Notes: generated by a model not told the origin, from the letters alone. A DNA stretch of 64,000 nucleotides from Balanoglossus misakiensis (GCA_040954595.2 CM082592.2:3674735-3738734); one strand, 5' to 3'. Shown: positions 1 through 64,000, counted from the stretch's first letter. Program-made: numbers and translations.

Positions 1-1
1 C

Positions 2-463
2 TGCATCAACACAGCGTGCGCAAGGATAAAATGCGATCTATTAGAAGGACGTATGTCTTTTCCACAAGCATTACATCACCATATAAACAGTGCCGTGTAC
101 ATTTTACATCAATTATTTTTCCCATACTCGCTGTTATCTACACTGGAAGCTTACGAGAGAAAAGTTATTTCAATTGTGTTGTCACACGTGCAAGGGAATC
201 ATGGTCGTGGCGGGGACATTTCCATCCTTCTGGGAAATCCAGAAGCGACAGTATTGTACATTACGAAATGCGTGCTCGAAGGTTTTGGATGCGCAGGCTC
301 CAATATATTTGACCCGATTTTCCGGTACATGGGACCGATGCCTTTGGATCGTCATTTGAAAGAAGTGTTTGATATAAATCCGCATAAGTTAACAAAGTGT
401 TCCAAAATACTACAGGTAGTAATGACAAAATCATCGTGCATCCGAGCATTAAACAACATGTAG
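2..463 (+). CDS. Partial hypothetical protein (5' end outside window)
   Basis: The frame of ORF 53..463 is open from position 2 (CINTACARIKCDLLEGRMSF...). No recognisable motif. Confidence 0.5.
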   Translation, partial: CINTACARIKCDLLEGRMSFPQALHHHINSAVYILHQLFFPYSLLSTLEAYERKVISIVLSHVQGNHGRGGDISILLGNPEATVLYITKCVLEGFGCAGSNIFDPIFRYMGPMPLDRHLKEVFDINPHKLTKCSKILQVVMTKSSCIRALNNM

Positions 464-965
464 TCAATGCCATACCCTCATATAGTCGCACTGAATTTCA
501 AGGTTGTATTTCAGAAGACGCGCTTTACTAGCAACTACGCATGCGCAACTATTATTGTCATTGTGATTTTGCTGATCCTAGAAGTAGTCAATGCCATACC
601 CTCATATAGTCGCACTGAATGTCAAGGTTGTATTTCAGAAGACGCGCTTTACTAGCAACTACGCATGCGCAACTATTATTGTCATTGTGATTTCGCTGAG
701 CCTAGAATTAGTCAATGCCATACCCTCATATAGTCGCACTGAATGTCAAGGTTGTATTTCAGAAGACGCGCTTTACTATCAACTACGCATGCGCAACTAT
801 TATTGAAACTGACGCCGTGATTTCGCTGAGCCTAGAATTAGTCAATGCCATACCCTCATATAGTCGCACTGAATGTCAAGGTTGTATTTCAGAAGACGCG
901 CTTTACTATCAACTACGCATGCGCAACTATTATTGACGATGACGCCGTGATTTTGCTGAGCCTAC
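460..965. repeat. Tandem array of four ~124-130 bp units; further partial copies at ~1943-2045 and ~3047-3150
   Basis: The unit gtcaatgccataccctcatatagtcgcactgaat..caaggttgtatttcagaagacgcgctttacta..aactacgcatgcgcaactattatt recurs with spacings of 124, 124 and 130 bp. The short ORFs across it are repeat artefacts. Confidence 0.95.
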
Positions 966-1014
966 CCTTATATAGCGATGTTACCAACTCGCAGCCCGTC
1001 ATATTGCTATCGCC

Positions 1015-1911
1015 ATGGCATCGTCGGGTGGTTCTCCATACCCTAGTGAAGTTTATAAATCAACGAGTTCCCGAGAGTTAAGTATCAGAGAAAGTTTATT
1101 GTTCACTGACAGCAGCTGTGTGGCCCTGGCTGAATCAAATCTGTACGTGAACACCGCTCGGCGTGTCCGATGTATTTGCTGCAAATTCAAACCTCGATAC
1201 TGTTTTTCACAAGCGCAAATAGGAGACTTGGTCTTCGAGCATTATGTGTTTAACCAATCCTGCTACAGCCATAATGAACACCGATATCCGAGAAGTGTAC
1301 ATGACAAAATGGACGGGTTGGGTCGCCTGTTGGCATTGCGTGAACTAAGGTTTACATTCGTTGAACTGATACGCCATTTGCGACAACGCAGGCCAGACGA
1401 TAGGTTCGAGGACCTTGTGTTCATGGCTATATACTGCATATCAGTAAACATTGTCGGTCCTGACGTTCATGTAAAAAGCATTTCTCTTTCTGCTATGAAG
1501 AACTATGCACGTCGCCATAACTATTATGAGCCAATGCGCAGATCCTTGTCTAACTACTTACACAAGGCCTTCGTGCAAGTCGTTGGTGATTTTCCTTGGG
1601 CAAACGTCCACCAACTATGTAGGGAAGCCTTTTCAAATCAAACGTTTATATTAGAATATTCCAGAACACGGGTTTCGTGCGACTTATGCCGTTTCAGCTT
1701 AGAACAGGTCCCATTACCACCGGATATCAAGGCCAAGTACATTTGTTGTAAAATATGTCTCGACAACCCCATCACGTTAATTGGTCAGTGCGGTCACCCA
1801 ATGTGTGAGTCGTGTTATAATAAAATGGCGTCAGTAAGTCCTGGTGGACAGTGTCCGTTTATTTTCTGTCAACAATCATTAGATTCCTTTATTGCTATAA
1901 GATTCCCGTAA
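1015..1911 (+). CDS. IAP-like protein: divergent N-terminal BIR plus C-terminal RING finger (copy 1)
   Basis: BIR-like pattern R...LAESNLY....VRCICC-x19-EH-x6-C. C-terminal C3HC4 RING CKIC..CGHPMCESC..CPFIFC. Confidence 0.75.
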   Translation: MASSGGSPYPSEVYKSTSSRELSIRESLLFTDSSCVALAESNLYVNTARRVRCICCKFKPRYCFSQAQIGDLVFEHYVFNQSCYSHNEHRYPRSVHDKMDGLGRLLALRELRFTFVELIRHLRQRRPDDRFEDLVFMAIYCISVNIVGPDVHVKSISLSAMKNYARRHNYYEPMRRSLSNYLHKAFVQVVGDFPWANVHQLCREAFSNQTFILEYSRTRVSCDLCRFSLEQVPLPPDIKAKYICCKICLDNPITLIGQCGHPMCESCYNKMASVSPGGQCPFIFCQQSLDSFIAIRFP

Positions 1912-2125
1912 AGTGTTATGGGTGTTGGCGGGACCTGAGCGAGTCGCACTGAATTTCAAGGTTGTAATTCAGAAGACGCGCTTTACTAGCAAACACGCAT
2001 GCGCAACCATTATTGACAATGACGCCGTGATTTTGCTGAGCCTATAAACAATCGTAGCTGATCGTCAATGCCATACCCTTATATAGCGATGTTACCAACT
2101 CGCAGCCCGTCATATTGCTATCGCC

Positions 2126-3043
2126 ATGGCATCGTCGGGTGGTTCTCCATACCCTAGTGAAGTTTATAAATCAACGAGTTCCCGAGAGTTAAGTCTCAGA
2201 GAAAGTTTATTGTTCACTGACAGCAGCTGTGTGGCCCTGGCTGAATCAAATCTGTACGTGGACACTGCTGGGCGTGTCCGATGTATTTGCTGCAAATTCA
2301 AACCTCGAGACTGTTTTTCACAAGCGCGAATAGGAGCCTTGGTCTTCGAGCATTATGTGTTTAACCAATCCTGCTACAGCCATAATGAACACCGATATCC
2401 GAGAAGTGTACATGACAAAATGGAACATATTGGTTACATGTTGAAATTAGGGCGAGAGCGTGGACTAAGGTTTAAATTCATTAAACTGTTACGCCACTGC
2501 AGACAACTCAGGCCATCCTGTCCATTCCAGGAAATTGTGATTATGGCTATATACTGCATCTCAGTGCACATTGTCGGGCCTGCCGTTCGTGTAAATCACA
2601 TTTCTCTTCCTGCTATGAAGAACTATGCACGTCGCCATATAGATGTTGGCAAAATGCACGGACCCTTGGTTGACTACTTACACAAGGCCTTCGTGCAAGT
2701 CGCTGGTTATGATCCTTGGACAAACCCCCACGAACTATGTAGGGAAGCATTTAAAAATCAAAGGTTTTACTTTTGTGACGGAGGCTGTGCTCGGTGCGAT
2801 GTATGCAATTTCATGTTAGAACATGTCGTACCACCAGCTGATATAGATGACAATTACATTTGTAAAATATGTTACCACAAACCCGTCACATTAGTTTCTA
2901 ATTGCGGTCACCCTATTTGTGATGGTTGTTATACTAGGGTGAGGTTTTCAGACATTCCAAATCTGTGTCCGTTCTGTCGACAACCATTGCACTCCTTTAT
3001 AACTATAAAATTTATGTGTTGTGTCGGTGTTTGCGGGACCTGA
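2126..3043 (+). CDS. IAP-like BIR-RING protein (copy 2, tandem paralog)
   Basis: The first ~100 codons and upstream DNA are nearly identical to copy 1 at a 1111-bp offset. RING CKIC..CGHPICDGC..CPFCR. Confidence 0.75.
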   Translation: MASSGGSPYPSEVYKSTSSRELSLRESLLFTDSSCVALAESNLYVDTAGRVRCICCKFKPRDCFSQARIGALVFEHYVFNQSCYSHNEHRYPRSVHDKMEHIGYMLKLGRERGLRFKFIKLLRHCRQLRPSCPFQEIVIMAIYCISVHIVGPAVRVNHISLPAMKNYARRHIDVGKMHGPLVDYLHKAFVQVAGYDPWTNPHELCREAFKNQRFYFCDGGCARCDVCNFMLEHVVPPADIDDNYICKICYHKPVTLVSNCGHPICDGCYTRVRFSDIPNLCPFCRQPLHSFITIKFMCCVGVCGT

Positions 3044-3644
3044 GCGAGTCGCACTGAATTTCAAGGTTGTATTCCATAATACACGATTTACTAGCAATTA
3101 AGCCTACGCAACTATTCTTTATTATGACGCTGTGATTTTGCTGAGTCTAGAAAGAACTGATGTTGACTTTTGAGTAACTCATTTAGAACAGACCGAGTAG
3201 GGCGCATTCGAAACTCGTCTTGAAAATACAATGTGAATTCATGCAGTGCTTATGTCGGTGAATAAAATAATCGTTGGTTGTATTCACAAAGTGTGTTCGG
3301 CTGTCTTTCTTCCCTTTACCCCGATGAGTGACCACTTGAATAAATGACTGTACGAAAAAATGTATTGAGTACGAATAGTCATCGAATCCAGAGTTTTTCG
3401 GTACCAGTTCGTGTATATAATTTCCTGTCAAACGAAGGTATTCGAGACCCATACAACTGGGGGCGCTACATAATCGGGGTTTTGCCTACGGTGGTCGGGC
3501 TCCGGCCAGCGCCATCACCCTGTAATGGTCATTCCGCTCGCTTGCGTTCTGACTGTAAAGTAATGACCAGCTTTCAACTCCTACAGTTAGTCTGAATTCA
3601 TTTACTGTATACATTGCTCTTATTTATGTGTGTGGCAATAAATT

Positions 3645-5729
3645 ATGAGTGCCATGGATGAAAATGTACAGCTCGTGGTTGGGAGAAACGTGTACAGTTT
3701 CTTTACCCACAAAGTTTGCCAGTCTATTCCTTACATAGAAAGTATGATGCAGTTTGAGCGCATGCGGTCGAGTTATAACGGCGTCTTGCAACTCAGCAAT
3801 TCAAACATTCCAGACACACACTGGCACTTATTTCTCGGTTTTTTAAATTTAGGTAGAATACCACCTCTTGTTCGATACACAGATGTTAATGGCGGCGCAG
3901 CTACTTTCGCCATAGAAGAACACAATCTGGCGGAAGTTGCAGTAACAGCGGACTTCTTGCTCATGACGTCATTTACTCGGGCCCTCTCCCAGTTAATATT
4001 AGAAAGGTCCACGCTCTTTTCTGGTAATTGCGTTCAGTCTATGCACAATCTATTTATATTTTTCGATCAGATCAGTCGAAAAATACCGCACGAAAACGAC
4101 TTGATAGACACTGCGGCTGCATTGTGTGCTCAAGTCACGGCAAATTTTCGGGGCGTTTCTGTCGGAAGGTTATGGTGTTTAGACACGTTAAGGCGATTTG
4201 TATTACGCAGGAATAGATTTATGGGGACCGAGAGAGACATATACACCACCGTGTATTGTTGGTTTGAACATTACAGACGTGAATTTGAGGCGAATAGCAA
4301 CCCGTTATCGTTTATCGAAATATTGTTGGCCATATGGCCCAACACTCCCATCCTCCAGTCGGAGATATATGACTTGGCATTTGGTATTATTATGAGATAT
4401 CTTGGGCAAGAGAACGGCTTAACGAAATACATAGATAACATATCTCATGAATTGTCTGATCGGGAACTCTTTGGTATAAACATACAACCATCCGACATTC
4501 ACCATCGTATCGTGGAAGCACATGCAAAAACTATTCTTGATTCCATTAAAGCTACTTGGCGAAAAAACTACAAGCAACCTATAGATTGTACATATTCATA
4601 TTTATTGATGGATCGAGATAAACTTCAATCTTACAATATGTACACAAATAACTGGTCGGATCTGCCCAATACGGATATGTTCTACAATAGTATATTTCCA
4701 CCACCATCATCAAAATGTAGGCTATATGACGTCATGGTTGTCAGTGAAAGAAATAGTGTGTTTTGTCTGTTTAGACAAGATAACTTTTTGGTTCTTATTG
4801 TGAACCATATTGGGGATAACGATAGCCTTGTTTTGGGAGAATGTGGCTGGAAAGTTGTGTTCAATATAGCATTACAGCTAGGGGGGCTACCGTTGAATCC
4901 GCGTGGGTTTTACCAAATGTGCAACTTCGAGGAGTTTCTCATCATGAAAGATTCTACATCTCCGCATATAACGTGTGTTCACAGAGAAGGGCCGTGGAAA
5001 ACGTTCAGGGATTGCAATGTACTGTTTTCAACGACGTACATCAGTGTCAAACCTGAATGGGAAATAAGAGACAAAACAATATGTCCAGTGTATTCAGGCG
5101 AGAACCATCATAAGTTGTTTTGCGACATCTATGTTGTTGGCCCGGCATCCGAGTTATCCTTGTGCGTGTTAACGGTGGAGATCGATAAAATATGCTGCAA
5201 AACACACATAGAATACGACCTTGTTGAGCAGAGGGTGCTTTTTGGTATGAAGTTAGAACGTTCAATAGCCACCCCCGACCTTGAAGAAGGGAATTACATG
5301 CCTTCACTGTTCTTCTTATCAGCAATAGGGCTGGTGTGTTTGGGTAGGTTGAATATATCACACGACCGACAAGGACAGTATATGTTGATAAACATTCAGT
5401 GTTACAAGTACATCAAACACGACCAGTGTTGGGAACGCATTGATTTGTCGCATGGGTCATTCCAAACAGATGCATCTTGGGAAAGTGTTAGTCTGGAGTA
5501 TAGTACACAGTCGCACGCGCTACCTCTCAAGGGTCATCTTGACGGGCCTCACACGTTGGTATTGTATGACGGGGACCGTCAAGAGAACCACGTAAAGCAT
5601 TTATTTTCTCGAATGAACGTCGTAATAGATTTGTCAATACAAAATATAGAGGTTCGACCGCTATGTTCAGGTAGGATTACTTGTCCGTGTTCTCAGCATG
5701 GTAACCGAGACGGCAAAATATCTATGTAA
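3645..5729 (+). CDS. BTB-BACK-Kelch-like protein (putative Cullin-3 adaptor)
   Basis: N-terminal BTB signature (VQLVVG...CQSIPYIESM...NLAEVAVTADFLLM), BACK-like TERDIYTTVYCWFEH, kelch-like LQSYNMYTNNWSDLP and a beta-rich C-terminus. Confidence 0.7.
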   Translation: MSAMDENVQLVVGRNVYSFFTHKVCQSIPYIESMMQFERMRSSYNGVLQLSNSNIPDTHWHLFLGFLNLGRIPPLVRYTDVNGGAATFAIEEHNLAEVAVTADFLLMTSFTRALSQLILERSTLFSGNCVQSMHNLFIFFDQISRKIPHENDLIDTAAALCAQVTANFRGVSVGRLWCLDTLRRFVLRRNRFMGTERDIYTTVYCWFEHYRREFEANSNPLSFIEILLAIWPNTPILQSEIYDLAFGIIMRYLGQENGLTKYIDNISHELSDRELFGINIQPSDIHHRIVEAHAKTILDSIKATWRKNYKQPIDCTYSYLLMDRDKLQSYNMYTNNWSDLPNTDMFYNSIFPPPSSKCRLYDVMVVSERNSVFCLFRQDNFLVLIVNHIGDNDSLVLGECGWKVVFNIALQLGGLPLNPRGFYQMCNFEEFLIMKDSTSPHITCVHREGPWKTFRDCNVLFSTTYISVKPEWEIRDKTICPVYSGENHHKLFCDIYVVGPASELSLCVLTVEIDKICCKTHIEYDLVEQRVLFGMKLERSIATPDLEEGNYMPSLFFLSAIGLVCLGRLNISHDRQGQYMLINIQCYKYIKHDQCWERIDLSHGSFQTDASWESVSLEYSTQSHALPLKGHLDGPHTLVLYDGDRQENHVKHLFSRMNVVIDLSIQNIEVRPLCSGRITCPCSQHGNRDGKISM

Positions 5730-5837
5730 CGCGGTGTAAGAAGAAAAGGTTGACTGGTTCTCCACACTGTATATAATACAGTGTGTTCAAGTCAGACGTT
5801 CAGTCGTTTTCTATCGCTGAACCAAGAACTGTGTACG

Positions 5838-7511
5838 ATGGCTAATATACTGAAATACTCGAGTCGACTTGCGTTTGAGCCCATAACCCCGGAATTGTTA
5901 AACATATTCGCGGACAATGATATTAAATGTCCAAACGTCTGTTCCAGAGAGTATAACTCCAGAAGTTTATCGTATCTCATGTGTAAGACGGGATCTCAAG
6001 CGTTCCCAAATTACGATATAAGTAAATTCAAACTTATCGATTCCAAAGCTATCCTGAGTGGCGACGTGGACATCTTTTTATCTGAACTGGTTCACACGCC
6101 ATTCTTTGCTAGCATTGCTATGCGTATAATAGCAGAGGTTACCGGAAGAGCCTATAACAAATACGATCCAATGGTGAAAGACGACAGACAGTGGGTAATG
6201 AAAGCTATAGAAGAAACTGATTGCAACCAACCAAATGACATTTTCAACTTGACTGGACTACGTCTCGAAAAGAAGAAACTCAAAAAAGACAAGGCTGACA
6301 CTGGTTCGAACAAGTTTTCACATTATGATGTTGTTTTCCAATTTGGTGACAGCGCAAAAGTAGTAACACTACCAGGAGATTGTGATGATAACATTGTAGA
6401 TTGTTTTGATGCGACTGACAAAATTGTGGCGCGTCCTGCCTTACAGACGACAGAATTGAAGACGGGCACACAGCTAGTCGGATATTCCAACGTTTCGTTT
6501 AAGGGTAACTTTTGTATCACAGACGAAGAATTGGATACTGTCAAAGGGCAGATGAAATCACGTGGTGGTTCCTTGATAGGTGCAAACCATCTACGACAGA
6601 TTGATAGTGCCCGCTATATAATAGGGCTGTCATGTCGTTTTGGCGAATATGGAAACATGAAATTTCTGAAACTTCAGTTAGTCTATCTGATCGTTCAGTG
6701 TAGATATTTATATCTCTGCATGATTGAAGACAAAGACAACCCTCTCTATTCAGAAGTCAGACTGAGAGATGATGTTGACTTGAACACTTTCAGTTCGTTG
6801 TTTACGCAAGAACTACGGAAACTTTTTTACGGAGAAAACGACAACATAGGCCGTAAACTCAAATTGGCTGATGATATGCCCACATCAATATACAACAAAC
6901 ACCTTGCTTCAGTCACCATGAGATCTTTTTATGAAGTCGGTCTCGAACAAAGAAACGGGAATCTGTTGGCGAAAGAAGCTATAAACACCAGTGCCGACGT
7001 TCAAAGTCAGGTTGCAGCGTTTTCCGATGTATTACGGCGTTCTAAGAGAGAATATAAACCTCTGCATATAGTCTACCACCCAGCTGTTGTACCAATGAAC
7101 CGCGATAAAAGTAGCATAAGGGTTCCGCAGAATGTGAGGATTTACATAAGTGACTCGAAACGCGAGTCCAATGACCCGCCAGATGCCATGAATGCCGCCC
7201 TCAAAATAATCTGTTACGGCAGTAAAGAGATAAAAAAAAACGTGGTGATGTCGTCGTTGTTAGACTCTGTCCAAGTTGTGCCATGGAAAGCTGTCTTTGA
7301 GAAAGATACTTCTTTGCAACAATCTACCGAATTAGACCAATCTAGTCTTGCACTCGCTGTCCAGAATATCGTTTGCCATTTGAATAGCAGTGAAGAAGAA
7401 GCGTGTGAAATGCTAGCCATCCCATGGGCCGATTATCTGGCGTCTAAAAACGAACAGTTGGCTATCTGTGCCGAGCCCGACGCCAAACGCATGCGAATTA
7501 CAAGTAATTAG
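5838..7511 (+). CDS. Hypothetical protein with C-terminal NLS-like motif
   Basis: Long ORF. ATG at 5838 lies downstream of a TATA at ~5770. Ends PDAKRMR, with AATAAA at 7567. Confidence 0.7.
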   Translation: MANILKYSSRLAFEPITPELLNIFADNDIKCPNVCSREYNSRSLSYLMCKTGSQAFPNYDISKFKLIDSKAILSGDVDIFLSELVHTPFFASIAMRIIAEVTGRAYNKYDPMVKDDRQWVMKAIEETDCNQPNDIFNLTGLRLEKKKLKKDKADTGSNKFSHYDVVFQFGDSAKVVTLPGDCDDNIVDCFDATDKIVARPALQTTELKTGTQLVGYSNVSFKGNFCITDEELDTVKGQMKSRGGSLIGANHLRQIDSARYIIGLSCRFGEYGNMKFLKLQLVYLIVQCRYLYLCMIEDKDNPLYSEVRLRDDVDLNTFSSLFTQELRKLFYGENDNIGRKLKLADDMPTSIYNKHLASVTMRSFYEVGLEQRNGNLLAKEAINTSADVQSQVAAFSDVLRRSKREYKPLHIVYHPAVVPMNRDKSSIRVPQNVRIYISDSKRESNDPPDAMNAALKIICYGSKEIKKNVVMSSLLDSVQVVPWKAVFEKDTSLQQSTELDQSSLALAVQNIVCHLNSSEEEACEMLAIPWADYLASKNEQLAICAEPDAKRMRITSN

Positions 7512-7708
7512 CCCGTACACAGTTGATTGACGAACATTTTTTAGTTATAATTATATGTGTTAGTTGAATAAAATATATGCTAATATTTAACGGAGATCGA
7601 ACATTGACTATTCAGTTATAGTTGAAATAGAACTGAATACCCGTTTTCTTTAATTTTAACATTGCCGATCGTTAGGAATAGACTCATAGATTGCAATAAA
7701 CTATCTTG

Positions 7709-8377
7709 TTACACTAAATGTTTAGTCGACCCTGGTAGATTATTATATTTCGGGTTGCTAGTCTCATTCAAAGTCCACACTAGCATATCGGTTACAGTTG
7801 ACGCAGAACAGTTCGCCATCAGATTGACATCCACGAATTTATCCACGTTTAGAACCACCCAGCAGGCACGAAGCAAAGGTTCTAGAGATGTACAGACAGC
7901 AATGTGAATTAGTTCATCCGAATTTTGGCTATGACTAGTTAAGAAATTATCCAATGAGCCATATTTCAGCCACTTGTTCGCGCTCATATTATGCCAAAGC
8001 GCAACTCTGTCCGGCAAGGCCCTCAAACACGACAGTTTATTTGTTTGAACACCGGACCACATACAAACGCCATCGTCGCAATAGTCCAATTTTTTCCTTT
8101 TGGAAGGTACAGGTATATGCGCTGAAGTCTTTGGGACAAACACGTGCGTTTCCATCAATTGAAATAATTCTTGGCTAGACATAGTACCGGCGAACCATCT
8201 CAGATGTACGTCTTGAGCCTGCATTGCCCAGTAGTCGTCGAATTCATCCTTTGCGGTCATATATCGGATGACGATATCATCGCTAACCTTTCCCTCATTA
8301 CAATTAGATTGAAATAGTGTATCGTGCAAATAGGCGTCTCTGAGGACAATGTATTCATCGAACGATGTCGCACTCAT
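7709..8377 (-). CDS. Hypothetical protein
   Basis: 222-aa ORF with an upstream TATA-like element and an internal PSKRKK motif. Confidence 0.6.
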   Translation of the reverse strand: MSATSFDEYIVLRDAYLHDTLFQSNCNEGKVSDDIVIRYMTAKDEFDDYWAMQAQDVHLRWFAGTMSSQELFQLMETHVFVPKTSAHIPVPSKRKKLDYCDDGVCMWSGVQTNKLSCLRALPDRVALWHNMSANKWLKYGSLDNFLTSHSQNSDELIHIAVCTSLEPLLRACWVVLNVDKFVDVNLMANCSASTVTDMLVWTLNETSNPKYNNLPGSTKHLV

Positions 8378-8508
8378 GCCTTATACACGCCGAACTACAT
8401 GACATAAATGAGCCCCCACTATTATATACTGCAATTTTGTTTATTTCATAATTCATTTGTAATTATACAGAGATGTTAGACGATGTGAAGAAACAAAAAC
8501 AATTGTGA

Positions 8509-9090
8509 CTAGTAGGCATCAACCAAGCATGGATTGAGTAGCTTCCTCATAAGTTGTCCAGTGAACTCTTCGTGGATGATCAAGCACGGAAGTCGATAGT
8601 CGTGGCAGATTTCTAGGAATGTGGACTGGAACTTCTTGTGCACATCGGCTAAGTTGTCAAGCGCTCTTATTTCATAGGGTCGACCACGGCTGACAATGTT
8701 TTTCTTACAATAATCCCAAGCCATATCTTTGAACACAATTATGAATTTATCTAGGTGTCCAAAGGCAGCCCGTATCATATCTTTCTCTGTCAGTTGTAAG
8801 TTGTATGTTTGCCTGATTCGCGAAAATGTCAAGTGTTGAATTATACTAGAGTCACAGATTCGCCCCTTCGACATTCGCCCTTCCGAGTTCCACTGCAAAT
8901 CGAGGGTGTGTTGGATGAATTGTCGTTGAAAATCACCCGGGTCAATTTCACCAGCATAGAAATCGGAAATTTTGGTCGAAAAAGATTCAGTAAATTCGGG
9001 TACACACTCATATTCCAGCTCTCTGGCGACATAAAATGCATCGTGAGATTTACCGCAACCGATTGGGCCGTTAAGGAATATGGTGGCCAT
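8509..9090 (-). CDS. Deoxynucleoside kinase (dNK/thymidine kinase family)
   Basis: P-loop GPIGCGKS, VPE motif, DSS (DRS/ERS-like) motif and lid RGRPYE. Confidence 0.9.
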   Translation of the reverse strand: MATIFLNGPIGCGKSHDAFYVARELEYECVPEFTESFSTKISDFYAGEIDPGDFQRQFIQHTLDLQWNSEGRMSKGRICDSSIIQHLTFSRIRQTYNLQLTEKDMIRAAFGHLDKFIIVFKDMAWDYCKKNIVSRGRPYEIRALDNLADVHKKFQSTFLEICHDYRLPCLIIHEEFTGQLMRKLLNPCLVDAY

Positions 9091-9300
9091 CCAATGAGTT
9101 TACTACAGTTTGTGTCGGGTCTATTTATACCATTCGTTACGACTACGATGATCAGAAGCAAACGCTTCCGATAATGATTTGTTGCATGTGGATCAACTAG
9201 GGGATGTCGCATGTTGTCCGTGTTCCGGAGTGTGAGAGCAACCACTATCCAAATTTAATAAAGATTTGTTTCGCAACAGCCTCTCAGTATTACGGAGATC

Positions 9301-10209
9301 ATGACGGCTCATAGTTCTGCCAGACCCCATGATATCCCGTCCACGTGCATGTTTGATACATGTGAAAATACGCCACTCTCATACTGTTCCGTACGGTACG
9401 GTGCATTGGAAGAAGAAATTCATCTGCACTACACTAGTGGCCTGAATAACGTAGAGAATGAAAGAGCGTACGCTCTTTGGGCCATAAATACATCCTTAGA
9501 AGAGCCTAAAGCGATCAACTTTAAAAATGGATTGCATCTTGCCTGGAAAACCGTCAACTTTGTTTCTTCTCCAAAAGCCGTTGTGTTAAACACGAGCATG
9601 ACAAGTCTCGCCGCTTGTGGTTATGAACCGTACAAATTGATATCATTGGTAGTAAGTCGGCGCCTAAAAACACCCTCTGTTAAGGCTTCTGTCGTTAGTG
9701 CATTCTGGGTAACGTCGGCACTCTCAAACTCTTACATTAAGTGCACCCTATTGAACCAAATGTTTATCGACCATTATCCTAGTATGCATTATATATTTTT
9801 CACTGTTTTGGACAGTTTAGACAATTCTATCATGCGAAATAATGTATACGAATTCGCAAAAAAACTAGAGTACATATGTCATTCAGACTACAAAAAACAA
9901 GACCAGATTGTCCGCGCCATGCTCGCGCCGATAGCGTTAAAAAGCAGTGTTGAGGACACGACAATTAGACGGATACGTGTAGGTCATGGTATTTATGACC
10001 GTAAGGTCGGTGTGACCAGTGACACTATAAACATAATAGTTCCAGACCGCTGCTGGCCGTACGCATGGCATGACTGTACTCTGATCTATTCATCAAAGAT
10101 TAAAACGTACGAGAGGACTGACGAGAGAATCAGGTGGTTATCGTCCGCCTTTCTGAATGTATCGGATCTTCCAGACACTTTATTGCGTATGTTCAAACCT
10201 CTGGTGTAA
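9301..10209 (+). CDS. Hypothetical protein
   Basis: 302-aa ORF, no recognised motif. Confidence 0.6.
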   Translation: MTAHSSARPHDIPSTCMFDTCENTPLSYCSVRYGALEEEIHLHYTSGLNNVENERAYALWAINTSLEEPKAINFKNGLHLAWKTVNFVSSPKAVVLNTSMTSLAACGYEPYKLISLVVSRRLKTPSVKASVVSAFWVTSALSNSYIKCTLLNQMFIDHYPSMHYIFFTVLDSLDNSIMRNNVYEFAKKLEYICHSDYKKQDQIVRAMLAPIALKSSVEDTTIRRIRVGHGIYDRKVGVTSDTINIIVPDRCWPYAWHDCTLIYSSKIKTYERTDERIRWLSSAFLNVSDLPDTLLRMFKPLV

Positions 10210-10215
10210 TCCGAA

Positions 10216-10797
10216 ATGACAATGGGAGACACGTTATACAGTAATGTGCATAGTGCCTGGGAGAACGTTTCCACCTTGGATATAACCATGGTGTTAGAGC
10301 AAGCCCATCCACAGACAACATGTTGCATCAATTGCACTGGTCTTGGTGGGAAGGTCATATATTCCCCCGGCGGATGCACCTGTCTGATATCAAAGATGAA
10401 ACTCCCTAGTAAAGACCCCTCTTTTCAAGACAAACGGGTTTTTGAACATCCTACCATACATATGATAGTTCATTTGATGTCGTTTTTCTCAGAGAGTGTG
10501 GATTTCCAGGAGGACAAGTTCATTTTTAGGGAGATTGTACATGTTGGGCCCGACATAATTTCATTGATCATAGGTGCCCAGGACCTCAGAGGAGTATGTA
10601 ATATTAAAGAGAGAACGTTGACTGTAACCGTTATACAGAGTCCGTCTATACTACTAAAGATTGAACCGTTAAACAAAGACCAGGAGCTGTCTTCACTGGT
10701 AACTAAATTGGCGCACCACACCTTTATTAAGAAAGGGATGAATCGACAAAGGTTGGCAAAGAGAAGACGGGTGAAAAGGCTACGCAAGATAAACTAA
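10216..10797 (+). CDS. Hypothetical protein with basic C-terminal NLS-like tail
   Basis: 193-aa ORF with a CCxxC..C..H cluster, ending RLAKRRRVKRLRKIN. Confidence 0.6.
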   Translation: MTMGDTLYSNVHSAWENVSTLDITMVLEQAHPQTTCCINCTGLGGKVIYSPGGCTCLISKMKLPSKDPSFQDKRVFEHPTIHMIVHLMSFFSESVDFQEDKFIFREIVHVGPDIISLIIGAQDLRGVCNIKERTLTVTVIQSPSILLKIEPLNKDQELSSLVTKLAHHTFIKKGMNRQRLAKRRRVKRLRKIN

Positions 10798-10984
10798 CTC
10801 TATATACGTTTATATACTTACGACTAGCGACTATTTGGCTGACATATTCAAGCCGTAAAATTTGTACCAAGAAGTTGACGAATCGTTCCCGACGAAAAAA
10901 AAAGCACCGACCATACAGCGCACTTGAAAAGGTTACGCACTAATGAATGTGATTGTCCAAATATAAATCAAAGGCTATATAACA

Positions 10985-12883
10985 ATGGGTCGATATGGTT
11001 TGGCTCATATTGTAACCGATGTCAAAAGACACGCTTCTGAAATTAGGGACCCTGTGTACGGCGTGCTTGCAGCGGACGTCAACAGGTGGCGATTAACAAA
11101 ACTCCCTGTCCGATGGGAGCATGTACACGGGAGAGGAGAAGGTAGTGAGGACATTGGAAAGTCTTCTATACTATCGAGTAAGGGTATTGGTTACGTGAAA
11201 AACTGGTGGCTCGATTTTTCGTATCCAGGATCATATTTTGCAGTGGCCGTTTTATTGGAATTGGATGCCAAAGACTATATACAGAGTCCATTCTCTAGCG
11301 TGTTTAATAGCGTGTCATTGAGTCAAGATGCGAAGAATCGAGGGAAGTGCTTCGACATATCTCTAGTCAGAACTGGAGCAAGACATGGTACGCGTGCCTT
11401 GTTCTTTGATGACCTCAATCAAGTTCGTTTGGCAAGTCGCAAATATTTTGGTTTAGACTCAACTTTCACGGATGTCGTAAGTAAATACAAAGCGATCCGC
11501 GGGAGATATAACGCATACAGATCGAACGGTGGCTGCAGACTAAAGTATAAACGTGCAACATCCAACCAACATAATGTCAATATGGACGGTAGGGCGGACG
11601 GCAAAGCGTTGAATCATGAGGAACTGGAAATGACTAACCAGTTTACAAGTAAGCAAGATGCAGATCACGATACGCATGACACCCGAAAGGAAGGCGAAAC
11701 ACGACTGATACACATGTTAGGACAAAATAATGAAAAGGCCACTGTCCATGAGAGGACAGACTCGCCACGCACTCCTGCACCTAACACTGAAAATTCGCTG
11801 GCTAAGGAGTTGGCGTTAGTCAGCAAATTGGCACAGAATCTTCCCAAAGAGGACGCTGTACAGTTGATGGAACTGTTTGAGAATCGGGACGAGAAAATAA
11901 ATTCCATGGACAATATGGCGTTGACCATGTCGTTACAAGTTCAGAAAATCTTGCAACTAGTCAGTAACATAATGGACGAACAAAACACACCGGAATCCAG
12001 GAAACGCAGGGATGATCTTATGGAACTCCGTCAAAAACTCACCAGAGAGCCCATGGATCAAGGTCATATAAACGCCTCATTTTCGAAACTTGGTGAATCA
12101 TACCAAGACATATCGAAGGAAGCAAACAAGGTTCCCAGAGCATCTATGGACGAGGCAGTCAGTAATAAACTGATCGACTACTATAAACGTGTTACTAACG
12201 TGCTCAAGAAGCAATCAAACCCGGATACAATAAGTGAATCCAATATGTCCTCTTTGAGTAAAGATCAACAGGAACGCATGGCTAGAATTAAACAACATAT
12301 GTCAGAAAGCCCAGACATATACCAATACATACAGTCACTAGAGGCGGCAGTGGATAGTAGTCTACTCCAAGGTATACGTGAAAAATCCCCGCGACCACAC
12401 GGTAGTCTGTCGCGTCATGCTGCGCAACAAAATGCTACCTATAGAGACCGCGACGATGGGTATTCGCCACATTATCACACGCAAAAAATCACGGGACCTA
12501 GTCAGGAGCCCTACCAACGGCGTCAACCAACGCATGAGTGTATGTGTGAGGATTGTCAGCCCATACGTCACACCAAATCTCCCCACCTGCAGAACCGACG
12601 CCAAGGATCTCCGCAAGACCCCATAAAGACCCATCAATCTAAGCACAATTCTGAAGCTATGCAACAGCGCAAAGATGCGACCCAGTGTGATCGACAGCAA
12701 GACTGTACTGCAAAATCGTGTCGCCAACCGGACTCCGAGGATAAAATCGACGCCAGTTTCAGTGGTCATTCGGAGCACCAACAGACATTCTGGAAATTGA
12801 GGAAGCCAATAGTATACAATAATGATTTTCCGGAAGGATTTTGTGACGACGGACCACCAATAGTCAAGAGAATCAAACATTAG
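10985..12883 (+). CDS. Capsid maturation protease (assemblin/prohead protease-like) fused to scaffold
   Basis: LPVRWEH (cf. herpes LPLNINH), SVSLS (catalytic Ser motif) and FDISLVRTGARHGT (cf. HVALCSVGRRRGT). Helical/low-complexity C-terminal scaffold carries I-x-A/S sites. Lies next to the triplex and MCP genes. Confidence 0.8.
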   Translation: MGRYGLAHIVTDVKRHASEIRDPVYGVLAADVNRWRLTKLPVRWEHVHGRGEGSEDIGKSSILSSKGIGYVKNWWLDFSYPGSYFAVAVLLELDAKDYIQSPFSSVFNSVSLSQDAKNRGKCFDISLVRTGARHGTRALFFDDLNQVRLASRKYFGLDSTFTDVVSKYKAIRGRYNAYRSNGGCRLKYKRATSNQHNVNMDGRADGKALNHEELEMTNQFTSKQDADHDTHDTRKEGETRLIHMLGQNNEKATVHERTDSPRTPAPNTENSLAKELALVSKLAQNLPKEDAVQLMELFENRDEKINSMDNMALTMSLQVQKILQLVSNIMDEQNTPESRKRRDDLMELRQKLTREPMDQGHINASFSKLGESYQDISKEANKVPRASMDEAVSNKLIDYYKRVTNVLKKQSNPDTISESNMSSLSKDQQERMARIKQHMSESPDIYQYIQSLEAAVDSSLLQGIREKSPRPHGSLSRHAAQQNATYRDRDDGYSPHYHTQKITGPSQEPYQRRQPTHECMCEDCQPIRHTKSPHLQNRRQGSPQDPIKTHQSKHNSEAMQQRKDATQCDRQQDCTAKSCRQPDSEDKIDASFSGHSEHQQTFWKLRKPIVYNNDFPEGFCDDGPPIVKRIKH

Positions 12884-12917
12884 CGTGAGAGAATAATTTA
12901 CAACACAGGAAGAAAGA

Positions 12918-13838
12918 ATGTCCATCAGAAACGCGCAAGTAAAAGCCCCTCCAGTTGAAGGCCCAGTGATTGCGCTTGAAGTAGACCGCACGTTCGTTTC
13001 ACAAAACTTGGACGGTGCGAAGTTATCGGTCACTCAGGATGTGCTCTACCCGAGAGACGACAAGGTCACAATTGTACCGGGACAGGTACTGTTGGGACAC
13101 AGGGATTTTGCTTCTAGAAAGTGGGGAGTTGTTCCTTCACCAGCTGGGCTCATGGCAAAGTCATTTGATATACATACTGGAGATATCGAAAAAAGCAGGC
13201 AGATGTGGGAGTTAGACCCACAGGCGTATAAGGTACTGGGTATAGCTTCGACCGAATCCACCGATTGGGAAAAGGGTCAGCTAATGTCGATTGTGTCAAA
13301 GTCACCCAGTACGGGTTTTTTAAACACAGGAGGCAATTGGATAAGAGACGGACAACTTGTCTGTGTGCGTCTCCCAACCCACGAAGAAGCCAATCAACAC
13401 TTGCATCGGTATGGTTCGATCAAATTTGCCACCTATCCCCGCGACGATAACGACGTTCATTCAAATATATACGAGTTTATGGACTATCTAAGAATGGAAA
13501 AGGATATTGCTGTAGCAACAGGTCACCACAACAAAAGAGAATCGCTGAAAGCGCTCACCGAGATACTATCGCGTTCTGGGGAATTCATTTCGAGTCATAT
13601 AGTGCCAGAGCCAAGATCCCGAGCACAATTCGACAACTGGAAGCGTACGGGATATATTTTCAACACTCCATTAACCCTATTCACTGATGAAGCGCACAGG
13701 ATATCTTTGCAACATTTTCTCAACAATGTGGTCAAACTTGCCAACACAATTAGATCAAAGAACGACCTGATAATCTTAGGACTCGCCAGGCAAGATATAC
13801 ACCCTTACGAATACGGGAGCATAGAACTCTACGTTTAA
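12918..13838 (+). CDS. Putative capsid triplex subunit
   Basis: 306 aa, between protease and MCP. Beta-rich pattern IVPGQVL..VLGIA..FLNTGGNWIRDGQLVCVRLP..LGLARQDIHPYEYGSIEL resembles triplex/decoration proteins. Confidence 0.55.
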   Translation: MSIRNAQVKAPPVEGPVIALEVDRTFVSQNLDGAKLSVTQDVLYPRDDKVTIVPGQVLLGHRDFASRKWGVVPSPAGLMAKSFDIHTGDIEKSRQMWELDPQAYKVLGIASTESTDWEKGQLMSIVSKSPSTGFLNTGGNWIRDGQLVCVRLPTHEEANQHLHRYGSIKFATYPRDDNDVHSNIYEFMDYLRMEKDIAVATGHHNKRESLKALTEILSRSGEFISSHIVPEPRSRAQFDNWKRTGYIFNTPLTLFTDEAHRISLQHFLNNVVKLANTIRSKNDLIILGLARQDIHPYEYGSIELYV

Positions 13839-14510
13839 TATCTGTACGCGGAACACGTGTAATGGCATAAGACAATTTACCGTGGATTGTAATTTTTATC
13901 TTTATATATACATATTAAATAAATGTTACAAACAAAGTAATATAAGTAGTGAAACTTGCATGTCTACACACGAATAAATACACATAGACGATCATATGGG
14001 TTAAAATGAATTTATTTTTAACATGTTGTAAGAGAGTGTGCTGTATGTGATAAAAAATCACCTACACAGTTCTCATCTACATAACAATAAAACTCCTTCT
14101 GTGATTGGTTCACCGCCGACCAGTCTCAAGTCCAGTTGGGGTCGTTAAAATTGCGGCCTTTATGACTTCAATGACTAACGAATGAAGTCAATATGACCGC
14201 CGTTTCACCCCCCCCCCCCCTCATATGTTACGGGGGAAATCATTACAACTGTACCATGGAATCCTCCTGTACATTACTTGTACCTTTCACCATGGACTAT
14301 GCGTTGTGCTTCTTCATCATCTTCGTAGATGTACCGAATATAACAGTCCATGGTGTCAGACTTGTAGCCACGAATAATGATTACTATCCTTTAGATGGGA
14401 TTCAGCTATGCGTCTTCTCTGTTACAGCATGTTTCGCCAAAAGTGGTTCGTCAGAGATATTATATTAATAATGTGTTAGAATAGCGATACGTGTATAAAG
14501 GTATTTCAAA

Positions 14511-17500
14511 ATGCTGAATCCGTTCAGACGGGGTCAACCCAACATGAGCAGGCCTTTGATGACGTCTGATCTACTAAATTTTGACAATTTTTTTGCAGAC
14601 GACGGGTCAAACCCGCCCTCTGGTCAGGGTCGATTCGGGGGAACATTCTCATCCAATCCAAACTATATCGGACATCGAAACCAGGGTCACACTGCCACAG
14701 ACACCGATTGGGTTGCCCCGAAAGATGTCTTATTGAGTCAAAGGATATTATACGACTCGATCTCGCCTGATGAAGGCGTTGTTAAAGTGGGTGGTGATAG
14801 GTTGGCTTGGTTTTGTCCCATCGCTATTTTCAATGGAAGACCCAATTTTGCAATACAGGAAATCATCGCCCCGGCTTCAGTTGTAGATAAATGTACATCC
14901 GCGTCTACTCTGCCAACACTGGGCGTTGAAAAGCAGTCGAGACAGTATACCATGGATATGATGGGCGTTGCCATCAGTTTAGCTCCAGAGCTTATTCAAA
15001 GAGGGACTGTTAACCAGATAAGGAATGCGTACAAACTCAAGGTCAAACAGGTGGTCGACAGTATCGCAATGACACTACAGGCAGTAGTATACAGTAATGT
15101 ATTCGGTGGTCCCACACTCGAATACATGGAGTTTCGCAGGATGGGCAACGAAAGAGATGTTTCTAGAGCTAACCTATTTTATGGTACATATCAGAAAAGA
15201 ATCGACAATTTTCTACTATGGAACCTGGGGCGAACAAACAAGAAAGCTGTGTTAATTGACTTGGATAACTGTTTGAATTACAGTTCGAACAACGACGGTG
15301 ATGCCGACACAATAATATGTCACCCTGTCGTCGCAGGTGTCTTGAGGGAAACTGTCGCGCCTAATCTAGGCACGCAAGAAACTCGAGAAACCTATTTTGT
15401 GAATACGTCTGATAATCACATTGTGTATAATCACCATCTTCAACCAGACCCAAACCTCTCCCACCAAGTTCATGCTCCAAATTTAAGAACAATAGTTAAT
15501 GCAAAAGTTAAGTACATTATTCCCTGTCCGGATGTACGAATAAACAATGTCAAGTCGAATCTCAGTGAACTCGAGGCCAACTTCAAATCGTTTAACGTTA
15601 TAGGATATTGTCCATTACTGCAACAAATGGGTAGTCTACTGGACTTCAAACAAACCACATCTGTGGATTGGAATTCCATATACGTTACCGACTTTGAGAA
15701 ACGATACGATTCGAGGGTTACCTTGGACGAGGTGATGGAACAGGGTGGTTATTTTGTACCAGAAACATACAACGCGAGTTCTTATAACAATCTATTGAGA
15801 AGTGCAGACTTTATTGAATTGACGACCATAACACCAGCCGAGTATTATCGATCATGCACAATGCCTTTCACTGGAAAGGAGAAATCCTGCTTGTTAGATC
15901 CTAGTCGAAAAGTGTATTATGACCCGGACAGACAAACATTTCTACCCGCGTTCACTTATGGACACAGCAACGTGAGCACCTGTCCCGTCGACAGGGGTGA
16001 CATTGTCGCCGGTATGACGTTCATGTCCAGGACAATGGTTGGCCTCGGAGAGCATTGCGACGAGGAATTGTTATGCAACTATGTAAGAGACTGTCTGTCG
16101 CTGGAATGGTCTCAGGAGGATTTCGACACCCTTATGCTGTTTGATCGCACACCGTTTCACGAGGCAATGGGCGATGTGGCAGAAGTTGGCAACACCAGTG
16201 ATGGGAATGGAAGTGGAGAAGGTTCAGGTAGCCAGGGGACATTGGCCCAAAGGGTTATCAGGGACGTCACTTCTCATAGTGGCGCCACACATTTTACCAA
16301 TTACGATCAATTGCTAATCGTCCGTCATATTTGTCAGCAACGCAGATGCATCGATCGAGAAAGAGAGGAAGGTGGTCGTGCAGGTGCTACCGCTATGAAC
16401 GCATTAGACTGCGCAATTGTCAACATTACTATGATTATAGAATGGGTAGACTTACTCTATGACAAATATAAAACAGTAACCAAATCCAGGCCAGATACTA
16501 CACACAGTTGGTTGTTCACGCCATTGGGTCATGAGACTCTACAAAAAGTATTTCACGATGACCGCCTAGATGAAGCGGATGAGAGAGATTACACGCATAT
16601 GTTACGCAACAAGGCTGCTCTGTACCACAATGTATTTCTGAGAGCATTTTCGCCGGTTGTATATGTTGCGGGAAATTCTTCTTTAGACGAAGCTATAGAG
16701 GCCGGCATCGTGAACGTTGTGGGGCTGGGTGACATTACACTGAACGAGGAGGTTTATCATTACAATTGTAACTTTAGTACATATTCAGCCAGGCGGACAT
16801 TCAATACTATAGCTGATTCGTCATTCATACGCCCCAAGCAAAGATTTGTTATCTCCGATTTGAGTCCATTGCACTCATACAACAATGACTCTCCTGTCGA
16901 TGCGGAACACTTTCTGAACCATAACTATTCCTACAGGTTGTCATGGATCTGCAGTTCGTCATACAGTCTCATGATCAAGTGTTTTACCATGATTTTCATT
17001 AGCATGTTACAAAACCCAACCACTACTAGAGCGTTAGCAAAAGAAGGGATATATTTAAACACGGCGTTTCTTTTGTTCAGAAATGTGGTACAGCGGACAT
17101 GTAGCATCGCCATGGCGCGATCTGGTAGAGAGAACAGGTTCTTGTTTTGTGGCAATAGCACTACAAATAGTTACCATAGTAATGCCACCAGTTATGTGAC
17201 GAATTGTCGTTTCGAGACAAATATGGTGGACTTCGACCCGATCAATAACACCAGGGTACAGTTGCACGTGGGAGGTCTGGGTTATAACAGGGGGATGGGT
17301 TCAAAAATTAGGGACCCGTTCACGGAGGGGACGTCCGATGGTAGGGGCGACTTTGTTGTTGTACCTATGTGTCCGATCGTAGATGTTGGGCTCTGGAATC
17401 ACATTCAACCTATGAACGGGCGAGTTACGTTCGAAGATGGTAATTCAAACAAAAAGGCCACGAGAATAGACACTGTCCAAGGTATTTACACCAATAATCC

Positions 17501-17978
17501 GTGGTCAACGGCTGGACTGTCAGAGGCTCAGATTATACATGGTAACATGCGACATCCCTTATGGGTTCACAATAGTAACAAGCACGGGACGTTCAAGTGT
17601 TTCTTACAGGCCAAGACACCGTCACCACAATACCAAGTTGGTATTGATGAATTTTATAGGCCCATAGATTCCAATGGTCTACAGAGAGAATCAAACATAG
17701 CTGTACAGGGTAGGCAGTACCACAACAACATTGACTGTCCATACGCTTTCAAGACTCTTAACAGAGGGTTTTATGGAATGGACGAAAATAGTAGCAATCG
17801 CTTCCAAGACGCCCTCAACGTCTCCACCGTTCGTGATGACGAAGGTTTACATCTGATGGATCCAATCACGATTCAACCGTCTGTCAAGAGAACGGACAAG
17901 TACTACGCAGAGACTGGAATCCGTAAGAAATTCAAGCCAGACGACGCGTCGCGTCAACACAGACTAATACCTATTTAG
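14511..17978 (+). CDS. Major capsid protein, HK97 fold with large insertion (herpesvirus/mirusvirus type)
   Basis: 1155 aa. The N-terminal segment WFCPIA..QEIIAPASVV..TLPTL..QSRQYTMDMMGVAISLAPELI..YKLKVKQVVDSIAMTLQAVVYSNV fits an E-loop plus spine-helix pattern. Adjacent to the protease and triplex genes. TATAAA at ~14495. Confidence 0.75.
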   Translation: MLNPFRRGQPNMSRPLMTSDLLNFDNFFADDGSNPPSGQGRFGGTFSSNPNYIGHRNQGHTATDTDWVAPKDVLLSQRILYDSISPDEGVVKVGGDRLAWFCPIAIFNGRPNFAIQEIIAPASVVDKCTSASTLPTLGVEKQSRQYTMDMMGVAISLAPELIQRGTVNQIRNAYKLKVKQVVDSIAMTLQAVVYSNVFGGPTLEYMEFRRMGNERDVSRANLFYGTYQKRIDNFLLWNLGRTNKKAVLIDLDNCLNYSSNNDGDADTIICHPVVAGVLRETVAPNLGTQETRETYFVNTSDNHIVYNHHLQPDPNLSHQVHAPNLRTIVNAKVKYIIPCPDVRINNVKSNLSELEANFKSFNVIGYCPLLQQMGSLLDFKQTTSVDWNSIYVTDFEKRYDSRVTLDEVMEQGGYFVPETYNASSYNNLLRSADFIELTTITPAEYYRSCTMPFTGKEKSCLLDPSRKVYYDPDRQTFLPAFTYGHSNVSTCPVDRGDIVAGMTFMSRTMVGLGEHCDEELLCNYVRDCLSLEWSQEDFDTLMLFDRTPFHEAMGDVAEVGNTSDGNGSGEGSGSQGTLAQRVIRDVTSHSGATHFTNYDQLLIVRHICQQRRCIDREREEGGRAGATAMNALDCAIVNITMIIEWVDLLYDKYKTVTKSRPDTTHSWLFTPLGHETLQKVFHDDRLDEADERDYTHMLRNKAALYHNVFLRAFSPVVYVAGNSSLDEAIEAGIVNVVGLGDITLNEEVYHYNCNFSTYSARRTFNTIADSSFIRPKQRFVISDLSPLHSYNNDSPVDAEHFLNHNYSYRLSWICSSSYSLMIKCFTMIFISMLQNPTTTRALAKEGIYLNTAFLLFRNVVQRTCSIAMARSGRENRFLFCGNSTTNSYHSNATSYVTNCRFETNMVDFDPINNTRVQLHVGGLGYNRGMGSKIRDPFTEGTSDGRGDFVVVPMCPIVDVGLWNHIQPMNGRVTFEDGNSNKKATRIDTVQGIYTNNPWSTAGLSEAQIIHGNMRHPLWVHNSNKHGTFKCFLQAKTPSPQYQVGIDEFYRPIDSNGLQRESNIAVQGRQYHNNIDCPYAFKTLNRGFYGMDENSSNRFQDALNVSTVRDDEGLHLMDPITIQPSVKRTDKYYAETGIRKKFKPDDASRQHRLIPI

Positions 17979-18267
17979 ATCGAAGGGATAACTGTCAAAT
18001 CAGTTTCGTTTAATCCCACCCGCATAGATAGATAAAAGTTTTGTTAAGGCCAGAGAGAAAAAAAAATCTTGTTCATCGGATTTTTTGGATGATGGTCCAG
18101 GAGCGGCGAGCGAATATTTTTTTTTTTTTTTTTTTTAGGCTCGTGCTCTTTCATTTTGTTACCTGTATGTGTAGGTCTACCTGTGCTGTACTATATGTAA
18201 TGTATGACTTATACGGCCGAAATAAAAAGTTGAACCACCAGAAGTGACAACCACAATTTTTTCCGAG

Positions 18268-19649
18268 CATGGTGTATTATTTGCTGACCTTATATTGGCA
18301 AGCTTCACAAATGGTGACCCCGACGTGATGAATTCTCAAGGCATGAGTGTATTGTATTTACAATCGTGACGTTACTGGTTACCGACTCACCCTCTCCAGA
18401 CAAGTGACGCACACGATCACGGCCAGTATGTATGGCAGGAAATCACACGCATTAATTCCCGAATAAAATTTGGGATAACGATTATTTAAAACGGAATGCT
18501 TGTTTTGAGAAAGCTGCCCGTCTCGCGCATAAAAGTTCAACATATTTGAAATATCTTAAATAAAAGTGAATAAGCTTTCAATATATATATAATGACAACA
18601 AAATGGTTTAACACGTAACAAAAATATAAATTCTGTACAAAAATTCATGAATTCTTGTCAATGAATCTCAGATATAATAAATAATGTCTATACAGCGTGG
18701 TTTTGATTGTCTTTTCCATGTAACGTAAATACCACAACGTAGTTCTTCTCCAGTCGATGGGAAAATATAGTCTCTTGCCATGGACGAGCGAAATTTAATC
18801 TATCAGGGAAATATATCTGCTCACAAATGCGCGCCATATTGGGTGGCAAATCGCGTCGTCGTCATCAAAAGTGGAAATCAACACTAGAACGTGAACATCG
18901 CTTTTGATGTCCGTTTCTCGAGTCACAGTTTCAAGTCTGAATACTCCAACACGACATATTAAAGCTCTGTCTCTTCCACCTCCAGTTTTGATTGTATAAA
19001 CATCGTCGCGTCCGATGGCGCGATCATTTGGTGCAGCGTTCGGTCGGGTGCGAAATTTTCACTTCAAGACGGTGTGATTTTTTTCCTCATACTAATTCTG
19101 TGTAACTACGAGTCTTGGCTGTCATTATGAATACGATTTCAGTTCGGCAAAAACTTCTGAAAAATACGTACTCTCCTTGTTTATCCGTAACATGTTGGCA
19201 CTACAGTCATTTATAATTTTCAGGCTTCTGTCCCCGAATCTGTCTCTGTCGTCTTCAACTAGGAACGGTTTTAGCGGATAACTGATCTCGTTGCCCACGT
19301 AACTATAGGATAAGTACAGACATGTGAGCACGACGGCTTGTAGCTCAGACTCGGAGGTGATTTTGTCGTCGACCAAGTCCCGACATAACATGTACACGAA
19401 GACAAGGTTTGCCGGGGTGATGAAGGCAATGTCCTGCCACCCTTGCAAGAGCAGGGACCTGTCCACTGATCGCAGCCACATTATGGCATCGTTGCCTTCG
19501 AAGTCCCGCAAGCAGGAGCATCGCCGACTGAGGAAATTTCCCAGACACTTCAGCAGTTCTCCGGTGGACGCTTGGATGGTTTTCTTGGTGTTCGGCGTTT
19601 TCACCGCCATGGTGTATTATTTGCTGACCCTATATTGGCAAGCTTCACA
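18268..19649. repeat. 42-bp direct repeat pair (18268-18309 and 19608-19649) bracketing the cargo
   Basis: catggtgtattatttgctgacc(t/c)tatattggcaagcttcaca, one mismatch. Confidence 0.95.
19125..19610 (-). CDS. CDK5R1: CDK5 activator (p35/p39 family), activation domain only (p25-like)
   Basis: [74 protein letters not shown] closely matches the animal p35 C-terminal domain. Confidence 0.95.
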
Positions 19650-20028
19650 CGATGAACAATTTATTTTTCTTCCTGGCCTAATTGTCTCTGTACTGTCCGT
19701 GTTGCCAGCCAATCCACTCATTTATTCCGCTGCTTTGATATAATTACATGCCTATGCAAATAGGGAAAGATATACAAATCTACATGCCTTTTTTTATACA
19801 CCACATAATACGTAAGTGCATGTATTCCAACTGTAATACATTGGATAGACCGTGTGCGTGCGTGTCACTATCCTGCGTGTAAAATTGGCGAGTATAATTT
19901 TTAGAGACAACTCGGCTTTTGTGGCTCATAATTCTAATTATATCAAAGTACAACGCCAACAGTCCTATACATCTGGCGTTGACATAACCTATTAGCGTGT
20001 GCAGAGAACAGTATTGTTTAGTTGAACC

Positions 20029-20394
20029 ATGAGAATTTTACTCGCTACTTTTATGGGGGTTCTCTTTATATCATTTATTATCGGTCTTACAAACTTCGTC
20101 AAATCTTTACCGTCACATCATAATCCAAAGTCCCCGATAGCGCCACCCTTTTATTTACGGTGGTGTAAAGATTCCCTCTATACTACGCTGTCAGAGACGA
20201 CCGAATGGGTACCCGATCAATTAACGAATCTGATGTACAACTCCACCTACACCCCAATGCCATTGAGGAAAGTGAGCAAAGAAACAGTAGGTTGGATGGC
20301 ACAGAGGCTTTTAAACATCAAGTCTGCTATTACGCCCAACGCTCCAAAAGCCTTAGTAGGATACACGATAGATATTTCTATACAGGGTCCTTAG
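20029..20394 (+). CDS. Small protein with N-terminal signal/TM segment
   Basis: Hydrophobic N-terminus MRILLATFMGVLFISFIIGL. Overlaps the next ORF, so the gene model is uncertain. Confidence 0.45.
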   Translation: MRILLATFMGVLFISFIIGLTNFVKSLPSHHNPKSPIAPPFYLRWCKDSLYTTLSETTEWVPDQLTNLMYNSTYTPMPLRKVSKETVGWMAQRLLNIKSAITPNAPKALVGYTIDISIQGP

Positions 20395-20906
20395 TAGTTG
20401 TGTTCGGACTAATGCTCGCTTCGCTGACCAACACTCTGTATCTCAACCATCTACATTCCAAGATAGCAGACGAACAATGCGAGTTGCCATTCGGGGATGT
20501 CATTGATATCAACGAATATGGATACACTGTACACACATTCAATGGTCGTTTGTTGTTAAACAGAAAAAGTAGCGGGTCACAATTACCAGCAGGCCCTTGT
20601 ACACACTTCAATTCGACTGTACAAGAAGCTGTCCAATGTGAATCTGAGATAATGTTATACGATATAAAAGGCGAACCATACTATGCTTTGCGCATGTTCA
20701 GAGATCAATCAAACCACACATTTTTAGTACAAGGGCCTTATAGTGGCAACGGCGACGAACACCAAGTCCACATCCGTACCGACCTTCAGTCTGGTAATGT
20801 CGTCGTTGGATATGGTCCAGTGCCGCCAAACAAAGTACCAGATGCAGAACTGTATGTAGACGGATTTATTTATGCTGCTACCTTGGATAGAAGTAGTTTC
20901 AATTAG
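20205..20906 (+). CDS. Putative type II membrane protein
   Basis: TM segment SLVVVFGLMLASL followed by a beta-rich ectodomain with N-glycosylation sequons. Start uncertain. Confidence 0.5.
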   Translation: MGTRSINESDVQLHLHPNAIEESEQRNSRLDGTEAFKHQVCYYAQRSKSLSRIHDRYFYTGSLVVVFGLMLASLTNTLYLNHLHSKIADEQCELPFGDVIDINEYGYTVHTFNGRLLLNRKSSGSQLPAGPCTHFNSTVQEAVQCESEIMLYDIKGEPYYALRMFRDQSNHTFLVQGPYSGNGDEHQVHIRTDLQSGNVVVGYGPVPPNKVPDAELYVDGFIYAATLDRSSFN

Positions 20907-20999
20907 AACGAGACTGGGACACTGTTATCGAACATAACGGCGCCCCTATTTAATCCCACCTGTCAAACTAAGTATACCAGAACGAACGACATACTTGGC

Positions 21000-21578
21000 A
21001 TGACAGAACAAACGTCAATGTCGTCTCAATTAGACCCCGAAATGTGTATTTGTCGCATATGCCAAGAAGGTGAATCGTGTGCTGAAGGCGGCATGCTCTT
21101 GATTGCACCTTGTTTATGCAAAGGTAGTCTGAAGTTTGTCCACCGTAGGTGCATCCAAACCTGGATAAGAAGCGCTCGTATCAACCGATGTGAAATTTGT
21201 AATGCACGCTTCAAAATCATGGTTGAGACTAGACCAATATCAGAATGGACATTGCCGAAGATGACCAGAACGATATGGATAAATATTGCACTTGTGTTGT
21301 CGTGTACTGTGTGTATATTAGGCATATCATTACACATGCACCTTTTGGTGGAATCCCTATTTCTAAAGATGGATGCACTGAATACATTTTTCGTGGTGGC
21401 TTGCGTGTTGCTGGCACTTATGGCGCTGACTGCATTTGTCCTCCTAGAGACTTTTAGGTGCGTGGACGTGTATGTGTGGTTAAGAGAGAACAACAGAGAG
21501 ATAGGTGTTAAGGACTATTGCCCATCTTCTCAACAAATACATGGTGGTGATGAAGACATACGCACGAATACGGTGTAG
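21000..21578 (+). CDS. MARCH/K3-like RING-CH membrane E3 ubiquitin ligase
   Basis: C4HC3 RING-CH CRIC..PCLCKGSLKFVHRRCIQTWI..CEIC followed by two TM helices. Confidence 0.92.
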   Translation: MTEQTSMSSQLDPEMCICRICQEGESCAEGGMLLIAPCLCKGSLKFVHRRCIQTWIRSARINRCEICNARFKIMVETRPISEWTLPKMTRTIWINIALVLSCTVCILGISLHMHLLVESLFLKMDALNTFFVVACVLLALMALTAFVLLETFRCVDVYVWLRENNREIGVKDYCPSSQQIHGGDEDIRTNTV

Positions 21579-21808
21579 ACACCATGTAATTGTTCCATAC
21601 TCTATTTTTGTTTTGTTCATTACGATGACGACATTGTTGTCCAATCAGTATCCTCCCTTCTCACCCCCCATGATGAGTACGGCGATTTTGACAATGAACG
21701 AGTCACATCGTTCGTCCATGTAATGAGCCGTTGGTGACATTCACCATATATAAGCAAGAGCGATTTCAGTCACTCTCGCCAATCACAGTTTGCCTATATC
21801 AAACAACA

Positions 21809-23077
21809 ATGTCCGAACTTATCGACGTGGTTTATGGAGTTGACGGGAAAAACATCGGAGAGGTATTCCACATTCCGTACTTCTGGTTACCCAAGTTTAT
21901 ACCGGCATGGGATCGTTTGCTAGAACGAACAGGAGGTGGTCAAGAGGATGGCGATCGCCGGCGCCTCATTCTGAGATACCCCTTTCCAGACAAGGTGACG
22001 TCGAAAGATGTGGATGAAATTGTCAAGTTTGTCAGCGATTGTGTACATAACTATTCAACATTTTGTCGACCATCCGATGTTCCTTGGTCGAGGTTGACAG
22101 CTGTGCTCAGGCTGGTGGACCATTACAAGGTCACTCCATACCTCGACGCTTTGGTATCTTTTATACATAAAACCTCCATGAATGCGTACACATCCCAAAC
22201 CACCCTACACATGTTAGAAGCCTATCATGACCTTGTGCATGACTTGACGGAAGATGTACTACCTGCAGCAATCGTCAGAGTGGAGATCGCCACTCAATGC
22301 GTGTTAAATGCCAATTCGTGGAATTACATTTGTTCATGTCAAAAATGTCCCGAACACCCGCGACGCGACGAAGTCGCTTTGTTATTTTGTGGACACGAGA
22401 AACAGATTCACGCCTACTGGGAAAAGATGATGTCGTGCACTCTGACAAAGAATCTACGAAAGAGTAAATGGACCCTTGCCACTTTCGCGTGTATGGTCTC
22501 TGATGGTTGCCATGGAATAGCTACGCAATTACCGCAAAGTCCATCTTATTCTACTAATTTTCGTCTGCTCTTGCATTTGTGGTTGGCGAAAGGAGGTGAA
22601 GATGTACTTGCTGAACACGTTGCCCTTCTATCGTGCCTGTGTAGACAGGATGATCTTATGAGGCGTGCAGTCATTTTACAGGGCATGTTCAAGTACTCCG
22701 GAATGACCCAGATTGCCATCAGAGATTCTCTGAAACCTATAACATCACGGAGACGTACCATACAACAGGTATGGGCGAGCGCCGCCGATGAAACATGCTA
22801 TAATTGTTTGAATACACCGCAAGCGTCAAAATGGATTCATTGGAAAACATTTCCACGCGTGGCGTGTGATGTATGCGCAGAAGAGATGTGCCGGAAATGT
22901 TACGGTACGTGCGCATTGTGTGAACGAACTTTGTGTTTCGGATGCGCTACGTTTCTTACCAATGATAGAAGAATTGAATGGCTGATGACTAATGTGAGTA
23001 GGCGAGCAATACACGGTCATGGAGTATGTGTAGATTGTAGAGGCTTTCCGGGGAAGTTGGTACCCAACAAAAACTAA
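21809..23077 (+). CDS. BTB-like protein with C-terminal Siva-like Cys-rich domain (paralog A)
   Basis: BTB-like LRLVDHYKVTPYLDALVSFI. C-terminal six CxxC pairs. Colinear with 36757..38105. First ATG (MSELIDVV) used as start. Confidence 0.65.
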   Translation: MSELIDVVYGVDGKNIGEVFHIPYFWLPKFIPAWDRLLERTGGGQEDGDRRRLILRYPFPDKVTSKDVDEIVKFVSDCVHNYSTFCRPSDVPWSRLTAVLRLVDHYKVTPYLDALVSFIHKTSMNAYTSQTTLHMLEAYHDLVHDLTEDVLPAAIVRVEIATQCVLNANSWNYICSCQKCPEHPRRDEVALLFCGHEKQIHAYWEKMMSCTLTKNLRKSKWTLATFACMVSDGCHGIATQLPQSPSYSTNFRLLLHLWLAKGGEDVLAEHVALLSCLCRQDDLMRRAVILQGMFKYSGMTQIAIRDSLKPITSRRRTIQQVWASAADETCYNCLNTPQASKWIHWKTFPRVACDVCAEEMCRKCYGTCALCERTLCFGCATFLTNDRRIEWLMTNVSRRAIHGHGVCVDCRGFPGKLVPNKN

Positions 23078-23526
23078 CAAGACTGTCAGGAATTGTACAT
23101 GGCACGCAGTAAATGAAATATTCGCGATAGAAAGAACAATAGCAATAAGAAGAAGAATTACAACAAAGTGTCGTGTCCCTAAAATAACGGAACTGTTCAA
23201 CATTGATGAAGATATGAGGTCGTTACCGCAACTTAAAGATGGCAGAACTATAACAATTGCCATAATAGTTCTTTTTTTTTATTTCTTGGGTGTGTCATAA
23301 CATAGGTTCTACAAAATATACGGACTCTCCTTTCAATACATGCATCGTCCAATCAGGTAAATAAACAAACAACCCATAAATGTATGGATGTCTGCGATAC
23401 TGTGTACATAATTTAACATAAATAAATAAATACATATCCGTATAAATGCCCACTTGTCTGTGTCCATCTTCGTATTTATATTGCAATTTTATCACGGGTC
23501 AGAGCCTTATAACGTTAAACCTGGTC

Positions 23527-26500
23527 ATGAATGTAGGAAGGCGGCGTGTTTACCTGTTAAAACTAGAAGTCAAAGGGAGAGGAGTCAACGCATCCGACCT
23601 CTGTACCATCTTCGGCAAACTTCCCAATGGGCGTAGTATCGCGTTGGACATACTCGACCCAGTATATAGGATTTATTTGAATCCCATCAACGAGGTTAGG
23701 GACGAGGAAGAAGTGTGCGCCCTCATTCATCAGTATACCAGCACGTTTTCCAATAACTTCAGCGTTGGTAAAACGTCAAAGGTAATCGGCAATGGTTACG
23801 CGGGGGATTCTCGACTGCCATTTTGGTACGTCGAGTCGTCGGAAAATGCGGTTGTTAAACAGGTGCAAAAAAATCTACCACGCTCCATTTTCAATTTTTT
23901 TATGGACGGCTGTGGAAAGGCCTATTTGGACGTAGCGGCCAATATGAACATCGGGGGTGTTGGTTGGCACTGGATTAAGTCGTCAAGATACGTAACGGGA
24001 TGCAAATGCCATTCGTGGTATGGCAAAGAACATGATCATGCCACTGTGAGTGATACCCACTCCATTGAGCCCCAACGAGAAGGCGAAAGTAGTCCACCAC
24101 CACCCATTAACATTCTTCAACTGAAAGTTCATTGCTATCCAGACGGTGTAATCGCATTTATTACCTGTTCGTTGTTACGATGGGCAAAAGATTTGACTTG
24201 TCTGTTTAATAATACATTCCGTAATTGTACCGTTGTGAAGTTTAGAACCACGATGTATGGTGGTGATATCTCAAATGTAGTAAATTGCAGGGATGAAGGT
24301 AATGTGTTACGCGCATTCACCAAAATCATCACTACCTGTGACTATGACTTTTTATGTGGATATTTTTTGGAAAAGGAACAGTTAAGAGTGTTAAAGGAGA
24401 GAAGTTGTCTTCACGGGCTCAACTTGATAAACCCTTTATTAATCAGGGATATTCGCCACACGCCTTTCGTCAACAGGTGGGATAATGACCCACGCGGTAT
24501 TGGCTTGATCGACATATGTACTGACAAACACGCGGATGGTCCGGACGCCTACAAATACATCAAAGACACTGTATTTAACAAAGGCTTCCTGAACACATAC
24601 TTATCAACTTGCGAAGCGGCTACTATATTCTGTAGCCGACTAACTCACAAGAAGTCAAATGTAGATATTATACAGGTACCATACATGGATTTTTTTGAGT
24701 CAGCTATGACTCGTAAGGCTAAACAACTTGGGTACGTCTTTGCATGCAGGGAAATCGGAGGAAGCAATGCGACGACGAGTCATTCTGAATATGAGATTGA
24801 AGCAGATCGAGGTCAAGGTTGTCAAGGCGGTTTGTTTCTCACGCCGGTTCAAGGGTTACACGTGGGCAATGCAGAATTGAGAGATTTTAAAAGCATGTAC
24901 GGTTCCATAATAGTTGCATTTAACATCGACATCACCACTAGTTTGCAAGAATCACGCGCGGGTTTATTAAATGATGTAATTGAGATACCAGGTGGCTACA
25001 ACTTTGTTAGCCCAAATGTTCGGCAGGGGTTACTACCGTCTATAGTTTCAAATCTTGTCGCGCAACGGGAACACTTCCAGAAAATTGCCCAGAGCAACAA
25101 CGAAAACGGGAGTTGGTACGAAATGCAACAAATGGCACGGAAACAATTGATTGTGGGAGCTTACGGAGTCAATTTACGTCAGAGTATATTCACAAGCCCG
25201 TGTGTGGCTAAGGCCATTACATCCACTGGTAGATTCCTCTTTGAACGGATGAGAGTAACAGCCGCGTCATTCACCCACCCACATTTATTGACGACACCCA
25301 GTGTCCTATTTGGAAATGCAGATTCTCTGATGACCAGTTTCCTGCCAGCACGTGAATTGTCTAACGTCGAATGGACCGAAGTTTTCATGGATATTGGACA
25401 GTGTTTCCACGACGACATTCGTAAAGTAGTTCAAACCATGGGCGCGAATATAGATGCGCGTTTATTGCGGTTTGAGTCGAAAGGGCATGCAAAAATAGTA
25501 ATGTGTACGAGTCGCAAACAACAGTATGTGATGTGCATTAGGTCAACTTCCAAAAAAGGATGTTGTTTAGTTGTCAAAGGGTTTGTATCGAACTCTACAA
25601 ACTGCCATCCCTTGGTGAGAAACGTGGAAAGATGTATGCTGTCACTCCTGTTTGAAGGTCATGTATTGCTTAGGTCTGTAGAATCTGGGCAACTGTCAAC
25701 ACTTCACCCAAGTGAATTGTCCACACGCTCGCAACTGATATATGAAGCGTACGTAGCATCATCTGGGGTGTGGGTGAAGGTTGGAGATGCTATAAACCAA
25801 GATACTGGTGTTAAGAACTCCTTTCGTTTGCGAGATAATTTAGGCAGAGAATTGTGCGAACGCCTTTTTGACGAGGACGGCATTCCGATACTCACCACTG
25901 ACAGACTCAGAGAAATAAGGTCTGAAGTGGAGACGGTTGTGTTGTACACGTTAAACAGAGTCATAATGTTGCAAGAAGACACGCACCTGTTGATAAAACA
26001 TTTGCCACCGAATGCTAACCCTGGTGCAAGGTCGACGTTGGAAAAACAATACATGCAATTTCACGGGAGATTGCCTTGTGATATATTATATGTGAATACC
26101 AAAGAAGATGGACCAATGCACCCTCTTTTGGCTGTCTTCCAACAGAAAACACTAGAGACAGATGACACAATTGCATCGATAAAAAAGACCTTTATTGAGG
26201 GGGGTGACGAAGGTGGTCCGTATTCCATTATGAATGTTATGAGGCCCAACGTCAAGACATTACACGGAGTATTGTGCATGGAAACAGAATCAACTGTGCA
26301 AAATCAGTTAAGAGTACAAAGACAGTTTCGGAAACGATTCGATTCTGTCCTCGCTATGTCCTCTAAGAAAGTCGAACAACCCGTGTGCAATAATGAAGAG
26401 GAATATGTGATGACAAAATTGTTGAATTTTACCAACTGTCCGGATTGTAAAGTTATCACTGTAGATCGAGCTAATCGCGACTACAACTACACCGACATGT

Positions 26501-26730
26501 TCGGAACTGATGCGATAATCCGGAAGCATAATTTGGTTTTATTCAATGTATGCAAACAAAGTTCGCGTGTGTATTTCATATCCAATTGTAAGGATGTCCA
26601 GTGTGTAGGCGTATACAAATTTGCCACCTTGGTGAATCAATTGAAAATACTAACTGCACTTAAAAACAAGGAAGCAATGGTAAACAAAGTGTCAACTGTT
26701 TTGACTGAACGTCTCACGAAATCACAATGA
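23527..26730 (+). CDS. polB: Family B DNA polymerase with degenerate motifs
   Basis: Motif A RDFKSMYGSII, motif B KQLIVGAYG, motif C FGNADSL, QGLLPSIV and LVVKG. Exonuclease acidic residues are absent. C-terminal Cys cluster present. Confidence 0.88.
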   Translation: MNVGRRRVYLLKLEVKGRGVNASDLCTIFGKLPNGRSIALDILDPVYRIYLNPINEVRDEEEVCALIHQYTSTFSNNFSVGKTSKVIGNGYAGDSRLPFWYVESSENAVVKQVQKNLPRSIFNFFMDGCGKAYLDVAANMNIGGVGWHWIKSSRYVTGCKCHSWYGKEHDHATVSDTHSIEPQREGESSPPPPINILQLKVHCYPDGVIAFITCSLLRWAKDLTCLFNNTFRNCTVVKFRTTMYGGDISNVVNCRDEGNVLRAFTKIITTCDYDFLCGYFLEKEQLRVLKERSCLHGLNLINPLLIRDIRHTPFVNRWDNDPRGIGLIDICTDKHADGPDAYKYIKDTVFNKGFLNTYLSTCEAATIFCSRLTHKKSNVDIIQVPYMDFFESAMTRKAKQLGYVFACREIGGSNATTSHSEYEIEADRGQGCQGGLFLTPVQGLHVGNAELRDFKSMYGSIIVAFNIDITTSLQESRAGLLNDVIEIPGGYNFVSPNVRQGLLPSIVSNLVAQREHFQKIAQSNNENGSWYEMQQMARKQLIVGAYGVNLRQSIFTSPCVAKAITSTGRFLFERMRVTAASFTHPHLLTTPSVLFGNADSLMTSFLPARELSNVEWTEVFMDIGQCFHDDIRKVVQTMGANIDARLLRFESKGHAKIVMCTSRKQQYVMCIRSTSKKGCCLVVKGFVSNSTNCHPLVRNVERCMLSLLFEGHVLLRSVESGQLSTLHPSELSTRSQLIYEAYVASSGVWVKVGDAINQDTGVKNSFRLRDNLGRELCERLFDEDGIPILTTDRLREIRSEVETVVLYTLNRVIMLQEDTHLLIKHLPPNANPGARSTLEKQYMQFHGRLPCDILYVNTKEDGPMHPLLAVFQQKTLETDDTIASIKKTFIEGGDEGGPYSIMNVMRPNVKTLHGVLCMETESTVQNQLRVQRQFRKRFDSVLAMSSKKVEQPVCNNEEEYVMTKLLNFTNCPDCKVITVDRANRDYNYTDMFGTDAIIRKHNLVLFNVCKQSSRVYFISNCKDVQCVGVYKFATLVNQLKILTALKNKEAMVNKVSTVLTERLTKSQ

Positions 26731-27237
26731 GTGTCATACAATGGATGAGAAGGGTCGTGATAATACTACTAATAATAATATATATATGCAGTCGCTTTAA
26801 TTGGTATGTTGGTTTTCGTATAATAAAGTGTATTGCAAATAGAACAGTCCAGAATAGTCTTCTGCGAGTGTAAATTAGCATACACATAATACCATATTAG
26901 CTGTCTAATGGCGTGGTTTCATTGTCAGAACAAAGAATATACAATAAACAATATATCCCTAGAAACATCGTATTTTTAACTCGCATTTAATATCAAGTAA
27001 CATTTTCAACAGATAATGTGTACATTGTGTTGTGTATTTCAAATGTTTTGTTTTATTTCGGGAGGTGTCGATGTTTAGAGTGTTCCTACAGAGAAACACT
27101 TGCATATAAAAATAGAGACTCAATATACTACATACAAAACACCACAGCCTATTTGTTATCCTATATCGTCTTCTTCGGTTGACTTTTGACGTAGACAAAT
27201 CTGCGATATGTTTTTTTTTCCATACTCGCCCCTCTTA

Positions 27238-30200
27238 TCACTTGACTGTTATCTGGTTTAGATTTTGGTCAAAGTTGTGACTCAACATAGATTTGACATA
27301 TGGAACGAGAGTGGTCAAATTTCTTTTGCTTTTGGTGACAACGATGTACTTAGCACTCCCTTTAGTGAAGTCTATCAGATGCTCATTCGTTGACACAAAA
27401 CAGAGCGGGATCATTGCATCGTGCCGGTCTACAAATTTTACATTTCGAGTTTTACCCAGTAAAAGTATCAATCTGAACATAGTGGGTGTGGATGTGTTAG
27501 GGTCATGCGGAATCACAACTGGATAAAACGTTGCGACTTTAGTAGTCGCATGCCCCCTACACATTGCAGCCACTCGACTGAATTTGTTTAGTTCGCTGTC
27601 TCGGTGTCCGTTGTCATCGCGGTAGCACATAAACTGCCTCGCCTCTTCTAACATGACCGAGAACGATGGTTGTGGGTCGAAAAAGTCTGTCATGATGTTC
27701 TTGAATAAACTGTCTGTGTAAGAAGGGAGTCGTCTGTAAGCAGACGACACAAACGAGACGAAAGGACGTCCGTTTATCGCTAAGTCTACATAGTTATCCC
27801 TACATGGCGCGTCGATCGTAACCCCTTTGCTTCGTAGCCGATGCGCTTCTTTCAATGCGTCCCTTTGTGTCTGTAAATACCGCACTATATCCTGGCTCTC
27901 CCTTAACTGGCGAGATAAATCGCGCACTGTAACCTCGTGTTTATCGCAGCCGTCATGCGCCTTCTTTAGTCTGTCAATTTCAGCAGCTCTCTCGGCAGAC
28001 AACTGTCGAATCGCTTTATTTTCCTTTCTCAGTGAGTTTACCAATGATTCCAAATCATGTTCGGATGAAACTTCCAAACATACTGTCTGCTCTATATTGG
28101 AGGTTTGGGATCCGGAAGGATCAATCCTACTCGCTTGACTGTCAATCGCACGAACACCCAGTATTCCTTTGGCATTTTCTAGTTCTCGTAGGCTTTTGTC
28201 ACGGGTTTCAATAATCTTTTGTTGTTCTCTGATCTCGTTTTCAAAATGTCTCCTTAATTCGGCGATCTGAGATGTATGACTTTTTTCCATCACTTTAACT
28301 TTATTTTCTAGTAGCCGTTTATCGCTTGCAATTTCCTGCATGCGCCTGTCCCGTGCGATATAATATTCCGGGGACCCTGCCTGAGATTGACTATCCGACA
28401 AGTCACTATCTTGACCCTGCCCAATCCGGCTTTCGTCTCTAAAGGCCCGTGTATTTAAACTGTCCCTTTGTTCAGCTTGGATAAAGGAAGTTTCCAGCGA
28501 GTGTAATTTCGTTCGAAATTCACTATTTTCATCATTCAGGTCATTCGCCTTTCGTTTCCAGTCATTAAGATCGCCGATCGCATCGTCTAGCCTTAACTGA
28601 ATTTCATTTAATTTTTGTTCAAATTCCCTTTGCTGCATAATTTTGTCTTCATTATTTCGTGCGACTAGTTCGACTTGCTCAAGCAGCTTGTTGCGCAAGG
28701 CTTCGTTCTCCGATACGAGGCCAGCATTCTCTTTTTGTTGTAACTCGTTTGACTTGACCGTGGATGTTATTTCAGTATTCTTGTCGCCAAGTTCTCGAGA
28801 TATTTGTATATTTTCCTGACGGAGATTACGAAATCGACTATTTGTATCATCAAACTGACGTCTAAGTGACTCCAAGTCCATACGGAGCTGTCGATTGTTT
28901 GTCTCCGTCTGTCGATGTTGTTTGCTAAGTGCGTCTACATGTTCGTTTGCTACAACGACTTTGTCTTCCAGTTGGTCACGATCACGCTGGTACATATCAC
29001 GCTCGATTCGCAGTTGGGCTATCTGTTTGTACGTGATGTCTGCTGTACTCTCCGCCTTCGCTTTCATATCCTGATTGTCTGACTTCAAGGTCTCAATTTC
29101 CTCCCTCAAATCGTCAACTTCTGCATTTGCTTCATCTAGTTGTTGTTTTAAGGCATTTCTGGTGTCCACAGACTGCCGAACTTTCATTTCTAAAGTATCA
29201 ATCTCTCTCCTGGTTTTGGACTCTTTCTCTTTAAACTCTCTCAAACTTTTGTTGTCACTTAATGATTGTGAATTCAGTTCCTGTAACTTCTCTCGCTGTC
29301 GTTGATTATTCTGTTCTGATACGGCCTTTTCGTGAACGAATCGCTCAATTTTCTTGTTCAAGTAGTCGTTTTCTTCTCGTATTGCGTTTTCCTGTTCGGT
29401 TCTTTTTGAGATTTCAGCGCGCATTTGATTATACTCCATTACCTTTTCATGTAGCTCAGCCTTTAAACGCTTTGCTTCACCCATGTAACGATTAGTCTCT
29501 CCATCAATCGACCCTGACTGTTTCCCTCTACCATTCGATTGCAGTTGTTCATTCTCGACCGATAGCTGGTAAATTTTCGCCTGAGCGTTTTTGTTACTGA
29601 CAAAGACCTCTGTCCGTAATTTACTACAGTCGATATTCAACCGGGTAACCTGGGCTTGTAACTTCTCTTCCGCTTCTTTTTGTTTGGAATTTGTTTCATT
29701 AGCATGTTGTAGACTGAGGCGAACATCCTCTAACTCGGTCTCAAATTTACGAATGTCTGACTGTCGTTCTCCTAATAAATTTTCTCTGATTTCCAATTTA
29801 TGCTCTAAAGAGTCAACGACCGATCGCGTGTCCGTTAACTCCGTTTGTAACCTCTCATTGTCTTGTTTGAGGTTGGAACGTGTAGTATCATGTTGGACCT
29901 TTTGCGCATTAAGATCCCCTTGTAATTGGTTCTTTTCAGAGACCAATGCGGACAACTTAGTTTCTAGGCGCCTAATTTGGTGATTCAATTGTTCATTTGC
30001 GGCTTGTTCCTTGTGTAGAAGCTCCTTGGTAAATGCATTCTCACTAGACACACGCTTTACGTGTTGAGAAGTGTCTGTGAGATCACTGTCGATGGTATTC
30101 ATTTTGGACGTGGCCGTCGCAAGTTGATCCTTCAGCGCATCAATCTCCTTCAACGCATCTGAAAGTTTCTGTTGGGTCTCCTCATGTTTATCGTGTCTTG

Positions 30201-33200
30201 TTGACAGACTGGTGTTTTGCTCAGAAACAAGTCGTTCAAATTCTCTTGTCCGTTCCAACAGTTGTCCGTTGGTCTCAATCAATTTCCTTCTGTCTTCATT
30301 CAGATCCACGATATCGCGCTCGAGGTTTCGAATCAAATTAAAACTTTCATCATTGGAGCGTTCTATATCATCTTGCAATTTCTGTTTTATCGCCTCAATG
30401 TTGTCTAATGACTTTCTCATACTTTCAAGCTCGCGCTGTTTCGCTCTGTTTTCTTCTTGAGTACGTACAATGCGTTTGGTCAACTCGCCATTTTCGTTTT
30501 CTGCAATTTCTAATTTTTGTTTGGCCATTTCCATAGCATATAGTGACTGTTTCATAGAGTCAAGCTCGCGCTGTTTCGCTCTGTTTTCTTCTTGGGTACG
30601 TACATTGCGTTTGGTCAACTCGCCATTTTCGTTTTCCGCAATTTCTAATTTTTGTTTGGCAATTTCCATAGCATATAGTGACTGTTTCATAGAGTCAACT
30701 TCTCGCTGTTTCGCCTCAACTAACGAATTTTGTTCTGTTTGTATACGTTCGATGTCCCGACTCAACGTGTCTTTTTCGTTCTCTACAACCACCAGTTCCC
30801 TTTTTGCCGCCTCTACAGTTTCTAGTGACTGTTTCGCACTTTCGACCGCTCGCTGTTTCGCCAAAACTAAAGTTTTGTTTTCTGCTTGGATACGTCCAAT
30901 CTCTTCCACCAATTTGGCTGCCTCATTCTCTGCACATACTAATTTCCCTTTCATATCCTGCATGTTACGCTTATCCGCTGTGATTAGTGCCTCGTTGTCC
31001 GCTTTAAGATGCTCAATGTCATTTTCTAAATTTTCTATACGCGCCAACAATGATTTTATTTTTTGTTTGGCGTCAGTTTGACTCGTTTGTTCAGTTTGAC
31101 CGTCGTTGACCCCCTCCGATACACGAAGAGTTCTGCAATTTTCTTCAGATAGTTCCCCATTTACAGAAAGCCTACTGCCACTCTCTCGAGGTCGCGGCAA
31201 TCTTATTGGTTCATAATAATCAGTAAGAGATTTCAAGTCATCCTCCAGTGTATCAGTTTCAGTACCGGATACAAGGGGTATGTCAAATATAGGATCCTCA
31301 CCAACACTGGCGTTGCTGTTCGACGTATAGTGTATCAGTGACGGGGACATTGTTTGTGGTTTTGGAGTATGTAAGGTGTCGGGTGTATCGACTGGAATCT
31401 CAACAAGCGAAGGCCGGGACTGTTTAGGCGACGCATGTCTTGGAGGATGTAAGGTGTCGGGTGTATCGACTGGAATCTCAACAAGCGAAGGCCGGGACTG
31501 TTTAGGCGACGCATGTCTTGGAGGATGTAAGGTGTCGGGTGTATCGACTGGCCTCTGAACAAGCGAAGACCGGGACTGTTTAGGCGACGAGTACAAGTCG
31601 TCGAGGCCACTCGACGTATCTTGAGGACAGACTGTCTGTAACAGTGAAGTAATGGTATCATCGAAAGGCGCGGTAGTTGAGGGCGCCGTTCGTGGTTTAG
31701 GGACAGGTAATGCCACCAGCGAGTCTGATGCAGGAGACGAAGTAGGCAACGATGATAGGTCTCTATGCTTAGTAACCTTCGAATCTTCTCGCGAGTCCAA
31801 TGGAAGAGTGGTGCGTGTTTCTTCGGGGATGGTAATCTGCAAGGGTGTGGACGCTGATACCGGTGGGAATACGACGCCGTCAGTTGTGGAGGTGTCGACA
31901 AGAGAGGAAAACTGCTCCCAATTGTCAATTTTCTCAAGGGGATGGTCGCCAGGGGTTTGCGCATTAGACGAAGATGTCGATTTGCGTGAGAGTGCGTCAG
32001 AACCATTTCCGTCCACTCGTGTTGGAACATTTTGTACTAATTCACTAACGTCTTCGCTGTGGATCAATTCCTGTAAACCGGAATATCCGCCACTGTCTGC
32101 TTGATTTACATCTGATATAGCGGACGCCGTGTCTGAAGTATGTGTCATTTGTTCATCAGTGTCAACTACACGTATCGGGTCACTTGACTGGTCGTCGTAT
32201 TGTTCTGTCAGTTCTGATAGGGATGCCTGGCAAATTTCCCCGGCTGGTTCAACATTTACAATGTTTTCAGGATGATACTCATATTCGTCTCTGTATCTGT
32301 CCAAAGTATTGTCAGTCACTCTGTCGTCGAACCCTCGAGGTGAAGGGTCCGTTTCAAGCACATTCTCGTATTGACTATTTGAAAAGTCAACGTATCTTTG
32401 GTCATTGTCTGACAGAATGCCCGCATTGGCGCGTCCTGTCTTATATCTTCTATCCTCCGTAAACCTCGTGTCGCACAAAGCACCATATACAATGGCGACA
32501 AGATTACCCTCAGTGTGTCCACATTTTAGAGTCCCCTGTATATTATTACCAAAGAGTGTTGGTAAGTCATCTGTAGCATTATCTGCCAATAATTCTCTTA
32601 GGGCAGTTTGTTCTAAAGTACCACTTAAGACGTTATGTACATCTTTTTCGATTCGTATGAAACGTGCAAGACTCCTAAATAATTGATTAAAATTTATGTC
32701 CATGGACGTTTCTTTGTACTGAGCAAAAGTTGAATTAAGTGCCCGTGCAGCAGAATGCATGGCTACTCTCAATTGTTCAAACAATGGAATATTTATTGAG
32801 TCTGGTGTACCTAAACACTCTGGAAAGGTTGATAGGAAGTGCGGCTTTGTCTGGTGATCGTCGAATAAACCATTTATCAGGTCGAGCAGCTCGTTTCTAT
32901 TCGTATGACTGTCGCTGGCAAGGTCCAAGATCGTTTCACAATTGGCGCACAAGTGACTCCACAGATATGGATATAAAGACAACACGCCCCAGACATTTGG
33001 AATTTCAGATAAGATTAATTGGAGTGTATGTTTTGACAGAATTATGTAAAACGTTGGCATTTGACTTTTGACATCCTGTTCGATATATTTAAAAAAATGA
33101 TACATCGTACCCCTCTCATATTTCAAAAGCACACTGCACACATTCTCCAACCTATCCAAATCAACCTTTTCTATGCCTTCCACTACAAAGCTGTCCTCAT

Positions 33201-33978
33201 TTTTAGCTAAATACCGATGTGCACCATAAGCGGTGTACGTGAAATTTTCGGATTTTACTCTGTGTGTGTGTTTGCTGGGGTTAGCGTCTGTTGATTTGGA
33301 ATGGTAAGATGTGGTTCCTGGAAAACTCCGCATACAAGAGAAACATACGGCCTTGCGCGTCAACACGCGACATATGGCATTTTTTTTTAAGTCGTACGCC
33401 ACATACAAATTTTTTGTAGAGTCTTTTTGCAACAAGAAGCCACCTCCTAGGACCAACATGTAGACGAGCCTATTGAACGTGGATGGTGGCAGGCTGCACG
33501 TCGACTTTGACCTGACATCTTTGTATATTGTTAACAGACTTTTGTACAATCTAAGCAGTTCGACGCAACATGGCGTGTCGCCTATTTTACTCTCACGAAC
33601 GGAGCACAATGTCTCGACGAATGCGTCGGTAAATCCACGTGCTAGAAATCTATTTTGGTCCGCAGCATGGACTATGAAACCATCGTCAAACCCCGTTGAG
33701 ATTATTCTATTTAACCTACACACGGGATTGGTGCTTGAAACCAGTTCGTCTTCTATCCTGTTAGTGGGTGTACACACCCTCTTGCCTATCTGGAGGTGAC
33801 TTTGCCCATCTTCATCGTCTGAATGTGAACATTCACTCTCATTGGGCCGTTTTCGAGAAATCTCCTCTGGACATTCCATTAAAGGTTCAAATGTTAATGC
33901 CCAAATACAAAACATAATTGCCCAAATACAAAACATTAGTATTAAGGTTTTATTATTATCAAATCTAGGTGACCACAT
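27238..33978 (-). CDS. Very large coiled-coil protein with Pro/Ser-rich repeats (large tegument-like)
   Basis: 2246-aa ORF: globular N-terminus, disordered S/T/P-rich middle and ~1000 aa of heptad-rich coiled coil. The real start may be the Met at 33879. Confidence 0.75.
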   Translation of the reverse strand: MWSPRFDNNKTLILMFCIWAIMFCIWALTFEPLMECPEEISRKRPNESECSHSDDEDGQSHLQIGKRVCTPTNRIEDELVSSTNPVCRLNRIISTGFDDGFIVHAADQNRFLARGFTDAFVETLCSVRESKIGDTPCCVELLRLYKSLLTIYKDVRSKSTCSLPPSTFNRLVYMLVLGGGFLLQKDSTKNLYVAYDLKKNAICRVLTRKAVCFSCMRSFPGTTSYHSKSTDANPSKHTHRVKSENFTYTAYGAHRYLAKNEDSFVVEGIEKVDLDRLENVCSVLLKYERGTMYHFFKYIEQDVKSQMPTFYIILSKHTLQLILSEIPNVWGVLSLYPYLWSHLCANCETILDLASDSHTNRNELLDLINGLFDDHQTKPHFLSTFPECLGTPDSINIPLFEQLRVAMHSAARALNSTFAQYKETSMDINFNQLFRSLARFIRIEKDVHNVLSGTLEQTALRELLADNATDDLPTLFGNNIQGTLKCGHTEGNLVAIVYGALCDTRFTEDRRYKTGRANAGILSDNDQRYVDFSNSQYENVLETDPSPRGFDDRVTDNTLDRYRDEYEYHPENIVNVEPAGEICQASLSELTEQYDDQSSDPIRVVDTDEQMTHTSDTASAISDVNQADSGGYSGLQELIHSEDVSELVQNVPTRVDGNGSDALSRKSTSSSNAQTPGDHPLEKIDNWEQFSSLVDTSTTDGVVFPPVSASTPLQITIPEETRTTLPLDSREDSKVTKHRDLSSLPTSSPASDSLVALPVPKPRTAPSTTAPFDDTITSLLQTVCPQDTSSGLDDLYSSPKQSRSSLVQRPVDTPDTLHPPRHASPKQSRPSLVEIPVDTPDTLHPPRHASPKQSRPSLVEIPVDTPDTLHTPKPQTMSPSLIHYTSNSNASVGEDPIFDIPLVSGTETDTLEDDLKSLTDYYEPIRLPRPRESGSRLSVNGELSEENCRTLRVSEGVNDGQTEQTSQTDAKQKIKSLLARIENLENDIEHLKADNEALITADKRNMQDMKGKLVCAENEAAKLVEEIGRIQAENKTLVLAKQRAVESAKQSLETVEAAKRELVVVENEKDTLSRDIERIQTEQNSLVEAKQREVDSMKQSLYAMEIAKQKLEIAENENGELTKRNVRTQEENRAKQRELDSMKQSLYAMEMAKQKLEIAENENGELTKRIVRTQEENRAKQRELESMRKSLDNIEAIKQKLQDDIERSNDESFNLIRNLERDIVDLNEDRRKLIETNGQLLERTREFERLVSEQNTSLSTRHDKHEETQQKLSDALKEIDALKDQLATATSKMNTIDSDLTDTSQHVKRVSSENAFTKELLHKEQAANEQLNHQIRRLETKLSALVSEKNQLQGDLNAQKVQHDTTRSNLKQDNERLQTELTDTRSVVDSLEHKLEIRENLLGERQSDIRKFETELEDVRLSLQHANETNSKQKEAEEKLQAQVTRLNIDCSKLRTEVFVSNKNAQAKIYQLSVENEQLQSNGRGKQSGSIDGETNRYMGEAKRLKAELHEKVMEYNQMRAEISKRTEQENAIREENDYLNKKIERFVHEKAVSEQNNQRQREKLQELNSQSLSDNKSLREFKEKESKTRREIDTLEMKVRQSVDTRNALKQQLDEANAEVDDLREEIETLKSDNQDMKAKAESTADITYKQIAQLRIERDMYQRDRDQLEDKVVVANEHVDALSKQHRQTETNNRQLRMDLESLRRQFDDTNSRFRNLRQENIQISRELGDKNTEITSTVKSNELQQKENAGLVSENEALRNKLLEQVELVARNNEDKIMQQREFEQKLNEIQLRLDDAIGDLNDWKRKANDLNDENSEFRTKLHSLETSFIQAEQRDSLNTRAFRDESRIGQGQDSDLSDSQSQAGSPEYYIARDRRMQEIASDKRLLENKVKVMEKSHTSQIAELRRHFENEIREQQKIIETRDKSLRELENAKGILGVRAIDSQASRIDPSGSQTSNIEQTVCLEVSSEHDLESLVNSLRKENKAIRQLSAERAAEIDRLKKAHDGCDKHEVTVRDLSRQLRESQDIVRYLQTQRDALKEAHRLRSKGVTIDAPCRDNYVDLAINGRPFVSFVSSAYRRLPSYTDSLFKNIMTDFFDPQPSFSVMLEEARQFMCYRDDNGHRDSELNKFSRVAAMCRGHATTKVATFYPVVIPHDPNTSTPTMFRLILLLGKTRNVKFVDRHDAMIPLCFVSTNEHLIDFTKGSAKYIVVTKSKRNLTTLVPYVKSMLSHNFDQNLNQITVK
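30425..30860 (-). repeat. ~135-bp (45-aa) coding tandem repeat in coiled coil
   Basis: AKQRELDSMKQSLYAMEMAKQKLEIAENENGELTKR... units at 135-bp spacing. Confidence 0.85.
31369..31589 (-). repeat. 78-bp (26-aa) coding tandem repeat x3
   Basis: SPKQSRPSLVEIPVDTPDTLHPPRHA units, with anchors at 31371, 31449 and 31527. Confidence 0.92.
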
Positions 33979-33979
33979 T

Positions 33980-35251
33980 ATGTGGACGAGGAGGCGGGCG
34001 AAATGGCGAGAGTTGATGGAAGAGAAATATCGAGTAAGGTGCGCGCGTCTGACTAGCCGAATCGGTATTACCTCCAGAACTGCTACGCACTATAACTTTC
34101 CCGCGGTAACTCGTCGCACTTCGAGATTAACACCCGTTCAAGATGCATATGTACAGACCAGGGATGTAGAAGTGACGCCGGCCTTACCTCCCCTGGGAAC
34201 AGATGTTGGCGTATCAGCAGGGCACACCATTACGGACGGTTTGATACGAGACTCCACCCCACAAACCCATACACAATCGGACAGGCGATTACAACAAGCA
34301 TCACCTGTTTCTACCACTAGGGTGCAAGACAGGTGTTCGCACTTGACCAGTACACCAACTTCAGAAACTAATTCGATTACGATACCGGAGAGCAATGATG
34401 GGATACATGTCGTTTATTCACAATTTGCCAATGCACAGGTACCCGACCAGGCCGAGAGAATTAACAAAACTGCGCTTGGTGTTATGGATAGTTCAATACA
34501 CACCCCAAATCAACAATCAGTCAGAACATGGACGAGGCATCCGCCAACAAACCAGACAGATCGTTCCATTGCATCGTCAACGTCACCAGTAGACAATCAT
34601 ACAATAAATGAAGGGAGTCTCCCGCGGACGCCACCCAGACATAAGAATTCGGGTAAATCAAAACAAAAGACCAAAATCGGAATTGTTGGTAAAAAAAGAA
34701 ATAATAAGAAAATAATATATGATAATCACGGCAACCAATATTTGCTATTGCAAGTCAGTGGGGTTGCCGACGCCTGTTTTTATCGATGCTGCGTTATTGC
34801 ATCTGATACAACACTCCTACAAAAGTACCTATCCGGTCATATCCAACCTCATCATTTAGAAGATACGGTGGAGACTGGTGTGCCGAACCTAAGAATAAAA
34901 ATGGCCAATCACATGGACGGTTGGCCCAGCGATCGAATTTTGCCAGAATTCGGAGTCGACATTTTGCGAGAGGGCGGGTTTCGTTCACTCGCTGACAGGT
35001 CCGAAAGTCTCAGAGGGACGTATCCACACTGCGCTTCTACCATCGAGATCATGTGCGCCAGTGAAGTGTTAAATAGACCTATTCGGTTGTTCCAGAAGTC
35101 ACTTAACGATGAAGATGCTGTGGTTGAATGTCTGAATACCTGCAGCCGCCTTCCTAATGAGAGTGGTTGTGCCACTCCAATAAATATCCTGTACCGTTAC
35201 TTTGGACCTGATGATCCAGGCAATCATTTCGACTTACTAATCAAGCAATAA
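33980..35251 (+). CDS. OTU-family deubiquitinase with disordered N-terminus
   Basis: C-terminal domain VSGVADACFYRC (catalytic Cys), ASTIEIMCASEVLNRPIRLF and NHFDLL (catalytic His). Confidence 0.8.
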   Translation: MWTRRRAKWRELMEEKYRVRCARLTSRIGITSRTATHYNFPAVTRRTSRLTPVQDAYVQTRDVEVTPALPPLGTDVGVSAGHTITDGLIRDSTPQTHTQSDRRLQQASPVSTTRVQDRCSHLTSTPTSETNSITIPESNDGIHVVYSQFANAQVPDQAERINKTALGVMDSSIHTPNQQSVRTWTRHPPTNQTDRSIASSTSPVDNHTINEGSLPRTPPRHKNSGKSKQKTKIGIVGKKRNNKKIIYDNHGNQYLLLQVSGVADACFYRCCVIASDTTLLQKYLSGHIQPHHLEDTVETGVPNLRIKMANHMDGWPSDRILPEFGVDILREGGFRSLADRSESLRGTYPHCASTIEIMCASEVLNRPIRLFQKSLNDEDAVVECLNTCSRLPNESGCATPINILYRYFGPDDPGNHFDLLIKQ

Positions 35252-35575
35252 ACCACTTAATACAGTGTTGTAATTTTATTATATTTTCATGAGGTATTGA
35301 TGTATATGGGATTTTATAATTTAATGCACAAGCAGATCCAATAAAGAATTACAGCATAGTTCTAACGCTTGTTGTGTATATTGGATTTATACACCTCACC
35401 GACTTCATCATATCAACACAACTGTGTTGTAATAAGAACTACACACATATTATAAATCATGACACATATAACTCCATTTTATGTGCGTGTGTATGTCCAA
35501 CGCAGCGAGCCATCGTTTTGAGAAGTACACTTTATTTGTAAACTCAATTCATTGAAACCACAGACATTCCAATAA

Positions 35576-36419
35576 CTACAGTGCTGAAGTACAATATGCC
35601 CAAAAACTATTGAACATGCCTGAGATGTCACTATTGAAGCATGCCTGGGTATGATATGAGACATCATTGAGCTCTTGGACCAAACTCTCCATCATCTCAC
35701 TCAGGTCCGCGGAAACATACTCCAAATGTTGACGTATGTCCATTTCCGAGCTATGATAATCACTGCGCACGGGTACGCAATAATTGCGCCTGAGACCATC
35801 TAATAACGCAATAACTGCGAAACACATCTTTTCACGGTGTGTGCTCTGGATCGCGTGCTTCCTGTGATGATCATTGACAACTCTGTACATTTCGATTAAG
35901 AGTGGGCGGAACAGGGACTTGTACACCTCTTCCATCTCTCCAGTATCCATATACATGGCACAATAATCATCTATTTGTTCTAAAACACCTTGGTTGATAG
36001 CACTCTGTTGAATTGCGTCTAGTTGCTCTAAGTCTGGAAGGTTGCAATCTCGCAAAAGTCTGTCCCATGGTACAAAACTTGACGTACAACCATTGACATC
36101 CACGCGCCATATGTCGCCAACTGCAACGAGAGCAAGCGATATACAGTGAAACCGACCACAGGTGACAAAATATCACGAACGAGATGAGTTTGTGTCAGCG
36201 AGAACATGCATTCAACTACTTACGAAATTGGTAGATTTTTCCATCTGATGCACAGATGCGCGACTTTTCTAGTAAATCGTCCAGTGATATACATTCAGCT
36301 GTATATACTGTCTTCACACGCATATGTAGCTCCCCTATTCGGGCAAGGGCATCAGTCGTTGTGATGTTATCGCTCTGAGTGTACCCGTATTCGCAGACGC
36401 CATTCGAGTCGAAGTCCAT
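35576..36419 (-). CDS. Spliced hypothetical protein, 246 aa (exons 36419-36224 and 36120-35576)
   Basis: GTAAGT donor at 36223 and CTCTCGTTGCAG acceptor at 36121. The 103-nt phase-1 intron joins two listed ORFs in frame (..IYQF-L-GDIWRVDVNG..). Confidence 0.7.
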
Positions 36420-36756
36420 CAGCGTTTCATCTCCATTAGTTTGCCAACTGAAAGCGAGCTTGTATCTCCTTGCTATTCAGTGTCTGTCCTGGTGAATACT
36501 GCGATGACCACTTGCATTAGTCGTACTGACATAATCTATTTATAAGAACCACATCGCATGCATATAAAACATATCACATAGCGCCAAATACTATGCTGTC
36601 AGTGTTAGTCGAGTGGACCTCGGATTTAATTGACGTGTCATCTGTGATATCACTATTTCGGGGAGTGAACATTAATTGTGTCACCGTCTTGTAATCTTGG
36701 ATGTCACCGTTTCACTTGGTGTATAATTACCTTGTGTCAGTTTATTGTAAATAAGA

Positions 36757-38105
36757 TGAACTGTCGTAATTCAGGAATCGATGTCCAAGGGCTGATAACT
36801 ACAGCACCGGCGTTAGTATCCACAATGCTTGACAAACGTATCTCTTTGGAGTACACTACCAGCAATGGCTCAAGTAACGTTATTATTGTCGATGAAGCCA
36901 GACTGGAAAAAATGTCACCCCCTTTGTTCGCTCAAACTTCATGGCCCCACGGACACTCGTGTAAAAAGGCCAAAGTCACCACTGCAATTGCCCCAGATGG
37001 AGAGAGAGTACGATCGCTTATGTTGGCACCTAGTACTTACATAAGCCAAGATTATGTCGATCACTTTGGACATTTAATGGACTTCATCTCTGAATCAAAG
37101 GTTGGCCTGCGCTTATCCGACATACATTGGGGTTGCATTCAACTCGCTGACTTTCTGCAGGTCACGTATTATTTAGAACATGTCCTAAAAACTATGGATC
37201 GCTTGTTGTTTGTATCACCGGGCGAAAAAACAAATTCATTTTATGGAGCCCTTGGAGACATATTAGTGGCTATCGAAAGATTATCACTGAATGATATTCC
37301 CTATTTTGTCGAACTGCGAGATTCGGTGGGTGATGAGCTGTTTGCCGGATGTCGTTGGCGACGCATGTGCTCGTGCAATAGCCTGTTGGAGAACACGGGG
37401 TTCAACGGGCTCCCCTTTCAGCTTCACGTACACACTCCCTTTAATGAAGAAACATTTTGGCGTCGCCTTGAAAACTGTAGAGCTATACGGGCAATTGACC
37501 ATCAGTCTTCAGACTCTCTTGACACGAGGTTGACGCCTGCGTTGCGTTTTCTCTCGTCGCACAACGACCGTAGATTGGCATTTGACATGCTCGTCCACTT
37601 TGTCTTAGCTAAACAGGCCTCCATGGACGATTATGCGACACTATGTGAAATCATGTGTAATTTGTGCGCAAAGGAGAGGCGAAAGGATGTCGCATTACGC
37701 AGACTTCGTATCATCGAGCGCATGTTTAACTACAAATTTCGATTTTACCAGAAAGAGACAGCAGCCGTGGTCGACGTTATTTCTACTATGCTCACTGAAG
37801 TGTCACGTGCATACGACGCACGAACGGGCGATACTCAAACAAAGTGCCACAACTGCGCTACCTCTTTCGATAAGGCTGTCGTCACCCCTTCCAAGTGTAA
37901 AGTCTGTGACACAATGACATGCGAACTATGTAAAGACCGATGTATGTTGTGTAAGCAGGAAACTTGTCTCCCTTGTGGCAAGTTTGTTGCCTTCAAGACG
38001 GAGAGAGGGGATGCATTCTATTCCGAGTATAACGTGTCACCCGCATTCCGTAGTAGTTATCCAGCGTTCTGCATTGACTGCGCCTTGAACAAATATGAAC
38101 AATGA
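36757..38105 (+). CDS. BTB-like protein with C-terminal Siva-like Cys-rich domain (paralog B)
   Basis: IQLADFLQVTYYLEHV; WRRMCSC; RRLRIIERMFNY; CHNC..CKVC-x4-CELC-x3-CMLC-x4-CLPC..CIDC. First ATG (MNCRNS) used as start. Confidence 0.65.
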
Positions 38106-38244
38106 AAAGATGACACATGTATCGAGGGTAAACCCACAGACTGGAATGTCTCACCTGCGTCCCATACGCATTTTTGTCGTATGTTTTGTAAGAAGACAGA
38201 CAGTGTATATTTTGTACTTGACGTTTATTTATCACCTTTTGTTA

Positions 38245-38670
38245 CATTAAAAAATAACATAATTGTATCGGCAGTATTAACGTCGTCTTGTTTTTTATTG
38301 TATGCGGGGGGGGGGGGTGGTACAACCAAACCACACAGTTTAAAATCCATATCAATTGTAAGACAACCAGTGTAAATTTTGTACGCTACATTCATTGATC
38401 AATATTTGTTGAACAACAAAAAATAACATAATTGTATTGTCTGTCTTATAGTCGCTTTGTTTTCTATTGTATGTGAAGGGGGGGGGGTACAACCAGACCA
38501 CACAGTTTAAAATCCATATCAAGTGTAAGACAACCAGTGTAAATTTTGTACGCTACATTCATTGATCAATATTTGTTGCATTAAAAAAAGATAACATAAT
38601 TGTATTGGCTGTCTTAACGTCGTTTTTTTCTGTATTTTACGCGAAGGGGGGGGGGGAGGCACAGCCAAAC
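38245..38670. repeat. ~169-bp tandem repeat (2.5 copies) with G-tracts between convergent genes
   Basis: The anchor ataacataattgtat occurs at 38254, 38423 and 38591, each followed by a poly-G run. Confidence 0.9.
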
Positions 38671-38677
38671 TCTATAG

Positions 38678-39697
38678 TTAAAACTCAATATCAGTAGTAA
38701 ACTTATGATCTTCTTTGTTTCCAGAGCCAAACTTTCGATATTCGCTGACTCTTCTTTCGAAAAAGTTTGTTTTTCCATCAAGAGCGATGTTTTCCATAAA
38801 GGGAAAGGGATTGTCTACTTTATACAGTTTATCCACGCCCAATTCTCCAAGTAATCTGTCCGCCACAAATTCCACGTATTGTTTCATTTTGTTGGCATTC
38901 ATCCCGAGCAAGGGTTCTGGAAGGCTTTCGTCGACAAATACCTTCTCGATCTCAGTACCTTCTTTTACAATGTCAATAACTGTGTCCTCGGGGGGTTTGT
39001 CTCGAAGAGGTAATTTATGGTACATGAGACAAGCAAAATCGCAATGTAATCCCTCGTCACGACTGATTAACTCATTAGAATGACACAGACCGGGTAGAAA
39101 CCCCTTTTGCTTTAACCAAAATATACCGGCGAAAGCCGAAGAAAATAGAACCCCTTCGACCACGGCAAACGCCACCAGTCTAGTAGCGAAAGTAGACGCC
39201 TCGTCTTCAATCCACTTTGAGATCCATTTTGCCTTTAGATTAATACTCGGTACGGTTAATACAGCATTAAAGAGTCTTTGTTGCTCTTGGCTGTTCTCGG
39301 CGTAAGTCTCTATTAAGAGTTTGTACATCTCCGAATGAATGTTTTCCATTGCTGTTTGAAAGTCGTAGAAATATTGGGCTTCCAATATGGTCACTTCACG
39401 AGAGAATCTATTGACTAAATTCTCGGAGACTATCATATCGCTACTCGCAAAAAAGGCTAAGATCATTTTCACGTACATTTGCTGTGTCTCTGTCATGAGT
39501 TTCCACGTCATCAAATCTTTACTAGTATCTACTTCACCTGGGACCCAGTAGGAAGACTTAGCCTTCTCATACATGTCCCACAGGTCATGGTGTTCAATAT
39601 CTCTGACACAAAACCGACGGAGGTCTATGGTTTTATTCGTTCCCTTAGATACAGCTATTTTTGACTGTACCTCACGGAGGATATTTGTCGCGTCCAT
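38678..39697 (-). CDS. RRM2: Ribonucleotide reductase small subunit (class Ia R2)
   Basis: FFASSD..ENL, MENIHSEMY, VEGVLFSSAF, ISRDEGLHCDFAC and KTNFFERRVSEY. Confidence 0.98.
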   Translation of the reverse strand: MDATNILREVQSKIAVSKGTNKTIDLRRFCVRDIEHHDLWDMYEKAKSSYWVPGEVDTSKDLMTWKLMTETQQMYVKMILAFFASSDMIVSENLVNRFSREVTILEAQYFYDFQTAMENIHSEMYKLLIETYAENSQEQQRLFNAVLTVPSINLKAKWISKWIEDEASTFATRLVAFAVVEGVLFSSAFAGIFWLKQKGFLPGLCHSNELISRDEGLHCDFACLMYHKLPLRDKPPEDTVIDIVKEGTEIEKVFVDESLPEPLLGMNANKMKQYVEFVADRLLGELGVDKLYKVDNPFPFMENIALDGKTNFFERRVSEYRKFGSGNKEDHKFTTDIEF

Positions 39698-39930
39698 GTA
39701 ATCGGTTCACAAAAAGACATATGATAAACTGGCCGTTATCTTCAATTATTTATACGTTCATGAAAACAGAATCACAACAAACATAATTCACATGTGTTGC
39801 GTATGTATAGTAATGTCGTAAATGAAGTGACCGTTTGATATTTTCTTCAGGGACGCGGTTGAGAACCAATGTACATGGTTTGTGCCCAGACGCAATTGGT
39901 TAGTACACCACCCTTTTATTCAATCACTTA

Positions 39931-40734
39931 GGCTGCATTCACAAACACCTCTGGAGGGGGGGGGGCGGGAGAATTCAATTTTTTTTACCGCTAATTTTCA
40001 CATGCCCCCCTTCCGAACTGCCAATATTTTCAACCCCCCCCCCCTTCCGAACTGCCAAAGTTTTGAAATCCCCCCATTGTCTTTCACAGAGCAAAACACA
40101 TCACCTATCTATCTTGTAAAAAGAAAAACAGCGCTCCCATGAAAAGAATTTGAAACTGATGTTTCCCCTCATCAGTGGGTATTAAAACTGAACATTTTTT
40201 TTATTTGTTAAGTACATATATTTGTATTCTGTGTTGGGAGAATTTGTAAACCGAGAATTGAAGGGGGTGGGTTTGGGAGGGGGTGTCCCCCTCCCACGTA
40301 AGAAAATTTTCTAAAATACAGAGCTCAAAGCTGCATTTTAAGGAACCCGGCAAAAGCAAATTAACTCAACTACCGGTTTGTTGGGGAGGACAAATTTAAC
40401 CGTCGCCGAGCAAAGTTATCATGGGGTGGGGGCAAGTCCCCTGACCTGGGTCACTAGATAAACCAGTCAATGATTGAAAGGTGTTGATGAATTGAGGGGG
40501 TGGGTGTGGCAGGAGGTTTCCCCCTCCCACATTAGAAAATTTTGTAAAATAAAGGGCGCGAAACTGCATTTTTGTGGACTCAAAATAAATATTTAGTCGT
40601 CAAAGTTTTCAAGTCCCCCCCCCCCTTTCAGTCCCTAAATTATTTCAAACCCCCCCCTCACATACCCTCAATTTTTTCAAACCCCCCCCTTAATTCTCCT
40701 GCCCCCCCCTCCAGAGGTGTTTGTGAATGCAGTC
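39931..40734. mobile_element. Tourist-like MITE (PIF/Harbinger superfamily), 804 bp
   Basis: TIRs G(G/A)CTGCATTCACAAACACCTCTGGAGGGGGGG..GGAGAATT at both ends. TTA flanks at 39928-39930 and 40735-40737. Non-coding interior with G/C homopolymers. Confidence 0.9.
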
Positions 40735-40961
40735 TTAGAAGGGGTTCATTACATCAATTTGTGACAAAGAAGAGAAGATACACAGTTCACATCGTGCGTT
40801 TCATGATGTTTATTACTTTCCGTACTCGGACCTTGTAGAACCAGCAACCGGATACGACACCACCGTCGGCTCGTGGGAGTTCTACCAATTATAATATATA
40901 AGTATAAGAACAACAGATAAACGCCTTATCGATATTGAGGCTTTTACATCCGCGGAAGACG

Positions 40962-41504
40962 ATGTCTGCGTGCAAACAGCTAACGGGCAACATACACGAT
41001 CGACGTCCGGAACTATCCAGTCTGTTGCTGCAAGTATTGAAAGGTGCTGACAGGGATCATTTGAGTGACATGAATAGCGGTAAACATGTAAAGCTCTATC
41101 GCAGACTGGTCTCCATACAACCGAACCATCACGAGGTGTCTCACGGTGTATATGTCCTACTCAGTTTAGCATTGAGGCGTGACATGCACCATGAACTAGA
41201 ATTGATAAGTTACATATGCTCGGAATGGTTACGGTTGTATAAGGTAAAGGTATCAGCCAACACCCTTCACAACATGTACCATCGTGTTATTGAAACCGTT
41301 GCCAAGAGTAATTTGGCGGATGCGACGTTGTGTACCAGTGTAAGACCCACAGAATCGTGCGACGGTGAAGCTGTGGCATATTTTATACTTCGGTCATTGT
41401 ACGCACTTGTGGAAGTACCAGCAGGTATGATGCTTGACTCGCTCAAAACTGGTAAGGAGCAACTGTGGCATCGCAAGGCGTGTACGATATGTAGTCAATT
41501 GTAG
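40962..41504 (+). CDS. Hypothetical protein
   Basis: ORF from MSACKQ, downstream of a TATA-rich block at ~40890. Confidence 0.55.
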   Translation: MSACKQLTGNIHDRRPELSSLLLQVLKGADRDHLSDMNSGKHVKLYRRLVSIQPNHHEVSHGVYVLLSLALRRDMHHELELISYICSEWLRLYKVKVSANTLHNMYHRVIETVAKSNLADATLCTSVRPTESCDGEAVAYFILRSLYALVEVPAGMMLDSLKTGKEQLWHRKACTICSQL

Positions 41505-41624
41505 GTCTTTGTGTTGCGCCATCGACGGAAAGAGCAAACATTATGTGATGCGACTATTGGTGATGTCTACACAACCCGTCGATAGCCTGTCCGGCAATAT
41601 AAAATCAGTAGACGTCCATCACAT

Positions 41625-42950
41625 TTGATCATTCAGCCCATGCAATCGGACATGACAACTCTGTCGGAAAACACCAATAAGGTCGTGCCAGTAGTAAATG
41701 TTATTCCAATCGAGGCAAGTGCAAGCAAGACAGATTGCTGTCAAATGACGAACGAGGGCTTGAACACAAAAGCAGTGTACGATTTGTTTCCAGATTTTTC
41801 AGATGAAGACTCATGCATGGAATTCGCTCGATTATCCTGCAGTTTGGACGACGACGTATTCACCGAAACACAAATTGGATCAATGTCAGGCGTTTCAGAG
41901 AAGCTTAGTGACAAGACACCAGCGGTGATAAAAGACAACGCGTGTACCAAGACGCAGCAACGTCCATCATCGATTGATCTGCAGTCACCCTTCTCAACTT
42001 GGAATATCAGTCCCATGTCTGGTATCGATTCCGCACCGGGTAGATTTTACTACATGCGTTTGGGATCCATCTCCGATGCCGAAGAAAGTGATACTGGAGT
42101 CATCGACAAGGTATCGGACTGCTCCGAGCCTATGCACAACACACTGCCACATTTTCCATCATCTCCTATCGACATCCCATTAACACCGGATGCCGTTAAG
42201 GATGACTCTGAGTCGATAGCCTTATCAAACGGCAACACAAGGATGGGGGCTACAAACAAGTCAATGCTTCTTCCGCGTCATAACGAAGAAGGCGATAATC
42301 TTAATGCTTATGACATGATGTCAACGAGGCGTAAAAAGTCCACGAAGAATAAACCACGTGATTTGGACAAACATGAAACTTCCCCCCAAATGGAAGACCA
42401 ACTGCCAGCCAAATTATCTACGCCGCGTTCAAGGTCTAAGAAGACTAAGCCACTTGGTCGGAAAAAGCGTGAAACTTCCCCCCAAATGGAAGACCAACTG
42501 CCAGCCAAATTATCTACGCCGCGTTCAAGGTCTAAGAAGACTAAGCCACCTGGTCGGAAAAAGCGTGAAACTTCCCCCCACACGGAAGACCAACTGCCAG
42601 CCAAATTATCTACGCCGCGTTCAAGGTCTAAGAAGACTAAGCCACCTGGTCGGAAAAAGTGTGAAACTTCCCCCCACACGGAAGACCAACTGCCAGCCAA
42701 ATTATCTACGCCGCGTTCAAGGTCTAAGAAGGCTAAGCCACCTGGTCGGAAAAAGTGTGAAACTTCCCCCCACACGGAAGACCATCTGTCAGCCAAATTA
42801 TCTACGCCGCGTTCAAGGTCTAAGAAGACTAAGCCACTTGGGCGGAAAAAGCGTGAAACTTCCCCCTACATGGACGAACAACTGCCAGCCAAAAAATCTA
42901 ACAAAGCTTCGAAATCGAACAAGACTAAGTCGCACAGGGTGAACAAATAG
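41625..42950 (+). CDS. Disordered protein with acidic N-half and basic repeat tail
   Basis: 441-aa ORF. The C-terminal half is made of Lys/Arg-rich 32-aa repeats. Confidence 0.7.
   Translation: MIIQPMQSDMTTLSENTNKVVPVVNVIPIEASASKTDCCQMTNEGLNTKAVYDLFPDFSDEDSCMEFARLSCSLDDDVFTETQIGSMSGVSEKLSDKTPAVIKDNACTKTQQRPSSIDLQSPFSTWNISPMSGIDSAPGRFYYMRLGSISDAEESDTGVIDKVSDCSEPMHNTLPHFPSSPIDIPLTPDAVKDDSESIALSNGNTRMGATNKSMLLPRHNEEGDNLNAYDMMSTRRKKSTKNKPRDLDKHETSPQMEDQLPAKLSTPRSRSKKTKPLGRKKRETSPQMEDQLPAKLSTPRSRSKKTKPPGRKKRETSPHTEDQLPAKLSTPRSRSKKTKPPGRKKCETSPHTEDQLPAKLSTPRSRSKKAKPPGRKKCETSPHTEDHLSAKLSTPRSRSKKTKPLGRKKRETSPYMDEQLPAKKSNKASKSNKTKSHRVNK
42374..42895 (+). repeat. 96-bp (32-aa) coding tandem repeat, ~5.5 copies
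   Basis: ETSPxxEDQLPAKLSTPRSRSKKTKPxGRKKx, with anchors at 42374, 42470, 42566, 42662, 42758 and 42854. Confidence 0.95.
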
Positions 42951-43150
42951 GACCATTGAATCGAACGAATTAAATGCATAAAATAACCATTGTTCCGTAT
43001 AACATACTATTAATTGTACCGATATGTCGTTTCACCGACACTGGTTATAGTCTAACGTTTTTAGTTTGAATGTATGAACGTTCTACTATACGCATGGGTT
43101 GTAGTGCTGTTCGTGAACCTGTCAATTATTGCGAATAAAGTGTTCTGATA

Positions 43151-44212
43151 TTAAATATACATTGACTCGTAATTCTGTTGCATGTTCAGATCTATCTTTG
43201 GTGGTCTTGCTTGTACATCTGTAGAGAATTCATAATTCAAGCAGAACGATCCAACTTGTTTTGTAAAACAAGGTGTCTCTAACCCTCTCTTCCCTATTCC
43301 AACATAGCCCATACTCTTACACTGACTGAATATATTATCGTCGCTAGAGTAACTGAGAGCTGGATATGCGTAATTAAACGCAGGGTTGCCTCCATTCGAC
43401 CTCATTCCTACCACATAATGTAATTTAGATCCCGAATATGTGATTCCGTCTGTTCCGCCACTCGACCATTTAGCATTTGGTACTGGTGTAATGTCTGTCA
43501 CGCCAGAATACATACACGTAATTAAAGGAATATGCCATCCGTGAAAGACTTCTTGACCATTGAATGACTTCATGAAACCAATGGGACTGAAACAATTCGT
43601 AAACATTTCAGGTGAATCGATAAGACTCAACACAAGTTCGATTGAATCCAGACCATAGTTTTCGTTGGCATACCTAATGTAGTCATCGTAATTAAACACC
43701 TCATTAGCTACAGTCTTCCAGTTTGACCGTTCCCTTTCATCTGATGCCTTTTTAGTGATAATGTTTTGTAACCATTTCAATGGCATCGCCTTCTTAAATT
43801 CACCCCTTGGGCCACGAAATTGGTACTTTGGGAAACCAACCGCTGACTGACCATAATTAAGAGTCACTTTCTCTGGGCCAGTATACAATAGCAAGAAATC
43901 GCCTCTGTTGAAAAAGTCTCCCAAGTCGTGGTTAAATGGTCTGTTAGTGCACGTGATATCGTGCGTGTATTCCCTGATTGTCTTATAATCAGGATTTACT
44001 TGATCTGCAAATAAGGGAGCTACTAATGGACCGTCGGTTTGCGTGAATACATTGTGTAAATCCCATGGGTCGTGATAACTGGGCGTGTCGAACGGGGGAT
44101 ATAGCGTCGGATTTGGGACTGGGTTTATTCTCGACCGTGTGACAACATCCCTATGGACACCTTGATAAGTAGGTTTCCTGTTAGGATATGGAAATAAATC
44201 AGCCAGTTCCAT
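43151..44212 (-). CDS. Possible second triplex subunit / capsid-associated protein
   Basis: 353 aa. The pattern RGDFLLL..FSPIGFM..MYSGVTDI..W..GSKLHYVV..VG is reminiscent of triplex folds. Weak evidence. Confidence 0.35.
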   Translation of the reverse strand: MELADLFPYPNRKPTYQGVHRDVVTRSRINPVPNPTLYPPFDTPSYHDPWDLHNVFTQTDGPLVAPLFADQVNPDYKTIREYTHDITCTNRPFNHDLGDFFNRGDFLLLYTGPEKVTLNYGQSAVGFPKYQFRGPRGEFKKAMPLKWLQNIITKKASDERERSNWKTVANEVFNYDDYIRYANENYGLDSIELVLSLIDSPEMFTNCFSPIGFMKSFNGQEVFHGWHIPLITCMYSGVTDITPVPNAKWSSGGTDGITYSGSKLHYVVGMRSNGGNPAFNYAYPALSYSSDDNIFSQCKSMGYVGIGKRGLETPCFTKQVGSFCLNYEFSTDVQARPPKIDLNMQQNYESMYI

Positions 44213-44355
44213 TTCGTGTAATAATTGTGCAATGCACCAACTTGTTTAATATGTATCTTTATGTTTGTTGCACTCGGATGTAAAAAAAAGTCCACTCATT
44301 ACACTTCTTACATACTGCATTCTAACGCGCACACTGCGTGTGTTTATGGTCACGT

Positions 44356-44610
44356 CGCATTTAATTCATCATTATATTAATTGTAGTTGACAAAAGGACT
44401 TGAATAAAAAACAAATACGCTCATGACGTATCCTTACATACCAGACTCTAATGCATATGCTATGTTTGAGCGCGTACATGACGCATTTAATTCATCATTA
44501 TATTAATTGTAGTTGTCAAAAGGAATTTAATAAAAAAAACAAATACGCTCATGACATTTCCTTACATACCAGACTCTAACGCATATGCTATGTTTGAGCG
44601 CGTACATGAC
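44356..44610. repeat. 126-bp tandem duplication
   Basis: cgcatttaattcatcattatattaattgtagttg...tatgtttgagcgcgtacatga at 44356 and 44482. Confidence 0.92.
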
Positions 44611-44696
44611 ATATTGAAATCCGTCTAATTCAACGCACATCGTAACGATATCAGTTCGTATCAAGACGAATAATTGTTCTTTAGTTCCTGTCTCTT

Positions 44697-45089
44697 CTAT
44701 CTAACCATTTTCATATGGATAGGTTCCACTCCCGATCGCCCTTCATATCGAGCACATATAGCACTGTCTTGTAAGAGTCTGATCGTATACATCTCGGCTG
44801 CCATCTGAAGACTGTCAAAAGCTTGTCGAGTAAATTTGATCTCTTTTGAATGATTTCTGCGAACGATCTCTCTAACTATAGATTTGAAAACCGGTTCGTC
44901 GATGACGAATGGATGTCCTGTATAAAAATAATAACAGTGAATATTGAACGAGTATCACGGCCGCTAAAGTTATTGTGAATTAAGCGTCAGTTCATGCCGG
45001 AGTTATTGAGTGTACATACCGATGGTCGGTGAACGATTCTCTTTGATTGAACATCTTTGCTTGTACGGTGAAAACGCTTTCCCCCGCAT
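44697..45089 (-). CDS. Spliced histone H3/CENP-A-like histone-fold protein, 96 aa (exons 45089-45020 and 44917-44697)
   Basis: FVIDEPVFKSIVREIVRRNHSKEIKFTRQAFDSLQMAAEMYTIRLLQDSAICARYEGRSGVEPIHMKMVR aligns to the H3 fold. GTATGT donor, TTATTTTTATACAG acceptor and 102-nt intron. TATATA lies ~60 bp upstream of the ATG. Confidence 0.8.
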
Positions 45090-45241
45090 GATGATACGTC
45101 TTTTGAGAAGTCTGAACCCGAACTGTCCTTGATAGACGATACTAAGAACTATATACAAGAGTTATGTCACGTGGTAATAGACATCGATATGAATGTACTA
45201 ATTTAACTGCTTCACATGACAAGCTATGCATTGTGTAGACC

Positions 45242-45439
45242 GACATCATGACTACTTACTCCGACCTGTGATGCCAAACTGTAGTTCCCATGTTTTATCA
45301 CCGCATACTGCACGTCCTGGCGTCCTCACATCATCATATGTGCGACTTTACACTTTGAAATCATGACATCGTGATTACTTACTCCAACATGTGATGCCAT
45401 ACTATATTTCCCATGTTTTATCACCGCATACTGCACGTC
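45242..45439. repeat. 75-bp direct repeat pair (45242-45316, 45365-45439) in divergent promoter region
   Basis: gacatc.tga.tacttactcc.ac.tgtgatgcca.act.ta.ttcccatgttttatcaccgcatactgcacgtc twice. Confidence 0.85.
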
Positions 45440-45568
45440 GTTCTTAGACTATTTCATGATGCCACCGATGCGACTTCACGCGCTTATATATATGTGTGTA
45501 CACACACACGACCGCATACCCATCTTGTTCACATCGCCAATAACCGAGAAGTCCACACAAGTGTTGAC

Positions 45569-47188
45569 ATGGCCGAACTATTCAGTGTTTCAATAAGGAG
45601 GCCGGTCAGTATCATTTTGTAATACCTTTTCCGTATTTTTACATCTTCGGGTGGCATAACCCCCACCTTTTATTTCTTTACTTAGGTGAGTATGTGGCAT
45701 TTGAGACACGTAAATAAGGACGCGAAATGTAAAGCTATGGGAATAGCCAAGAAATTAGAGACAGCGCCCACTAGCGGCCGAAAAACAATGTCGAAAGGTG
45801 AGTATCGCGCGTTCGTCAGATATGCGTTATATTTAATGGTTTTGCGTTTCTGTGCGGTCGTTGATGACCGAGCCAATGATCCGTGTAAAATCAGCACCCA
45901 TACTTCGAGATATCGGTGGTTTCTTGAACCATTGTATTTTATTCCGGTTTCAGGCACGAACATCGTTCTACACAATTCAGTACAGTGTTCACAGCCCTTA
46001 CCCGAAACCTCTCACGTATTGGACGCCTTGACTAGAGTACATTGTGTGATTGAAGGCTGTTACAACCCAAGTGCCAGAATAGTCAGCACCGATAATGTAC
46101 ACGGTCTAATGCACGCTGTGCAGATGGCATACAGAAAAAGCTATCCGTTGGTTTTGAGTCCAGATATTGTGTGGTTGTGTATTTCACAAGGATTTATGCA
46201 ACACATGTGCTCCGACGACCGTTTGTACCGCCTACTAATCAAAACTCACGAGAATACAAGCGTTGAATCTACCATGTCCCACCTCGACGACAAGTCAGAA
46301 TTTGGGGAATGGAAAACTGCGTTAATCGACTTGTCAAACCATGTTCGCGAAACCCTAGGAGAGTGTAATTACGGAATGATGACACCAGACTTTACCACAA
46401 CCAGCCTACAAGATAAAATTGTAGGAGATTTGACAGTGTCTGCCCAAGTGGACCCGAAGTTTTCGTATTTGCTGCAACCAGGTGAAGTAAAAAATCAGCG
46501 TCCTTTGACTTCGAATGGAATTCCCTCTATTTTTTTAGAAGGCTGCCTAGATGATTGGACGGCGATCCGGCGTAATACTGTCAAATTGGGGTGTTATGAT
46601 CTGAACTGGTGGACCGATGGTGTGGTAAAAATTCTTGACAAATTTATAAAGGCGAAAGAAGGAGTGATCGACAGAGAATTCTGGTCAGGCATATATGAGG
46701 CAAGTATTGTAAAGGAGATTGCATGAATTATTGTATTTACCCCTCGTAGTTGTCTCGAGTATCAATTATTTTGAACCATGTATATGTATTCCGCGGTTAC
46801 AATCATAACACGTTTGTGTTTTGGGGGTTTTCTGTGGGGTGGGGGGTGGGGGTGGAATACCATCCCTTATACATCGTCTCTTTCGCTCTCTCATTATCAG
46901 ATGGTTGAGTACCCATGTGGCCCATGTATCACCGGGTGGATCGTCGACCTGTTTCCGTATTTCATGTACAAACAGGACCGAGAATCAACAATACTGGCGG
47001 ACTCTTTTCCATCTGGTCTGTCGATAAACCCTTTCAACGTGGGACAATCCGCAGAAGTCTCGAAACTGGCGCTTGTAAGCGGGTTCATGGGAGTATCTCA
47101 AGACGCTGATACACTAGCTCTCAGACCGGAATTGGGATGGGTCGTTCTCAACCACAACAAGAACAACGGCTCACCGACCAAGATATAA
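45569..47188 (+). CDS. DUF4419-like protein, spliced (candidate introns 45605-45685, 45798-45953, 46700-46900)
   Basis: AY..SYPLVLSPDIVWLCISQGF, PDFTTT, GIPSIFLEGCLDDW, FWSGIY, ITGWIVDLFPY and LVSGFMG..LRPELGW. Splice junctions keep the frame. Confidence 0.7.
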
Positions 47189-47470
47189 CAGTTGATATTG
47201 TAAAATATGTTTGAAATCATTCGTTATACAGAGAATAAAATAGAGTCGATGCGCGTGCGTAGGTTTGACAAGAGAACATTGTTACCTGTATGCATGGAGA
47301 GCGTCCAAAAGTATGAGGCTCCCATTTCTTAGACATGGCGAAATATGGCCACCTTGAAAGTGTTTGTTAAAACGTTATACAATTTTAGAAGGAAATATAT
47401 CACACTTGACACAATAACTTCTGTCCGCGTATTTATTTATTTATTTAGTAAAATACAAGTTCTTTTATAT

Positions 47471-48859
47471 TTACTGGGTGAACATATGAGGATGAATATT
47501 ACGCTTTATGGCAGAATCTCTGTTTTCTCCGTGTTTATTTTTCTCTTCTTTGGGAGTGGACTGACTGGAATCTATGTCGGTCTCTTGTGAAGTTTCGGTG
47601 TGTATAAGGTGTCTCGTATTCCCAATCATTTCGATGTCCGGAGGTAACCTCCCCCGGTTATTCGCAATAGCATACGCGGTAGAAGTTGATGAAGGTACAT
47701 ACCCACCATGGAACGCGAGCAGTAATCCGTGATATACAGTCAATATGGCCGCTCGGATCACCCACGCTGTATACAATATTTTCCCCCATAAAGGTCCGAC
47801 ACTGTTTATAGGACAGTGCCTTGCATCTCTTCCAGCTAAATTTGAAGAAAGTATACTTTGTATACACTTGTCTTCAGAGACAATGTCATGTACACTGTAA
47901 CATTTCGGGAACGCAGGTATCCCATCGTTTACACATGGCCCGCTAATGAGAAAAATGCCATGTTTGAGTAAATCCAAGACAGCATATGCTACCGAGCTGA
48001 GGGCAAAAATATAAGCCACTACAGACAGTACCCGGACAACGCAGGTGTCTTCCTGTTTACGATTGGACTCTCGATATAGCAAGACTTTACTCCCTTCTAA
48101 GTAATAACTCAATATACAGTTCACTAAAAATGCCATCGTTGGGGGCCATGTTATTAGCTCATATTTACCATAGGATGGTAGCAATTCGACAAACAAACAA
48201 GCTATCATAATTATCATTCCAAACAAATACTTTGTAAAGGGAATATTCCCGTATACAAACGACTGATATTGTCTGTCGTATATGTGAAACTGCGTATCTG
48301 TAGTACATCGTTCTTGCCCGCGTGTATGTATATGTATTAACAGTGGTAAAACTCCGCTTGGAACATATCTCAACAGACACATAATTATGTAATACATGGC
48401 TGCTGCTTCTCGTCCCAATCTCACGTCCGGACACCGTTCGTAGTCCACGTTGAATTTCAGAGGATTTTGTACAGACAGGAAGCGAGTACATTGAGCCAGT
48501 GACATATTTAGACATTGCACGTTCGTTCTCACATCCCGTTCGGCAGTGGAACAGTTAGCCAAGTGTTCCATTATATTAAACATCAGAGACACGTTTGCAC
48601 AAACGAAAAGTAGAATACATGCCACCGAGGCCAATTTCGATAGTATCGTATGCACCATCACATCCCGTTTTTCGTGCGATTCACTAGCAAATTTAGAACA
48701 CAAGTAATATACTATAGCCGGAAAGATGACTTCATAGTCTACCAGTGAATATATGTCCGTTTGAAAGAGAATTTCTACTAACCACGTTAAGAGTAGGCAC
48801 AATACAATGATAGTGGCCCAAAATTGGTCTTTCATTATTCCAATATCATACAATAACAT
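47471..48859 (-). CDS. Multi-pass membrane protein (~8 TM, internal duplication)
   Basis: Two similar hydrophobic halves, each with a Cys-rich loop ending ERCP or RHCP. Confidence 0.7.
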   Translation of the reverse strand: MLLYDIGIMKDQFWATIIVLCLLLTWLVEILFQTDIYSLVDYEVIFPAIVYYLCSKFASESHEKRDVMVHTILSKLASVACILLFVCANVSLMFNIMEHLANCSTAERDVRTNVQCLNMSLAQCTRFLSVQNPLKFNVDYERCPDVRLGREAAAMYYIIMCLLRYVPSGVLPLLIHIHTRGQERCTTDTQFHIYDRQYQSFVYGNIPFTKYLFGMIIMIACLFVELLPSYGKYELITWPPTMAFLVNCILSYYLEGSKVLLYRESNRKQEDTCVVRVLSVVAYIFALSSVAYAVLDLLKHGIFLISGPCVNDGIPAFPKCYSVHDIVSEDKCIQSILSSNLAGRDARHCPINSVGPLWGKILYTAWVIRAAILTVYHGLLLAFHGGYVPSSTSTAYAIANNRGRLPPDIEMIGNTRHLIHTETSQETDIDSSQSTPKEEKNKHGENRDSAIKRNIHPHMFTQ

Positions 48860-48919
48860 TTACGGGATCGAATGCACGCAAATACAAAATATATATATAT
48901 GTTAAGTTTTTTAGGGTCC

Positions 48920-49771
48920 TTATCGCCTGCAACTAGGAAACACAGGTATCTCAGTCATTAATTTACCGCGTCCGACACATACAAATGATCGGGTGTTTTT
49001 GAAAACAGCGTGACATCCTTTGTCGAATTCTTCTGGAAACCTTGGGTCCCAACCAGCCTCCTTCAACATTCTGGTGAACGCAGACTCTGTTAATATTTGA
49101 CTCAATTTGATAACTTTGGGTGATTCGGTCGGGTCTATTTTGTCTTTGAAACGTGTAAATAACCCCTTTTTACGCGATGACTCAAGTATCAATTTAGGCA
49201 TTCCAGTCGACTGATACAATCTGATATCACTATTCCTGACACACTTGCGGACACAATCGTCCATTTTACACCAATCTATATATTTGTCTTTGAATTCAAC
49301 ACGCTTAAACTGCACGGGGATACTGGTTGGAGGTACAGGTAGAGATATTTCACGACCGTCACCCCTCATTACCCAACGGAGCTGTTGCCAGTTGCATAAC
49401 ATGGTTACATAATACTGTTGTAAATCCACATATTGTTTCCCAAGCAGATCTATTGGTACATCACATTCTCTTATATCAACAAACACAGTTTTGTCATTAG
49501 TTGCACACCGAACAGGTATGTTTGCATATGCGCACACGTATGGGTTCGGCAACTCCAAATCGTCGACAGATTGTTCATAGGAACCAAATCTCAAACAGTC
49601 TGTGCTACAGTCTAAAACCACTGTGACCCGAGGTGGTAATTGATCGATATGCAATGAGAAAAAAGTGGATTCTTTGGCTGTGTCCATCTTTGTGACACCA
49701 TGACCTAAAACATTAATACATTTGCTCACGTTCATCCATGTATTAACACATTCACACGTCGGTTGGTTCAT
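48920..49771 (-). CDS. Hypothetical protein
   Basis: 283-aa ORF, no recognised motif. Confidence 0.6.
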   Translation of the reverse strand: MNQPTCECVNTWMNVSKCINVLGHGVTKMDTAKESTFFSLHIDQLPPRVTVVLDCSTDCLRFGSYEQSVDDLELPNPYVCAYANIPVRCATNDKTVFVDIRECDVPIDLLGKQYVDLQQYYVTMLCNWQQLRWVMRGDGREISLPVPPTSIPVQFKRVEFKDKYIDWCKMDDCVRKCVRNSDIRLYQSTGMPKLILESSRKKGLFTRFKDKIDPTESPKVIKLSQILTESAFTRMLKEAGWDPRFPEEFDKGCHAVFKNTRSFVCVGRGKLMTEIPVFPSCRR

Positions 49772-49864
49772 CTACATTTATTTTACTCGTGCGAAACATT
49801 TGAAATCTAATTACTGACAAAACTGAGTGTAAAAAGGGTGTTACGTGTCTTGGTATAAGTTATA

Positions 49865-51109
49865 ATGAGTTATCTGAGCTACCGTTGCGGCGGTAACCGC
49901 GACAAGAAATACCCCAAAAAAACAGTTTCGTATAACGATCAGAACCTAACGCCGAACTTCCCTGAACAACAGATCCATTCACTGGTGAACCTTCTACAGA
50001 ACGTTAATTTAGGACAAGGTGCCCTTACGCAAGATGTCCCTAATGAACAGGTACAAAGTTTGCGGCCAAAAGTGTTGTACGCAAAAAAAGCTCATGGAGA
50101 GAAGAGTTCGGAAGCATTCTCTGGCCTTTTTGGGCGCAAAATCCCGCCCGTCGTTTTTGCGAACGAATTAGACTCTCCGGGTTGGGACGTATGTCTGGAG
50201 ATGGTATGGGAACCTAATTTCCGTATTCTCGACGAAAGGAACACTCGTAAATGTATTGACTTGAGTGTAGCTTCCAAACAATATGACGCTGTAGTCAGAG
50301 AAGTTGGTACAGCACCTTCTAAAACAGTTTGGCGATTATTTCGACCGGAAATGATTGGCGCTATTCGGCTTTTGTCACCCCACAGACATTTTCAAACACC
50401 AAAGTGGGAACCCACTGAAATACCAACATGTCCAGAGTTTGCGTCATGGGAGTCTGGCAGTCGTCGTCTACTGTCAGAAGAAGTCAATTTCTTATTAACA
50501 CCAGAATGCGAATACAATGCATGTACCTTAATGGTGAGTGAGGCATTGAGTGAGCACTTCGGTGATTGTTACGACCTTCGCACAGACGTTATTGATGTAG
50601 AATCATGCGCTAGACGCCTGGGCCAAAAACCAGAGAAGTTGGCGGAGCAGATGATTAATACGTTCTTAAAATGTACCTACTTTCGCCAGAGTGGGTGTTG
50701 GCTATCTAAGCAATCGACAACTTATCGCGATATAGCGATTTGGAAATATAGTGGGCTGCGTCCGTCACACCTGTTTTCACACGACGGACAACACATGGAA
50801 AGGCATGTTGTGCGGCATCACCCGACCAGATGTGAGTTGTTCATACCAGATGGTAAACACAGTATGTGTTGCAGACCATCCCATCTATGCTATGGTTCGT
50901 GCAAAGCAAACTCAAGAGACATGGAATTGAGAAAGGCAGTATCTAATTTATTATCATTGATCGACGACAGTTCAACGCATAATCACACGTGGTTAAAAGT
51001 ACAAACACATATAGATAGTTTAGCTGAATTATTAAATCCACGCGGCTACGTTAATCGAGAAGTTAATCACCCGTTTGACCAGGACACCATCCCAGTATCC
51101 ACAGAGTAA
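49865..51109 (+). CDS. His-Me finger (HNH/His-Cys box-like) endonuclease domain protein
   Basis: GCWL..VVRHHPTRC..CCRPSHLCYGSCKANSRD fits the RHxC..CxNPxHLxxGxxxxNxxD pattern. Confidence 0.75.
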   Translation: MSYLSYRCGGNRDKKYPKKTVSYNDQNLTPNFPEQQIHSLVNLLQNVNLGQGALTQDVPNEQVQSLRPKVLYAKKAHGEKSSEAFSGLFGRKIPPVVFANELDSPGWDVCLEMVWEPNFRILDERNTRKCIDLSVASKQYDAVVREVGTAPSKTVWRLFRPEMIGAIRLLSPHRHFQTPKWEPTEIPTCPEFASWESGSRRLLSEEVNFLLTPECEYNACTLMVSEALSEHFGDCYDLRTDVIDVESCARRLGQKPEKLAEQMINTFLKCTYFRQSGCWLSKQSTTYRDIAIWKYSGLRPSHLFSHDGQHMERHVVRHHPTRCELFIPDGKHSMCCRPSHLCYGSCKANSRDMELRKAVSNLLSLIDDSSTHNHTWLKVQTHIDSLAELLNPRGYVNREVNHPFDQDTIPVSTE

Positions 51110-51182
51110 GAATGTTTACGGAGGAAGCAGGTGTAACCGGATATATTTCCGAACGACACCCATCTGACGACAACTTCTTGAA

Positions 51183-51689
51183 AGGCACATAAGCTGCAAC
51201 TCTTGGGATAATTATCATAATTTTTGTTTCAAACTGTACTACCATTAGTCTATGCAGATGAAGGCAGAGAAATAAACACAAGCATTATAAACCCTAAATA
51301 TGAGTGGATATGCAAGTTCTAAGCAGATAAATAATAAAGCTTTGCCGCAAGCGATTATGGCCGCAACCGTGGGGAAATAAAAAAAAAAAGAAAATGTTGC
51401 ATTTCCGGTTATGAAACTTTATAAACAAAACATGAACTCATCCACTTGAGCTCATGGAATTAGTAAATGTACACCACTGAGACATTGTATTTTCCTTTTT
51501 CTTTCCAATATTGCTCTTTTTTTAAACATTGCAGGAATTTTGGTTTTTCTTCAATTTGTGGCCATTTTGTCATAAATACGTGTTGAGCTTGATATATTAT
51601 CATGAAATATCATTTAATAGACACGATTAGAAGCATATACGAGATTATTTAAAACTTTAATTTTTTGTCCAGTTGCAGCTCATGTGCCT
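51183..51689. mobile_element. Non-autonomous DNA transposon (Kolobok-like termini), 507 bp
   Basis: 19-bp TIR AGGCACAT(A/G)AGCTGCAACT with one mismatch, flanked by TGAA/TCAA (degenerate TTAA-like). AT-rich non-coding interior. Confidence 0.7.
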
Positions 51690-52071
51690 TCAAGTCTTTC
51701 TTTCCGGCTATCTCTTTCGCGTGATTACGGATATGAATACTTCTCACTCTAAGGTATTTGTACGCAACAGGTTACTCTAAAATGACTCAAGTGCACAGGC
51801 GGTCATCACGGCCTCCTCCAGATGCAAATATTTCACGTTACTCACTACGTGCACATTTTCAGGTGGAATAATATGCATGGTCGTGTAGTCGTTATTTTGG
51901 TTTTTCCTCTGTTTTGAGTTTGAAAGGTTTGGTTTATACCCTTGTCGATAGTTGCGTCAGTATCACATTTCATAGAGAATTCCTCGTTCTGTCGCATAAC
52001 TGCAAATCATAAGTAATCCCGGCGTCATAAAATTATCTTCCACATATGTACGCAACCTGATCATTTCCAAT

Positions 52072-55000
52072 TTAATACATTGGGGCTTTATAACCCCCAA
52101 ACTCGCCATTGTCTTCCAACCCGTCGTGTCCTTCAACAATTTTAGACTTTACAGTAGGTGCCAGCTTGAAAATATTAGTTTGGGGGGTTACCGCGTCAAC
52201 TTCGTTTGAGATTTCAACAAACCTTGAATCGCGCAGCTTGTTAACAATTAGGTCAATTTCATTGTCATCGACTGAACGAGGGAAATATCGACGAATGTCG
52301 AATAAATAAAACGGTTCCTGTTTGGATGTCGATGCAAAATCTAACACAGGTTTCTCTAAGGTCTCGCGTATTTTAATCTTGAAGTCGTTGACGGCCTTCT
52401 CGTCTTTTAATAAAACCGTGTCATAGTCTGTAGAACTCACAAGCACCTGCCTTGACTTGTTTTTAATGTCAAACGATTCTCTGGACATCAATGGCTGCTT
52501 ACATAGATTAAATTGTATGATGTTTAACTGACGTCGATTGTATACCGGTGTCTTACAAATAGGACAGGACACTTGTTCAACGTTCTCATCAAAGGCGTTC
52601 ACTCTCATATATTCTTGCAAGCACGTTTCGTGGAAAAGATGACATCCATTCCAACAGTCTATCACGTTATTTTGTTCAGAATATTTTATTAATTCTTTGT
52701 CTGACATTTCTTCTCCGTGATCCCGTCTCAATCTCAACTCGCGACAGTTTATCGCCTGCAATTGCCGGTATGGCCCCAGCTTATCCAAACATAGGGCGCA
52801 ATTCGTGGCCTCCCATTCTCCGCGTTCGTATTCCGGGGATGTGCAATCCGAAGAAGGTTCCGTGAACGACGTGTCGTAATAAGATTCGTCAAAGAGGACA
52901 ACGCACTTATAAGGGTCACCACATCTGTAATAACGCTTTCGGAATAGGTTTATCTGGGCACCGGTTCTGTTTTGATTTAACATATTGAATAAATTTACTA
53001 CACACGACGTCCACAGTGCAAAAAAATTTCCAGGTCTAACCAAACACCCGCTGACACATTGACTTTGTGTGCGATGTTGCAGAAAAGATACGCCTTCCTT
53101 ACTGAGATGGAACGTATCAGAGAAAAATTTAACCACTTCCGATTTGACAGAAAGTATGGCATCTTGGGTAGGAGTTTTGGAATGTACCATCAGATATTTT
53201 ATCAAATAGCAAAGTCCATAAAAACAATCGTTGGGGTTAATTTGAATTTCACGCGGATCCAGTAATACAAGTCGGCGGTCATTAGCTGGACGCAATTGTC
53301 CAGGACCGTGTTTTTCACGAAGGGTTGTTGAAGCACCATGAAATGGCACTCTGGAAAACACTCGTCCATAGCCCACACCTGTAGTAGTTCCGATTGGAAT
53401 TAATTGACAACTGCTCTCGGAGTTTGTAGGTGGCTTTGTCAAAACACTGTCGTTTTGTTGTAACGGGGCCGATTGAGAATTTCCATCTCGGTCGTGATCA
53501 CTTCTCCTACTGGCTGTGACAATCGGTGTACAACTACCCCGCAGTTCAACGGGACAAGTTAGGCGTGGCTTTGTCAAAACACTGTCGTTTTGTTGTAACG
53601 GGGCCGATTGAGAATTTCCATCTCGGTCGTGATCACTTCTCCTACTGGCTGTGACAATAGGTGTACAACTACCCCGCAGTTCAACTGGACAAGTTTGACG
53701 TGGCTTTGTCAAAACACTGTCGTTTTGTTGTAACGGGGCCGATTGAGAATTTCCATCTCGGTCGTGATCACTTCTCCTACTGGCTGTGACAATCGGTGTA
53801 CAACTACCCCGCAGTTCAACGGGACAAGTTAGGCGTGGCTTTGTCAAAACACTGTCGTTTTGTTGTAACGGGGCCGATTGAGAATTTCCATCTCGGTCGT
53901 GATCACTTCGCCTACTGGTTGTGACAATAGGTGTACAACTACCTCGCAGTTTAACTGGACAAGTTTGACGTGGCTTTGTGCACAGCATAGGATCTAACCC
54001 CTTTTCTGCACTCTGCACACCAGTACCAAACGAAGTTGCTTGTTTATCGTCATCCTCACTGTCATCTGAAGATGAAGACCATTTTGTCAATTCGGGATGT
54101 GTTAAGGTGGAGTTGTCGACACGCTCTATCCTTTTTTTAATAGCACACAGCTCACTTCCGCGCGCCGTGTCCTGACCGACATTCCTTTGTCTTCTGTTAC
54201 AAAGCCGATTGGCCAATACGCTAGCGCGGATGGTTGACTCGGTGCGATCTCCCTCGTGTACTTCCAATTGTAACACTTTATCAGAGTGAAGACTAAAATC
54301 TCGTCCCGCACACCTTTGGAGAGAGTTCTGAAAGTCAACATCCGCCAGGTGTATTGCCTTCCATTGCTGACTGGAAAATACAGATTCCTCGCACTTTCGT
54401 CTGAAATCAGCAACAGAATTGTTTTCGTCTGTTCTTTGTTTCAACACGGACAACCACATTTCATGCAACATGTTGTATTTAGTGTCGTCGATAACTCCCA
54501 GTTTACCCGCATGTAGATGCCTACTGAGCGTGGTTAACGTACGATCCATTGCTTTACAAAGGTCCCCATCACTTGTGTCTCGAATGCATTTTTGCAAGCG
54601 TGTAATTTCAGCCCCTAAATTGTTAAGTTTGGTTGAATTCTGTGTATGTATCTTGACGAATTCTTTACACCTTTCACCTAGGTTCGGCATTCTCATGCAT
54701 AAATCTCTATTTAACATTCTCGGGTTTCGATCAAGCCATTTATTTTCGTCAGAGAAATGGTAGAAATCGGCGGTAGAACACGCATCAATACTCTTAACTT
54801 CTTCAATCTGTTCCTCTGTATATCCGTGATCTCGCAATATATGCCTATTTAAGGACCGTTCATTATGAAAGCGGTCGTGGCAATTACGTATTCTACAAGT
54901 AAATCGAAACCCTAGTAAGACTTCCTGGGTTTTCGCGTATGGTCCTAATTCTTCCATAAGAACTCGTATTTTCCGGCGTCTGTCCGGTTGGTCTTCTGCA

Positions 55001-56019
55001 AGCAAGTCGAAGTGGCTGACTGATTCCGACAAACCAAACACTCTGACGTTGGTGAGTGACCAATCAAACGTGGACAGGTACTCTGTTAAACCACGAGTGT
55101 GAATAAATCCATATTTCTGTCGCAAATGTTCTAAAAGGACATGGAAATAGCACACTCCTCGTGGTTGATTGTCATTATCAGCCAAGAAATAAATGCAATC
55201 GGAAACAATAGTTTTGGGGACATTCGCCACTAATTTATCGCCATGCATTCGGACAAGTGTGACGTTGTTATTACAAGTATCGCAGTTGACAACGCTTCTA
55301 AGACGGCCTAGGAAAAATACGCATGTTTGAAATCCCAGGTTTCGTTCCTTTAGGTTAGTCATTGAGACATAGTCGCCACTGGTCAATGCCCTTTGCAAGA
55401 ATCGCCATTGGTCGCGCATAAACGCGGGTTCTCCAATCAAGATAGAATGGGGTCGGTTAAGCATGGCCCTTGACAAGATCATACTGTGATCTCTGTCGCT
55501 AAACGTGTAAAACTTATCAAGGCCACTGGTGTCTCTCATGTCATTAACCCATTCGGGGTACATTGTGTGTGTCTCTCTCTGTTCGTCGTTTGTCTTCATG
55601 CGCTTGTTAGCACTCTTGGTGTCTCCGTCACTCGCGTTCACGAGTGGACTGAGAGTCGTCGACAATGCTCGAACGAAATCAGCTTGACTCGCGTATATGC
55701 CATACAGACTGAAATTTTTTGGTCTCATTACCATCTCGTTGATTAGTTGATATAAATCAATCCGGAACCCGGGTGTCGGTTGACCAGTAGAAAATTCACG
55801 GGCCATGTTAGCAATTTGATTAATAGTCAAACAATCATGTTGGCTGACAACTTTGTATATCTTTTCAAGAAACGTGTGCAATGACTTTTCTTGCACAGTG
55901 GTCGAGTCAGTGTTCAGTTTATCGATGGTAGATGAAGGTTTCCGCCCAGAGCCTGAGTCGACGCCAAACACCAATAAAACATCTTTACTGAGTTCTGGAT
56001 AGAGCGGGGACAGATTCAT
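52072..56019 (-). CDS. Large protein with C2H2 zinc finger, tandem repeats and RING-H2-like domain
   Basis: FTCRIRNCHDRFHNERSLNRHILRDH. CALC..(insert)..CHLFHETCLQEY..CPICK. Confidence 0.75.
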   Translation of the reverse strand: MNLSPLYPELSKDVLLVFGVDSGSGRKPSSTIDKLNTDSTTVQEKSLHTFLEKIYKVVSQHDCLTINQIANMAREFSTGQPTPGFRIDLYQLINEMVMRPKNFSLYGIYASQADFVRALSTTLSPLVNASDGDTKSANKRMKTNDEQRETHTMYPEWVNDMRDTSGLDKFYTFSDRDHSMILSRAMLNRPHSILIGEPAFMRDQWRFLQRALTSGDYVSMTNLKERNLGFQTCVFFLGRLRSVVNCDTCNNNVTLVRMHGDKLVANVPKTIVSDCIYFLADNDNQPRGVCYFHVLLEHLRQKYGFIHTRGLTEYLSTFDWSLTNVRVFGLSESVSHFDLLAEDQPDRRRKIRVLMEELGPYAKTQEVLLGFRFTCRIRNCHDRFHNERSLNRHILRDHGYTEEQIEEVKSIDACSTADFYHFSDENKWLDRNPRMLNRDLCMRMPNLGERCKEFVKIHTQNSTKLNNLGAEITRLQKCIRDTSDGDLCKAMDRTLTTLSRHLHAGKLGVIDDTKYNMLHEMWLSVLKQRTDENNSVADFRRKCEESVFSSQQWKAIHLADVDFQNSLQRCAGRDFSLHSDKVLQLEVHEGDRTESTIRASVLANRLCNRRQRNVGQDTARGSELCAIKKRIERVDNSTLTHPELTKWSSSSDDSEDDDKQATSFGTGVQSAEKGLDPMLCTKPRQTCPVKLRGSCTPIVTTSRRSDHDRDGNSQSAPLQQNDSVLTKPRLTCPVELRGSCTPIVTASRRSDHDRDGNSQSAPLQQNDSVLTKPRQTCPVELRGSCTPIVTASRRSDHDRDGNSQSAPLQQNDSVLTKPRLTCPVELRGSCTPIVTASRRSDHDRDGNSQSAPLQQNDSVLTKPPTNSESSCQLIPIGTTTGVGYGRVFSRVPFHGASTTLREKHGPGQLRPANDRRLVLLDPREIQINPNDCFYGLCYLIKYLMVHSKTPTQDAILSVKSEVVKFFSDTFHLSKEGVSFLQHRTQSQCVSGCLVRPGNFFALWTSCVVNLFNMLNQNRTGAQINLFRKRYYRCGDPYKCVVLFDESYYDTSFTEPSSDCTSPEYERGEWEATNCALCLDKLGPYRQLQAINCRELRLRRDHGEEMSDKELIKYSEQNNVIDCWNGCHLFHETCLQEYMRVNAFDENVEQVSCPICKTPVYNRRQLNIIQFNLCKQPLMSRESFDIKNKSRQVLVSSTDYDTVLLKDEKAVNDFKIKIRETLEKPVLDFASTSKQEPFYLFDIRRYFPRSVDDNEIDLIVNKLRDSRFVEISNEVDAVTPQTNIFKLAPTVKSKIVEGHDGLEDNGEFGGYKAPMY
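53430..53979 (-). repeat. 135-bp (45-aa) coding tandem repeat x4
   Basis: KPRxTCPVELRGSCTPIVTASRRSDHDRDGNSQSAPLQQNDSVLT, with anchors at 53431, 53566, 53701 and 53836. Confidence 0.95.
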
Positions 56020-56326
56020 TTCATTACTTTTCTCGGTTATTCGCCGAAACTGTTTTGGAACGTACGCTAATATCCACTTACAAAAGAGGGCACGGTAGTG
56101 TGTAGAGGTAATGTGCTGTAATTGAATCTTTGTAAGAACACCTGTCGAGAAAAGTGCCTCATTAAACAGGACTCATCTTCCTTGTTTAATATATATCTTT
56201 ATGTTTTCATTATCGTCTGCATATACAAAATACATTTCAATACCCCACGATTGATAAGAGAGACTGTATCCTATTTATTCACGTGTATGTTTTTGAGGAA
56301 GAAACGACCATGTCGTATTCAGTGAA

Positions 56327-57118
56327 TTAGTTTCTTGTACGTGACACCCCTTGAATGCTGTCAGTATCTGCATGGTCTATTAGTAAGTCCGACTCGTAAT
56401 CGTCTGTAGGATAAGGGTCGTTGTTTCTAAAATTGATCTCTCTAGTCAGCCTCTTGTGGTGATACAAATGTGTCGCTAAATGTACGAACGAAAACACGGC
56501 AATTATAATGAGACCACCCTTTACAACGTCTTCACCGAACACTTTACAGAACCCAGTGTCTCTGTAATTGGGCGTCAGAAAACACATGGGTATGCTTTGG
56601 GCCGTTACCACAAGAATGCCGATGACAAAAAGTGGAAACACATGTATAGCTATTCTCTCTCGCATATGGGGTTCCATGAGAGACTCCAGTATCTTCTCTT
56701 CCCCTTTGAAAGTCTTGTAAAGGAGATACACTACGTTCAGCATCACGATAGCGCAGTCTATATACGCGGGATACACGCAAAATCTCAATATACCGTATAA
56801 ATCTGGGATCTTACACGGGTCTCCACCCGCTCTTTCACCTTGTACGACTAACATAATGGCTGCGATTGTGAAAAAAACAGCGTACACAAACTTTTGAAGA
56901 TGAAGTAACAGATGGTCGTGAAATGCCCTCAGTCCCTTCTGTCTATAAACGTCTGTGACGCCATCATCCAGTCTCTTGAATTCTTGAACAGTTTTTAGGA
57001 AAACCTTTCTAGACGAATGCGTTAAAGTATCCCACCTGTCGCCCATCTGATTCTTAAACGGCCGTTTAGTCACATGTTGTTTACCGACAATCCGGGTATA
57101 TTTTTTGCCGGGTGTCAT
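56327..57118 (-). CDS. Four-TM membrane protein
   Basis: Four hydrophobic segments with Cys pairs in the loops and a YxxL-type tail motif (YESDLL). Confidence 0.65.
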   Translation of the reverse strand: MTPGKKYTRIVGKQHVTKRPFKNQMGDRWDTLTHSSRKVFLKTVQEFKRLDDGVTDVYRQKGLRAFHDHLLLHLQKFVYAVFFTIAAIMLVVQGERAGGDPCKIPDLYGILRFCVYPAYIDCAIVMLNVVYLLYKTFKGEEKILESLMEPHMRERIAIHVFPLFVIGILVVTAQSIPMCFLTPNYRDTGFCKVFGEDVVKGGLIIIAVFSFVHLATHLYHHKRLTREINFRNNDPYPTDDYESDLLIDHADTDSIQGVSRTRN

Positions 57119-57184
57119 TCTGATTTACTTAGTTACTTGTCTAATAACGTCGACGTTAATAGAACTAACCAGTGAATAAGTGTG

Positions 57185-58003
57185 ATGTCTCGCGCACACC
57201 CTTACACTACTTTAAAAAAAAATCGCCTCAAGACTTATTTGACAGTAACGCTGGTAGAAAAATGTAAGATAAATATTAAAAGGGCAAGAAAGGGTTACGT
57301 GGCTATCGACAAACGGTCTTCTAAAGAATGTCAGCTCACCGGTGTCTACAAGCAGATCAGAAAATATCATTTACCAGCAGAGTGTTACACAAATATTAAG
57401 CTACGACGACAACGGCGATCGCGCACATACAGCACCAAATGCCCAAGGGAAGCCATGTACTTAGGAAAAAACATTGACAAATCAGTCAAACTTATGTTAA
57501 AAGAGAAACCTATCGCACACACTCCGGTGACACAAAGCATATTCAATTCATTGCGATATTTGGGATACACTCCGCTGACAGCACAACTTCCTGTCACAAA
57601 CTTCCAACCGGATCAACAAGATTGTAAGTGGGGTGCAACTGTTGGTGTATTAGACCTCGTAGCATACAACCAAGAAAAGAAAATATATACAGCGATTGAA
57701 CTCAAAACAACCTCTAAACACTACAGTGATATTAAAAAAGAACACGATTGGGCGAACCTTAATCCTTCGACCGGCTACAGGCGGTCTTTTTATTCTCAAG
57801 CGGTACTACAATCCCAGTTAGGAGCTCTCATGCTAATTAATACATTCAACTTAACAAGCGCTGATAGCTTAGTCATTGTTTATTCTTTCGCAGATAAATC
57901 CACCGTTATCGAATGTGTAGGACAATTTAATAACACCACGTCGGCATCTGAATTGTTTCCATGGGTTGTAGGTTACAGGAAACAATGTGTACACAGAAGG
58001 TGA
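57185..58003 (+). CDS. PD-(D/E)XK nuclease (RecB/Cas4-like motif set)
   Basis: VGVLDLVAY..YTAIELKTT..QAVLQSQLGALML, with a basic N-terminus. Confidence 0.75.
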   Translation: MSRAHPYTTLKKNRLKTYLTVTLVEKCKINIKRARKGYVAIDKRSSKECQLTGVYKQIRKYHLPAECYTNIKLRRQRRSRTYSTKCPREAMYLGKNIDKSVKLMLKEKPIAHTPVTQSIFNSLRYLGYTPLTAQLPVTNFQPDQQDCKWGATVGVLDLVAYNQEKKIYTAIELKTTSKHYSDIKKEHDWANLNPSTGYRRSFYSQAVLQSQLGALMLINTFNLTSADSLVIVYSFADKSTVIECVGQFNNTTSASELFPWVVGYRKQCVHRR

Positions 58004-58042
58004 GATGTGTCACCTCGCGTCGACTGATAAACATCACGTCAC

Positions 58043-58082
58043 ATATATATATATATATATATATATAGATATATATATATAT
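58043..58082. repeat. (TA)n microsatellite
   Basis: ~40 bp of alternating TA. Confidence 0.95.
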
Positions 58083-58111
58083 TAATATTAAGCAGTGTAT
58101 TTACGCCAACT

Positions 58112-58341
58112 TATTAGTTGCTAAACACTACGTCATGTATATGGGATAATAAATATTAATCATTCCCGGTACGGCGACGTATTAGTCGCTAAACATTACG
58201 TCATGTATATGGTATAATGAATATTAATCATTCCCGGTACGGCGACGTATTAGTCGCTAAACATTACGTCATGTATATGGGGTAATGAATATTAATCAGT
58301 CCCGGTGCGCCGACGTATAAGTCGATAAACATGACGTCATA
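58112..58341. promoter_or_regulatory. 68-bp tandem repeat (3.4 copies) with CRE/ATF-type sites: candidate enhancer
   Basis: Units start at 58112, 58180, 58248 and 58316. ACGTCA cores at 58036, 58130, 58198, 58266 and 58334; the last is a perfect TGACGTCA. Confidence 0.6.
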
Positions 58342-58391
58342 CTTTGTTCTTTTATATTGGACTCGCACGTCGAGTGCCGTCAATCAGCACC

Positions 58392-59243
58392 ATGACTAGC
58401 ACACGTGCACAAACGAGGGAAAAACGGAAAGCCAGCATCCGTAATTGCATGTCAGTGTTTAAGCGCTGTGAATTATACAGTTCTGCCAGTGGGATGATCG
58501 TCAAAACATTGTTTAATCGGAACAGCGCACCAGGCTTGGACACAAAGAACTGGGTGTTATCTATTCCCGAAGCTCCGGTTAGCCCTGATATGGAATTTGC
58601 CAGAGATGCCATTCCCCAGTCCTATTATCTCAATGACGCTGGACTAGGCTGCATTCTCCATCACTGGTTGAGACGGTTCCCTGTCTGCTTCAGGCATGGC
58701 ATGGGGAGGCCACGCACCATAGACCTGTTTCTCAACACTATCCAAAACCGGTTGAGACTGCCGTTCATATGGTGTGTAAAAGCTGATTTCGTACGTGATC
58801 AACAACTTTCTGAGACCACGAGTAAACACACCGTGAGATCCGTTCATATCAATAATGCCAGGCTTTACATCAACGCGGTCGTGCAAAACTCATTGGATGA
58901 GAAAGTACCCTTGCGCTCTCTCCTGGCCTTACCGGAAATGAAACTGATCGATCGGAATAGGGACCCGGACGAAAACGCCGCCATTCTGGACGCATTTCAG
59001 AATGTGTTCCGAGAGGTCTATGCCAGAAGCAAGAAGGAACATCCGTACCCTATGGTTGCAGAGGTCTCCGACAAGAAATACAAAGTCACGGTGAGTGAGT
59101 ACTTTGTACCATTAACACGGAATGAAGATCCTAACAACTGTACGGCGATTTCAGAAGAGTACAGAGAACTTCGTTCGTACGATGACTCCAAGGATGTACA
59201 GTGCTTGGTGTTTGACACGGGACATGGCACTAATGGACAGTAA
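58392..59243 (+). CDS. Hypothetical protein downstream of CRE array
   Basis: ATG in strong context (CACCATG) at 58392. Basic N-terminus REKRK. Confidence 0.65.
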   Translation: MTSTRAQTREKRKASIRNCMSVFKRCELYSSASGMIVKTLFNRNSAPGLDTKNWVLSIPEAPVSPDMEFARDAIPQSYYLNDAGLGCILHHWLRRFPVCFRHGMGRPRTIDLFLNTIQNRLRLPFIWCVKADFVRDQQLSETTSKHTVRSVHINNARLYINAVVQNSLDEKVPLRSLLALPEMKLIDRNRDPDENAAILDAFQNVFREVYARSKKEHPYPMVAEVSDKKYKVTVSEYFVPLTRNEDPNNCTAISEEYRELRSYDDSKDVQCLVFDTGHGTNGQ

Positions 59244-59674
59244 CATGGCGTACTTACAAGATGTGATTATCCCACATCTGTGTTGGGACAGTTGGAACTT
59301 TTGATTAGAACTTAATTCACAACTTGTAAAGCACATAGGCAATAATTCACTTTAGTTTATTTTATTCCATTTTATCGTTCAATACTGAGCACGTTTGCAT
59401 GCGCCAGTTTTTGTTGACGTTACTTATCCGAGCTATTTACATAATTGTTTTGTTTGGTTTGTTTATATTATTGTCCGTGCGACGTACACTGTTTACCATA
59501 TTATGTTGGTTACTTTTTATTATTTAAAAAGGGGCAATAGCAAAAGTGGTGTATATTTGACTGATTTGTTAAATGTAGGTTTATTAGATGCATTTTATTA
59601 GATAAATGACATTCCAAATATAATCGCCTTGTTCTGTTTGTCACTTTTTTTAAAAATAGACATGGGAATGCCTG

Positions 59675-60760
59675 TCATGCATTTTTGTGTTGAACTAGGT
59701 GGGTAAAGTCGATCCGATGAGGCTCTCCACCACCCAAATGCGTCCAAGTGAGGAAGTTAATGATTTTGGGAACATTGAGGGACCGATATTTTATGCGTAC
59801 ACCTGTCTCTTTTATCAACAGTTCAAATAACAGAGTATGATCGTCATCGATGTCCACAAAAAGGAAGGAAAACATTTCTAAATAATCCATCATTGTCACG
59901 ATATTCTGTCCTAACGGGTTCAAGCAAAACTGGGTCGCTTTCAACGCCCTACACAGCATGCAATGGTGTTGTCCAAATTGTTGATAACTTGTATTACATT
60001 TTTGCAATTCACCCGACACCAGTTTTTTTATAGCGTCTGCATTTAGACATTCGCTCAGGATCAACTGATCGTCACAATCACAACGTTTGCTGATGTAGGT
60101 ACTGATACAGTTAGTACCGCTTGAGCACGGACGGGTCGCAAAGTTGTGAAATTCGCGAGGGGTGAAACAACATTCATTCATCATCGAAAGCGACCAGACG
60201 TCCGGCTGGAGCATTTCGTTGGGAATGCTTTTCATTCTGTCCACAATTGTCGCACATTTCAAGATATCCGACGTGACTTTCCTCTGGATGTACCGTCTAA
60301 GCGACACGTCACTATCCTCGCGATGACCGCGAGACTTGACGAATTGATCAAACATGTCTGAGTCACAGCATGTCACGTCCCACGCCGCCTCGCCCTTTCC
60401 TACAACGCGTTTCCTAAACCGCGTAGCAGAACTTTTACTGGACGCGTGACAAGTATCGGCAATGACTCGTGGACTGTGATCCCAATGTCTCAGTATCCTC
60501 TTTCTACTGATGGCATTTTGAAATGTATTGTCTTCGTCTGACGACAAGCAAAATGCATCGTCCTCTTGGGAGGCTTTTACTGACTGTACGGAGTCTTGAT
60601 CAGTGGGTGCTGTTCTTTGTGGCATTTCAGTAAATAACTCTGGTATGGTCTTTTGTTTTTTGGCCGACATCTCTCTATCCCTATCAAATGGTAGTGTGGC
60701 TTTAGGCGCGTCGCTTATGCCGTTAAATACACAGGCTGAACTGGTGTTCACGGTAACCAC
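59675..60760 (-). CDS. Cys-rich hypothetical protein
   Basis: RPCSSGTNC..LSECL..CMLCR, a putative Zn-binding pattern. Start uncertain. Confidence 0.6.
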   Translation of the reverse strand: MVTVNTSSACVFNGISDAPKATLPFDRDREMSAKKQKTIPELFTEMPQRTAPTDQDSVQSVKASQEDDAFCLSSDEDNTFQNAISRKRILRHWDHSPRVIADTCHASSKSSATRFRKRVVGKGEAAWDVTCCDSDMFDQFVKSRGHREDSDVSLRRYIQRKVTSDILKCATIVDRMKSIPNEMLQPDVWSLSMMNECCFTPREFHNFATRPCSSGTNCISTYISKRCDCDDQLILSECLNADAIKKLVSGELQKCNTSYQQFGQHHCMLCRALKATQFCLNPLGQNIVTMMDYLEMFSFLFVDIDDDHTLLFELLIKETGVRIKYRSLNVPKIINFLTWTHLGGGEPHRIDFTHLVQHKNA

Positions 60761-60996
60761 GACTGTATTTTAACCTTGACTGTGTGTCCGATACTTTTAA
60801 ATAATGTCAAATCTGAAAGAATCACTAAAGAGATTAGGATGACCAACAGAAATACAGTGCAAACGCTAGCACACAGGTTACACATGCCTCTGTCCACATT
60901 TCTGTCATTATGTCTACGTTAATGTCGCGTGTATGTTATTTTTACATCGATAGAGCTCTGATTATCAGAGATTAATTTGTCTTTATTATTATTGCT

Positions 60997-62475
60997 ATGA
61001 GTGATCCAAAGTGTACCATCAGGAGCGCAGAAGATTACAGACAGTGGGTCGAAACACGTAAAAGCGAAACGATGAAGGCGGCTTGTAAAGAGTTTGAGAA
61101 AGGCGGTCACACTCAACTTTTTCTTCTGGATCAGGAACACATGGAAGTACTGCGAGACAGTTTTCACAACAATCCGATCTGTCACTGCGTTCTCACTCGA
61201 ATTTCGGACAGTATTTCGGTGTCTGCTATGTTTGAATCAGGTTTAGAATCGTGTGGCCATCCAGGACACCAGAAAGATGACCCGCTTGTTTCGTGTAGAG
61301 TGGGTATACTGAACGACTTTGAAAAATCGTTGAAAGGGAAATTGCAGTCATTTATTCGTTCTGTAATCCGATCTGTGTGGATATATGGTTTTGTCGTCAT
61401 AAGGGATTACACAGACGGTACATTTCCCGATGTGCTTGACGACGACAGCTATGTTATTTTTCGAGGCGAGAGCGGAGAACTGTACGCGCGCGAAGTCACT
61501 GGTAAGGATGGGATACGAGTCGTATGCAGGGACCAGCCCGACATGAACGGTCGCGTCAGAGGTGCCATGTCTTATTTATATGATAGAAATTTGAAACTAT
61601 TAAACTTGCACAGGTGCAGAGATATGAGCATTCGAAATGCGTGTCGCCATTTTTTCGTGACAGGTTACAGAGATGATGAAGATGAAAAGGACTCCAAACG
61701 CAAACGCTTGGATGCGGATGAACTCGAAAACAAATTAACTCAAAGCGCTATTCAAGCAGTTCTTCGTGCCAGGCTTGGTGTAAGTTCTTCTACCGCCCCA
61801 AATTCGAGTATATTAAACGAAGAACGTGATAACATGTGTAATATACACGAAAAGTCTAAACTCATAGAGGAATTAGAACAAACTAAAACGCGAAATGCCA
61901 CCTTGATGCGATGTCTGGGTGAGATAAAACTGGGACAGTTATTCAACGGGCACGCCCGTTCTTCACAGGCGACTCTCGATAGTGAAGACGCATCCGACCA
62001 CGTTGTCCAAAATCTTGGTGAAGACAAAAAACTCGAGGCCTATTCATTAAACGTTCGTCCACTCGATACAAGTGTGTATGAAGACAACTTCAACCAGCAG
62101 GTTCGCAACACTCTGTTGGGTAGTATCACGCTTAAAAATAACGGTGATCCTGGACGAAGACATTGGGGAAAGCACGGTGCGCACGACGGTGTGTCCGGGA
62201 AGGAAAATGTGCAGTTGCTGGTTGACGCGTGCTCTCTGGCTTGGCAAGATTTTATAATAAATGCAGCTCTTGCCCCGTGGATTGAAAAAACGGGCGTTCG
62301 TTTGATACCTAAAAGAAGTAAACGCATCGAAGACTTACATTCAATTATCCCTTTCATGAAATATATAAAGAAGGACAGATTCACGAAAATACTCGCAGAA
62401 ACGCTCGACGTACCAATGGACGATTTTGATACGGGTGTAGAACAAAATTTGGATATATTTAAAGAGTTTGATTAA
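60997..62475 (+). CDS. Possible portal protein
   Basis: 492 aa. FIRSVIRSVWIYGFVVIR..PDVL..YVI resembles the wing helix-strand pattern of HK97-type portals. Helical middle region. Weak evidence. Confidence 0.4.
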   Translation: MSDPKCTIRSAEDYRQWVETRKSETMKAACKEFEKGGHTQLFLLDQEHMEVLRDSFHNNPICHCVLTRISDSISVSAMFESGLESCGHPGHQKDDPLVSCRVGILNDFEKSLKGKLQSFIRSVIRSVWIYGFVVIRDYTDGTFPDVLDDDSYVIFRGESGELYAREVTGKDGIRVVCRDQPDMNGRVRGAMSYLYDRNLKLLNLHRCRDMSIRNACRHFFVTGYRDDEDEKDSKRKRLDADELENKLTQSAIQAVLRARLGVSSSTAPNSSILNEERDNMCNIHEKSKLIEELEQTKTRNATLMRCLGEIKLGQLFNGHARSSQATLDSEDASDHVVQNLGEDKKLEAYSLNVRPLDTSVYEDNFNQQVRNTLLGSITLKNNGDPGRRHWGKHGAHDGVSGKENVQLLVDACSLAWQDFIINAALAPWIEKTGVRLIPKRSKRIEDLHSIIPFMKYIKKDRFTKILAETLDVPMDDFDTGVEQNLDIFKEFD

Positions 62476-62478
62476 CAT

Positions 62479-63372
62479 ATGTTTATAGAAGTCAAAATGG
62501 TCGACAGTGACAGACGGATCGTGTCCACGCACGACATTATTTCGAATCGGTTCCTGAGATGCCGATTGAAAATTTACTTGCCTGGTTTAGTCTTATCCAC
62601 AACCGTTATCAGTTCCGTTGATATGTGGCGAATTGGAATGCGTGAAATGAAGAAGGTCATGGATCAACGTGGTAAAACGCTAAACAAGAATATCATGCAG
62701 ATGACGAAGTGTCCTCTGACATATTTATCCCATGAATTTCGCGATAATGGCGTTAAACGCGAATATTCAAGGGTAATAGCTAATTATAAAACGAGGGAAC
62801 GTAAGAGATTAGAGGCAAAGGGGATTCGCGCGCTTGTGCATAGATTAACAGAATCGACGTACAATGACAAAGAGTCAATCGCAGCTTTAAGGTCTGATTT
62901 GACTAAAAGGGAACAGCGTATTTCGAGACTCGACCTTAAAACACACACACAAGCGCCAATGTTACCATCGGTTAACCAGGTATGTCAATGTGCAAAAGCG
63001 GATATCTTGTATGATGGGGAACAAATGCCACCGCGTGAAATTAACACTGGATCATCAGATAGTGAAGAAGAATATCAGACTGGTCACACCAGTGACAGCG
63101 ATGGATACAACCACGACAATGAAGATAGTTCGGATGAGGAAGACATTGACGGTGACAGTGCGTTCGCACCCACACATAGAGAAAAACTGTGCAGTATGGC
63201 CTTCTTGAGACACAACCCTTATGGGGTTGTAGGGTTTAACACAAGGCACGATGAAGAGAGGTTACACTGGTATAGGCTAGTAAAAAAGAACGAGAAAAAT
63301 AGGATAAACAGTGTTAAACATCTCAGTATACACGACGTGCGTCAATTATGGGCCAGAAAGCGTGTAAAGTAA
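62479..63372 (+). CDS. Hypothetical protein with acidic tract and basic C-terminus
   Basis: 297-aa ORF directly after the previous stop codon. Confidence 0.6.
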   Translation: MFIEVKMVDSDRRIVSTHDIISNRFLRCRLKIYLPGLVLSTTVISSVDMWRIGMREMKKVMDQRGKTLNKNIMQMTKCPLTYLSHEFRDNGVKREYSRVIANYKTRERKRLEAKGIRALVHRLTESTYNDKESIAALRSDLTKREQRISRLDLKTHTQAPMLPSVNQVCQCAKADILYDGEQMPPREINTGSSDSEEEYQTGHTSDSDGYNHDNEDSSDEEDIDGDSAFAPTHREKLCSMAFLRHNPYGVVGFNTRHDEERLHWYRLVKKNEKNRINSVKHLSIHDVRQLWARKRVK

Positions 63373-63415
63373 ACTGTATATTAACGGGGTGGTTATGTCA
63401 ATGGCATGATTGACG

Positions 63416-63961
63416 ATGATCAAATATTTCGCGTTCTATTTGGCATTTGTGTGCGTCGTAAGCGGCGTTACAACCGGTTACGGCATGACATTGTTAGACC
63501 TTAGGAAGTGTACCAATGAAACAATTCCGTGGTACTGTGCAGACCATAGTTACTGTCCACCATGTAATGAATCTAAAACATATACGCGTGTTTGTTCTGA
63601 TATCATAACAATAGGAAAATCTGACGACGATCAGACTGTGTCTGTTGTCGGTAACATTTGCAACTGTACTTGCGGCAACATCACATGCGGCCGCATAAAT
63701 TCCACATTCCATTTATACATTCGACAGCCATCCGAATGTCAACTACCTGTAGATTGGAATGATTATCCATCTGTTGGTGATGATGTAACGCCCAATGACC
63801 GGTACGCACCAAAACAAGTTCAACAGAACGTGCATACGTCAAATGACGGCCGCATCAGTATCTGTCCAATGTTTGGAGTGAACACAGCTGATTCTCCCAT
63901 ATCTTCAAGGTCGTCATTGATAACAGTTATTCTCACATTGAGTGCGGTTGCTTTTCAATAA
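63416..63961 (+). CDS. Small Cys-rich glycoprotein, possibly GPI-anchored
   Basis: Signal peptide, five N-x-S/T sequons and a terminal hydrophobic tail with no cytoplasmic segment. AATAAA overlaps the stop. Confidence 0.7.
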   Translation: MIKYFAFYLAFVCVVSGVTTGYGMTLLDLRKCTNETIPWYCADHSYCPPCNESKTYTRVCSDIITIGKSDDDQTVSVVGNICNCTCGNITCGRINSTFHLYIRQPSECQLPVDWNDYPSVGDDVTPNDRYAPKQVQQNVHTSNDGRISICPMFGVNTADSPISSRSSLITVILTLSAVAFQ

Positions 63962-64000
63962 AATCACCCACTTCTTATTCACATACTTTTTCGTCTGAAC

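What the first reader, a model, noticed from the sequence alone, without database searches (positions are those of the whole stretch)
18045..19681. Transposon-delivered, transposon-initiated p25-like CDK5 activator inside a herpes-like viral genome
Seen: a 1631-bp element with imperfect ~30-bp TIRs and TAA flanks. Its structure is TIR-L / R / 1.3-kb cargo / R / TIR-R, where R is a 42-bp direct repeat. Removing the cargo and one R leaves a ~290-bp MITE. The cargo is an intact p35-family activation domain plus ~800 nt of 3'UTR-like DNA. Its ATG is the terminal CAT of R, so the transposon supplies the start codon. Known: TAA/TTA duplications mark PIF/Harbinger elements. The p35 N-terminal p10 part carries the myristoylation site and degradation signals, and its loss gives stable, mislocalised, hyperactivating p25. 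Inference: gap-fill capture by a host MITE created a minimal constitutive CDK5 activator that then jumped into the virus. It would be a functional analogue of gammaherpesvirus v-cyclins and a snapshot of how such viruses acquire host genes.
Basis: partly seen in the sequence, partly recalled or inferred. Interest (0 to 1): 0.92.

Follow-up and report, generated by a model that had tools for sequence, protein, structure and literature searches.

The report
Transposon-carried host gene in herpes-like virus
A small transposon-like element inside a herpes-like virus genome carries a clipped copy of a host (likely acorn worm) CDK5-activator gene and supplies its start codon, likely catching a virus in the act of acquiring a host gene, though the copy has lost a nearly invariant residue and is probably a decaying passenger rather than a working viral tool.

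Summary
Window 18048-19678 (1631 bp) has TAA flanks, 31/29-nt imperfect TIRs and two 42-nt repeats (41/42) around a 1.3-kb cargo. The cargo encodes a 161-aa CDK5-activator domain, 155/160 identical to Ptychodera flava p35 residues 142-301. A host-type contig runs on past both cargo ends, so the ATG (context ACC-ATG-G) comes from the repeat. TIRs and interior lie at far higher depth than the flanks, as a host family would. The upstream gene folds like a herpesvirus major capsid protein. The window's cargo allele has the depth of the viral flanks, which argues against misassembly. The functional claim is weak. Three amino-acid changes lie on the viral side, about the neutral expectation. One replaces a Trp kept in 239 of 240 homologs, in the helix whose human counterpart contacts CDK5. 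A second TTA-flanked element without cargo sits in the same window, so persistence needs no benefit. Not shown: expression, the 291-bp empty MITE, an empty viral site, or whether capture preceded the jump. Verdict: a Pack-TIR-like element in an animal virus, likely a passenger; about 20% chance it is a working activator.

The parts
18045..18047 (.). left TAA flank (likely target-site duplication)
   Evidence: other copies in runs X1/X3 are preceded by TAA or TTA (loose ends)
18048..18078 (+). left terminal inverted repeat, 31 nt
   Evidence: summed contig depth 3549 in bin 18059-18117 against 135-152 on viral flanks in X1
18079..18267 (.). non-coding MITE interior with a long T run
   Evidence: near-identical multi-copy contigs, e.g. 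X2 record 18146-18260, depth 1059, 1 difference; diverged copies at depth 43-64; no Rfam match in 17900-20100
18268..18309 (+). left copy of the 42-nt repeat R
   Evidence: also in host-type contigs, one of which continues after R plus 2 letters into other sequence
18310..18321 (.). 12-nt junction filler, in neither R nor the host p35 locus; resembles a shortened piece of R
   Evidence: host-type record starts matching at 18322; templated origin is my inference
18322..19124 (-). host DNA downstream of the p35 stop codon (3'UTR-like), cut short, no poly(A); one AATAAA at 18799
   Evidence: continuous with the coding part in host-type record X3-19, 16 listed substitutions in 803 nt plus gaps
19125..19610 (-). 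161-aa ORF: transposon-derived ATG plus host p35 residues 142-301 (CDK5 activation domain, no N-terminal p10 part)
   Evidence: all-helical model, mean pLDDT 71
19608..19649 (+). right copy of R; read on the minus strand it ends in ACC-ATG, with an in-frame stop two codons upstream
19650..19678 (-). right terminal inverted repeat, 29 nt
   Evidence: summed depth 4930 (X1) and 40381 (X2) at 19663, mostly a variant one T longer
19679..19681 (.). right TAA flank (likely target-site duplication)
14511..17978 (+). context: 1155-aa gene predicted to be a herpesvirus-type major capsid protein; its stop lies 66 nt before the insertion
   Evidence: Foldseek on a low-confidence model (pLDDT 44): best viral match Lake sturgeon herpesvirus MCP E 2.5e-13, the 8 matches at E<=0.001 that carry a name are all herpesvirus proteins; PDB rows listed are all herpesvirus capsids
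39931..40734 (.). context: second TIR element, 804 bp, TTA on both sides, no ORF of 100 aa, intergenic
   Evidence: host copy number not tested

Best explanation
A non-autonomous, likely PIF/Harbinger-type host transposon carries a 1.3-kb piece of the host's (likely an acorn worm's) p35 gene, supplies an in-frame start codon for it, and sits between genes of a herpes-like virus, where the copy is probably a hitchhiking passenger that has begun to decay. Shown: the anatomy, the host origin of the cargo, the ATG from R, the high depth of TIRs and interior, the viral allele at viral depth. Inferred: the cargo was copied in by template switching or gap-filling at R (both cargo ends lie inside the host locus, no poly(A), 12-nt filler); a transposase in trans then moved the loaded element to a TAA site 66 nt behind the capsid gene; the insertion persisted because it broke no gene; the ORF has since changed at about the neutral rate, and the loss of the near-invariant Trp likely weakens folding or CDK5 binding.
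For: Host-type record continues past both cargo ends. TIR and interior depth far above viral flanks, with TAA/TTA before other copies. X1 contigs run from each viral flank 29 letters into the element at depth 152 and 135; viral-type cargo allele 142, host-type allele 60. 8 listed coding differences from the host-type allele, 4 nonsynonymous and 4 synonymous; coding 1.7% against downstream 2.0%, Fisher p 0.83. By three acorn-worm outgroup proteins 3 of the 4 amino-acid changes are on the viral side. Neutral expectation from the downstream DNA is 3.2-7.3, omega 0.4-0.9. Position 126: 239 W, 1 F, 0 G among 240 homologs; position 105: 228 M, 9 L, 2 V, 1 I. The three host proteins depart at 0 of 51 columns conserved at 97% or more. 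Position 126 lies in helix 122-145, 4 and 7 residues before the equivalents of human L262 and I265, named as CDK5 C-helix contacts in PMC11031989. A second TTA-flanked element with no cargo persists in the window. Harbinger elements were the most frequent host insertions counted in two of three baculovirus population sets, at TAA/TTA (PMC4735498). The nearest upstream ATG starts a 34-codon ORF that ends 6 nt before the p35 ATG.
Against: The frame is fully open, with no stop or indel in 161 codons, while the host-type record differs by 44 gap letters over the cargo as a whole. The unpolarised pN/pS is 0.31; it does not differ significantly from 1 (p 0.10), but purifying selection is not excluded. 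The break removes p10, keeps the whole solved domain, lands in frame on the only ATG of R and gives A at -3 and G at +4: a fortunate combination for pure chance. Window and X1/X2 contigs differ at 5 non-coding sites of the element and at 0 of 486 ORF letters (expected 1.2, p 0.29). The enrichment of viral-side changes in conserved columns (2 of 3, against 2 of 16 among hosts) is not significant (p 0.10); 50 of 240 homologs also depart at one or more highly conserved columns. In baculoviruses most host insertions are purged fast, so fixation is unusual. All runs are one sample of one study and may be the window's source.
Confidence: 0.6

Rival explanations
1. Working viral gene: the element is transcribed from viral intergenic DNA to its right, makes a stable, non-myristoylated p25-like protein and switches on host CDK5 to the virus's benefit; it would be a CDK5 counterpart of viral cyclins.
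For: Open frame, whole activation domain, good start context, a TATAAA about 190 nt upstream and an AATAAA about 330 nt downstream on the right strand; ORF is head-to-head with the next viral gene and a 14-nt motif stands in both orientations in that gap. Loss of p10 lengthens half-life and removes membrane anchoring (PMC8607427). A CDK5-inhibiting peptide reduces HSV-1 replication (PMC6362106, title and passages).
Against: Trp to Gly at a 239/240 column and Met to Val at a 228/240 column; viral-side amino-acid changes near the neutral count; upstream ORF ending 6 nt before the ATG; no p35 in 2 of 2 related viral loci examined, which are distant and partial, nor in IMG/VR.
Confidence: 0.2
2. 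Attenuated modulator or decoy: the protein is made, binds CDK5 poorly or non-productively and dampens or redirects it, like the inhibitory p35 fragment CIP.
For: p35 fragments can inhibit: CIP, residues 154-279; the legend of Fig. 1 in PMC6362106 also lists p21 and p16 as inhibitors, which conflicts with my recollection that such fragments activate in vitro. All 3 viral-side changes fall in residues 105-126, next to or in the contact helix.
Against: Three changes are too few to show clustering or selection; loss of a large conserved side chain more often destabilises than retunes (general knowledge). No expression evidence.
Confidence: 0.08
3. Different order of events (compatible with any of the functional readings): an empty MITE entered the virus first and the p35 piece was copied into it there by break repair, so the transposon supplied the ATG but did not deliver the gene.
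For: The viral-type allele has only the depth of the viral flanks in X1 (142 against 135-152), leaving no room for a loaded host copy in this sample. Most single-copy Pack-TIRs arose by gap-filling after transposition (PMC8277862). Host DNA enters baculovirus genomes by recombination as well.
Against: A loaded host copy may have been in another individual or lost; gap-filling favours nearby templates, which is easier in host chromatin. No viral variant with an empty MITE is listed (0 joints in 3 runs; contigs drop rare forms).
Confidence: 0.3
4. Assembly chimera of host and viral DNA.
For: No listed contig spans the whole element; flank contigs reach 29 letters into it, just short of the tool's 31-letter bridging rule. 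The runs may be the window's own source.
Against: A distinct viral-type allele at viral depth beside a host-type allele (6 differences in 124 nt, X1); exact TAA on both sides; cargo flanked by R and filler absent from the host locus; both flank contigs enter the TIRs rather than joining each other.
Confidence: 0.03

Closest known systems
Pack-TIRs of animals, e.g. Ssk-FB4 (PMC8277862, passages read); Pack-MULEs of plants
   Same: Host sequence between the ends of one TIR element; template switching with filler at a junction (45-bp insertion in Ssk-FB4, 12 nt here); chimeric gene structure
   Different: Lies in a viral genome; cargo 1.3 kb against a median of 224 bp; TAA-type ends (the word Harbinger does not occur in that paper's main text); the element supplies the start codon; cargo bounded by a 42-nt direct repeat
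Host DNA transposons in baculoviruses and other large dsDNA viruses (PMC4735498, PMC8383894; passages read)
   Same: Harbinger-type insertion at TAA/TTA in a nuclear DNA virus
   Different: Those are mostly rare and purged and the passages seen mention no gene cargo; this one is the predominant form in the sample, carries a host gene piece, and has diverged about 2% from the host-type allele
p25, the calpain product of p35/CDK5R1 (PDB 1h4l, 1ung, 7vdp)
   Same: Whole activation domain, no myristoylated p10 part
   Different: Made by gene truncation, about 35 residues shorter at the front than human p25 (limits recalled), and altered at two highly conserved positions
Gammaherpesvirus v-cyclins (recalled, not tested)
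   Same: Captured host CDK activator in a herpes-type genome, freed of host control regions
   Different: v-cyclins are old, diverged, selected D-type cyclins with shown function; this is a very recent p35-family capture with no shown expression or activity
Teratorn-like integrated alloherpesviruses (PMC10175614, passages read)
   Same: Herpes-type genome joined with a host DNA transposon; best capsid fold matches are alloherpesviruses
   Different: Teratorn uses an autonomous piggyBac to move the whole virus; here small non-autonomous elements sit inside the virus, and integration is not shown

Membership tests
PIF/Harbinger MITE (Tourist-like) | 3-bp TAA/TTA target-site duplication | tested here: met
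   TAA both sides; TAA/TTA before other copies; an empty site at nucleotide level was not available
PIF/Harbinger MITE (Tourist-like) | Short TIRs, non-coding interior | tested here: met
   31/29-nt TIRs starting GGCC; G-rich start typical of the superfamily is recalled
PIF/Harbinger MITE (Tourist-like) | Many dispersed copies in the host | tested here: met
   Summed depth and many different flanks at both TIRs and the interior; depth is not a copy count
PIF/Harbinger MITE (Tourist-like) | Autonomous partner with Harbinger transposase and Myb-like gene sharing the TIRs | not testable with these tools
   No host genome held
Pack-TIR | Non-TE host sequence between both ends of one TIR element, with the parental copy elsewhere | tested here: met
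   Host-type p35 locus lacks R and TIRs at both cargo ends
Pack-TIR | Both arms match one consensus element (unloaded form exists) | tested here: inconclusive
   Arms are multi-copy, but 0 joints R-to-right-TIR listed in 3 runs, and one host-type contig continues after R into other sequence
Pack-TIR | Transposed after capture (further loaded copies with other flanks) | tested here: inconclusive
   No extra depth for a loaded host copy in X1; one sample only
LINE-made retrocopy | 3' poly(A) tail at the transcript end and short TSD | tested here: not met
   No T run at 18310-18321; host-type record goes on 715 letters past the cargo end
CDK5 activator (p35/p39, PF03261) | Activation-domain sequence above the Pfam cut-off | tested here: met
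   293.6 bits against cut-off 25; covers all 146-148 residues matched in 1h4l_D and 3o0g_D
CDK5 activator (p35/p39, PF03261) | Conserved residues intact | tested here: not met
   1 departure among 51 columns at 97% or more (W, 239/240) and one at a 95% column
CDK5 activator (p35/p39, PF03261) | Binds and activates CDK5 | not testable with these tools
Herpesvirales | Large HK97-type major capsid protein with herpes-type tower | tested here: met
   Foldseek E 2.5e-13 to an alloherpesvirus MCP, TM only 0.29, model pLDDT 44; language-model features also point to HK97-type capsids, a weak lead
Herpesvirales | Family B DNA polymerase | tested here: met
   23446-26730, PF00136 E 3e-20; only 1 relative at E<=1e-20, unnamed
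Herpesvirales | Terminase ATPase phylogeny placing it in a named family | not tested
   No terminase recognised among 37 ORFs scanned with Pfam; mirusvirus-like placement not formally excluded

The most novel reading that the evidence does not exclude
A host MITE built a new gene in one step (removed the control region of p35, added a start codon in good context), carried it into a previously undescribed herpes-like virus of acorn worms, and the virus now expresses it as the first virally encoded CDK5 activator or modulator. Pack-type transposons would then be a direct route of host-gene capture by large DNA viruses.
Probability: 0.22. Interest if true: 0.88.

Novelty: new variant of a known kind. 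Interest (0 to 1): 0.63.

Why it matters
Herpesviruses and other large DNA viruses hold many host-derived genes, but the captures are usually too old to show how they happened. Here donor locus, vehicle, both junctions, target-site duplication and the borrowed start codon are all still readable at about 2% divergence. Even as a passenger it shows that a non-autonomous DNA transposon can bring a ready-to-translate, control-stripped host gene into an animal virus, a route not seen in the searches made. It also points to an unnamed herpes-like lineage associated with a hemichordate (no such paper surfaced). If expressed and active, it would be a natural viral tool for CDK5, a kinase tied to HSV-1 replication.

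Tried and rejected
No whole genome held, so TIR and MITE searches in a host assembly were impossible. No RNA holder listed: no evidence on expression either way. Run X3 holds the host-type p35 contig but has no cover on the viral flanks in 14000-24000; its small size and transcript-like 2725-nt contig suggest an RNA library, but it is not on record as one, so this is not counted. Run X2 is uneven (zero cover at 19298-19415, 1375 at 19468-19607, a loose end starting GATC), so its depths were not used for ratios. Empty viral site: IMG/VR gave no relative of the capsid protein or of the p35 ORF. The metagenome scan gave 2 loci (L005 51%, L006 38% capsid identity); both keep the upstream gene block, start the next ORF within 40 nt of the capsid stop or overlapping it, and show no p35 or TIR match, but downstream gene order differs, so they are no nucleotide-level empty site; their full records could not be searched. 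A 19-nt piece of R hit 4 IMG/VR contigs (L001-L004) that do not extend beyond 19-23 nt: chance. Among the 120 listed of 270 short homologs, none exceeds 74% identity or is labelled viral. Rfam: 0 matches. The left arm folds no better than shuffles (z 0.76). The sigma-70 scan does not apply to a eukaryotic virus. The lower pLDDT at residues 101-130 had no control and is not counted. No complex was modelled. Paper searches for the Trp's role found nothing (passages). Earlier scan findings: none. Poly(A)-primed retrocopy rejected (no tail, host record continues). No supplements were read.

Full report
OBSERVATION. TAA stands at 18045-18047 and 19679-19681; between them lie 1631 bp with imperfect TIRs of 31 and 29 nt. 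A 42-nt direct repeat R occurs at 18268-18309 and 19608-19649, 41 of 42 alike; removing the cargo and one R leaves 291 bp. The minus-strand ORF 19610-19125 gives 161 aa that match Pfam CDK5_activator at E 3e-87 and cover the whole domain solved in CDK5-p25 structures. Its closest relative among the 120 listed of 1202 longer homologs is Ptychodera flava p35, 155 of 160 residues identical, host residues 142-301; Glandiceps and Saccoglossus follow at 92% and 86%, and all other animals at 75% or less. The donor is therefore likely an acorn worm.

THE GENOME AROUND IT. The window is gene-dense (about 81% coding without the two elements) with a family B polymerase, ribonucleotide reductase small chain, deoxynucleoside kinase and RING proteins; 26 of 37 ORFs have no Pfam match at E<=0.01. 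The 1155-aa ORF that ends 66 nt before the insertion has 14 unnamed relatives. Its low-confidence model (pLDDT 44) matches herpesvirus major capsid proteins, best an alloherpesvirus at E 2.5e-13. 'Herpes-like' is supported; family placement is open. Two related loci (51% and 38% capsid identity) keep the upstream gene block and have no p35 next to the capsid gene.

SEQUENCING RUNS. Three runs of one sample hold the stretch; they may be the window's source and are contigs only. In X1 one contig runs from the left viral flank 29 letters into the left TIR at depth 152, another from the right TIR into the right flank at depth 135, and the cargo splits into a window-type allele (depth 142, 0 differences) and a host-type allele (depth 60, 6 differences in 124 nt). 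No contig joins the two flanks. The insertion is thus the predominant viral form in this sample and a chimera is unlikely, although no contig meets the tool's 31-letter bridging rule. TIRs reach summed depths in the thousands with many different flanks, preceded by TAA or TTA in the left-end flanks shown; the interior has near-identical and diverged copies. That is what a dispersed host family looks like. In X3 a 2725-nt host-type contig matches 18322-19607 and continues on both sides; past 19607 it reads into the p35 linker. So the cargo is cut at both ends, has no poly(A), and its ATG is the end of R, with A at -3 and G at +4. Twelve letters (18310-18321) belong to neither parent. The 291-bp empty form is not shown: no joint is listed, and one host-type contig goes on after R and two further letters into other sequence, so R could be a native repeat at both ends of a longer element whose middle was replaced.

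IS THE PROTEIN KEPT BY SELECTION? Of 26 differing letters in the host-type record, 24 are listed: 16 in 803 nt downstream of the stop and 8 in 483 coding nt, the same rate (p 0.83); 4 coding changes are synonymous and 4 are not, pN/pS 0.31, not significantly below 1 (p 0.10). Two letters are unlisted and position 8 is unresolved. The three acorn-worm proteins place 3 of the 4 amino-acid changes (105, 122, 126) on the viral side and one (131) on the host side. Neutrality predicts 3.2 to 7.3, depending on how the downstream differences are split (omega 0.4-0.9). Position 126 is Trp in 239 of 240 homologs and Gly in none; position 105 is Met in 228 and Val in 2. The three host proteins depart at none of the 51 most conserved columns, as do 190 of 240 homologs. 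With an offset of 132 (p25 start recalled) these are human W258 and M237; 126 sits in helix 122-145 of the model, one and two turns before the equivalents of L262 and I265, which PMC11031989 names as contacts of the CDK5 C-helix (one passage). That the change weakens binding or folding is inference; no paper on this residue was found. On the other side, the frame is intact, the window and the X1/X2 contigs differ at 5 non-coding sites of the element but at none in the ORF (p 0.29), and the in-frame, well-placed ATG is a lucky outcome. The numbers are too small to exclude mild purifying selection. Translation would also have to pass or skip a 34-codon upstream ORF that ends 6 nt before the ATG.

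PERSISTENCE NEEDS NO BENEFIT. A second element, 804 bp with about 35-nt TIRs and TTA flanks and no ORF, sits in another intergenic gap at 39931-40734. Both insertions avoid genes (chance about 0.04), and window-versus-run differences in 14000-24000 fall 7 substitutions in 2766 non-coding nt against 1 synonymous in 6749 viral coding nt. The viral genes look maintained while TAA/TTA-type elements collect between them. Viral-type depth is about 2.4 times the host-type allele in X1, which fits either a replicating virus or several integrated copies; I cannot tell which.

MECHANISM. Shown: anatomy, donor, source of the ATG, host family, viral context. Inferred: template switching or gap-filling at R copied in 1.3 kb of the p35 locus, as described for animal Pack-TIRs (PMC8277862, passages); a transposase in trans moved the loaded element into the virus, as Harbinger elements do into baculoviruses (PMC4735498, passages); the insertion drifted or hitchhiked; the ORF is decaying. 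I give 0.6 to this, 0.2 to a working activator, 0.08 to a decoy, 0.03 to an artefact. Independently, there is about a 0.3 chance that the cargo was captured only after an empty element had entered the virus.

COMPARISON AND NOVELTY. It works like a Pack-TIR and meets the core definition (host DNA between the ends of one TIR element, parent elsewhere); the unloaded form and the autonomous partner are untested. It is a p35-family sequence but fails the test of intact conserved residues, so it should not be filed as an active p25. Searches for Pack-TIR with virus (2 papers), for host-to-virus transposition (11 papers; passages of two read), for a viral CDK5 activator (1 irrelevant paper) and for hemichordate herpesviruses (20 of 63 and 12 of 22 listings seen) showed no such case; the library lacks most subscription journals. 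Papers seen as passages only: PMC8277862, PMC4735498, PMC8383894, PMC11031989, 10.1101/2025.09.10.675329, PMC13269228, PMC6362106, PMC8607427, PMC10175614; the rest as listings. v-cyclins, p25 limits and Harbinger TIR style are recalled.

VERDICT. Real, well preserved and unusual: a Pack-TIR-like element with a transposon-supplied start codon inside an undescribed herpes-like animal virus. New variant of a known kind; interest 0.63, and 0.88 if the protein proves expressed and active.

Noticed in passing
window 39931-40734: Second TIR element (804 bp, TTA flanks, about 35-nt TIRs, internal 85-nt repeat), intergenic and without ORF; likely another host MITE
   Followed up: partly
window 19733-19746 and 19935-19948: Perfect 14-nt inverted pair in the viral gap right of the element, no TSD, viral depth only; possibly a two-way promoter motif, one copy facing the captured ORF
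   Followed up: partly
window 14511-17978, 10216-13838; L005, L006: Herpes-type capsid gene and conserved upstream block shared with two unnamed metagenome loci: an undescribed herpes-like lineage, here associated with a likely hemichordate
   Followed up: partly
window 1015-1911 and 2126-3043: Tandem pair of RING-finger genes with near-identical 5' parts, preceded by 124-130-nt repeats (439-946)
   Followed up: no
window 38678-39697 (-): Ribonucleotide reductase small chain (Pfam E 2e-97), probably an older host-derived capture
   Followed up: no
window 21000-21578: RING-variant protein with predicted membrane segments (MARCH-like, label recalled), as in viral immune-modulating ligases
   Followed up: no
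window 27238-33978 (-): 2246-aa coiled-coil protein with internal repeats; its C-terminal 270 aa match a much shorter ORF in L005
   Followed up: no
window 38246-38700, 44307-44621, 45242-45439, 58081-58340: Intergenic tandem repeat blocks; intergenic gaps are far longer than in the relative L005
   Followed up: no
window 14055, 14179, 16193, 18176, 18700, 18754, 18851, 19061, 19788: The window differs from the X1/X2 contigs at these places, nearly all non-coding: likely two viral variants that share the insertion
   Followed up: partly
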